This document shows, piece after piece, positions 1 through 14,514 of a DNA stretch of 14,514 bases. The position numbers and the translations under genes were made by a program. The notes under the pieces are model-generated. The model had not been told where the DNA came from. It did no database searches and saw nothing but the letters and a program-made list of their open reading frames with translations. Source of the DNA: Candidatus Heimdallarchaeota archaeon (GTDB lineage: Archaea > Asgardarchaeota > Heimdallarchaeia > Heimdallarchaeales > Heimdallarchaeaceae); assembly GCA_030668875.1 (NCBI GenBank), contig DAOVER010000064.1, positions 1-14,514 of the forward strand, in the 5' to 3' direction. The number at the start of each line of letters is the position of its first letter. Positions within the stretch are counted from its first letter, which is position 1.

Positions 1-255
1 GAGGTAGGGATAAAAGTCATCTTGACGGAAGAAGATTATACCTCCAAATGTTCATTTCTAGATAACGAGGTGATCAAAAAACATCCCAATTATCTGGGAA
101 GAAGATTGAAAAGAGGTTTATTCAGAAGCAAAACCGGTATCCTGCTTAACGCTGATTGCAACTCAGCTGGCAATATCGGTAGAAAAGTATTCCCGCTGGT
201 CTTCACCTACGGGACAGTGGATGCCGTGAGTCATCTTCACTGTTGGACTGTTTAG
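1..255 (+). mobile_element. tnpB: 3' end of an IS200/IS605- or IS607-associated TnpB RNA-guided nuclease gene, truncated at the left window edge
   Basis: Frame 1 is open from base 1: EVGIKVILTEEDYTSKCSFLDNE...YLGRRLKRGLFRSKTGILLNADCNSAGNIGRK. The E-x-YTSK, G-x-R-x-x-RGLF and NADxNxAxNI (RuvC-III Asp) motifs are typical of TnpB C-termini. Confidence 0.9.
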
Positions 256-312
256 AGTAATCGATGCAGAGATGATAACAGTTAAAGAACTTAGATGTTC
301 GGTAACGTTCAG
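214..312 (+). ncRNA. Candidate TnpB omegaRNA (reRNA) scaffold and transposon right end
   Basis: Hairpin ACAGTG-GATG (214-223) pairs with CATC-tt-CACTGT (232-243) and overlaps the tnpB 3' end. A small hairpin GAAC-ttagat-GTTC lies at 287-300. TnpB omegaRNAs are known to overlap the gene 3' end and the right end. Boundaries are uncertain. Confidence 0.45.
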
Positions 313-392
313 AAAGGTCACTCATGAATAATATCCAAGAAAGGAGTAAAATAGACATTATCTTTTTATTGTAATAACCTTTAAAGTAAACA

Positions 393-917
393 ATGTTGAT
401 TAGAGAAGCAACAACAGCTGATGCAGCTGGAATCGCCCATGTTAAGGTAAATTCATGGAAAACAACCTATAAAGGTCTATTTCCAGATGAAGTTCTAGAT
501 AATCTGTTAATTGAAGAAGAAACCGCAAGATGGGCTAGAAATCTTGATAGTATCTCAAAAACCTATACAAGCTTAGCTCTTGTTGCAGAAACTGATGACA
601 AGGAAATTGTAGGCATCGCTGCGGGAAGAAAAAATGATGACAGAATTTATCATTATGATTGTAACTTAAGCATAATCTATATTCTGAAGGAGTTTCAGAG
701 AAAGAAATTGGGGAAAAGATTAACTGAACAGATTGTAGATTTCTTCATTGAAAAGCGTTTTAAATCAATGATAGTCTGGATTTTGAAAGGAAATCCTAGT
801 TGCTTATTTTATGAAAAATTAGGTGGAATACCAAAAGAAACACAACGAGTTGAGAGATGGGGCATTGTATACGAAGAGATAGGTTATACGTGGGAAGACA
901 TAACAAAGATTTTCTGA
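393..917 (+). CDS. GNAT family N-acetyltransferase
   Basis: N-terminus IREAT.ADA.GIA.V.V.SWKTTYKG; motif A IYILKEFQRKKLGKRL; motif B VWILKGNPSCLFYEKLGG. Confidence 0.92.
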   Translation: MLIREATTADAAGIAHVKVNSWKTTYKGLFPDEVLDNLLIEEETARWARNLDSISKTYTSLALVAETDDKEIVGIAAGRKNDDRIYHYDCNLSIIYILKEFQRKKLGKRLTEQIVDFFIEKRFKSMIVWILKGNPSCLFYEKLGGIPKETQRVERWGIVYEEIGYTWEDITKIF

Positions 918-930
918 AACGTTTCTTTAA

Positions 931-1131
931 CTATTTTTTTCGATAGAGAATGTATTTGACAGGAACAATATGTCCTTTATTATAATGGTCTAATACTGCA
1001 TCTAATTCCTTCAGAAGATAATGATCGTTTATGCAGAATAAAGCAGCTGTTTCTGAGATGTCAAACCAAGTGTCTCCATCTACACTACACTCGGCAATTT
1101 CATGTTGTTCAGTAAAAAGTTCGCTCATCAT
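931..1131 (-). CDS. Small hypothetical protein (65-66 aa)
   Basis: ATG-initiated ORF that fills the gap between the GNAT and gelsolin genes and has protein-like composition. No family confidently recognised. Confidence 0.5.
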   Translation of the reverse strand: MMSELFTEQHEIAECSVDGDTWFDISETAALFCINDHYLLKELDAVLDHYNKGHIVPVKYILYRKK

Positions 1132-1235
1132 TTCATAAGATATGAAGACTTTTTCATATAAAAACTGAGAAAATATTTTGGTTTAAATAACCTAATGAAA
1201 CTGTGTTTTTTTCTTATTTAGGGTGGACAGTGTAG

Positions 1236-1250
1236 AAGAAGAGAAAAAAA
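1236..1250 (-). terminator. Possible archaeal oligo-T terminator after the gelsolin gene
   Basis: A T7 run (1244-1250) and a pyrimidine tract follow the TGA stop immediately on the minus strand. Confidence 0.35.
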
Positions 1251-1943
1251 TCATTTTTTCCAGAACTGCCACCTTTTTTTAGCTGAAGATCCTTTTTTAT
1301 CTTCTACTCTGCTAACTGTTTTCCTTAATTCTAGAATACCATCCCTTAGTCCCAATTTATAGATAAGCTCGCGAAAACCATCAGGTTCATTTTCTTCTTC
1401 AATCACATAAATGATTGGAAATCTTTTTCTCTTTACTTCTAGCTGTCTAGTGATTCTGCCGGCTTCATACTTCTCCTTAACTTGACTATCTTTACCAATC
1501 CAAACATAAAGTATGTTATAAGCATCCAGAACAAAAGCATCATCTGATTGAAAGCGTTTGTGTTCAATAGGAAGTTCAGAAACTATTATCTCTCCTTCAT
1601 CATTCTCCTTAATCTGAAGCAATCTGAAATCTTTCTCGTACTTTGTGTCAATTGATTTGAGAAATCCTAAAGTATCTCCTTCAACAACTTCAAAATCAAT
1701 CTGTTCATTAAACTCTACAGGTTCTAAACCTTGATTGATAGTTTCAATTTTCAGTTCATTGTTTTGAATTTCAATCTTCTTTGCTCCCCAAGAACCTATA
1801 AATTTCTCATCAGCAAAAGATTTGGAACCTAACCATATCCAGAGAATGCTTTCTGTTTCAATAACATAAACGTCACCATTAAGAAACTGATACGGTTCCG
1901 TGATTGGAATCAGTTCATTTCCTACAATATGAAATACATTCAT
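1251..1943 (-). CDS. Two-domain gelsolin-family protein (Asgard 2DGel-like actin regulator); probable start ATG 1943, ORF open from 2015
   Basis: Two gelsolin repeats: FLNGDVYVIETESILWIWLGSKSFADEK and FQSDDAFVLDAYNILYVWIGKDSQVKEK...EENEPDGF. The C-terminal tail contains LRKT and KKRWQFWKK. Confidence 0.9.
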   Translation of the reverse strand: MNVFHIVGNELIPITEPYQFLNGDVYVIETESILWIWLGSKSFADEKFIGSWGAKKIEIQNNELKIETINQGLEPVEFNEQIDFEVVEGDTLGFLKSIDTKYEKDFRLLQIKENDEGEIIVSELPIEHKRFQSDDAFVLDAYNILYVWIGKDSQVKEKYEAGRITRQLEVKRKRFPIIYVIEEENEPDGFRELIYKLGLRDGILELRKTVSRVEDKKGSSAKKRWQFWKK

Positions 1944-2090
1944 AGATAGTAAAAGTAATCCTTTGTTAAAACAGTTTTCCCAATAGTCCCTCGTGTTTGG
2001 GTTGATAGTTTGCAAAGTCTTTTATATTTCCATTAGGTGTTCAGATATTGTAAATATATAGTGAATTATTTCATTATATTTCAAGCATTA

Positions 2091-2624
2091 ATGGTGATAA
2101 AAATTAGAAAACAAAGAATTATAAAAGACTATGAAGCTCTGAGAAAATTACATAAAGAAGGAATCGTTGCGCAAGTAAAAACATTCCCTAAAGGTAAGAA
2201 ATCCATGGATCATCTAGCTGTTGGGTTCACTGCTCCTAAGGGGACCCCTTATGCTGGAGGTAAATATAAATTAGAGATTTTCTTTGGTCCAAATTATCCT
2301 TACAAACCTCCCTTTGTAAGACTTCACACACCTATTTGGCATCCTAATTTCTGGCCTAATCCAAAAGAATATCCAAAGAAGAGAAATATTTGTCTTGCTC
2401 TTGTAGATAATGATTTGGTTGGTAAACACGATGGTTGGTCTCCATCTAAAAGTATCACTACTGTCATTCACTCAATTCTTGCTATGTTTAACGTTGAAGG
2501 AGCGTACGTAAATCCTAAGGATGTATTTAACAAAGAAGCTGCTTTGGAATTTTTAAATAATAAAAAGAAATTCATTAAAAAAGCAAATACAATCAATAAG
2601 AAGTATGCAAAATCGTATTGGTAA
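2091..2624 (+). CDS. Ubiquitin-conjugating enzyme E2 (UBC fold); probable start ATG 2091
   Basis: Helix 1 RKQRIIKDY; PKGTPYAGGKYKLEIFFGPNYPYKPPFVRLHTPIWHPN; catalytic Cys in NICL (TGT 2391-2393); WSPSKSITTVIHSI; N.EAA...NKKKF. Confidence 0.95.
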   Translation: MVIKIRKQRIIKDYEALRKLHKEGIVAQVKTFPKGKKSMDHLAVGFTAPKGTPYAGGKYKLEIFFGPNYPYKPPFVRLHTPIWHPNFWPNPKEYPKKRNICLALVDNDLVGKHDGWSPSKSITTVIHSILAMFNVEGAYVNPKDVFNKEAALEFLNNKKKFIKKANTINKKYAKSYW

Positions 2625-3379
2625 TACTAGAATTAGATCTATCTGATGTGAAAATTATGGAAGATGAAGATAACAATTATCCTGTTGAATATAAAAAACT
2701 CCTTGAGAAAATCGAAGCAATTGAAAAAACTCTAGAATTGTTTAAAGTTGATGAAATTGTTGAGGATGTTGAAAAGGAAATTAAAGAAATTAGTGAGGAA
2801 ACCATTTCTGAAGATATTCTTCAGATCAAACCTATTTCAGAGATTGTAATAAAACCTAAAGCTTATCTAAAACTTGCAAAACATGCCTTAACCTATGCAA
2901 ATGATGCAATCCCTAAGAAGAAATGGGTTGAAGTAATAGGATTGCTTACAGGAAATATTAGGGGAGAAGAAACACCATTAGAACAAGTTGTTGTCGAGGA
3001 CTATTGGCCTGTAGATCAGGGTGATGCTGTGAGTGTAGAAATTGTTGATCAAAATATATTTACAGAAATCTTCCATAAAAAGAGAAACGAGCATTTTATA
3101 ATCGGTTGGGCTCATTCCCATCCAAGCTATACACCATTTCTGAGTGGTGATGATTATAGTACACATCTAAGATATCAAACATTTTGGAATAAATCTATAG
3201 CTCTTGTAATAGATCCTTTGATGCTCTCCCCAAAGGATTATGGAATTGGTGTATTTCGCATACATCAAGATAAACAAAAATATTACCAACTATCTGTTGA
3301 AGTTGAAGGAATGAGTAGTGAAGCGTGTTATGAGTCCATAAACACTTTTATGAAAAATCAAACCGATAATTCTAACTAG
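2618..3379 (+). CDS. JAMM/MPN+ metalloprotease (Rpn11/CSN5-like) with an acidic N-terminal coiled-coil extension; start is TTG 2618 or ATG 2657
   Basis: AYLKLAKHA...EVIGLLTG (Glu at 2930). Complete H-x-H-x7-S-x2-D motif in GWAHSHPSYTPFLSGDD (3113-3154), followed by IALVIDP. Confidence 0.93.
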   Translation: MVILELDLSDVKIMEDEDNNYPVEYKKLLEKIEAIEKTLELFKVDEIVEDVEKEIKEISEETISEDILQIKPISEIVIKPKAYLKLAKHALTYANDAIPKKKWVEVIGLLTGNIRGEETPLEQVVVEDYWPVDQGDAVSVEIVDQNIFTEIFHKKRNEHFIIGWAHSHPSYTPFLSGDDYSTHLRYQTFWNKSIALVIDPLMLSPKDYGIGVFRIHQDKQKYYQLSVEVEGMSSEACYESINTFMKNQTDNSN

Positions 3380-3402
3380 AAAATATACGAGTTGTATTTT
3401 AA

Positions 3403-4515
3403 TTGGATTTAAATGATTTCAAAACCTATCTGGCAATCGGGATTGTTGGTTTAGTTGTTGGAATACTTTATCTAATTCTCCAAGATGATTTATCTAAAAC
3501 GTTAACTATTTTCTTCATAGCTCTGTACATTATTGTTTCATTAAGATATATTTTGGAAAGGAGACACTATAAGAAACACAAAGCGATTCTTGCTAGTACT
3601 CAATTCTTGCTCCTCCCTTTTAGCATTGTTTTGATGGGCAACTATATCTCTCCTCTAGTATACGGTTTGTTCACAATAACTATTGACATTTCTGGTGGAA
3701 ATACGATACAGATGTTCTTCAATTTTGTTTCTCTGTCTCTTATTATCCCAGTTATAATTTTAACTTTTCACTTTAATAATTACTACTCAAGAAAATGGCC
3801 AGCAATAGCTATTAGAAGAAAAGTGAAGAGAAGAAGAAGTATTCCTTTAATAATTCATAGTGTTTTCATTTTCACAATTCTATTAGGATTTTTTATAAAC
3901 GGGCAAATTGATCTAGTTAGTCTTATTTTCGCAATTATATTCTTGATTTTTATTTTTAGATATTTCATATTTGTTAGATTGATAAAATCAGAAAGACGTA
4001 CAGTAATAATGTCTAGTAGTTCTCCTAGCAGACAATCTACTAGGGCAAGAACTTCATCAACAACAAGTCGAAGGTCTTCTTCTCAAACTTCCAGGAGCAG
4101 ACAAATATCCTCTTCAACAAGAACTAGAACAGTTCAGTCAGCTTCTAGAGCTAAAAGAAGTAGTGCTAGGATTGATTCTGGTATTGAAATAACAAACAGA
4201 AAGAAAACTAAGAAACCCACAAAAACCATTAAGACTAAAACTACAGTTCGTGATTTCTTCCCAAATGGTAAGGCAAGTAAAGAAGAAGTGAAATGCATTA
4301 TTTGTTTTATGGATTTTGAGAAGAAGGATACAAGAAAAGTAATCCTCTGCCCTCATTGTAAGTATCCAGCTCATGAAGATGAATTTAGAAGTTGGTACCA
4401 AAATTCAAAATTCTGTGCAAGATGTAATAAGCCAATTTCAGCCTCATATGTAAGAAACCCTAAATACAGAATCACAACAAAAATCTATATTGAAAAAGTA
4501 ATTGACAAATTATAA
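3403..4515 (+). CDS. Polytopic membrane protein with a Ser/Arg-rich linker and a C-terminal RING-like zinc finger (putative membrane E3 ligase)
   Basis: About 5-6 hydrophobic segments in aa 1-192 (judged by eye), then a low-complexity S/R/T linker, then C-x2-C-x14-C-x2-C-x4-H-x2-E-x3-W-x6-C-x2-C (4294-4425). It lies in an operon with the E2 and JAMM genes. TTG start. Confidence 0.85.
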   Translation: MDLNDFKTYLAIGIVGLVVGILYLILQDDLSKTLTIFFIALYIIVSLRYILERRHYKKHKAILASTQFLLLPFSIVLMGNYISPLVYGLFTITIDISGGNTIQMFFNFVSLSLIIPVIILTFHFNNYYSRKWPAIAIRRKVKRRRSIPLIIHSVFIFTILLGFFINGQIDLVSLIFAIIFLIFIFRYFIFVRLIKSERRTVIMSSSSPSRQSTRARTSSTTSRRSSSQTSRSRQISSSTRTRTVQSASRAKRSSARIDSGIEITNRKKTKKPTKTIKTKTTVRDFFPNGKASKEEVKCIICFMDFEKKDTRKVILCPHCKYPAHEDEFRSWYQNSKFCARCNKPISASYVRNPKYRITTKIYIEKVIDKL

Positions 4516-4597
4516 AAAGCATTAAGTCTTATTATGTCAAGAGTGCAGAAAACCAACTATTAAATATGTCTCACTTAAAATACACTAAGGTCTGAAA

Positions 4598-5176
4598 ATG
4601 GGTACTTTGGCACATATAACTGGATCATTCATAACATCGTTATCCTTAGTCGGTGTTTCTATATACTACTTTATCGAAGGAAATGTTGACTTAGGCAAAT
4701 TTTTCATTTTCTTATCCATATATGTCTTTATTACCTTATTTTACATAATTCGAAGTTTATTCTATTTAAAACATAAAGCCACTTTCAACGAATTCATTTA
4801 TGTTTTTATTTTACCAATTGTTCCCGTTTTAATATTGCTGGCTCAAATGCTCTTTGATGTAAATCACTTTGGTACAGTTACTATTAGCGGATTTCCTGAT
4901 GAAAGTTTCAGGGAGGTCAATGCTGTTGATTTTCTTCTATTACCTTATTATCTATATAGTACATTTTTACTCTTTAGAACCTTCATTAGATATCCATTCA
5001 TTAGATTTAGAAGTACAAGCGAAAAAGGGATGAATCCTAAATTTGCCGGTGTTTTACTAATGTTAATTATCCCCGTCATCTATATTGTTACATCAGTAAC
5101 ATCTTTCGAAAATTTCTTCCTACTAATTTCTGGAATAATTTATCTCTACTCAGCCATTATGGCTATATTTGTATGA
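4598..5176 (+). CDS. Polytopic membrane protein, RING-less paralog of the upstream E3 membrane domain
   Basis: About 6 hydrophobic segments. Colinear matches with the 3403 protein: DLSK/DLGK, Y..KHKA, LP, TI.ISG/TVTISG, P.I..R and terminal IFV. Confidence 0.8.
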   Translation: MGTLAHITGSFITSLSLVGVSIYYFIEGNVDLGKFFIFLSIYVFITLFYIIRSLFYLKHKATFNEFIYVFILPIVPVLILLAQMLFDVNHFGTVTISGFPDESFREVNAVDFLLLPYYLYSTFLLFRTFIRYPFIRFRSTSEKGMNPKFAGVLLMLIIPVIYIVTSVTSFENFFLLISGIIYLYSAIMAIFV

Positions 5177-5194
5177 GTAATGTTTAACATCTTC

Positions 5195-5854
5195 TTAACT
5201 TCTTTTTTGCCTTGGTTTCTTGGTTTGTTTAGGATACTTTTGGCTTGGAACTTTATGTTTAGGTATCTTTTGTTTAGGTATTTTATCCTTTTTTACTTCC
5301 TCTATCTTTGATGTTGCAGGAGCTTCTTTTGTTTTCTTTTCTCTTCTTTCTTCTTTTGGTAATGAACGAGAATATGCTTCTGTAATCTCTTTGAATTTCT
5401 CTCGATCATCAGAAGGAGGTGTTTCTTCTCTCTTTTTCTTCTCTTCTTTCTTTAGTGCTTTAGAATCTATAGAGTCTATTTCTTTATATTTCTCTCTTCT
5501 AGGTGGAAGAGACTCCCTTTTCTTTGGTTTAGATTTTTCTTCTTGTGGAATGTAATTAGGTGATTTTGTACTTGAGAAAGTGTCTTGTTTAGGGATTTTA
5601 TCTTTAGGTATCTTTTGTTTTGGAATCCCTTTATTTCTTCCTGATTCTCGACTGTCTCTAAACTGTGATCTTACAGGTTTTGTTTCTGTTTTTCGAGCTT
5701 TTCTTTTTTCAGGAGGAAAAAAATCTTCATCTTTAATCTGCTGTTTAGGGATTTTATCTTTAGGTAATTTGTGCTTTGGGATTTTCGAATCGTATGGAAA
5801 TTTTTGCTTGGGAATTTTGTTTGAAATGCTTTTTTTTCTGTTTCTTTTACCCAT
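5195..5854 (-). CDS. Lys/Glu/Pro-rich, probably disordered protein with K-(hydrophobic)-P-K-x pentapeptide repeats
   Basis: 219-aa ORF starting at ATG, with an upstream AGGTG Shine-Dalgarno-like motif. About 12 KIPKQ-like units occur in three clusters. Confidence 0.75.
   Translation of the reverse strand: MGKRNRKKSISNKIPKQKFPYDSKIPKHKLPKDKIPKQQIKDEDFFPPEKRKARKTETKPVRSQFRDSRESGRNKGIPKQKIPKDKIPKQDTFSSTKSPNYIPQEEKSKPKKRESLPPRREKYKEIDSIDSKALKKEEKKKREETPPSDDREKFKEITEAYSRSLPKEERREKKTKEAPATSKIEEVKKDKIPKQKIPKHKVPSQKYPKQTKKPRQKRS
5586..5766. repeat. Exact 25-bp direct repeat TGTTTAGGGATTTTATCTTTAGGTA (5586-5610 and 5742-5766); degenerate copies near 5222-5290
   Basis: Read directly from the sequence. 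It encodes PKDKIPKQ in the minus-strand protein. Confidence 0.9.
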
Positions 5855-6109
5855 GTGTAAGTCACACCTATTCTAGCCTTTCATGTTTTTCATGATTTTT
5901 GAACGTTTTCAATTTTCATCCTTGTAATTAACATAAGTTACTTGGTTTGAAAACTTATCTAAACCCCAAATTAGTGATAATTATATTTTTGATAAAGATT
6001 TTAGGTTTATTTAAGTTTTTAAATAAGAATAGTTATGTTAAACTATAGGTAATTTTTTAATAAATATGTTGGACTATATTATTTGTATACTAACAAAGGA
6101 TTGAAAAAA

Positions 6110-6469
6110 ATGAGCGAAGAATTTGAAGAAATTTCTTTTGACGAAGAAAAAGAAGAAGAAGAGGTTGTAGAAACCGAAATCAAATCTAAAACTCCTGACA
6201 AGACTAAAACTCCTGCAGGTAAGAAAATAAGTGTATATTTCCAAAGCACAATTGGACCAAGTCCAAAACAAGAAAAACTTGTTGTAGCAACTGATGCTCC
6301 TATTAGTGATATAAAATATACAGTTAGTCAGATCTTTGGGTTACCACCTGATGAATTCCATCTATCTCATGCTGGAAGAACATGTGACAATGACGATGTT
6401 CTTGAAGATTATGGGGTTGAAGATGGAGATACAGTTCTACTGATTCCAGTTTCAACAGCAGGTTGTTAA
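6110..6469 (+). CDS. Ubiquitin-like modifier precursor with an acidic N-terminal extension, ending ...STAG-C; probable start ATG 6110
   Basis: Ungapped manual alignment to ubiquitin residues 23-76: ISDIKYTVSQIFGLPPDEFHLSHAGRTCDNDDVLEDYGVEDGDTVLLIPVSTAG versus [54 protein letters not shown]. Lies next to the E1 gene. Confidence 0.92.
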   Translation: MSEEFEEISFDEEKEEEEVVETEIKSKTPDKTKTPAGKKISVYFQSTIGPSPKQEKLVVATDAPISDIKYTVSQIFGLPPDEFHLSHAGRTCDNDDVLEDYGVEDGDTVLLIPVSTAGC

Positions 6470-6494
6470 TACGAAGTTTAATACTTATAAATTA

Positions 6495-6521
6495 AGACTC
6501 AAATTGAGTCTCTTTATTTTT
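6495..6521 (+). terminator. Inverted repeat followed by a T-tract between the Ubl and E1 genes (terminator/attenuator or protein-binding site)
   Basis: AGACTCAA-A-TTGAGTCT is a perfect inverted repeat (6495-6511), followed by CTTTATTTTT. Confidence 0.45.
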
Positions 6522-6601
6522 CTACTGAAAACTACATTTAAATTTAAATAACACAGAATTTATCTTCAATAAACATATCTAAATGGAAAGAGTGCTATAA
6601 G

Positions 6602-7858
6602 ATGAACGCAAAAGACACAAAAAAATCTAATTTCTTCGATGAAACCCTTTCAAAAGATGAGAGAATAAGATTCGATAGACAACTTAGATTACCAGGATGG
6701 AATCAGAAAGCTTTGAAGGATTCAACAGTTTTAATCGTTGGAGTAGGAGGATTAGGAACAGAAACAGCAAAAAACTTAGCTATGGCTGGTGTGGGAACTA
6801 TTCATCTTATCGATTTAGATATTATTGAATATTCGAATCTGAATAGACAAATATTGTTCTCAGATGCAGATGAAGGAGATCCTAAAGCTAAAGTTGCAGC
6901 AAGAGCTCTAGAAAAGATAAACCCCTATAGTAAATACATTTGGCACCATTCCAATCTAGAAGATGTTGATCCAGAAGTCTATGCGACAGCTGATTTGTAT
7001 ATTTCTGGCTTAGATTCTGTTACAGCAAGGAATGAGCTAATACGAAGAGCGGTTCAGTTTAAGAAACCGATGATTGATGGAGGAACTGCAACATATTATG
7101 GTCATGTTTATACTTATTTACCAGGTAAAAATGCATGCCTTCAATGTGATCCACAACAAGAACGCGAAAGAGAATCTTTAGCAGCTTGCACACTTGTAGG
7201 AATACCAAGAAAGAAATCTCATTGTTTGTTGAAAGGACAACTATATTTTGAATCAAAGAACAATAGACCCCCCGATACGACTGTTTTGGAAGAAATGAAT
7301 CTTGTAATAAATTATGCAAATAATTTAGTGAAAGAGCATTTTCCATCTGAAAATGTATTTTCTTTAGATGAAGCTGTGAAAATGGTTGACCAGCACGACC
7401 CAACAATCATAAGTATTAATGCTGTAATGGCCTCTTTACAATCACAAGAAGCATTGAAACTTATGCACCATCTCAAAGGAATAGAACTAGGTACTGTAAA
7501 TCCTGAGTATGTTATTTACAATGGATTAGTAGGGAAATTCTTCTATATAGAAAAGCCACCAAATAAGAAATGTATGCTCTGTGGTAAAAATGCTACTGCA
7601 ATTGAAGAAGTAAAATTACCTGCAACTGCTACTATCGATGTTTTACTCTCAATTATTAAAAGTAGAGGGTATGATTATGATCCTGAATTTTTACCTTCAT
7701 TTTGGTTAATTGATAAAAAAGACCCTGTAGATGTAGAAATAGATTCAACTGTGAAAGAACAAGGGATACGAAACCATGAAACATTGTATGTTACAGGTCT
7801 TACGAATAAAGGTGAAGAAATCGATCTTAATGTTAGGATAATCCTGAATCAAGGCTAA
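6602..7858 (+). CDS. Ubiquitin-like activating enzyme E1 (UBA2/UBA3-type, with catalytic-Cys domain and probable C-terminal ubiquitin-fold domain)
   Basis: RFDRQLRL; Rossmann VGVGGLG; D..EYSNLNRQ; DGGT; zinc pairs CLQC (7136) and CMLC (7571); catalytic motif CTLVGIPRKKSHC (Cys 7187-7189); PTIISINAVMA; about 90-aa C-terminal extension. Confidence 0.95.
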   Translation: MNAKDTKKSNFFDETLSKDERIRFDRQLRLPGWNQKALKDSTVLIVGVGGLGTETAKNLAMAGVGTIHLIDLDIIEYSNLNRQILFSDADEGDPKAKVAARALEKINPYSKYIWHHSNLEDVDPEVYATADLYISGLDSVTARNELIRRAVQFKKPMIDGGTATYYGHVYTYLPGKNACLQCDPQQERERESLAACTLVGIPRKKSHCLLKGQLYFESKNNRPPDTTVLEEMNLVINYANNLVKEHFPSENVFSLDEAVKMVDQHDPTIISINAVMASLQSQEALKLMHHLKGIELGTVNPEYVIYNGLVGKFFYIEKPPNKKCMLCGKNATAIEEVKLPATATIDVLLSIIKSRGYDYDPEFLPSFWLIDKKDPVDVEIDSTVKEQGIRNHETLYVTGLTNKGEEIDLNVRIILNQG

Positions 7859-8044
7859 AACTAAATTTAACATTCTTGTTTGAATTTAAAGGATACTCTA
7901 ATTGAATTGTTCAGAGACACTTGAAGATGATTCCCAAGTAGTATGATTTTACATAACATCTTCACTTAATAATTGTTGAAAAATAATAAATGATAAAAAA
8001 AGAAATGATGTTCTAAGTGTCAGAAATGAGTATTTCTTACAATC

Positions 8045-8242
8045 TTAGATTTTGTTTACGTTATTTGCTTGAGTTCCTCTGTCGGTTTCTTCTAAATCGA
8101 ATTCGACTTCGTCTCCTTCGTTGAGATCATCAAATTCACCTTGAACACCAGTACGGTGGAAAAAGAGATCTTTTTCTTCTCCTTCTACAGTGATGAATCC
8201 ATAACCTTTATCAGAGATCATTCTTTTGATATTTCCTTTCAA
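8045..8242 (-). CDS. cspA: Cold-shock domain (CSD) protein
   Basis: RNP1 KGYGFI, RNP2 LFFH and LNEGDEVEF..E...RG.QA.NV. TTG start preceded by GGAGG. The symbol denotes the family, not a specific ortholog. Confidence 0.93.
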   Translation of the reverse strand: MKGNIKRMISDKGYGFITVEGEEKDLFFHRTGVQGEFDDLNEGDEVEFDLEETDRGTQANNVNKI

Positions 8243-8593
8243 GTTAATTCCTCCAATTGAATTATTGTTTCGAATCTTTATGAGAGATTCCTTAATTAAA
8301 AATCGACTATCAGAAACTAGTTAATCTTTCAAAGACTTAAACAAAATCTAACATTCTTATTTTTAATCAGTATGAACGGTTAGATTATAGCCTAATAAAG
8401 TATGTGGTTAATACAAGTGCAATCATCTATTCTTCTATTTGGATTAAACTCGGATACTCTTCCCCTTTTTGATTCTCAAATAAGTCAAATACGCACTTTG
8501 TTGTTTTTGTGGTGATTATTAAGGGTCATGAATTCAAAAATATCCATCTTCCTTGCACAAGTTATTTAAAATCTAAATCTAAATACTATAACT

Positions 8594-8983
8594 ATGAGTG
8601 AAAGAGAAGTAAAATACTACAAAATGCTAGCCAAGAAATTCAAAATCAAGGAAAAAATGTTTGATGAAAAAGAAGATTTTGATGAGTTAGAAAGAGACAA
8701 AGCAAGTTTTCAGAGGAAACAAGCTACAGAGAATGCTAAGGTTCAAGATCAGCTTATTAAGATTCAAAAACTCAGAGAAAATGGTGATGAAGACAAAGCG
8801 CTGAGACAAGAAATGAAGCTGAAGAAGAAGGAAGCAGCTATTGCCAAATATAAGCGCACCATCTCAGATATTCAGAGGAAAATAGATAAGAAAAAACTTG
8901 AAGTTAGAAAAATCGAAGATGAACTGGAAAAAATTGAATCTCAATTAAGAGCTGATTTTGCGGATAGGTTCACACAAATGTAA
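8594..8983 (+). CDS. Highly charged all-helical or coiled-coil hypothetical protein
   Basis: 129 aa, K/E/R/Q/D-rich with heptad-like spacing and no Pro. An AT-rich promoter-like tract lies upstream and a T-tract downstream. Confidence 0.8.
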   Translation: MSEREVKYYKMLAKKFKIKEKMFDEKEDFDELERDKASFQRKQATENAKVQDQLIKIQKLRENGDEDKALRQEMKLKKKEAAIAKYKRTISDIQRKIDKKKLEVRKIEDELEKIESQLRADFADRFTQM

Positions 8984-9194
8984 CTTTATTCGATTTTTTC
9001 TTTGTTTTTACTCATTTTCCATTACATTTTACTAACTAATGTTCAAAGATAATAAACTAAATATATATTTTATAAACGATAGAAATCAAACAAAATCTAT
9101 AGTTACTTAAAACAGTCTATTTTTATTTAACCGTACCTATAGTTATTTAAAAAGAGCTATATTTATTATAAATCACTTAAAATTAAATTTATAA

Positions 9195-9398
9195 GTGGTT
9201 AATGACTCTTTTACTTATATACGAAGCGATGGAAATATGATCCTAAGAGAAAAGTGCCATTTGTGTGGATATGTGACAGATAGACATCTAATTCATGCAG
9301 GGGATGGTAAGACATATTGCGTGTCGCACTATTTATCACATGTTTTAAATGATGAAATTATCCCCCCACATAATCAAAAAATCACAAACCAAGATTAA
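9195..9398 (+). CDS. Small zinc-finger protein (C-x2-C-x17-C-x2-H); start is GTG 9195 or ATG 9237
   Basis: CHLCGYVTDRHLIHAGDGKTYCVSHY (9255-9332). Confidence 0.65.
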   Translation: MVNDSFTYIRSDGNMILREKCHLCGYVTDRHLIHAGDGKTYCVSHYLSHVLNDEIIPPHNQKITNQD

Positions 9399-9416
9399 TG
9401 AAAATAAAGAAAATAG

Positions 9417-10220
9417 CTACCCTGTTATGGTAGTTAGAACTTCATTCTTTTTTTTTATATTCGGGTTTTGTAAAGCAAATTTTAGAGTTGTAAATAATGC
9501 TGCAACTCCTAATGTTCCAGTAATTGGATAAATTGACCAGATATCACCATAACTTAATAAAACAAAGTAAACACCCAACATGCTTGTAGTAATACCTATA
9601 AACATGGACCAAGACCATTAAAATGCTGAATCTATCTATGAAATTGTTGGATTTTTCATTACCAGATAAGTAACTATTGATAGAATCGCCCATACTCCAA
9701 ATCCAATAATTGGATAATATTGCCATTCTTCCCAACTACTAAACAGACCAAAGCCTAATGCGATCATGGTAAATGCAATCGTAAGAAAGAGAACTACAGT
9801 TCAAAGAGTTAGTATATACAAAGGTTTTCGCTGCCTGTCTTGTAAAGTGAAGTGCACTCCTACTGACCATAAAACTAGAAGAAAAGTTCCCAGTAAAGGC
9901 ATAGATTGAAAATCTTCCCACTGTCCTAAGCTAGTATAAGCAAATGCGATCATGCTAATAGTTGTAGCTAGAAACAGAAAGAAAAACCAAATTATAACAC
10001 TTATAGTAGGTCGAATATTCCTTTTTCTAAAGATAAAATAGAAACTAGTCATCAACACTATAAGAACTACCATTCCAAAGGATGGACTACCAAACCATTC
10101 TAAACCTGAAAAATCATTTAACAGAACTAATACAAATACAATTCCAATTATGCTTCCAATTATCCATGTCAAGATTGTTAATGCAAGTAGAAATCTTTGT
10201 TTTTCTTTCATAGAGGCCAT
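9417..10220 (-). pseudogene. Disrupted membrane protein with four ~59-62-aa repeats (about 8 TM segments); copy 1
   Basis: ORFs 9801-10220 and 9417-9605 are in the same frame, separated by TGA 9801-9803 (TGG/Trp in the paralog at 12371-12373), TAG 9636-9638 and TAA 9618-9620. The intervening translation continues the repeat pattern. Confidence 0.8.
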
Positions 10221-10271
10221 TTCGCAATCTGTTGGGGCACTAATAAGGTTTCATGGTCTAGTTGTGATTCA

Positions 10272-12092
10272 TCAATCTTGAGGAATAGTTATTTTGAAAA
10301 GTGTTTCCCCCTTAACTGATTGAAAGTTTATTTGCCATCCATGAGCTTCAATTATTTTTTTCACAATTGCAAGTCCAATGCCTTGACCTTTTTGATCTTT
10401 TCTTGTTGAATAGCCTATTTTAAATATCTTTTCTATTTCACTTTTTGGTATCATCTGTCCATCATTGATAATTAATATCTCTATTTTATCATCATAAACC
10501 TGTGTTTTTATTTCAATTCTACTAGGATTCCCATGAATAACAGCATTTTCGAGAATATTGCTGAAGACCTGAGAGAGTTTTTCGCTGTCACAACTAACTG
10601 TTGGTAAGTTATCATGAGCAAATTCTACTGATTCTGGTATTACTAATTTTACAATATCCTTTACTATAATATTCAGATTTACTTTATCTTTTTTCTCTAT
10701 TATTTCTCCTCTTTCAGCTAAGTATAGAGAACGATCAAGCAATTTTCTCAAATACTTAATTTTACTCTGTATTTTGTCTGTAATGTCAATCTTGGATTTC
10801 TCTCCATGAAGCTGCAAATATCCTTCCATCACGGTAAGATTATTCCTTAAATCATGAGCCATAAAATTGGAAAAATTACTAAGCTCTTCTCTTTGCTTTA
10901 GTAGTTCTTCTTCTATTTGCTTGTAAGCAGTGATATCCTCCAGTGCTAGAAGCACTCCAGTGGTCTCCTCTTCTTTATCCATTAATGGAATCATTTTATA
11001 TCTGTAGTGAGTTAATTTTCCCCATTTTGATGTATAAGGTAATTCCGAACTGAATTGTTCTTTATTCTTTATACATCTTACAATGTTTCCTGATATTCCT
11101 GCATTCTTTAAAAGTGGAAATGTTATCAGATTAATTGCCTTTGTTGATTCTTCAGAGGGTGAACCAAGAAATTTAAGAGCCACTTTATTTACATCTTCGA
11201 TATTTCCTTCTAAGTTACAAGTTACAATCCCAATAGGATTTTCTTGAAAAAGTGTTATATACCTTTGTTCACTTTCTAATAATGCTGTTTCATATTGTTT
11301 CAGTTTGGAGATATCAACTATGATTCCTCTTATTCCTATAGGTTTATCATCTTCCATAATAAGACTTGAAAATGCTAATGAAGGAATACATGTACCATCC
11401 TTTCTCATAATAGCAATCTCTAATGGAGGTTCATATTTTTCATCTATTAATCGATTAAAAGTTTTTGTGACAACCTCACGATTTTCCGGAACAACTACTT
11501 GTAAAGCATTCATTCCTTGTTTAACTTCTTCTAGGGAATATCCATATTCCTCAAAGAAGTAATTGTTGATGTAAGAAATTTTCATGTTCTTGTCAAGCTC
11601 AAAAACGATTTCTGGTAATAAATTAGCCAATTCTCGAAATTTCCTCTCACTTTTTCTTACATTATCCTCCATTTCCTTGTGGCTAATAACTCTTTGAATA
11701 ACATGATACAATTCACTATATTGACTCTGGGGATCTCCTCCTTTTTTTATGTAATAATCAGCGCCAAGATTTAATGCTTCAATCACTACTTCTTCTCTCC
11801 CTCTACCTGTAAAAATGATGAAAGGAATATCATAGTTCTTCTCCTTTAATTGACGAAGAAGATCAAGACCATTCATTTCTGGCATTTGATAATCTGCTAT
11901 AATAATATCGAAATTTGATGTATCTAATAAACTGAAAATTTGTTCTGGATTAGAGAGTGAATGAACTGTTACTAGCCCATTACTAAGTTCTTCTAAAAAA
12001 AGTTTAGTCAATTGGAGAAAATCTTTATCATCATCAACATATACTATTCTTATTTTTTTAGTATCAGAGATAATAAATTCTTCATCCTTCAT
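10272..12092 (-). CDS. Hybrid sensor histidine kinase (REC-PAS-PAS-HisKA-HATPase_c)
   Basis: REC: VYVDDD, IIADYQMPEMNG, IFTGRG, YYIKK. Two PAS-like segments. H-box MAHDLRNNL; N-box QVFSNILENA; D/G boxes INDG, F.IGYSTR, GQGIGLAIVKKIIEAHG. Confidence 0.95.
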   Translation of the reverse strand: MKDEEFIISDTKKIRIVYVDDDKDFLQLTKLFLEELSNGLVTVHSLSNPEQIFSLLDTSNFDIIIADYQMPEMNGLDLLRQLKEKNYDIPFIIFTGRGREEVVIEALNLGADYYIKKGGDPQSQYSELYHVIQRVISHKEMEDNVRKSERKFRELANLLPEIVFELDKNMKISYINNYFFEEYGYSLEEVKQGMNALQVVVPENREVVTKTFNRLIDEKYEPPLEIAIMRKDGTCIPSLAFSSLIMEDDKPIGIRGIIVDISKLKQYETALLESEQRYITLFQENPIGIVTCNLEGNIEDVNKVALKFLGSPSEESTKAINLITFPLLKNAGISGNIVRCIKNKEQFSSELPYTSKWGKLTHYRYKMIPLMDKEEETTGVLLALEDITAYKQIEEELLKQREELSNFSNFMAHDLRNNLTVMEGYLQLHGEKSKIDITDKIQSKIKYLRKLLDRSLYLAERGEIIEKKDKVNLNIIVKDIVKLVIPESVEFAHDNLPTVSCDSEKLSQVFSNILENAVIHGNPSRIEIKTQVYDDKIEILIINDGQMIPKSEIEKIFKIGYSTRKDQKGQGIGLAIVKKIIEAHGWQINFQSVKGETLFKITIPQD

Positions 12093-12259
12093 TTTATCAT
12101 TACCATCAAGTTATCTATATTTATATGTTTAAATTAGGATATTTCAAGATTCCGGGTGACTTGAAAATTCTTTAGATATCAAGAAATTCTGATTTTGAAC
12201 AAACAATACAATGAGGTTGGATATTTTCTTGGAGAACAATTTGATTCTTTTCCATCTAT

Positions 12260-12781
12260 TTATTTTTCTTTTATATTTGAGTTTCTTAAAGTACATTTTA
12301 AAGTTGTAATTAGAGCTGCAAATCCTAATGCGAACATGGTAAATGCAATTATAAGAAATAAAACTGCAGTCCAGAGAGTTAGTATAAACAAAGGTTTTCG
12401 TTGTCTATCCTTCAAAGTGAAGTGTACTCCTACTGCCCATAGAACCATAAGAAATGTCCCCAGTAAAGGCATGGATTGAAAATTTTCCCATTGTCCTAAA
12501 CTAGCATAAGCTAATGCGATCATGCTAATAGTTGTAGCTAGAAACAGAAAGAAGAACCAAATCGTAACAATCATAGTTGGTTGAAGATTCCTATTTCTAA
12601 AGATAAGATAAAAACTAGTCATTAACACTATAAGAAAAACCATTCCAGAAGTTGGACTGCCAAACCACTCTAAACCTGAAAAATCATTGAATAATACAAA
12701 TGCAAACAAAATTCCAATTATGCTTCCTACTATCCAAGTCCAGATGGTAAATGCTAGTAACAACCTTTGTTTTTCTTTCAT
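12260..12781 (-). CDS. Membrane protein, paralog (copy 2) of 9417-10220 with an in-frame internal deletion
   Basis: Manual count gives 23 mismatches in 190 nt (12371-12560 versus 9801-9990, about 88% identity). The C-terminus ALGF|AALITTLKCTLRNSNIKEK joins two segments that are 246 bp apart in copy 1. Confidence 0.8.
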   Translation of the reverse strand: MKEKQRLLLAFTIWTWIVGSIIGILFAFVLFNDFSGLEWFGSPTSGMVFLIVLMTSFYLIFRNRNLQPTMIVTIWFFFLFLATTISMIALAYASLGQWENFQSMPLLGTFLMVLWAVGVHFTLKDRQRKPLFILTLWTAVLFLIIAFTMFALGFAALITTLKCTLRNSNIKEK

Positions 12782-12909
12782 GGGAACAGTTCAGCGATTT
12801 GTATGGGCATTAATATGTTTTCAATAATTAGAAAATTTGTGATAAACCAATTGAGATAAAAGAGTGAAAAGAGAGAAAGTTTGGAGCAATCTTTCATTAT
12901 TCTTTTCTT

Positions 12910-13320
12910 TTAAATAGATGAATTAACAACTATCTTTCGAGATTTATAACTGAAGATTACTGTTGGTATTTGAATTACTGACCATGCAATTGGACCAAAT
13001 AGCTGTTCTTCATATCCTATAGGATTGGCTATCAACATGTAAATAACATGTGTCATTGATAGAGCAATAATTACTGATGCCAAAATCATAGTTCCTAATA
13101 GCCCCCATTTGTTCTCTATAGCGCATATGGGAATCAAGATTAGAGCTAGCAATGTCATTATAGTGTGTCTATATCCTCCTAAAGTTAGTATTTCACATAC
13201 AATATTCAGAGGACCGAATTTAAAATCAAAATCAAGTCCCATGCAAATCCACGTAACACTAGTTACTAACCCGATGATGACAAAAAGTGTATTATTGTTG
13301 ATTCTATTAGTATTGTTCAT
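12910..13320 (-). CDS. Hypothetical membrane protein (about 4 TM segments)
   Basis: Four hydrophobic stretches. It starts 13 bp downstream of the 4Fe-4S gene on the same strand. Confidence 0.75.
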   Translation of the reverse strand: MNNTNRINNNTLFVIIGLVTSVTWICMGLDFDFKFGPLNIVCEILTLGGYRHTIMTLLALILIPICAIENKWGLLGTMILASVIIALSMTHVIYMLIANPIGYEEQLFGPIAWSVIQIPTVIFSYKSRKIVVNSSI

Positions 13321-13333
13321 TCTCTTTCACCTT

Positions 13334-14167
13334 TTATTTTGATCTACTCTTTGACGGGGTACTAAAGACATAGCTAATTGCTTTCTTTGGACAACTATCT
13401 ACACAATATCCACACAATATACATTCAGAATGTTCCATATTACCGCTCTTTACTAGCTCATTAACAGGAAGACTCATAGGACAAACATTGTCACAACGCT
13501 TACAGTCAATGCATTTGTCTTTGTCAGCCTTTAAGCGAAGAGCAGGTAACCGCAGGAAATTACTGATTTTACGACCAATGATCATAAAGGGAGCCATCCA
13601 ACAACCATAGTGACAAAAAGCTCTTCTACCAACAAGAAAAGCTAGAACAACAATAATGCCTAAAACAGCATAATAAATTACGTACCCTGGTAGTCCCATG
13701 AGCGAAACACCATAATTTTCTCTTGTTTGATAAAGGAAGTCTACTTGTGTTATCCCCTCTTCTGCTACTAGTATTGGCATTAATATTACTGTTGTAATCC
13801 ATGGTACCCAAATAAACCATTTAATCCAGTATTTTCCTTTGGTTTTCTTGTTTTCAATATTCATACAAACATTCTGTAGTCCCGCTGCAGGACAAACATA
13901 ACCGCAGTAAGCCCTTCCTAGAAAAAGAGCACCAGTAAATAATACAGCAAAAACAATCAAACTGCCAACTATTACACCTTCTATTCCTCCCCTAATTGGT
14001 AAATAGGGACTTAGATAGAATATTATCACTGGAAATAGTAGAAAAGATATCAAAATTGTTATTTTTCTGACCTTCTGCCTTCGTGAAGTTCTTTTTTTCT
14101 TTGCCACACCTTTCATTTGTGTTGCTTCTTCTGTTTTTTCCAAAATTGCATTCATTTTATTCACCAT
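13334..14167 (-). CDS. Membrane 4Fe-4S-binding protein (NapH/MauN/YccM-like)
   Basis: TM helices with GRAYCGYVCP and RRAFCHYGCWMAP motifs, plus two ferredoxin motifs CIDCKRCDNVCP and CILCGYCVDSCP. Confidence 0.92.
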   Translation of the reverse strand: MVNKMNAILEKTEEATQMKGVAKKKRTSRRQKVRKITILISFLLFPVIIFYLSPYLPIRGGIEGVIVGSLIVFAVLFTGALFLGRAYCGYVCPAAGLQNVCMNIENKKTKGKYWIKWFIWVPWITTVILMPILVAEEGITQVDFLYQTRENYGVSLMGLPGYVIYYAVLGIIVVLAFLVGRRAFCHYGCWMAPFMIIGRKISNFLRLPALRLKADKDKCIDCKRCDNVCPMSLPVNELVKSGNMEHSECILCGYCVDSCPKKAISYVFSTPSKSRSK

Positions 14168-14213
14168 GATTCAAAGATACCATTGCTTTATTTAACTATA
14201 TTTTATTGCTAAT

Positions 14214-14255
14214 ATATTTTATAATAAAATATCGTTCTATAAAAATATTTTTATA
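14214..14255. promoter_or_regulatory. Two AT-rich inverted repeats in the divergent 4Fe-4S/PadR intergenic region (candidate operator)
   Basis: ATATTTTA-TAA-TAAAATAT (14214-14232) and the perfect 18-bp palindrome TATAAAAATATTTTTATA (14238-14255). Confidence 0.35.
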
Positions 14256-14299
14256 TCCACATTATCTAGTTGAATCATAATTTATTTTGGTGATTATTG

Positions 14300-14514
14300 A
14301 TGCCTAGACTAAAAAAAGAAAATAAACATAAGTTTGCAATACTTGGCATATTAAAGCACGAATCAGCATCAGGATATGATATAAAAAAATACTACAAATT
14401 CAGAGGGTTGAGATTTTTTTGGCCGGATTTGAGTCTTAATCAAATATATCCAACGCTTAAACTGCTTGAAGAAGAAAAGCTAGTTACCATGAAAAAAATT
14501 GAAAAGGAAAGTCG
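14300..14514 (+). CDS. PadR-family transcriptional regulator, partial (runs off the right edge; absent from the ORF track)
   Basis: Manual translation from ATG 14300, with GGTGA upstream: MPRLKKENKHKFAILGILKHESASGYDIKKYYKFRGLRFFWPDLSLNQIYPTLKLLEEEKLV. The SGYDI, FFW and QIYPTL motifs are typical of PadR. Confidence 0.9.
   Translation, partial: MPRLKKENKHKFAILGILKHESASGYDIKKYYKFRGLRFFWPDLSLNQIYPTLKLLEEEKLVTMKKIEKES

What the first reader, a model, noticed from the sequence alone, without database searches (positions are those of the whole stretch)
1251..1340. Gelsolin C-terminal tail combines a WH2-like LRKT motif with a basic-aromatic KKRWQFWKK end
Seen: after the second gelsolin domain the protein reads ...GILE-LRKT-VSRVEDKKGSSA-KKRWQFWKK-stop (LRKT at 1317-1328). 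Known: LKKT/LRKV is the actin-binding motif of WH2/thymosin domains, and short K/W/F-rich termini often bind membranes. Inference: this could be a membrane-tethered actin severing, capping or nucleating protein, that is, a cortical actin regulator in an archaeon.
Basis: partly seen in the sequence, partly recalled or inferred. Interest (0 to 1): 0.65.

Follow-up and report, generated by a model that had tools for sequence, protein, structure and literature searches.

The report
Heimdall gelsolin with portable anchor-like tail
This gene of a Heimdall-group Asgard archaeon encodes a known kind of calcium-regulated actin-cutting protein, and its short tail ends in a basic, tryptophan-rich peptide that also caps many unrelated bacterial and phage proteins, so the peptide is probably an address tag (most likely for the membrane) and not an actin-binding site.

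Summary
Window 1251-1943 (minus strand) encodes a 230-aa two-domain gelsolin (2DGel) that ends ...LRKT (1317-1328)...KKRWQFWKK-stop (1254-1280).

- **Closest relative.** The nearest solved structure is Heim2DGel (PDB 7WHF).
- **Tail conservation.** The tail is conserved in 25 of 29 other genomes of the same family (Heimdallarchaeaceae, by the names of the hits) and in 0 of 369 other Asgard genomes. The same genome holds a tail-less paralog.
- **LRKT.** The WH2 reading is weakly supported. The motif has no WH2 profile match and is predicted helical. Deeper orthologs lose its L and T. The invariant Asp five residues before it aligns with the Ca-binding Asp222 of Heim2DGel. The usual WH2-like motif sits between the domains (LKSI).
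- **Terminal peptide.** This is the more interesting part. K-W-W-Q-F-W-K-stop ends unrelated, mostly soluble proteins in at least 120 stretches of DNA from diverse bacteria (and a few archaea) and in 63 viral contigs, while two permuted versions gave 0 hits. One gelsolin subclade replaced it with other basic-hydrophobic ends.

I read the terminal peptide as an autonomous targeting tag, most likely a peripheral membrane anchor. This is untested. This scan found the same tail earlier on orthologs in other genomes. No searched paper describes it.

The parts
1251..1943 (-). Coding sequence of the tailed two-domain gelsolin (230 aa plus stop), starting at the ATG at 1943
   Evidence: ORF list and translation. 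PF00626 matches twice. PDB 7whf_G scores E=1.7e-44 and aligns from Met1. Orthologs of 225-240 aa.
1680..1943 (-). Gelsolin domain D1 (about residues 1-88), including the GDVYV type-II Ca-site signature at 1863-1877
   Evidence: AF2 secondary structure, alignment with Heim2DGel and Thor 2DGel3, invariant G23/D24.
1650..1661 (-). Central WH2-like motif of the D1-D2 linker, LKSI (LKHF in most orthologs, LKHV in Heim2DGel)
   Evidence: L95 is invariant in A1. It aligns with the FLKHV stretch of 7whf_G. The motif is described in PMC9433394. pLDDT is below 50, as expected for a segment that orders on actin.
1347..1628 (-). Gelsolin domain D2 (about residues 106-199), including the SDDAFV Ca-site signature at 1530-1547
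   Evidence: Pfam best stretch at residues 145-215 of the 254-aa ORF, AF2 model, hhalign of D1 against D2 with probability 96.7%.
1341..1343 (-). Invariant Asp201, positional equivalent of the Ca-binding Asp222 in the ordered part of the Heim2DGel tail. The tail-less paralog ends three residues after it.
   Evidence: HMMER alignment places query D225 (254-aa numbering) against chain D222. Fig. 1c legend of PMC9433394. Invariant in A1. The paralog alignment ends here.
1317..1328 (-). LRKT (residues 206-209), inside the predicted extension of the D2 C-terminal helix. R207 is invariant; L and T are kept only in closer orthologs.
1281..1316 (-). Lys/Glu/Ser-rich spacer (residues 210-221), variable in length and sequence among orthologs; AF2 gives low confidence from residue 213 on
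   Evidence: Gapped, variable columns in A1. pLDDT is below 50 from residue 213 on.
1254..1280 (-). Terminal basic-aromatic peptide KKRWQFWKK, a local variant of the portable C-terminal tag [KR]KWW[QE]FWK
   Evidence: Conserved in orthologs. The tag ends unrelated bacterial and phage proteins. Permuted versions gave 0 hits.

Best explanation
The gene encodes a Heimdallarchaeaceae two-domain gelsolin. By homology with Heim2DGel it should sever, cap or sequester actin under calcium control, using D1, the central WH2-like LKSI motif and D2. The 29-residue extension has three parts. (i) A continuation of the D2 C-terminal helix starts just after the conserved Ca-binding Asp and contains LRKT. I infer that it belongs to the D2 calcium/actin surface and is not an independent WH2 site. 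(ii) A floppy charged spacer follows. (iii) The protein ends in the octapeptide-type tag KK[W/R]WQFWK. That tag is an autonomous, portable C-terminal address label, also used by many unrelated soluble proteins of bacteria and phages. Its most likely target is the cytoplasmic face of the membrane, with Trp/Phe sitting in the interface and Lys/Arg on anionic head groups. One of the genome's two gelsolin paralogs would then act at the cell cortex. Shown here: gene, fold, conservation, lineage restriction, portability of the tag. Inferred: actin activity, by homology. Inferred and untested: membrane binding.
For: **Family.** Pfam finds two gelsolin repeats. The best solved relatives are Heim2DGel at E=1.7e-44 and Thor and Loki 2DGels. 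The genome holds two actins that are about 60% identical to eukaryotic actin.

**Tail conservation and lineage.** The tail profile hits 25 of 29 other genomes of the same family plus the window's own, and 0 of 369 other Asgard genomes. In 1.84 billion representative proteins it finds only 2DGels and their fragments besides repeat-protein noise.

**Paralogs.** The genome also has a 204-aa tail-less 2DGel. It is 53% identical with no gaps, and the alignment stops at D201. The tail is therefore the main difference between the two.

**Flexibility.** pLDDT is below 50 from residue 213 on, and the spacer varies in length.

**Portability.** I calculate about 0.3 hits expected by chance in the genome collection, assuming uniform base composition. 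The hits are in frame at ORF ends with all three stop codons. The residue before the pattern, which the search left free, is K or R in 135 of 148. Carriers include TPR, PP2C, MerR+DUF3967, retron-type RT, ankyrin, MORN, eCIS-core and DUF4241 proteins. Actin cannot be the tag's target in these proteins.

**Carriers are soluble.** Only 11 of 148 have a TM-like window, against 36% of ORFs in the window's genome.

**Functional replacement.** A gelsolin subclade nested inside the tagged clade swapped the tag for other basic-hydrophobic ends such as FLDSLKRKILSFLKKQK, GFLSFLKKK and KFFWFFTKK.

**Precedent.** OdinFtsZ1 binds liposomes through a terminal amphipathic helix (PMC12583498).
Against: - No lipid-binding data exist for this peptide anywhere in the searched literature.
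- The motif is order-specific. Two composition-matched permutations gave 0 viral hits against 63. The free position is Q or E in 59 of 71 cases. This looks more like recognition by a specific partner than generic interfacial binding.
- The Eisenberg helical moment of KKWWQFWK is unexceptional, at the 77th percentile of C-termini in this genome.
- The window's own variant has Arg in place of the first Trp. Its Wimley-White interfacial sum is about +0.5 kcal/mol before electrostatics.
- In Heim2DGel, removing its tail (which is not homologous to this one) did not change actin disassembly in cells (PMC9433394).
- Actin activity here rests on homology only.
Confidence: 0.5

Rival explanations
1. 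LRKT is a second, functional WH2-like actin-binding motif. D2 plus its following segment would repeat the D1 plus LKSI unit and hold a second actin, giving nucleating or sequestering activity.
For: L-R-K-T fits the four-residue rule L-basic-basic-T/V stated in PMC9433394. ELR[KRST]TV is kept in most orthologs above about 55% identity. It lies at the same distance (within one residue) from the EPxxF landmark of D2 as LKSI does from that of D1: D90-x4-L95-K96 against D201-x4-L206-R207. In Loki2DGel and Heim2DGel the first 10-20 tail residues do touch actin.
Against: No WH2 or thymosin profile hit even at E<=10. hhalign aligns D1 and D2 only up to EPxxFxxxI and does not extend into the linker or tail. 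AF2 predicts LRKT as helix (190-218), whereas the D1 equivalent is preceded by a beta-strand. Deep family members lose L and T but keep R207 and the end tag. 208-aa paralogs end ...EDKKLEKKK, so part of this basic helix end is older than the tail. The helix that a WH2 would need is part of the D2 fold.
Confidence: 0.2
2. The terminal tag is a sequence-specific docking peptide for a conserved macromolecule other than lipid, for example a chaperone or protease, nucleic acid, or self-association through an aromatic zipper. It would recruit or regulate the gelsolin through that partner.
For: Strict residue order: 63 hits against 0 and 0 for two permutations. Strong Q/E preference at the one polar core position. 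The helical amphipathic moment is ordinary. Some carriers are DNA-binding proteins or reverse transcriptases.
Against: The carriers span bacteria, archaea and phages, so few protein partners are shared by all. No conserved neighbouring gene was seen. The gelsolin subclade that lost the tag gained generic basic-hydrophobic ends and not another fixed motif. The carriers are depleted in membrane proteins, as expected for an anchor.
Confidence: 0.25
3. The tail is an autoinhibitory latch like the C-terminal helix of eukaryotic gelsolin. It would fold back onto an actin-binding surface when calcium is absent.
For: Eukaryotic gelsolin uses a C-terminal helix in this way (established knowledge). The tail starts at a Ca-binding Asp. 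Invariant D201, E205 and R207 could make calcium-sensitive contacts.
Against: AF2 shows no docking of the tail: it is a protruding helix followed by low-confidence residues. The tag works on unrelated proteins that have no gelsolin domains. The tail-less paralog and Thor 2DGel are calcium-regulated or complete without it.
Confidence: 0.08

Closest known systems
Heim2DGel of Heimdallarchaeota LC_3 (PDB 7WHF; Akil et al. 2022, PMC9433394)
   Same: Both have two gelsolin domains, a central WH2-like motif, conserved Ca-site signatures, and an extended D2 C-terminal helix with a Ca-binding Asp (Asp222 there, D201 here). It is the best sequence match (E=1.7e-44) and the best fold match.
   Different: Heim2DGel has a 68-residue charged tail with no detectable similarity to this one: the alignment stops at D201/G202. 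This protein has a 29-residue tail ending in the KKWWQFWK-type tag, and it lacks the D1/D2 insertions of Heim2DGel.
Tail-less 2DGels (Thor2DGel, PDB 7C2G; the 204-208-aa Heimdall 2DGels such as the paralog at G000 C23)
   Same: The two-domain core is the same. The paralog in this genome is 53% identical with no gaps.
   Different: They end at or a few residues after the conserved Asp. They have no spacer and no basic-aromatic end.
C-terminal membrane-targeting sequences of bacterial cytoskeletal proteins (MinD, FtsA), and the N-terminal amphipathic helix of OdinFtsZ1 (PMC12583498)
   Same: All are short terminal basic-hydrophobic peptides on a flexible leash attached to an otherwise soluble cytoskeletal protein. 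The alternative ends of one gelsolin subclade look like classical amphipathic membrane-targeting sequences.
   Different: KKWWQFWK is only 8 residues long, is Trp-dominated and has a fixed order. Its helical moment is ordinary. Membrane binding has not been shown. The MinD and FtsA comparison rests on my own knowledge and not on a test made here.
Pfam DUF3967 (PF13152), a 35-residue C-terminal module of MerR-type proteins in Firmicutes, function unknown
   Same: The last 11 profile positions match the KKWWQFWK end. A bacterial carrier found by the motif scan matches the whole profile (L077, E=1.5e-14).
   Different: The gelsolin tail shares only the terminal peptide. The match for an ortholog tail (E=0.069) is below the Pfam cut-off, and the window's own tail gives no match.
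WH2 / thymosin-beta actin-binding domains (PF02205, PF01290)
   Same: The tetrapeptide LRKT fits the LKKT-type core.
   Different: There is no profile match, no free amphipathic helix ahead of the motif, a helical prediction for the motif itself, and no conservation in deep orthologs.

Membership tests
Gelsolin superfamily (PF00626) | Gelsolin repeat profile match above the curated cut-off | tested here: met
   63.7 bits against a cut-off of 21, in two stretches.
Asgard two-domain gelsolin (2DGel) | Exactly two gelsolin domains, with solved 2DGels as nearest relatives | tested here: met
   7whf_G E=1.7e-44, 7c2g/7c2h about 1e-27, 7whg 6.5e-16. Foldseek top hits are the same entries. hhalign of D1 against D2 gives probability 96.7%.
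Asgard two-domain gelsolin (2DGel) | Central WH2-like motif (L, two basic or polar residues, T/V/I) between D1 and D2 | tested here: met
   LKSI at residues 95-98. L95 is invariant, and the motif aligns with the FLKHV stretch of Heim2DGel.
Asgard two-domain gelsolin (2DGel) | Calcium-dependent severing, capping or sequestering of actin | not testable with these tools
   Inferred from homology. Signature Asp/Glu positions (GDVYV, SDDAFV, D201) are conserved.
WH2 domain (PF02205) / thymosin-beta | Profile match to the WH2 or thymosin model | tested here: not met
   No such family at E<=10 for the window tail or for two ortholog tails. HMMER filters may drop very weak hits.
WH2 domain (PF02205) / thymosin-beta | LKKT-type core conserved among orthologs | tested here: inconclusive
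   LR[KRST]T[VIL] is kept in orthologs above about 55% identity. Deeper members that still carry the end tag replace it with QRKK, VRRK, VRTA or MRAE.
WH2 domain (PF02205) / thymosin-beta | Direct binding of the motif to the actin barbed-end face | not testable with these tools
Terminal membrane-targeting peptide (MinD/FtsA type) | Terminal position on a flexible linker of an otherwise soluble protein | tested here: met
   The tag occupies the last 9 residues. pLDDT is below 50 from residue 213 on. The spacer varies in length. The protein has no TM segment.
Terminal membrane-targeting peptide (MinD/FtsA type) | Amphipathic helix with a high hydrophobic moment | tested here: inconclusive
   KKWWQFWK has a moment of 0.69, the 77th percentile. 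The window's own end scores lower. Some alternative ends reach the 90th-96th percentile.
Terminal membrane-targeting peptide (MinD/FtsA type) | Binding to lipid bilayers | not testable with these tools
   No experiment or paper was found.
DUF3967 (PF13152) | Profile match above the cut-off (22 bits) | tested here: not met
   An ortholog tail scores 13.4 bits over profile positions 25-35 only. The window tail gives no hit.

The most novel reading that the evidence does not exclude
[KR]KWW[QE]FWK-COOH is a sequence-specific, cross-domain address tag used by bacteria, their phages and Heimdall archaea. Heimdallarchaeaceae attached it to one of two gelsolin paralogs, so that calcium-triggered actin severing or capping takes place at the membrane. 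That would be a minimal cortical actin regulator in the group of archaea closest to eukaryotes.
Probability: 0.35. Interest if true: 0.8.

Novelty: new variant of a known kind. Interest (0 to 1): 0.6.

Why it matters
How Asgard archaea couple their actin to the membrane is an open question. Published work calls the C-terminal extensions of 2DGels functionally unclear (PMC9433394; bioRxiv 10.1101/2025.11.30.690169). This family offers a clean natural experiment. Two paralogs in one genome differ essentially by a 29-residue tail, and the last eight residues of that tail form a portable tag. The membrane idea can be tested cheaply with liposome binding, GFP-tag localisation and tail swaps. Separately, the recurrence of one exact octapeptide at the ends of unrelated proteins across bacteria, phages and archaea is unexplained. 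It is absent from the literature searched and is caught only partly by a Pfam family of unknown function.

Tried and rejected
- **Complex prediction.** I submitted the tail (alignment A2) with the genome's own actin (alignment A3). It gives no information either way.
- **WH2 profile search.** Pfam scans of the tails at E<=10 gave nothing relevant.
- **Repeat homology of linker and tail.** hhalign did not extend beyond the domain core, so calling LRKT a paralogous copy of LKSI remains only a positional observation.
- **Hydrophobic moment.** The analysis did not discriminate.
- **The tail on other proteins.** I looked for it in the same genome and in other Asgard genomes. Outside the gelsolin there were only tiny spurious ORFs and one 101-aa Cys/His-rich protein.
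- **A functional link to the neighbouring ubiquitin-like gene cluster.** Rejected. A 91%-identical ortholog and a 59%-identical one both lie in other neighbourhoods.
- **A mobile-element artefact as the source of the recurrent peptide.** Rejected. Codons and stop codons differ among the hits.
- **Literature.** No paper holds 'WWQFW'. The one paper holding 'DUF3967' is a Bacillus genome report.

Full report
**1. The observation**

LRKT is encoded at 1317-1328, the last nine residues at 1254-1280 and the stop at 1251-1253. The listed ORF begins at a TTG. The real start is the ATG at 1943, giving 230 aa. The solved Heimdall gelsolin aligns from that Met, and the full-length orthologs that were not called with a longer N-terminus start MNVFH or MKVYH. 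Residue numbers below refer to the 230-aa protein.

**2. What the gene is**

- Pfam finds two gelsolin repeats (PF00626, E=1.5e-17).
- The closest solved proteins are the Asgard two-domain gelsolins: Heim2DGel 7WHF (E=1.7e-44), Thor 2DGel3 (7C2G and 7C2H, about 1e-27) and Loki 2DGel 7WHG.
- An AlphaFold2 model built on 54 orthologs (mean pLDDT 77) has two gelsolin domains, and Foldseek returns the same PDB entries first.
- Named homologs come from Candidatus Heimdallarchaeaceae.
- The genome (3.2 Mb, 92% complete) holds two actins about 60% identical to eukaryotic actins, one ARP-like protein, and a second 2DGel of 204 aa.
- The central WH2-like motif that Akil et al. describe between D1 and D2 (LRRV in Thor, LKHV in Heim, LVDV in Loki; PMC9433394) is present here as LKSI at residues 95-98. 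L95 is invariant.

**3. Anatomy and conservation of the tail**

In 54 orthologs (52-91% identical), D201 and R207 are invariant, and E205, F227 and K229 are kept in at least 90%. The consensus reads KDGVIELRxTV, then 8-16 Lys/Glu-rich residues of variable length, then KKWWQFWK at the end.

The HMMER alignment with 7whf_G places D201 opposite Asp222. The paper identifies Asp222 as a calcium-binding residue in the ten ordered tail residues, which extend the D2 C-terminal helix and form part of the D2/actin interface.

The same Asp is kept in the tail-less paralogs (...QKEDPKQ...AKEDKKLEKKK). The two paralogs of this genome align without gaps at 53% identity, and the alignment stops at D201. The lineage-specific tail proper is therefore residues 202-230.

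AF2 predicts one long helix over residues 190-218. pLDDT is about 72 around LRKT and below 50 from residue 213 on.

**4. Is LRKT a WH2-like site?**

In favour:
- It fits the L-basic-basic-T/V rule.
- It is kept in most orthologs.
- It lies at the same distance (within one residue) from the EPxxF landmark as LKSI does in D1.
- In Loki and Heim 2DGels the first 10-20 tail residues contact actin.

Against:
- No WH2 or thymosin profile match even at E<=10.
- Profile-profile alignment of D1+linker against D2+tail stops at the domain core.
- The motif is predicted helical, whereas a beta-strand precedes the D1 equivalent.
- The deeper family members that still carry the end tag read EQRKK, EVRRKP, AVRTAK, EMRAEE or ELRNDD here.
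- The 208-aa paralogs already end ...D-K-K-L-E-K-K-K, so a basic helix end after the Asp is older than the tail.

I rate an independent WH2-type function at about 0.2. I think this segment more likely belongs to the calcium/actin surface of D2.

**5. The terminal peptide**

*Distribution of the whole tail.* Within Asgard archaea the tail is a family-level trait. The tail profile hits 25 of 29 other genomes of the window's family plus the window's own genome, and 0 of 369 genomes of 32 other families. In 1.84 billion representative proteins it finds only 2DGels or their fragments, besides repeat-protein noise. No other ORF of this genome has such an end.

It also occurs in 63 viral contigs.
- I calculate about 0.3 chance hits for the genome collection, assuming uniform base composition.
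- All hits that end in a stop codon lie in frame at the end of an ORF. Codons vary and all three stop codons are used, so this is protein-level selection and not a mobile DNA end.
- The residue before the pattern, which the search left free, is K or R in 135 of 148 unique carriers.
- Carriers are unrelated: TPR, PP2C+TPR, CarboxypepD_reg-like, MerR+DUF3967, eCIS-core, HTH/excisionase-like, retron-type reverse transcriptase, ankyrin, MORN and DUF4241 proteins, small Cys-rich phage proteins, and many with no family.
- Only 11 of 148 have a TM-like hydrophobic window, against 36% of long ORFs in the window's genome.
- Pfam DUF3967, a 35-residue module of unknown function, ends in this peptide.
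- No paper in the searched library contains 'WWQFW'.

**6. What the tag does**

Because the tag sits on proteins of organisms that have no actin, actin is not its target. I favour a peripheral membrane anchor, for these reasons:
- It is terminal, on a floppy leash, and on soluble carriers.
- Trp, Phe and Lys are typical interfacial residues.
- Lipid bilayers are the one target shared by all these hosts.
- In the gelsolin tree built from the core only, a subclade nested inside the tagged clade replaced the tag with other basic-hydrophobic ends, some of them classical amphipathic sequences such as FLDSLKRKILSFLKKQK, GFLSFLKKK and KFFWFFTKK.
- An Asgard precedent exists in OdinFtsZ1, which binds liposomes through a terminal amphipathic helix.

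Three results count against a purely physico-chemical anchor:
- Two permutations of the same residues (KWFQWWK-stop and KQWFWWK-stop) have 0 viral hits against 63.
- The free core position is Q in 42 and E in 17 of 71 cases.
- The helical hydrophobic moment is ordinary.

The window's own variant (Arg for the first Trp; another ortholog, P0022, also reads KKRWQFWK) is a weaker hydrophobic anchor. A sequence-specific partner therefore remains a serious rival, at about 0.25.

**7. Evolution**

In the core-only tree the 43 tail-less proteins form one supported clade among tagged lineages. This fits an ancestral tagged gelsolin in Heimdallarchaeaceae, followed by duplication and tail loss. The root is only a midpoint root, so the direction of change is not shown.

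**8. Context**

The gene lies head-to-head with an E2-JAB-RING-Ubl-E1 cluster. A 91%-identical ortholog keeps the downstream 66-aa and GNAT genes but has an MFS transporter on the other side. A 59%-identical ortholog sits in yet another neighbourhood. The adjacency is therefore not conserved.

**9. Verdict**

The protein is a new variant of a known kind: a 2DGel with a short tail ending in a portable tag. The same tail was reported earlier in this scan on orthologs in other genomes. I re-tested the portability claim independently and added the permutation controls, the distribution across Asgard families, the paralog comparison and the Asp222 equivalence.

Noticed in passing
L020-L202 and L231-L289 (bacterial, archaeal and viral loci found by motif): The exact peptide [KR]KWWQFWK-stop ends unrelated proteins (TPR, PP2C, MerR+DUF3967, retron-type RT, ankyrin, small Cys-rich phage proteins) across many bacterial phyla and in phages. 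Two permuted versions gave 0 viral hits. Its target is unknown.
   Followed up: partly
window 1943-2091 and 2037-7858: The gelsolin gene is head-to-head with the E2-JAB-RING-Ubl-E1 cluster. The arrangement is absent from a 91%-identical ortholog locus (L290/L291, with an MFS transporter instead) and from L007, so it is probably a local rearrangement and not a functional coupling.
   Followed up: yes
G000 C23, L001:1141-1755 (+): A second 2DGel of 204 aa has no tail. It is 53% identical to the window protein with no gaps, ends three residues after the conserved Asp, and its central motif is LKHF.
   Followed up: yes
window 1-255 (+): An ORF open at its 5' end matches the Cas12f1-like/TnpB TNB domain weakly (PF07282, E=1.8e-4, below the cut-off). 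It is probably the C-terminal end of a TnpB-type gene cut by the contig end.
   Followed up: no
window 393-917 (+) and 931-1131 (-): A GNAT acetyltransferase and a 66-aa ORF with no family lie downstream of the gelsolin. Both are kept in the same order next to the ortholog in L290/L291.
   Followed up: partly
L228 (G329 C1:40817-40837, another Asgard family): A 101-aa Cys/His-rich protein ends in RKWWRFWK. It is the only plausible non-gelsolin carrier of the tag among 399 Asgard genomes.
   Followed up: no
window 9801-10220 (-) and 12260-12781 (-): Two paralogous small membrane proteins share N-termini (MxxMKEKQR-LLLAxTIxTWIxGSIIGI...) and flank a PAS/response-regulator histidine kinase gene (10272-12092, minus strand).
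   Followed up: no

What the first reader, a model, noticed from the sequence alone, without database searches (positions are those of the whole stretch)
2091..7858. Complete eukaryote-type Ubl cascade (E1, E2, membrane RING E3, JAMM, Ubl) built around a membrane ligase
Seen: all five components lie within 5.8 kb, with catalytic residues intact in E1 (Cys196), E2 (Cys at 2391) and JAMM. Known: archaeal ubiquitin operons such as that of Caldiarchaeum subterraneum use a small soluble RING, and Asgard genomes encode E1/E2/RING/JAMM clusters. Inference: the E3 here is a ~6-TM membrane protein with a dedicated TM partner, and the modifier is atypical. This suggests a membrane-protein-directed conjugation system, conceptually like eukaryotic ERAD ligases (Hrd1, Doa10/MARCH6), in a prokaryote.
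Basis: partly seen in the sequence, partly recalled or inferred. Interest (0 to 1): 0.9.

Follow-up and report, generated by a model that had tools for sequence, protein, structure and literature searches.

The report
Asgard ubiquitin-like cascade with membrane RING
This Heimdall-type Asgard archaeon carries a complete ubiquitin-like tagging gene set whose only ligase candidate is a six-helix membrane protein with a variant RING finger, so ubiquitin-style tagging at a membrane probably predates eukaryotes, but nothing here shows that it works like eukaryotic ERAD.

Summary
E2 (Cys101, nt 2391), JAMM protease, a 6-TM protein with a C-terminal RING-like finger, a RING-less paralog of its membrane domain, a ubiquitin-like protein (Ubl) and a UBA3-like E1 (Cys196) all lie at 2091-7858.

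The set is not a local oddity. In all 40 related loci inspected, E2 and/or JAMM lie next to the membrane-RING gene. The whole order Ubl-E1-E2-JAMM-membrane RING recurs in several Asgard families. In this genus the operon is split in two by a Lys-rich gene.

The finger is a RING-H2 relative in which Glu replaces the sixth zinc ligand (61 of 62 family representatives). Its model has a RING/U-box fold. An E2-finger complex prediction gave only weak support.

The Ubl ends in Ala-Gly plus a variable cap, not Gly-Gly. The same genome also has a separate canonical Gly-Gly ubiquitin cluster.

The membrane domain matches no solved or predicted fold. It occurs in only 91 clusters among 1.84 billion representatives. 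So the ERAD (Hrd1/Doa10) analogy is unsupported.

This scan has found the same system before on other DNA, in at least 25 genomes. I found no paper describing the membrane ligase or the Ala-Gly terminus. Verdict: a new variant of a known kind.

The parts
2091..2624 (+). E2 ubiquitin-conjugating enzyme, 177 aa from the ATG at 2091 (the open frame also allows GTG 2037). HPN is at residues 84-86 and the single Cys101 is at nt 2391-2393. A family-specific insertion (F-W-P-x-P-x-E-Y-x3-R-N) lies between HPN and the Cys.
   Evidence: Pfam UQ_con E 2.4e-26. Best solved relatives are UBE2T and UBC9, about 1e-14. Residue positions. The alignment of 11 orthologs has 74% mean column identity, with HPN, the insertion and the Cys invariant.
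2618..3379 (+). JAMM/MPN+ metalloprotease (Rpn11-like). It is the likely processing and deconjugating enzyme. The likely true start is the ATG at 2657.
   Evidence: Pfam JAB E 7.5e-13. The H-S-H-P-x6-S-G-D-D motif lies at nt 3113-3154 and the upstream Glu in ...EVIGLL.... It sits immediately upstream of the membrane-RING gene in all 40 loci checked.
3403..3987 (+). Six-helix membrane domain of the candidate E3 (residues 1-195). The predicted topology is N-in, C-in.
   Evidence: Hydropathy. AlphaFold2 model m7b1311cc4e1e, pLDDT 93.1, six helices and two small hairpins. Loops 53-66 and 129-145 and the C-terminal linker hold 5, 9 and 27 Lys/Arg, while the other loops hold none. No fold match. Only 91 representative clusters in 1.84 billion proteins.
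3988..4251 (+). Basic Ser/Thr/Arg/Lys-rich linker (residues about 196-283). It is poorly conserved and variable in length.
   Evidence: Alignment A1, columns 220-380; composition.
4252..4515 (+). Cytoplasmic RING-type domain (residues 284-370). The finger is at residues 298-341 (nt 4294-4425), with the pattern C-x2-C-x14-C-x2-C-x4-H-x2-E-x3-W-x6-C-x2-C.
   Evidence: Invariant C, C, C, C, H, E, W, C, C in 24 sequences from across the phylum. Profile against PDB: RNF24 8.5e-7, then RNF4, ARK2C, EL5 and RNF38. AlphaFold2 model pLDDT 94.9. Foldseek top hits are almost all RING or U-box domains, or RING-like domains inside larger complexes, probability about 1.0, E from 3e-3.
4598..5176 (+). RING-less paralog of the E3 membrane domain (192 aa), a candidate hetero-oligomer partner.
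   Evidence: BLASTP 1e-4. Profile-profile probability 96.8%, E 2.4e-10 over 160 columns. It lies directly downstream of the RING gene in most Heimdall-class loci whose flank reaches that far (L015-L019, L021-L034, L038, L040, L043, and L005, L044, L049). It is absent from loci L006 and L045-L051.
5195..5854 (-). Lys-rich (24% K) disordered protein with repeated P-K-x-K motifs. It splits the cluster. Whether it belongs to the system is uncertain.
   Evidence: No Pfam or NCBIfam hit. It is conserved convergent to the TM partner in most of the genus loci. Homologs occur only in Heimdallarchaeaceae. A similar protein lies downstream of the operon in L006.
6110..6469 (+). Ubl precursor (119 aa): an acidic N-terminal tail with two S/T-K-T-P motifs, then a beta-grasp domain. 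The C-terminus is ...L-L-I-P-V-S-T-A-G118 plus a one-residue Cys cap.
   Evidence: Pfam ubiquitin E 1e-7. The best single-domain solved hits are 'Ubiquitin-like protein' entries 2mqj and 6fj7. The Ala-Gly end with a 0-4 residue cap recurs in every operon-linked ortholog.
6602..7858 (+). E1 activating enzyme (418 aa). Features: G-x-G-x2-G at residue 47, C-x2-C pairs at 179 and 324, catalytic Cys196 (nt 7187-7189), and a C-terminal roughly 90 aa that is probably a ubiquitin-fold domain.
   Evidence: Pfam ThiF E 1.4e-54. UBA3 at 5.5e-32, with Cys196 aligned to the Cys of UBA3's FPMCTIASMPR segment. The ortholog profile hits UBA3 at 8.9e-51, with the alignment running into UBA3 residues 336-363. 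Positions.

Best explanation
This is a working ubiquitin-like conjugation system of a Heimdallarchaeaceae-type Asgard archaeon, and its E3 is anchored in the cell membrane.

Proposed mechanism:
1. The JAMM protease trims the one-residue Cys cap from the Ubl and exposes Gly118.
2. The UBA3-like E1 adenylates that Gly and takes it onto Cys196.
3. The E1's C-terminal ubiquitin-fold domain hands the Ubl to Cys101 of the E2.
4. The cytoplasmic RING-type finger binds E2~Ubl and promotes transfer to lysines of targets at the cytoplasmic face of the membrane. The finger hangs on a basic linker of about 90 residues below a six-helix membrane domain.
5. The RING-less paralog encoded next door probably assembles with the ligase's membrane domain.
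6. The JAMM also removes the tag.

What is shown here: the domains, the catalytic residues, the membrane topology by the positive-inside rule, the RING fold, the paralogy, and phylum-wide gene linkage.

What is inferred: every biochemical step, the hetero-oligomer, and the nature of the targets.
For: Domain identities and intact catalytic residues.

Conserved gene linkage. E2 and/or JAMM adjoin the membrane-RING gene in 40 of 40 loci. The colinear order Ubl-E1-E2-JAMM-membrane RING holds in L006/L007 and in all eight loci fetched from five other families.

The finger:
- Nine invariant positions across the phylum.
- Its profile hits RING-H2 ligases, with RNF24 at 8.5e-7. That alignment places Glu327 on RNF24's sixth ligand Cys and Trp331 four residues later, as in RING-H2.
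- A canonical small RING in L045 has Cys at that position, and the own-genome paralog L014 has His. L014 passes the Pfam zf-RING_2 cut-off, 32.1 against 27.3 bits.
- The model has pLDDT 94.9, and almost every top Foldseek hit is a RING or U-box domain.

Fusion. 62 of 63 full-length representatives carrying the membrane domain also carry the finger, 61 of them with Glu.

Topology. Lys/Arg are confined to alternate loops and to the linker.

E2-finger complex prediction: weak support only.
- Score 0.47, best control 0.01.
- The mark was reached by 58 of 80 solved complexes and 2 of 110 mismatched pairs. At 0.60 or under it was reached by only 7 of those 80, and by both of the mismatches that passed.
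- The runs agree in at least 95% of contacts, and the partner's pLDDT is at least 89.
- E2-RING complexes are solved, so the pass may be from memory.

Precedent. Related archaeal cascades with soluble RINGs have been reconstituted: Caldiarchaeum (PMC5654768) and Helarchaeia (bioRxiv 10.1101/2023.07.25.550441).
Against: - No biochemistry or expression data exist for this family.
- The finger lacks one canonical zinc ligand. Glu is an unusual structural zinc ligand, so the first zinc site may be altered or empty.
- The single sequence is below every Pfam RING threshold.
- The residue after the last Cys, where many active RINGs have a linchpin Arg/Lys, is Asn/Ser/Asp here.
- The complex prediction is only weak.
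- Some lineages also have a small soluble RING at the head of the operon (L045). That protein could be the real E3 there.
- The genome has three further E2-like genes, two further ThiF-family genes and a second ubiquitin. So pairing of parts by operon membership is an inference.
Confidence: 0.6

Rival explanations
1. The membrane protein is not a catalytic E3. It is a docking site or the main substrate: its degenerate finger only recruits E2~Ubl to the membrane, or the protein and its Lys-rich linker are themselves modified. Ligation would be E3-independent or done by a soluble RING.
For: The Cys-to-Glu change at ligand 6 occurs in 61 of 62 representatives. There is no canonical linchpin residue. 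A small canonical RING lies at the head of the operon in L045, and a soluble RING paralog lies elsewhere in this genome. The linker is Lys-rich near the finger.
Against: This window's cluster has no other RING. The residues that contact E2 in known RINGs are invariant: Ile/Phe in C-I-[IF]-C and Trp331. The finger and the membrane domain are fused in essentially all members.
Confidence: 0.15
2. An ERAD-like machine. The six-helix domain and its paralog form a retrotranslocation channel like Hrd1/Der1, and tagged membrane or secreted proteins are extracted for the proteasome.
For: A polytopic RING ligase plus a related RING-less membrane partner resembles the Hrd1-Der1 logic. Archaea have Cdc48 and 20S proteasomes (PMC13328587).
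Against: The membrane-domain model found no Hrd1, Doa10, derlin or rhomboid match. Foldseek on PDB gave a best E of 0.54, VIA-align a best Z of 7.8 on generic helical proteins, and the Atlas a TM of at most 0.41. The conserved residues sit on the cytoplasmic loops, not in a lateral gate. No Cdc48 or lectin gene lies in any of the loci.
Confidence: 0.05
3. A lipid-tagging system. The membrane ligase joins the single-Gly Ubl to an amine head group of membrane lipids, as Atg8 is joined to phosphatidylethanolamine. To my knowledge ubiquitin is joined to it too, by the membrane RING ligase Tul1.
For: An Ala-Gly terminus rather than Gly-Gly. The ligase is embedded in the membrane, and no substrate-binding domain is recognisable.
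Against: The E1 and E2 are of the UBA3 and canonical UBC types, not Atg7 or Atg3. There is no direct evidence. The Tul1 precedent is from my own knowledge and was not checked here.
Confidence: 0.05
4. The Ubl and E1 act as a sulfur-carrier pair (MoaD/ThiS with MoeB/ThiF) and not in protein tagging.
For: The E1 scores on MoeB/ThiF models, E about 1e-36, though far below their cut-offs.
Against: The E1 has the catalytic-Cys insert and aligns best with UBA3, UBA1 and UBA2. It is linked to an E2, a JAMM and a RING across the phylum. A separate, better MoeB-type ThiF gene lies on contig C38.
Confidence: 0.02

Closest known systems
Operonic archaeal ubiquitylation system of Candidatus Caldiarchaeum subterraneum: Ub, E1-like, E2-like, small RING finger protein (srfp) and Rpn11-like JAMM (PMC5654768, PMC6043591)
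   Same: The same five protein types are clustered. The E1 has a catalytic Cys, the E2 is a canonical UBC, and the JAMM is of the Rpn11 type. The Ubl precursor carries a C-terminal extension. Among single-domain solved proteins, this Ubl's best hits are 'Ubiquitin-like protein' entries 2mqj and 6fj7, which I take to be the Caldiarchaeum ubiquitin.
   Different: There the E3 is a small soluble RING-H2 (C3H2C3) and the ubiquitin is described as a precursor processed by Rpn11 to its mature end. Here the E3 candidate is a 370-aa six-helix membrane protein whose finger has Cys at ligand 4 and Glu at ligand 6. The Ubl ends in Ala-Gly and carries a roughly 40-residue acidic N-terminal tail.
Asgard ubiquitin cascades linked to ESCRT: Helarchaeia E1/E2/soluble RING E3 modifying UEV-Vps23 (bioRxiv 10.1101/2023.07.25.550441), and Heimdall ubiquitin with UEV-Vps28 (PMC9192718)
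   Same: The same phylum and the same enzyme classes. This genome also holds such a cluster on contig C91: a ubiquitin ending in Gly-Gly-Tyr, a 339-aa E1 and a Cys-less UEV fusion protein.
   Different: The window's system is a second, separate cascade with its own larger E1, E2, JAMM and a membrane ligase. It is not next to ESCRT genes here.
Eukaryotic polytopic RING ligases of ERAD and endomembranes (Hrd1/synoviolin, gp78/AMFR, Doa10/MARCH6, Tul1)
   Same: A multi-pass membrane domain followed by a cytoplasmic RING-type finger. Hrd1 also works with related membrane partners. The finger profile gives weak, non-significant scores to the synoviolin, AMFR and Hrd1 RINGs (E 0.09-0.43).
   Different: There is no detectable sequence or fold relation of the membrane domain. 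The helix number differs. No known ERAD partner lies in the neighbourhood.
UFM1 system (UFM1 precursor ending Val-Gly-Ser-Cys, with UBA5 and UFC1)
   Same: A single terminal Gly exposed by removing a short cap that ends in Cys.
   Different: The E1 matches UBA3 far better than UBA5 (5.5e-32 against 1.4e-12). The E2 is a canonical UQ_con enzyme with HPN. In orthologs the cap varies or is absent.

Membership tests
Eukaryote-type archaeal Ub operon (Caldiarchaeum/Asgard type) | Beta-grasp modifier with a C-terminal Gly available for activation | tested here: met
   Pfam ubiquitin E 1e-7. The terminal Gly118 is conserved in all operon-linked orthologs. The penultimate residue is Ala, not Gly.
Eukaryote-type archaeal Ub operon (Caldiarchaeum/Asgard type) | E1 with a ThiF adenylation domain and a catalytic Cys in the crossover insert | tested here: met
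   ThiF E 1.4e-54. Cys196 aligns to the Cys of UBA3's FPMCTIASMPR segment and is invariant in 9 orthologs.
Eukaryote-type archaeal Ub operon (Caldiarchaeum/Asgard type) | E2 with a UBC fold, an HPN motif and an active-site Cys | tested here: met
   UQ_con E 2.4e-26. HPN at 84-86 and Cys101 are invariant in 11 orthologs.
Eukaryote-type archaeal Ub operon (Caldiarchaeum/Asgard type) | MPN+/JAMM protease with E...H-x-H-x7-S-x2-D | tested here: met
   JAB E 7.5e-13; motif at residues 166-179.
Eukaryote-type archaeal Ub operon (Caldiarchaeum/Asgard type) | Conserved clustering of the genes | tested here: met
   40 of 40 loci keep E2 and/or JAMM beside the membrane-RING gene. The full colinear operon appears in L006/L007 and in loci from five other families.
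Eukaryote-type archaeal Ub operon (Caldiarchaeum/Asgard type) | ATP-dependent thioester cascade and isopeptide formation | not testable with these tools
   Needs purified proteins.
RING-H2 E3 ligases (Pfam zf-RING_2 and relatives) | Sequence membership above the curated threshold | tested here: not met
   The single sequence scores 15.7 bits against a cut-off of 27.3. The family profile does reach RNF24 at 8.5e-7, and the paralog L014 passes the threshold.
RING-H2 E3 ligases (Pfam zf-RING_2 and relatives) | Eight Cys/His zinc ligands in cross-brace spacing | tested here: not met
   Seven Cys/His positions are invariant. The sixth is Glu in 61 of 62 representatives. Ligand 4 is Cys, two residues after ligand 3, not His.
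RING-H2 E3 ligases (Pfam zf-RING_2 and relatives) | RING/U-box fold | tested here: met
   Model pLDDT 94.9. Foldseek's best 50 are almost all RING or U-box domains, or RING-like domains inside larger complexes, with probability up to 1.00, TM by target up to 0.77 and E from 3e-3.
RING-H2 E3 ligases (Pfam zf-RING_2 and relatives) | Binds its E2 and stimulates discharge | tested here: inconclusive
   The complex prediction gave weak support: 0.47 against a best control of 0.01. The activity itself cannot be tested here.
ERAD ligases Hrd1 / Doa10 (MARCH6) | Homologous membrane domain (Hrd1 channel-forming helices, or the Doa10 multi-pass domain with RING-CH) | tested here: inconclusive
   No such match from Foldseek on PDB, VIA-align wide or the Atlas. 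There is no Pfam hit on the membrane domain. A missing match does not prove a different fold.
ERAD ligases Hrd1 / Doa10 (MARCH6) | Association with Cdc48 recruitment, derlin or lectin partners | tested here: not met
   None among the called genes and Pfam hits of the neighbourhoods L005-L007, nor in the window.
UFM1 system | UBA5-type E1 and UFC1-type E2 | tested here: not met
   The E1 matches UBA3 at 5.5e-32 against UBA5 at 1.4e-12. The E2 is a canonical UQ_con with HPN.

The most novel reading that the evidence does not exclude
The Ala-Gly Ubl cascade with its membrane-embedded RING ligase is the prokaryotic antecedent of eukaryotic membrane ubiquitylation. It would tag membrane proteins (or lipids) on the cytoplasmic face so that they are sorted by the Asgard ESCRT machinery or extracted for Cdc48/proteasome degradation. 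The ligase and its RING-less twin would form a new kind of membrane substrate-recognition module.
Probability: 0.2. Interest if true: 0.9.

Novelty: new variant of a known kind. Interest (0 to 1): 0.68.

Why it matters
Ubiquitin tagging at membranes (ERAD, endocytic and MVB sorting, organelle quality control) is treated as a eukaryotic invention. Archaeal ubiquitin operons have been described with small soluble RING proteins.

Here the only ligase candidate of a phylum-wide Asgard operon is an integral membrane protein of an otherwise unknown fold, and its modifier has a distinctive Ala-Gly end. If it is active, ubiquitin-type signalling was already organised at a membrane before eukaryogenesis.

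The system is compact: five or six genes with short soluble domains. That makes the question directly testable in vitro and in the few cultured Asgard archaea.

Tried and rejected
- Membrane-domain fold. Foldseek against PDB gave a best E of 0.54. VIA-align against 48,161 chains gave a best Z of 7.8, all on generic helical proteins. The ESM Atlas shape search gave TM of at most 0.41. No relation was found. This does not prove the fold is new.
- Atlas feature search of the whole protein. Only an unannotated archaeal cluster scored high (0.96). Bacterial Prok-RING clusters at 0.81 are leads only.
- Pfam and NCBIfam gave nothing usable for the membrane domain, the TM partner or the Lys-rich protein.
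- The UFM1-like reading of the G-C terminus was rejected.
- Lys-rich protein. The word-based homolog search found only six close relatives. BLASTP to the Lys-rich neighbour in L044 was not significant, E 2.5. To the one in L006 it was weak, E 2e-4.
- Expression. No RNA holder was listed for the stretch, and no reads were laid.
- No tRNA or Rfam family lies in the window.
- Literature. Six full-text searches ran (two earlier calls, 19 and 20, failed on a syntax rule), and seven papers were read. None mentions a membrane RING ligase or an Ala-Gly ubiquitin-like terminus in Asgard archaea. Subscription papers are not covered.
- A prediction of the ligase with its TM paralog could not be run, because the single complex job went to E2 plus finger.

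Full report
WHAT IS THERE

The window is contig C80 of a 3.2-Mb assembly with 31% G+C. The closest database relatives of its proteins are labelled Heimdallarchaeota or Heimdallarchaeaceae.

Between 2091 and 7858 lie the following genes:
- An E2 (UQ_con, E 2.4e-26).
- A JAMM protease (JAB, E 7.5e-13).
- A 370-aa protein with six hydrophobic helices and a C-terminal zinc finger.
- A 192-aa membrane protein.
- On the other strand, a Lys-rich ORF.
- A ubiquitin-like protein (Ubl; Pfam ubiquitin, E 1e-7).
- An E1 (ThiF, E 1.4e-54).

The E2's only Cys is residue 101 and its codon is at nt 2391, seventeen residues after an HPN motif. E1 Cys196 is at nt 7187 and aligns with the Cys of UBA3's FPMCTIASMPR segment, which I know as its catalytic Cys. 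UBA3 is the E1's best solved relative (E 5.5e-32). The JAMM has an intact H-x-H-x7-S-x2-D motif.

A profile of nine E1 orthologs aligns with UBA3 at 8.9e-51. The alignment runs into UBA3 residues 336-363, where by my knowledge its ubiquitin-fold domain begins. So the C-terminal 90 residues are probably a UFD.

IS THE CLUSTER REAL?

The membrane-finger protein has 55 word-search homologs. I looked at the flanks of 40 related loci:
- Three public contigs.
- Twenty-nine genome loci from the same genus, family, order and class.
- Eight stretches fetched from five further families of the phylum.

E2 and/or JAMM lie directly upstream of the membrane-finger gene in every one: JAMM in all 29 of L015-L043 and E2 in 27, the other two being cut by a contig end or a short flank. 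The complete colinear order Ubl (one to three copies)-E1-E2-JAMM-membrane finger holds in L006/L007 and in all eight distant loci.

In this window's genus the ancestral operon is rearranged. E2-JAMM-ligase-partner forms one unit. Ubl-E1 forms a second. A convergent Lys-rich gene lies between them.

THE E3 CANDIDATE

Hydropathy and a confident AlphaFold2 model (pLDDT 93.1) both give six helices plus two small hairpins. Lys/Arg are confined to loops 53-66 and 129-145 and to the linker after helix 6. The other loops have none. By the positive-inside rule both termini and the finger face the cytoplasm. Most invariant residues of the membrane domain lie on these cytoplasmic loops.

A basic Ser/Thr/Arg/Lys linker of variable length and about 90 residues leads to the finger.

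Across 24 sequences from the whole phylum the finger keeps the pattern C-x2-C-x13-17-C-P-x-C-x4-H-x2-E-x3-W-x6-C-x-R-C, with nine invariant positions.

Alone it misses every Pfam RING threshold. Its family profile, however, hits solved RING-H2 ligases, with RNF24 at 8.5e-7 and then RNF4, ARK2C, EL5 and RNF38. The RNF24 alignment puts Glu327 on the sixth zinc ligand and Trp331 four residues later, as in RING-H2 fingers.

Two internal controls support that reading:
- A small canonical RING at the head of the operon in locus L045 has the same spacing with Cys at that position.
- A soluble paralog elsewhere in this genome has His there and passes the Pfam zf-RING_2 cut-off.

The finger model is confident (pLDDT 94.9), and almost every top Foldseek hit is a RING or U-box domain.

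An E2-plus-finger complex prediction gave weak support only. The score was 0.47 against a best control of 0.01. That mark was reached by 58 of 80 solved complexes and 2 of 110 mismatched pairs. At 0.60 or under, though, it was reached by only 7 of those 80 and by both mismatches that passed. The runs agree in at least 95% of contacts and the partner's pLDDT is at least 89. The pass may reflect memory of solved E2-RING complexes.

THE MEMBRANE DOMAIN IS A SMALL, CLOSED FAMILY

An exhaustive profile search of 1.84 billion representative proteins found 91 clusters. Of the 63 that are full length, 62 carry the finger and 61 have Glu at ligand 6. The few proteins of about 190 aa are the RING-less paralogs.

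No solved or predicted structure resembles the domain.

The gene at 4598-5176 is a paralog of this domain (hhalign probability 96.8%, E 2.4e-10). It follows the ligase gene in most Heimdall-class loci whose flank reaches that far. It is absent from L006 and from the loci of the other families. So it is a lineage-specific addition and not a core part.

THE MODIFIER

The Ala-Gly aligns with the Gly-Gly of this genome's own canonical ubiquitin.

All carry an acidic N-terminal tail followed by one or two S/T-K-T-P motifs.

Since many orthologs have no cap, the conserved role of the JAMM is more likely deconjugation than precursor processing. That is an inference.

The UFM1 resemblance (a G-C end) is superficial, because the E1 and E2 are of the UBA3 and canonical UBC types.

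A SECOND SYSTEM IN THE SAME GENOME

Contig C91 holds an 82-aa ubiquitin ending Gly-Gly-Tyr, a 339-aa E1 and a Cys-less UEV fusion protein. This matches the ESCRT-linked Heimdall cluster studied by Hatano et al. (PMC9192718).

The window's cascade is therefore a separate pathway with its own enzymes.

COMPARISON WITH WHAT IS KNOWN

Operonic Ub/E1/E2/RING/Rpn11 systems are known from Caldiarchaeum and are reported for Asgard archaea. Two have been reconstituted, both with small soluble RING proteins and with ubiquitin described as a processed precursor or pro-ubiquitin (PMC5654768, PMC6043591, bioRxiv 10.1101/2023.07.25.550441).

In six full-text searches and seven papers read I found no mention of a membrane-embedded RING ligase or of an Ala-Gly terminus in these systems.

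The Atlas's nearest cluster is an unannotated archaeal 'hypothetical protein'.

The scan itself has met this operon before, in at least 25 other genomes, with the same reading. My tests agree with those notes. They add the exhaustive family census, the ligand-6 controls, the E2-finger prediction and the description of the split operon.

VERDICT

The cascade and the membrane location of its RING protein are well supported. E3 activity is likely but unproven.

The ERAD analogy is not supported beyond 'RING on a membrane'. Substrates are unknown.

I rate it a new variant of a known kind.

Noticed in passing
window 5195-5854 (-): A Lys-rich (24% K) disordered protein with seven P-K-x-K motifs sits between the two halves of the cluster. 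It is conserved, convergent to the TM partner, in most of the genus loci. A similar protein lies downstream of the operon in L006 (9698-10657). A non-homologous but also Lys/Pro-rich ORF follows the partner gene in L044 and L049. It could be a substrate or an adaptor.
   Followed up: partly
L011 (G000:C91:45672-49400): The same genome has a second, canonical ubiquitin cluster. It comprises an 82-aa ubiquitin ending Gly-Gly-Tyr (2412-2660, -), a 339-aa E1 (1252-2271, -) and a Cys-less UEV fusion protein of at least 388 aa (1-1164, -). It resembles the ESCRT-linked Heimdall cluster.
   Followed up: partly
L014:1441-2028 (-) (G000:C34): A soluble 195-aa paralog of the finger. It has an N-terminal zinc ribbon, a coiled coil and a RING-H2 with His at the position where the membrane ligase has Glu. 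It passes the Pfam zf-RING_2 cut-off and is a second E3 candidate in this genome.
   Followed up: partly
L045:12471-12722 (-): In another Asgard family, a small soluble canonical RING (Cys at ligand 6) lies directly upstream of the Ubl gene. That operon therefore has both a soluble and a membrane RING.
   Followed up: no
L047:13575-13817 (-); L046:13819-14064 (+); L048:3090-3314 (-): Extra Ubl domains occur next to the operon in other lineages. One is a 503-aa ORF with a large N-terminal region of unidentified family and a C-terminal Ubl ending ...S-R-A-G. The others are membrane proteins of about 263 aa with a C-terminal Ubl-like domain that lacks a terminal Gly.
   Followed up: no
window 2340-2393: The E2 has a roughly 7-residue insertion (F-W-P-x-P-x-E-Y-x3-R-N) between HPN and the catalytic Cys. 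It is invariant in 11 orthologs across the phylum and absent from UBE2T in the pairwise alignment.
   Followed up: partly
window 1251-2015 (-): A two-domain gelsolin gene lies head to head with the E2. The adjacency is seen only in the two closest relatives whose flank reaches that far (L018, L027). In L005 another gene sits there, so a functional link is doubtful.
   Followed up: partly
window 9801-10220 (-) and 12260-12781 (-): Two paralogous multi-pass membrane proteins without family hits flank a hybrid response-regulator/PAS/histidine-kinase gene (10272-12092, -).
   Followed up: no
window 1-255 (+): The open-ended frame at the window start gives a sub-threshold hit to the Cas12f1-like TNB domain (E 1.8e-4). 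It may be the end of a TnpB-like gene.
   Followed up: no
window 9195-9398 (+): A 67-aa ORF with a C-x2-C-x17-C-x2-H motif has no Pfam hit. It is not a RING.
   Followed up: partly

Follow-up and report, generated by a model that had tools for sequence, protein, structure and literature searches.

A conserved pair of paralogous membrane proteins in Heimdallarchaeial ubiquitin operons suggests a two-subunit membrane ubiquitin ligase

Does the membrane-embedded RING protein of an archaeal ubiquitin operon act together with the smaller, RING-less membrane protein encoded behind it? This question is raised by a contig of Candidatus Heimdallarchaeota archaeon (DAOVER010000064.1, positions 1 to 14,514; we refer to this whole stretch of 14,514 nucleotides as the window), for which a first-pass annotation had proposed that a tandem duplication left one copy with the RING and one without, consistent with a pseudo-symmetric membrane complex or an adaptor. 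The conserved pair described here suggests a two-subunit membrane ubiquitin ligase in archaea closely related to eukaryotes.

The ubiquitin operon and its membrane-bound RING protein

The window harbors a ubiquitin-like modifier, a ThiF-family E1, a UQ_con E2, a JAB/Rpn11 deubiquitinase and a RING protein, which we call TM-RING, in the gene order E2, JAB, TM-RING, RING-less, Lys-rich protein, Ub and E1 (Table 1). The same five functions recur at L002, L004-L011, L014-L016, L019, L021 and L023 and, as judged by gene tables, at L027 and L052. In related loci, the E2 orthologue always occupies the same position and the JAB gene is always immediately 5' of the TM-RING gene, while full-length E1 orthologues were found only in genomes also bearing TM-RING; in family f5, eight genes are co-directional, in the order Ub-Ub-E1-E2-JAB-TM-RING-RING-less-K-rich. 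These five clustered functions are shared with the operon of Caldiarchaeum subterraneum, comprising Ub, E1, E2, a small RING finger protein and Rpn11 (PMC5654768, PMC6043591), and with Asgard systems, among which an E1/E2/RING E3 cascade from a Helarchaeial operon is active in vitro (bioRxiv 10.1101/2023.07.25.550441). In contrast to the characterised archaeal E3s, which have been described as small RING finger proteins or studied in purified form, the RING in the window makes up the C-terminal part of a membrane protein with six helices; in addition, the window adds a RING-less paralog and a Lys/Pro-rich protein to the known set.

Table 1. Features of the pair and its neighbors in the window.
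Feature	Position	Strand	Basis
E2 ubiquitin-conjugating enzyme, opening the E2-JAB-E3 block	2037..2624	+	Pfam UQ_con E 2.4e-26
JAB/MPN (Rpn11-like) deubiquitinase	2618..3379	+	Pfam JAB E 7.5e-13
TM-RING gene, 370 aa (P0001), TTG start	3403..4515	+	
TM-RING six-helix membrane domain, residues 1-196	3403..3990	+	AF2
TM-RING disordered Ser/Thr/Arg/Lys-rich linker, residues 197-283	3991..4251	+	pLDDT, alignment A2
RING-H2-like zinc finger, residues 284-370, then stop codon	4252..4515	+	profile A4
82-bp spacer between the paralogs, A/T-rich TTAAATAT stretch	4516..4597	+	sequence
RING-less paralog, 192 aa (P0002), six TM helices	4598..5176	+	alignments A1, A3; AF2
Lys/Pro-rich disordered protein, 219 aa, no Cys	5195..5854	-	translation
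Ubiquitin-like modifier	6083..6469	+	Pfam ubiquitin E 1e-7
E1 activating enzyme (ThiF family)	6602..7858	+	Pfam ThiF E 1.4e-54

Homologues of TM-RING start at the same position as its TTG codon, with M-E/D-L-N. In the AF2 model, the membrane domain comprises helices at residues 6-27, 30-58, 67-85, 114-128, 146-166 and 171-203 (block-mean pLDDT 67-93), and the Lys/Arg-rich loops 2-3 and 4-5, which display the highest conservation within this domain, match the positive-inside rule and would fit a topology with both termini in the cytoplasm. The linker has a pLDDT below 50 over residues 198-282, and its length and sequence vary in the TM-RING alignment (A2).

The finger carries the signature C298 C301 / C316 C319 / H324 E327 / C338 C341 plus W331, which is kept in all Asgard TM-RINGs. 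The eight Cys/His ligands of a C3H2C3 cross-brace spacing were not found in it, seven such residues being invariant (C298, C301, C316, C319, H324, C338 and C341). In the spacing of its first and last Cys pairs, its His and its Trp, it agrees with RNF24, RNF38, ARK2C/RNF165, EL5 and Arkadia, but it differs from the RNF24/RNF38-type RING-H2 in having Tyr/Phe321 at position 4 (His), with an extra invariant Cys three residues upstream, and an invariant Glu327 in place of Cys at position 6; Cys316 likely substitutes for ligand 4. The hydrophobic E2-contact residues are conserved: I299/I300, after ligand 1, and W331, four residues past ligand 6, line up with their counterparts in RNF24 and RNF38. 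Against PDB sequences, the finger profile (A4) matched RNF24 first (E 9.7e-6), with further matches to RNF38, ARK2C/RNF165, EL5, Arkadia, RNF126, RNF13, listerin, Hrd1 and ZNRF3, i.e. mostly RING-H2 E3s, and also to the zinc fingers of IFT144/WDR19. Pfam zf-RING_2 scored the excised finger at 19.3 bits, under the cutoff of 27.3, and matched 20 of the 20 family members, all sub-cutoff (best E 2.3e-5). Within the whole-protein model, AF2 placed strands at 312-315 and 322-324 and a helix at 325-335 (pLDDT ~80); Foldseek with the whole TM-RING model recovered U-box and Hrd1 RING domains at E above 1 only. We expect the finger to act as the E3 of the operon, and TM-RING would be an integral membrane E3, with six TM helices connected by a flexible linker to a cytoplasmic RING-H2-like finger.

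Paralogy of the two membrane domains

The RING-less family was defined by a length of ~190-200 aa, six TM helices and two cytoplasmic motifs, Y56-x2-H59-K-A61-T-F-N64-E65 and R127..R131-Y-P-F-I-R136..S141-E-K-G144, and is without a database name. P0002 (AF2 pLDDT 79.5) carries all of the family motifs and is the best scorer for the family HMM (A1) in its own genome. Among 1.84 billion proteins, the family formed 22 representative clusters, the longest members being <=239 aa, and constraint is strong, with 37-93% identity over the full length and no stops. The loop motifs are invariant in the RING-less family and differ from those of TM-RING.

The colinear alignment over about 190 aa that had been proposed from short matching strings was borne out, as the family profiles align the whole domain in order. 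Every quoted string is present at matching residue numbers in both ORFs: the 9/22 ungapped identities lie at residues 40-61 of both proteins, DLSK/DLGK near residue 30, FLLLP/FILP near 70, KWPAIAIR/RYPFIRFR at residues 131-138 of each, and IFV close to 190. In profile-profile alignments, A2 matched A1 at 83% (E 8e-6, 166 columns) and the more diverse RING-less profile A3 at 97.2% (E 4.8e-11, 182 columns), while hhalign of a pan-Asgard TM profile (A5) with A3 gave 97.7% (E 2.6e-12, 191 columns). With the TM-only A2 profile, the real score was 61, vs. 18-19 for reversed profiles and at most 24.7 for 20 block-shuffles retaining local hydrophobicity; with these controls at background, the similarity does not stem from hydrophobic bias. 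One might still argue for a chance likeness between hydrophobic proteins, or for a second ORF that is a decaying remnant, from the single-sequence BLASTP of the pair, which is significant for the first 52 residues only (37% identity, E 2e-4), and from the A1 HMM, which, run on the genome of the window, missed the adjacent TM-RING gene at E <= 1. We find this explanation hardly credible, refuted as it is by profile-profile E values of 5e-11 to 3e-12 and by reciprocal HMM matches in other genomes (in a small local ORF set, A3 to TM-RING proteins at 6.7e-11 for LC_2 and 1.2e-9 for one non-Heimdall protein, and A2 to RING-less proteins at 7e-6), with a RING-less ORF that is intact and conserved in >50 sequence clusters. 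The two membrane domains are true but distant paralogs, one of them without a RING, as the first-pass annotation had held.

Helix and strand order is identical in the AF2 models of the two proteins. The TM1-TM2 hairpin, matching between the paralogs at 96.5% probability on its own, is the best-kept common part. In the TM tree, the RING-less clade is not nested within the Heimdall TM-RING clade, with three clades joining at one node, and the order of subclades is congruent between the two Heimdall clades; an origin by tandem duplication is plausible. The suggested pseudo-symmetry found no support, and a search for an internal repeat in the 6-TM domain returned none (best, hairpin 1-2 vs. 5-6, 19% probability).

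The membrane family, which had not been recognised from the sequence, likewise had no match in Pfam, the PDB or the ESM Atlas. For both models, Foldseek against the PDB yielded nothing at E <= 0.001, a wide VIA-align search yielded partial helical matches with a best Z of 7.8-8.1, none above background, and a search of the ESM Atlas by shape reached TM <= 0.51, to DUF2157. A Promethearchaeota cluster, probably the Loki orthologue, was the exception to the lack of convincing matches in the ESM Atlas, in which a feature search gave no usable match. The PDB sequence-profile search with A5 and A3 returned nothing credible (best, the Mrp antiporter G subunit, E 0.026, 49 residues). Pex2/10/12, derlin/rhomboid and MARCH are absent from the fold-match lists, an absence that does not exclude kinship, and Hrd1 (9uav_B) aligned to the membrane domain over 113 residues at Z 7.4 and rmsd 3.9, a score that many unrelated helical proteins reach as well. 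Given the several invariant polar or charged residues in a membrane protein of 190 aa (E27, N64, E65, D111, R127, R131, R136, S141, E142 and N172), the domain might have an activity of its own, e.g. that of a small transporter or of an enzyme acting on lipids or the envelope; one copy would then have gained the RING by fusion, and the RING-less protein would keep the ancestral function. We deem this very unlikely, since no transporter or enzyme fold was matched, conservation peaks on the cytoplasmic loops and not in the membrane, and no stand-alone members were found outside ubiquitin-operon genomes, all other relatives recovered being Asgard TM-RINGs of 365-406 aa.

Conservation is highest in the two cytoplasmic loops and lowest in the outside loops, in the TM-RING and RING-less families alike. 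The strong conservation of the cytoplasmic loops points to a working surface that faces the ubiquitin machinery. An extracellular polar cluster, considered as a sensor site, was dropped because of the low conservation of the outside loops.

Linkage of the RING-less gene to TM-RING and to a Lys/Pro-rich gene

The RING-less gene was found in 30 of 200 Asgard genomes, in three families of one class (by coded family, 13/20 in f1, 6/7 in f2 and 10/10 in f5), and full-length TM-RING is present in all 30 of these genomes. In about 24 of the 30 pairs, the RING-less gene is directly downstream of TM-RING on the same strand. Where the loci were read, the two genes lie 17-160 bp apart; at L016, from another family, the spacer of 17 bp fits a single transcript. 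The conserved adjacency in relatives on which the earlier reading had been staked thus holds for the majority of pairs. The apparent separation of the pair in G198 and G159 reflects contig breaks, and a further lineage (L027/L028) shows the order Ub-E1-E2-JAB-TM-RING-RING-less. Genomes of the class that miss either gene also miss the other as well as the operon E1, and no searched genome had the RING-less gene without the ubiquitin operon; this co-occurrence arises in part because the whole operon is gained or lost as a unit. Paralogy, membership in the ubiquitin cluster and co-inheritance with TM-RING are observed properties of the RING-less gene. Adjacency is not obligatory, as in at least two f2 genomes (G036 and G165) the RING-less gene is on another contig and the 3-5 kb TM-RING flank is without it. 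In other Asgard lineages the operon reads Ub-E1-E2-JAB-TM-RING, with the paralog not detectable; most lineages run the operon with TM-RING alone, which implies that the partner is dispensable for basic E3 function. The DNA datasets carrying the pair are marine sediment metagenomes; no RNA datasets carrying it were listed.

The Lys/Pro-rich gene is convergent with the RING-less gene, and its product has seven K[IT]PK motifs, grouped at both ends. A homologue or analogue adjoins or lies near the RING-less gene in f1, f2 and f5, at most loci inspected, including two where the RING-less gene has left the operon (L020 and L022), and the association persists through changes of orientation (L002 and L011). 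The RING-less gene looks more tightly linked to the K-rich gene than to TM-RING. We surmise that the Lys/Pro-rich protein may be a client of the RING-less protein or a third component. K[IT]PK as a genome-wide degron was also considered and was rejected, the motif cluster being confined in this genome to the neighboring protein. The persistent companionship with the K-rich gene, together with the invariant loop motifs that set the RING-less family apart, would also fit a RING-less protein that never touches TM-RING and instead acts in the membrane as the anchor or receptor of the K[IT]PK protein, or of some other cytoplasmic factor, with only ancestry and regulation in common with TM-RING. Set against this are the presence of TM-RING in 30 of 30 genomes, the same-strand adjacency of most pairs, the short spacer at L016 and the confinement, among the genomes searched, to those with the ubiquitin operon, and we consider such independence somewhat unlikely.

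Partnership of the two proteins and comparison with known ligases

We favor a hetero-oligomeric membrane ligase with the RING-less protein as a non-catalytic partner as the best reading of these sequences, and put its probability at about one half. Complex prediction with TM-RING residues 1-200 and the RING-less protein, both supplied as alignments, gave an ipSAE of 0.00, which speaks neither for nor against binding. According to this hetero-oligomer reading, the RING-less protein would be an ancient conserved paralog assembling in the membrane with TM-RING as a non-catalytic subunit, with contact between the subunits possibly made via the TM1-TM2 hairpin. The RING-less loops (ATFNE and RYPFIR..TSEKG) might then form, next to the RING, another surface for docking, acting as an adaptor or regulator that would bring a client to the RING-held E2~Ub. 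The likeliest client would be the K[IT]PK-repeat protein, the usual companion of the RING-less gene, and ubiquitylation would be directed to the cell membrane, on its cytoplasmic side. In its full form, comprising catalytic TM-RING, the RING-less subunit and a dedicated K[IT]PK client or co-factor on a fold without known relatives, the multi-subunit ligase is a tentative proposal that we hold with less than even confidence.

Inactive paralogs modulate active RINGs in several eukaryotic RING pairs, MDMX being the textbook case. By analogy, the RING-less protein could be a decoy or negative regulator that occupies the oligomerisation surface or client site of TM-RING and lowers ligase output, as might be surmised from a common core kept best in the TM1-TM2 hairpin, from the lack of a catalytic part in this copy and from lineages that hold the full operon without it. 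Nothing tells such a decoy from a positive adaptor, however, and the very conserved cytoplasmic motifs of the RING-less family suggest a gained binding function and not mere blocking; we regard a decoy role as decidedly unlikely.

Pex2/Pex10/Pex12 and Asi1/Asi3 have multi-pass membrane domains followed by a cytoplasmic C-terminal RING, in paralogous subunits that differ in catalytic competence. The archaeal pair resembles these in layout and in having paralogous subunits proposed to form one complex, but every paralog of the eukaryotic sets retains a RING-like finger, whereas here one is without any; PDB profile and VIA-align searches detected no sequence or fold relation between them. Hrd1/synoviolin, the RING of which is a weak profile and Foldseek match of the finger, also combines a polytopic membrane domain with a C-terminal RING-H2 and has non-RING membrane partners, but its membrane domain has eight helices vs. 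six in TM-RING, and its partners, e.g. Der1, are not its paralogs.

Neither the TM-RING/RING-less pair, nor a polytopic membrane E3 or a RING-less partner, was mentioned in the literature on archaeal ubiquitylation that we searched. Membrane RING ligases and ligase complexes of active and inactive paralogs are considered eukaryotic inventions, serving ERAD, peroxisomal import and inner nuclear membrane quality control. The predicted E3 encoded in Asgard ubiquitin operons is a polytopic membrane protein, joined in the Heimdall group by a conserved RING-less paralog and a companion rich in Lys. Should these proteins assemble, membrane ubiquitylation by a multi-subunit ligase would be older than eukaryotes, the division of labor between active and inactive ligase paralogs would precede eukaryogenesis, and the ligase would be organised as a prokaryotic equivalent of the heteromeric membrane E3 complexes of eukaryotes. 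The locus gives context to three unannotated families, namely the TM-RING membrane domain, the RING-less paralog and the K[IT]PK protein, and the system, with only about eight genes, could be reconstituted. Surveys that look for Asgard E3s with standard RING or UFM1-ligase signatures, such as IPR018611 in the work of Hatano et al., can overlook the E3 of the operon itself, the finger of which falls below Pfam cutoffs.

The membrane domains of the two proteins

The window is the entire 14.5-kb contig (G+C ~31%) of a ~3.2 Mb host genome that is 92% complete; its DNA is contained in marine sediment metagenomes, and close relatives of the encoded proteins bear the labels Candidatus Heimdallarchaeota, Heimdallarchaeaceae or Kariarchaeaceae. 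Pfam annotation of the ORFs (Table) shows the contig to carry an Asgard ubiquitylation cluster; similar clusters have been described in Caldiarchaeum and Asgard genomes (PMC5654768, PMC6043591). The gelsolin gene diverges from the E2 gene; a gelsolin gene also adjoins the cluster in one other genome (G198, locus L013) but not in locus L004, and the link is thus not general.

Table. Coordinates of genes in the window
Gene	Coordinates	Strand	Annotation
GNAT	393-917		Pfam
Gelsolin, two-domain	1251-2015	-	Pfam
E2/UQ_con	2037-2624	+	Pfam
JAB/MPN	2618-3379		Pfam
TM-RING (P0001)	3403-4515	+	
RING-less (P0002)	4598-5176	+	
Lys/Pro-rich	5195-5854	-	no Pfam annotation
Ubiquitin-like	6083-6469		Pfam
ThiF-type E1	6602-7858		Pfam

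In the AF2 models, the TM-RING protein P0001 (370 aa) has six predicted TM helices within residues 1-196, followed by a linker rich in Ser, Thr, Arg and Lys that is disordered (residues 198-282 with pLDDT <50) and by a C-terminal zinc finger, which is folded; the RING-less protein P0002 (192 aa) has six helices and no further domain, with helices and short strands in the same order as in the membrane domain of P0001. Based on the positive-inside rule, the N and C termini of both proteins are predicted to be cytoplasmic.

The first-pass annotation had proposed that P0002 is a RING-less paralog of the TM domain of its neighbor, quoting short matching strings, all of which we found, with residue numbers agreeing between the two proteins. 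Since BLASTP with single sequences was significant for residues 11-61 only (37% identity, E 2e-4), we built family alignments of 30 RING-less proteins (A1), 28 TM-RING proteins (A2), 25 RING-less proteins of greater divergence, obtained by searching 1.84 billion representatives exhaustively with an HMM (A3), and 21 TM domains from the TM-RING proteins of several Asgard lineages (A5). Profile-profile comparison then bore out the proposal, being significant over ~190 columns with controls at background: A2 vs. A1 (83% probability, E 8e-6, 166 columns), A2 vs. A3 (97.2%, E 4.8e-11, 182 columns, positions 1-193 vs. 1-194) and A5 vs. A3 (97.7%, E 2.6e-12, 191 columns). The TM1-TM2 hairpin gave the strongest signal (96.5% probability alone), that beyond it being weaker, yet colinear. 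Hydrophobic bias as the source of similarity was ruled out with the TM-only A2 profile, which scored 61 as compared with 18-19 when reversed and at most 24.7 in twenty shuffles that permuted columns inside 20-column blocks, preserving the hydrophobicity pattern. The families also matched each other in HMM searches, with A3 recognizing the adjoining TM-RING ORF in G133 (E 8e-4), a 377-aa TM-RING ORF of a different family (E 7e-8) and, in a small local ORF set, the TM-RING of LC_2 (E 6.7e-11), and A2 recognizing RING-less proteins in that set (E 7e-6). Judged by these profiles and the modelled order of helices and strands, the membrane domains of P0001 and P0002 are paralogous. That the similarity is due to chance, or the second ORF a decaying remnant, we regard as most improbable; the RING-less protein is under strong purifying selection.

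Neither the models, in structure searches, nor the TM profiles, in PDB sequence-profile searches, matched a known membrane fold; resemblance to the Hrd1 fold was at background level only. The first-pass annotation had further named a pseudo-symmetric membrane complex as one possibility; our search of the six-TM domain found no internal pseudo-symmetry. In both families the most conserved segments are the cytoplasmic loops TM2-3 and TM4-5 and the least conserved are the outside loops; with conservation distributed in this way, an autonomous membrane activity of the domain seems improbable to us.

The RING-H2-like finger

As a single sequence, the finger of P0001 falls under Pfam cutoffs (zf-RING_2 E 0.018). 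When built into a profile (A4), the last 88 residues of TM-RING proteins matched, among solved structures, RNF24 as the best RING-H2 hit (E 9.7e-6), followed by RNF38, ARK2C/RNF165, EL5, Arkadia, RNF126, RNF13, listerin, Hrd1 and ZNRF3, and all 20 of 20 members matched zf-RING_2 and Prok-RING_1 weakly. The invariant pattern is C298-x2-C301 ... C316-P-x-C319-x4-H324-x2-E327-x3-W331-x6-C338-x-R-C341, a signature found in every Asgard TM-RING extracted. Compared with RNF24, Tyr/Phe takes the place of canonical ligand 4 (His), an additional Cys lies three positions before it, and ligand 6 (Cys) is an invariant Glu; Ile and Trp at E2-contact positions are retained. Two formal features of a RING, the Pfam threshold and the complete C3H2C3 ligand set, are thus missing, and we call the finger a RING-H2-like variant which probably acts like a RING. 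A second protein of the same genome outside the window (~199 aa, G000:C34:54769-55143, minus strand) matches the RING part only of the TM-RING profile (E 1.5e-12), and similar RING proteins, 190-200 aa long, are present in most members of the class, operon-less genomes included.

Distribution and origin of the pair

Searching 200 genomes, sampled evenly across the phylum, with A3 gave matches in 31, one of which (G041) was the TM-RING ORF itself, leaving 30 with a RING-less gene. Besides the window's genome, these belong to a single class (coded families f1, 13/20; f2, 6/7; f5, 10/10), and TM-RING, full-length or contig-truncated, is present in 30/30. The first-pass annotation had made its proposal depend on adjacency in relatives, and ~24 pairs are indeed directly adjacent on the same strand with TM-RING upstream (by coordinates). 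As for exceptions, the RING-less gene is inverted, ~1.1 kb from TM-RING, in G015 and the LC_2 genome; contig ends separate the pair in G198 and G159; and in G036 and G165 the RING-less gene is truly elsewhere, the 3-5 kb flank beside TM-RING being without it. Genomes of the class without the pair, two closed ones among them, also lack the operon E1 orthologue, so that the entire cluster behaves as a single unit, either present or absent.

Outside the class, 353-411-aa ORFs that match the RING together with most of the TM profile occur commonly (31/40 in f13; also f19, f26 and f14). Six such loci examined read Ub-E1-E2-JAB-TM-RING followed by unrelated genes, a MAG labelled Hodarchaeota has the same Ub-to-TM-RING order, and in a word-indexed TM-profile search among longer proteins all those returned were 365-406 aa in length, every source-named one being Asgard. 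Many Asgard lineages therefore have the membrane RING as the standard E3 of their operon, and in the Heimdall group and one further lineage (L027/L028) the RING-less paralog is added to it. TM-RING matches were found in 0/43 genomes of f10, the largest coded family. The papers we consulted on archaeal and Asgard ubiquitin systems present the E3 either as a small RING finger or as a RING E3 used in purified form; none of them mentions a polytopic E3 in the operon or a partner without a RING.

A maximum-likelihood tree of the TM domains resolved three well-supported clades, RING-less (100/99), Heimdall TM-RING (98/94) and other TM-RING (99/98), which meet at a single node, so that the tree is silent on a Heimdall-specific vs. 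older duplication. Subclade order is congruent between the first two clades, as expected under co-inheritance. A distant RING-less member (P0134, 239 aa, on a 912-bp ENA contig) carries a C-terminal tail, Ser/Arg-rich then acidic, that resembles the TM-RING linker; no finger is present, and the protein may be a relic of the loss of the RING. The pair of a MAG labelled Candidatus Thorarchaeota (L048, JBHLQZ010000038.1; P0091) is of Heimdall type, its proteins being 50-57% identical to those of the window; the label or binning of this MAG may be wrong. Directly after the TM-RING gene of one Loki-type genome lies an ORF of 143 aa with about four TM helices (L010:6154-6585, minus strand), which the RING-less HMMs do not match; in the same genome, the operon E2 is split into ORFs of 94 and 85 aa (L010:8740-9296, minus strand), which could reflect a frameshift or assembly error.

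A putative complex and its Lys/Pro-rich neighbor

Paralogy, ubiquitin-cluster membership and co-inheritance make the pair a real, conserved feature; the complex between them is putative. With the predicted topology, the RING would hang on a ~85-residue tether over the cytoplasmic membrane face, and the RING-less protein would offer a cytoplasmic surface of its own (ATFNE; RYPFIR..TSEKG), which differs from that of TM-RING and is even more conserved. We favor, with a probability of about 0.5, a predicted hetero-oligomer in which the RING-less subunit, as a non-catalytic partner, would dock or regulate a client. The RING-less paralog might instead act as a decoy or negative regulator, which we consider rather unlikely.

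The client of the hetero-oligomer would most plausibly be the Lys/Pro-rich protein (219 aa, 25% Lys, no Cys), whose seven K[IT]PK motifs cluster at the N and C termini; no other ORF of the host genome has more than two. In f1, f2 and f5, a homologous or analogous protein that carries these motifs at its termini is encoded beside or close to the RING-less gene, through orientation changes and even in two loci in which that gene is no longer part of the operon (L020, L022). Most of the Heimdall loci we inspected have such a protein there; in L017 and L018 the nearest one is 1.6-1.8 kb away, and in L024 none was detected beside the RING-less gene. We surmise that this protein could be a client, substrate or co-factor. 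That neighborhood would also suit a RING-less paralog serving as an independent receptor for the Lys/Pro-rich protein, a possible but less probable reading. In f5, the eight genes are co-directional (Ub-Ub-E1-E2-JAB-TM-RING-RING-less-Lys/Pro-rich), with a 17-bp TM-RING/RING-less spacer in L016. A non-Heimdall Asgard locus of f26 encodes, divergently and upstream of the operon Ub gene, a 283-aa coiled-coil protein (L009:1956-2807, minus strand) with SKTPK/EKTP motifs at both termini; as this locus has no RING-less paralog, the K-T-P motif at the termini may predate the RING-less gene.

What the first reader, a model, noticed from the sequence alone, without database searches (positions are those of the whole stretch)
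6110..6469. Atypical ubiquitin: natural K48R/K63D/I44S substitutions, Lys-rich acidic N-tail and a one-residue-capped AG-C terminus
Seen, by ungapped alignment to ubiquitin: the K48 position is R, K63 is D, K29 is T, K33 is I, I44 is S, R72 is V and G75 is A; K27 is retained. The C-terminus LLIPVSTAG-C has the Pro-x4-Gly spacing and Cys-ending cap of the human UFM1 precursor (RIIPRDRVG-SC). A ~28-aa acidic then Lys-rich tail precedes the fold, as in SUMO. Inference: this modifier should not form K48 or K63 chains or bind I44-patch receptors. It probably needs removal of a single Cys, plausibly by the neighbouring JAMM since C. subterraneum Rpn11 is known to process pro-ubiquitin. Chains, if any, may use tail lysines. 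Alternatively, the terminal Cys could be lipidated or act as a redox cap.
Basis: partly seen in the sequence, partly recalled or inferred. Interest (0 to 1): 0.75.

Follow-up and report, generated by a model that had tools for sequence, protein, structure and literature searches.

The report
Asgard ubiquitin-like tag ending Ala-Gly

Summary
The ORF 6110-6469 (+) encodes a 119-aa ubiquitin-fold protein. In ungapped register with ubiquitin it has T29, I33, S44, R48, D63, V72 and A75, keeps K27, and ends LLIPVSTAG-C.

- The substitutions, the Ala-Gly end and the N-terminal arm are invariant or near-invariant across more than 100 homologues. These come from Heimdall-, Hod-, Hermod-, Loki- (including Lokiarchaeum ossiferum), Thor- and Sif-labelled genomes.
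- The gene usually sits in a Ubl-E1-E2-Rpn11-like JAMM-membrane RING cluster.
- The Cys cap is not conserved. 16 of 20 same-genus species and 10 of 15 members of the 90%-identity cluster stop right after AG. Others carry I, K or WI. A co-occurring strain contig in the likely source sample lacks exactly these 3 bases.
- Lipid or redox roles for the Cys are therefore unlikely, and the UFM1 likeness is superficial: the E1 is UBA3/Uba1-like and the E2 is UBC-type.
- The arm is 38 aa, not about 28. It carries an invariant Phe in an acidic motif and conserved SKTP repeats.
- The same genome has a second, ESCRT-linked Gly-Gly ubiquitin with its own E1.

This scan had already met the Ala-Gly family on other (Loki) DNA. 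I found no paper that describes it.

The parts
6110..6469 (+). Ubl precursor gene (119 aa, stop included). The start is the ATG at 6110, not the TTG at 6083.
   Evidence: Orthologues all begin MSEEFEE. Pfam ubiquitin 32.2 bits.
6110..6223 (+). Disordered N-terminal arm, residues 1-38: acidic part 1-23, then a Lys/Thr/Pro-rich part.
   Evidence: AlphaFold2 gives pLDDT below 50 for residues 1-23, with strand 1 starting at 39. Column conservation.
6116..6133 (+). Acidic Phe motif EEFEEI (residues 3-8); F5 is invariant in the family.
   Evidence: F5 in 88/88, E4 in 76/88, E6 in 74/88. The motif occurs in no other gene of the operon.
6182..6214 (+). Two conserved S/T-K-T-P motifs (KSKTP...KTKTP, residues 25-35) carrying the conserved tail lysines K27 and K33.
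   Evidence: K27 in 81/88, T28 in 78/88, P29 in 82/88, K33 in 73/88, P35 in 74/88.
6224..6448 (+). Beta-grasp ubiquitin fold, residues 39-113.
   Evidence: AlphaFold2 pLDDT 90-94 over the fold. Best Foldseek hits are C. subterraneum ubiquitin 6fno_D and 6fj7, then ubiquitin.
6356..6382 (+). Most conserved block, FHLSHAGRT (residues 83-91). It holds S86 at the Ile44 position and R90 at the Lys48 position.
   Evidence: F83, S86 and G89 are invariant; H84 in 85/88; R90 in 78/88. Part of the predicted JAMM interface.
6437..6463 (+). Near-invariant C-terminal tail LLIPVSTAG (residues 110-118); Gly118 is the presumed mature end.
   Evidence: LLIPVSTAG in 75 of 115 members, and every member fits the search pattern [LIVM][LIVM][LIVM]-P-x-[ST]-x-A-G. 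46 of 115 stop right after AG.
6464..6466 (+). TGT codon for the one-residue Cys cap, a strain-level 3-base insertion.
   Evidence: Relatives read GCAGGTTAA where the window reads GCAGGTTGTTAA. A minor contig in run X1 and a relative in X6 lack 3 bases here.
6495..6521 (+). Terminator-like hairpin followed by a T-run, between the Ubl and E1 genes.
   Evidence: 7-bp stem then CTTTATTTTT; 2 such sites found against 0.3 expected in shuffles. This is a consensus match only.
6602..7858 (+). Cognate E1 (418 aa) of the eukaryotic UBA3/Uba1/SAE2 type.
   Evidence: Pfam ThiF 185 bits. Best PDB hit UBA3 at 114 bits, UBA5 only 50 bits. An E1 lies within 6 kb of the Ubl in 63 of 80 related loci.
2091..2624 (+). 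E2 (UBC fold) with an HPN motif and a Cys.
   Evidence: Pfam UQ_con 92.5 bits. Present in 55 of 80 related loci.
2657..3379 (+). Rpn11-like JAMM metalloprotease, the presumed processing and deconjugating enzyme. The likely start is the ATG at 2657.
   Evidence: Pfam JAB. Best PDB hit is CsRpn11 6fjv. E92, H153, H155, S163 and D166 are invariant in 27 orthologues. Complex model.
3403..4515 (+). Multi-pass membrane protein with a C-terminal RING-like finger, the presumed E3.
   Evidence: Only weak Pfam RING hits, all below cut-off. Conserved next to the JAMM in 49 of 80 loci.
4598..5176 (+). Membrane protein without a RING, conserved after the RING protein.
   Evidence: tblastn hits in 27 of 80 loci. 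No Pfam family.
5195..5854 (-). Lys-rich basic repeat protein transcribed divergently from the Ubl gene; a genus-level neighbour only.
   Evidence: Found in 19 of 80 loci, all close relatives.

Best explanation
The gene encodes the precursor of an Ala-Gly-type ubiquitin-like modifier, the tag of a widespread Asgard E1-E2-JAMM-membrane-RING cluster.

Proposed mechanism:
1. Gly118 is the reactive end.
2. The 418-aa UBA3-like E1 encoded just downstream adenylates and thioesterifies Gly118.
3. The tag passes to the UBC-type E2 and is attached to targets with the help of the membrane-embedded RING protein.
4. The Rpn11-like JAMM trims whatever follows Gly118 (here one Cys) and presumably also removes the tag from targets.

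The Cys itself has no function. It is a recent 3-base insertion at the stop codon, tolerated because a trimming protease exists.

The family-wide S44, R48, D63 and V72, the Ala-Gly end and the conserved acidic-Phe/SKTP arm set this tag apart from the Gly-Gly ubiquitin that the same genome encodes in its ESCRT cluster. The two are probably separate pathways.

Shown here: fold, family, conservation, synteny and variability of the cap. Inferred: activation, conjugation, trimming, and separation of the two pathways.
For: Fold and family:
-.

Conservation of the Ala-Gly end:
- 115 family members were collected with the pattern [LIVM][LIVM][LIVM]-P-x-[ST]-x-A-G. 46 end exactly at AG; the rest carry 1-13 variable residues.
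- In the 88-sequence alignment, which did not use that pattern, A117 and G118 are 88/88.
- Head-to-tail poly-Ubl genes with diverged units (P0092 with 3 units, P0093 with 2) require cleavage after AG.

Cap variability:
- Same genus: 16 of 20 end AG-stop; the others are K, I, WI and C.
- 90% cluster: 10 end AG, 3 AG-I, 2 AG-C.
- A minor contig in the likely source run lacks the 3 bases.

Synteny and distribution:
- Of 80 loci from Heimdall-, Hod-, Hermod-, Loki-, Thor- and Sif-labelled genomes, 63 have the E1 within 6 kb, 55 the E2, 53 the JAMM and 49 the RING membrane protein (also 23-25).
- The family profile matches 127 of 300 sampled genomes of the phylum.

Enzymes:
- E1 nearest to UBA3/Uba1/SAE2.
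- JAMM nearest to CsRpn11, with an intact catalytic motif.

Precedent:
- CsRpn11 removes the propeptide CGEPIRRAA, and the uncleaved form is not activated by the E1 (PMC5654768).

Complex model of Ubl 36-119 with JAMM 60-240 and Zn:
- Score 0.89, best of 3 controls 0.00.
- The mark was reached by 58 of 80 solved complexes and 2 of 110 mismatched pairs; these counts hold only roughly here, because my own alignments and a riding Zn were used.
- The runs agree in at least 95% of contacts, and the partner's pLDDT is at least 92.
- The tail 110-119 and the conserved blocks 46-50 and 82-91 touch the catalytic region.
- A like complex (6FNN/6FNO) is solved, so the pass may reflect likeness rather than this pair's binding.

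Second system in the same genome:
- Snf7 x2, Vps4, ESCRT-II, a Vps23-Vps28 fusion, a 334-aa E1 and a 78-aa Ub ending GG-Y.
- Elsewhere there is another active-looking E2 and another JAMM.
Against: - No biochemical data exist for any member, so activation of an Ala-Gly end by this E1 is inferred.
- In the one tested relative, CsRpn11 cleaved a Gly-to-Ala mutant at the penultimate position much more slowly (PMC6043591). An Ala-Gly end is therefore not a good substrate for every Rpn11-like JAMM, and co-adaptation has to be assumed.
- Cleavage of a single-residue leaving group by a JAMM has not been shown.
- The Ubl gene is not next to an E1 in some genomes (L004; 17 of 80 loci).
- The RING assignment rests on sub-threshold Pfam hits.
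- Nothing here explains the invariant Phe of the arm.
Confidence: 0.7

Rival explanations
1. The terminal Cys is a functional feature of the modifier: a lipidation site, a redox-sensitive cap, or a regulated block to activation.
For: - The Cys form is real. It is seen on 3 contigs, and a second cluster member (P0248) also ends AG-C.
- A few distant members also start their extension with Cys (L073 'C', L114 'CFE', L099 'CYIERI', P0072 'CINS').
- The C. subterraneum propeptide also starts with Cys.
Against: - Only 3 of 69 extensions contain any Cys.
- Most same-genus and same-cluster orthologues have no extension, and others have I, K or WI.
- A variant without the codon co-occurs in the likely source sample.
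- The DNA looks like a simple 3-base duplication at the stop codon.
Confidence: 0.03
2. In this strain the cap disables the tag. The JAMM cannot remove a single residue, so the protein is not conjugated and acts, if at all, only by non-covalent binding (a drifting or regulatory-null allele).
For: - Uncleaved C. subterraneum pro-ubiquitin is not activated by its E1.
- Single-residue trimming by a JAMM is untested.
- Residues after the cleavage site can block CsRpn11: C79E and G80W do.
Against: - The rest of the gene and the whole operon are intact and highly conserved.
- One- to three-residue caps are common across the family (46 of 115 members), which argues that they are tolerated.
- Cys is the natural first residue after the cleavage site in the C. 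subterraneum substrate.
- The complex model places residues 110-119 in the catalytic groove (same caveat about likeness to a solved complex).
Confidence: 0.08
3. The protein is a sulfur carrier or SAMP/Urm1-like tag that is activated by a MoeB-type E1 and needs no E2 or E3.
For: - Two homologues carry the automatic name 'molybdopterin converting factor small subunit'.
- The E1 gives sub-threshold hits to MoeB/ThiF models in NCBIfam.
- The genome has a third, MoeB-like ThiF protein on contig C38.
Against: - The Ubl matches Pfam ubiquitin, not ThiS/MoaD.
- The adjacent E1 is closest to UBA3/Uba1/SAE2, and the alignment runs through the region of the catalytic-Cys domain.
- An E2, a JAMM and a RING protein are conserved in the same cluster.
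Confidence: 0.04

Closest known systems
Caldiarchaeum subterraneum ubiquitin operon (CsUb, E1, E2, small RING protein, CsRpn11), reconstituted in vitro (PMC5654768, PMC6043591)
   Same: - It is the best structural match of the Ubl (6fno_D and 6fj7, 28% identity) and the best PDB match of the JAMM (6fjv).
- It has the same operon logic.
- The precursor has a removable C-terminal extension whose first residue is also Cys.
- An Rpn11-like JAMM acts as both processing and deconjugating enzyme.
   Different: - CsUb ends Gly-Gly and has no N-terminal arm.
- Its RING protein is small and soluble, whereas here it is fused to a multi-pass membrane domain.
- A penultimate Gly-to-Ala change slowed CsRpn11 strongly, yet Ala is invariant here.
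ESCRT-linked Asgard ubiquitin (Heimdall ubiquitin with V45 that binds the UEV domain; PMC9192718)
   Same: Same genome and same fold, with an E1 41% identical over the adenylation domain. It also has a one-residue cap (GG-Y).
   Different: - That protein is 78 aa and has no arm. It keeps the hydrophobic patch residue (V45) and has Lys in the K48 register and Arg in the R72 register.
- It ends Gly-Gly and lies among ESCRT genes.
- The window's Ubl is only 27% identical to it over 56 residues.
Eukaryotic UFM1 (precursor ends Gly83-Ser84-Cys85; PMC12076054)
   Same: A single terminal Gly preceded by a non-Gly residue, a Pro five residues before it, and a precursor that ends in Cys.
   Different: - There is no Pfam Ufm1 match.
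- The E1 is UBA3/Uba1-like, not UBA5-like (114 against 50 bits).
- The E2 is UQ_con, not UFC1-like.
- The protease is a JAMM metalloenzyme, not a UFSP cysteine protease.
- The Cys is not conserved.
SUMO and NEDD8 (second modifiers with their own canonical E1 and E2 beside ubiquitin; established knowledge)
   Same: - Like SUMO, it has a disordered N-terminal arm with conserved lysines.
- Like NEDD8, it has a non-Arg residue at position 72 and an E1 closest to UBA3.
- Like both, it coexists with a Gly-Gly ubiquitin that has its own E1.
   Different: - Both end Gly-Gly.
- The Rad60-SLD hit is below cut-off (21.3 against 23.8).
- NEDD8 keeps Ile44 and Lys48 (established knowledge).
- No phylogeny was made here that would link the family to either.
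One-residue caps on the last unit of eukaryotic polyubiquitin genes (established knowledge; recalled, not tested here)
   Same: A variable, non-conserved residue after the terminal Gly that must be trimmed before activation; as recalled, a Cys in human UBB.
   Different: In eukaryotes it is trimmed by cysteine-protease DUBs. Here the only candidate in the cluster is a JAMM.

Membership tests
Ubiquitin family (Pfam PF00240), conjugatable type | Sequence match above the curated threshold | tested here: met
   32.2 bits against a cut-off of 25.4.
Ubiquitin family (Pfam PF00240), conjugatable type | Beta-grasp fold | tested here: met
   AlphaFold2 pLDDT 90-94 over residues 39-113. Foldseek TM-scores (normalised by target) of 0.8-0.9 to ubiquitins.
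Ubiquitin family (Pfam PF00240), conjugatable type | C-terminal Gly-Gly exposed after processing | tested here: not met
   The end is Ala-Gly, and Ala117 is invariant in 88 of 88 homologues. The terminal Gly itself is present.
Ubiquitin family (Pfam PF00240), conjugatable type | Genetic linkage to E1, E2 and E3 | tested here: met
   E1, E2, JAMM and a RING-like membrane protein lie in the window and in most of 80 related loci.
Ubiquitin family (Pfam PF00240), conjugatable type | ATP-dependent activation and isopeptide conjugation | not testable with these tools
   Needs biochemistry.
Asgard Ala-Gly Ubl family (defined here and in earlier notes of this scan) | Tail motif [LIVM][LIVM][LIVM]-P-x-[ST]-x-A-G at or near the C-terminus | tested here: met
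   LLIPVSTAG at residues 110-118.
Asgard Ala-Gly Ubl family (defined here and in earlier notes of this scan) | Acidic N-terminal arm with an invariant Phe and SKTP motifs; STIGP and FHLSHAGR blocks in the fold | tested here: met
   F5, T47, G49, P50, F83, S86 and G89 are invariant columns.
UFM1 | Match to the Ufm1 sequence family | tested here: not met
   No PF03671 hit at E up to 0.1.
UFM1 | UBA5-type E1 and UFC1-type E2 | tested here: not met
   E1 scores 114 bits to UBA3 against 50 bits to UBA5. E2 matches UQ_con at 92.5 bits.
UFM1 | Conserved Ser-Cys propeptide | tested here: not met
   The cap is absent in most orthologues.
SUMO | Match to the SUMO-like family and a Gly-Gly end | tested here: not met
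   Rad60-SLD scores 21.3 bits, below the cut-off of 23.8. The end is Ala-Gly.
SAMP/Urm1/MoaD-type sulfur carriers | ThiS/MoaD-type sequence and a MoeB-type E1 without an E2 | tested here: not met
   No ThiS/MoaD Pfam hit. The E1 is of the eukaryotic type and an E2 is present.

The most novel reading that the evidence does not exclude
Asgard archaea run two separate canonical E1-E2 modifier pathways in one cell. One is the ESCRT-linked Gly-Gly ubiquitin. The other is a membrane-RING-linked Ala-Gly modifier whose identity is set by V72, the Ala-Gly end and S44. Its conserved acidic-Phe/SKTP arm would be the element read by receptors or used for chain building. On this reading, the division of labour between ubiquitin and a second modifier (as with SUMO or NEDD8) predates eukaryotes. 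The conjugates would also be invisible to standard di-Gly remnant proteomics.
Probability: 0.35. Interest if true: 0.75.

Novelty: new variant of a known kind. Interest (0 to 1): 0.5.

Why it matters
Archaeal eukaryote-type ubiquitin systems are used to reconstruct how ubiquitin signalling arose. The papers I could read treat Asgard ubiquitin as a Gly-Gly protein with an Ile44-like patch that feeds the ESCRT machinery (PMC9192718; bioRxiv 10.1101/2023.07.25.550441).

This window belongs to a second, widespread Asgard modifier with a different reactive end, a different surface and a conserved arm. It is wired to a membrane RING ligase and its own UBA3-like E1. If the two pathways are separate, a ubiquitin-plus-second-modifier arrangement is older than eukaryotes.

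A practical consequence: the last Lys or Arg before the C-terminus is R90, so trypsin would leave a 28-residue remnant. Di-Gly remnant searches would miss the conjugates.

The family is present in the cultured Lokiarchaeum ossiferum (L094), so it can be tested.

Tried and rejected
- UFM1 kinship: rejected (no Ufm1 hit; E1 and E2 are of the wrong type).
- Conserved Cys cap: rejected.
- A partner for the N-terminal arm among the window's genes:
  - A search of all six frames found the acidic-Phe motif and the SKTP motif in no other gene of the operon. The one other match, EDFDEL at 8672 in the coiled-coil ORF 8594-8983, looks like chance.
  - The monomer model does not dock the arm on the fold (pLDDT below 50). 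This is no evidence either way.
I could not reproduce that in this window.
- The divergent Lys-rich gene as a conserved partner: it is found only in close relatives (19 of 80 loci). The genes at that position in L004, L006 and L008 are unrelated.
- NCBIfam has no model for the Ubl, E2, JAMM or RING protein.
- Expression: no RNA holder listed.
- Literature: four searches for an Ala-Gly-ended or arm-bearing Asgard Ubl found no description. The library is incomplete, so this is not proof of novelty.
- Not attempted:
  - A phylogeny with SUMO, NEDD8 and UFM1, because no tool gave me those sequences and the fold is too short for a robust tree.
Full report
WHAT IS THERE. The ORF 6110-6469 on the + strand encodes a 119-aa protein. 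Orthologues all begin MSEEFEE, so the ATG at 6110 is the start, not the upstream TTG at 6083. The protein passes Pfam 'ubiquitin' (32.2 bits, cut-off 25.4). HMMER against PDB polyubiquitin aligns residues 59-112 with ubiquitin 17-70 without gaps. BLASTP against one unit of a natural polyubiquitin aligns 57-118 with 15-76 without gaps.

K27 is kept as K69, and G76 is G118, followed by C119 and TAA.

AlphaFold2 with a 55-sequence alignment gives a confident beta-grasp fold for residues 39-113 (pLDDT 90-94) and a disordered arm for residues 1-38. The arm is therefore 38 residues, not about 28. The nearest solved structures are Caldiarchaeum subterraneum ubiquitin (6fno_D and 6fj7, 28% identity), followed by ubiquitin itself.

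THE FEATURES BELONG TO A FAMILY, NOT TO THIS GENE. A word-indexed search gave 91 relatives, and an exhaustive HMMER search gave more. In an 88-sequence alignment:
- S86, T71, A117, G118 and F5 are each present in 88 of 88.
- K69 is present in 87 of 88.
- R90 is present in 78 of 88 and is never Lys.
- The K63 position is D, N or E in 79 of 88.

Most members end LLIPVSTAG or a near variant, and A117 and G118 never vary. The arm is conserved too: an acidic motif around the invariant Phe (residues 3-8 here), and two S/T-K-T-P motifs with conserved lysines K27 and K33, plus K39. The fold keeps conserved lysines K53, K56 and K69.

THE CYS CAP IS AN ACCIDENT.
- Of 115 family members, 46 stop right after Ala-Gly. 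The others carry 1-13 residues with no pattern, and only 3 extensions contain a Cys.
- Among species representatives of the window's own genus, 16 of 20 read AG-stop. The rest read K, I, WI and, in this genome, C.
- Within the 90%-identity cluster of this very protein, 10 of 15 listed members end AG, 3 end AG-I and 2 end AG-C.
- At the DNA level the window reads GCAGGTTGTTAA where relatives read GCAGGTTAA (L026; GCTGGTTAA in L037). This fits a 3-base duplication at the stop codon.
- I laid assembled contigs of public runs on the region. The run that may be the source of this DNA also holds a minor, related contig (depth 8.85 beside 38) that lacks 3 bases at 6465. A cold-seep relative lacks 3 bases at 6463. 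Another variant reads on after GGT into a four-residue extension.
- These are contigs, and one run may be the source, so this is weak but consistent support.

A lipid anchor or redox role for the Cys has no support.

THE CLUSTER. The window also encodes:
- a UBC-type E2 (2091-2624);
- an Rpn11-like JAMM (2657-3379);
- a multi-pass membrane protein with a RING-like finger (3403-4515);
- a RING-less membrane protein (4598-5176);
- a divergent Lys-rich gene (5195-5854, minus strand);
- the Ubl;
- a 418-aa E1 (6602-7858).

The E1 is closest to UBA3, Uba1 and SAE2 (about 110 bits) and far from UBA5 (50 bits). The JAMM is closest to CsRpn11. Its Glu, His-x-His, Ser and Asp residues are invariant in 27 orthologues.

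I looked at 80 related loci from genomes labelled Heimdall- (including AB_125), Kari-, Hod-, Hermod-, Promethearchaeota/Loki (including the complete genome of Lokiarchaeum ossiferum), Thor- and Sifarchaeum. The E1 lies within 6 kb in 63 of them, the E2 in 55, the JAMM in 53 and the RING membrane protein in 49 (also 23-25). The usual order is Ubl (one or two copies), E1, E2, JAMM, RING protein. The window's genus has a permuted order.

The family profile matches 127 of 300 sampled genomes of the phylum. It is common in some families (23/27, 9/11, 18/21, 60/68) and was not found in others that were searched (0/76, 0/19, 0/11).

The family also occurs as head-to-tail poly-Ubl genes with diverged units, arms included (P0092 and P0093). 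It also occurs as a C-terminal domain of larger proteins that end at Ala-Gly. Both forms imply that cleavage or exposure at Ala-Gly is what matters.

HOW IT MOST LIKELY WORKS. By analogy with the reconstituted C. subterraneum system, whatever follows the terminal Gly must be removed before the E1 can act. There, the Rpn11 homologue removes a nine-residue propeptide that begins with Cys, and the uncleaved form is refractory to the E1 (PMC5654768; PMC6043591).

I modelled Ubl 36-119 with JAMM 60-240 and zinc:
- The score was 0.89; the best of 3 controls was 0.00.
- The mark was reached by 58 of 80 solved complexes and 2 of 110 mismatched pairs. These counts hold only roughly, because my own alignments and a riding ligand were used.
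- The runs agree in at least 95% of contacts, and the partner's pLDDT is at least 92.
- The interface comprises the tail 110-119, the STIGP loop (46-50) and the FHLSHAGRT block (82-91, including S86). These lie against the JAMM region that holds E92, H153 and S163-D166.

A like complex (6FNN/6FNO) is solved, so this pass shows likeness and is not proof that this pair binds. It does suggest that the family's most conserved surface is the one read by its protease.

One tension remains. CsRpn11 cleaved a penultimate Gly-to-Ala mutant much more slowly, whereas Ala is invariant here. The JAMM and E1 of this cluster must therefore be adapted to Ala-Gly. Activation, conjugation and trimming are all inferred.

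TWO SYSTEMS IN ONE GENOME. Contig C91 of the same assembly carries Snf7 x2, Vps4, two ESCRT-II subunits, a Vps23-Vps28 fusion, a 334-aa E1 and a 78-aa ubiquitin. That ubiquitin has no arm. It has Val at the Ile44 position and Lys and Arg in the K48 and R72 registers, and it ends Gly-Gly-Tyr. This matches the Heimdall ubiquitin with V45 that binds the UEV domain (PMC9192718).

The two Ubls are 27% identical over 56 residues. The two E1s are 41% identical over the adenylation domain. The genome also has a further active-looking E2, a second JAMM with a C-terminal membrane helix, and a MoeB-like third ThiF protein. The parts for two separate pathways are therefore present. Whether they are insulated from each other is untested.

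COMPARISON WITH WHAT IS KNOWN.
- The kind, an archaeal eukaryote-type ubiquitin operon, is known.
- The variant has an invariant Ala-Gly end, Ser at the Ile44 position, no Lys48 or Lys63, and a conserved acidic-Phe/SKTP arm. It is paired with a membrane RING protein and a canonical-type E1.
- I did not find this variant described in four literature searches.
- The papers I read describe Asgard ubiquitins with a conserved di-glycine motif and an Ile44-like patch. One states that Thorarchaeota seemingly lack true ubiquitin homologues.
- Single-Gly modifiers are known in eukaryotes (UFM1, and by recall ATG8 and ATG12), but with non-canonical E1s. Here the E1 is of the UBA3/Uba1 type.

EARLIER NOTES OF THIS SCAN. 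The same Ala-Gly family had already been noted on other DNA. There are two Lokiarchaeal windows with follow-ups reaching the same main conclusions, and one first-reader note. I reached my reading before I saw them, and I tested the shared claims here on independent loci.

VERDICT. The Cys cap is ordinary and incidental. The modifier family behind it is a real, widespread and apparently undescribed variant of archaeal ubiquitin-like tagging, and this window is one more member of it. The unexplained item of most interest is the invariant Phe in the acidic arm.

Noticed in passing
G000 contig C91, locus L120:2407-9820: The same genome has an ESCRT cluster: two Snf7, Vps4, ESCRT-II Vps25-like and Vps22/36-like subunits, and a Vps23-Vps28 fusion. 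It is directly followed by a 334-aa E1 and a 78-aa Gly-Gly ubiquitin with a one-residue Tyr cap.
   Followed up: partly
P0092 (L130:59-1177) and P0093 (L132:205-957): Head-to-tail poly-Ubl genes of the Ala-Gly family, with 3 and 2 diverged units. Each unit has its own acidic arm and STAG-type end. They are seen only on contigs of about 1.2 kb.
   Followed up: partly
L008:4802-6544 and P0184: A HerA/DUF87-type ATPase carries a C-terminal Ubl domain of this family that ends SSRAG at the stop. In a Loki-type genome it lies just upstream of the Ubl-E1-E2-JAMM cluster.
   Followed up: no
P0132, P0139, P0159, P0169; also L004:8876-9817: Proteins with an N-terminal zinc-ribbon-like CxxC motif, a coiled coil and an acidic linker are fused to a C-terminal Ubl of this family. 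In L004 a CxxC protein sits divergently next to a free Ubl. Homology between the two was not tested.
   Followed up: no
window 6495-6521: A terminator-like hairpin and T-run lie between the Ubl gene and the E1 gene. This could let the tag be made in excess over its E1. It is a consensus match only.
   Followed up: no
window 2618-2657: The JAMM ORF listed from the TTG at 2618 probably starts at the ATG at 2657, because orthologues begin MEDE.. or MENE.. at that point.
   Followed up: partly
window 5195-5854 (minus strand): The Lys-rich KIPKQ-repeat protein is always divergent from the Ubl gene, but it is found only in close relatives (19 of 80 loci). Other lineages have unrelated genes at that position.
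   Followed up: partly
L115 (DATKTW010000176.1): A contig labelled Candidatus Nanopelagicaceae bacterium carries the full Asgard-type Ubl-E1-E2-JAMM-RING cluster. It is probably a mis-binned contig.
   Followed up: no
L006:8399-8770, L025, L029, L033 and L034; L077-L118: Many genomes carry two paralogous Ala-Gly Ubl genes in front of the E1, for example one ending IPHSTAG and one ending IPVSTAG. The window's genus has only one.
   Followed up: partly
G000 contig C36 (L126:1486-2328) and contig C68 (L121:1453-1920): The genome has a second JAMM with a C-terminal membrane helix and a stand-alone active-looking E2, both away from either Ubl cluster.
   Followed up: no
window 1251-2015 against L049, L053, L054 and L063: The gelsolin-like gene lies upstream of the E2 in the window and in L040. 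In other close relatives it lies about 2.6 kb downstream of the E1. The neighbourhood has therefore been rearranged within the genus.
   Followed up: no
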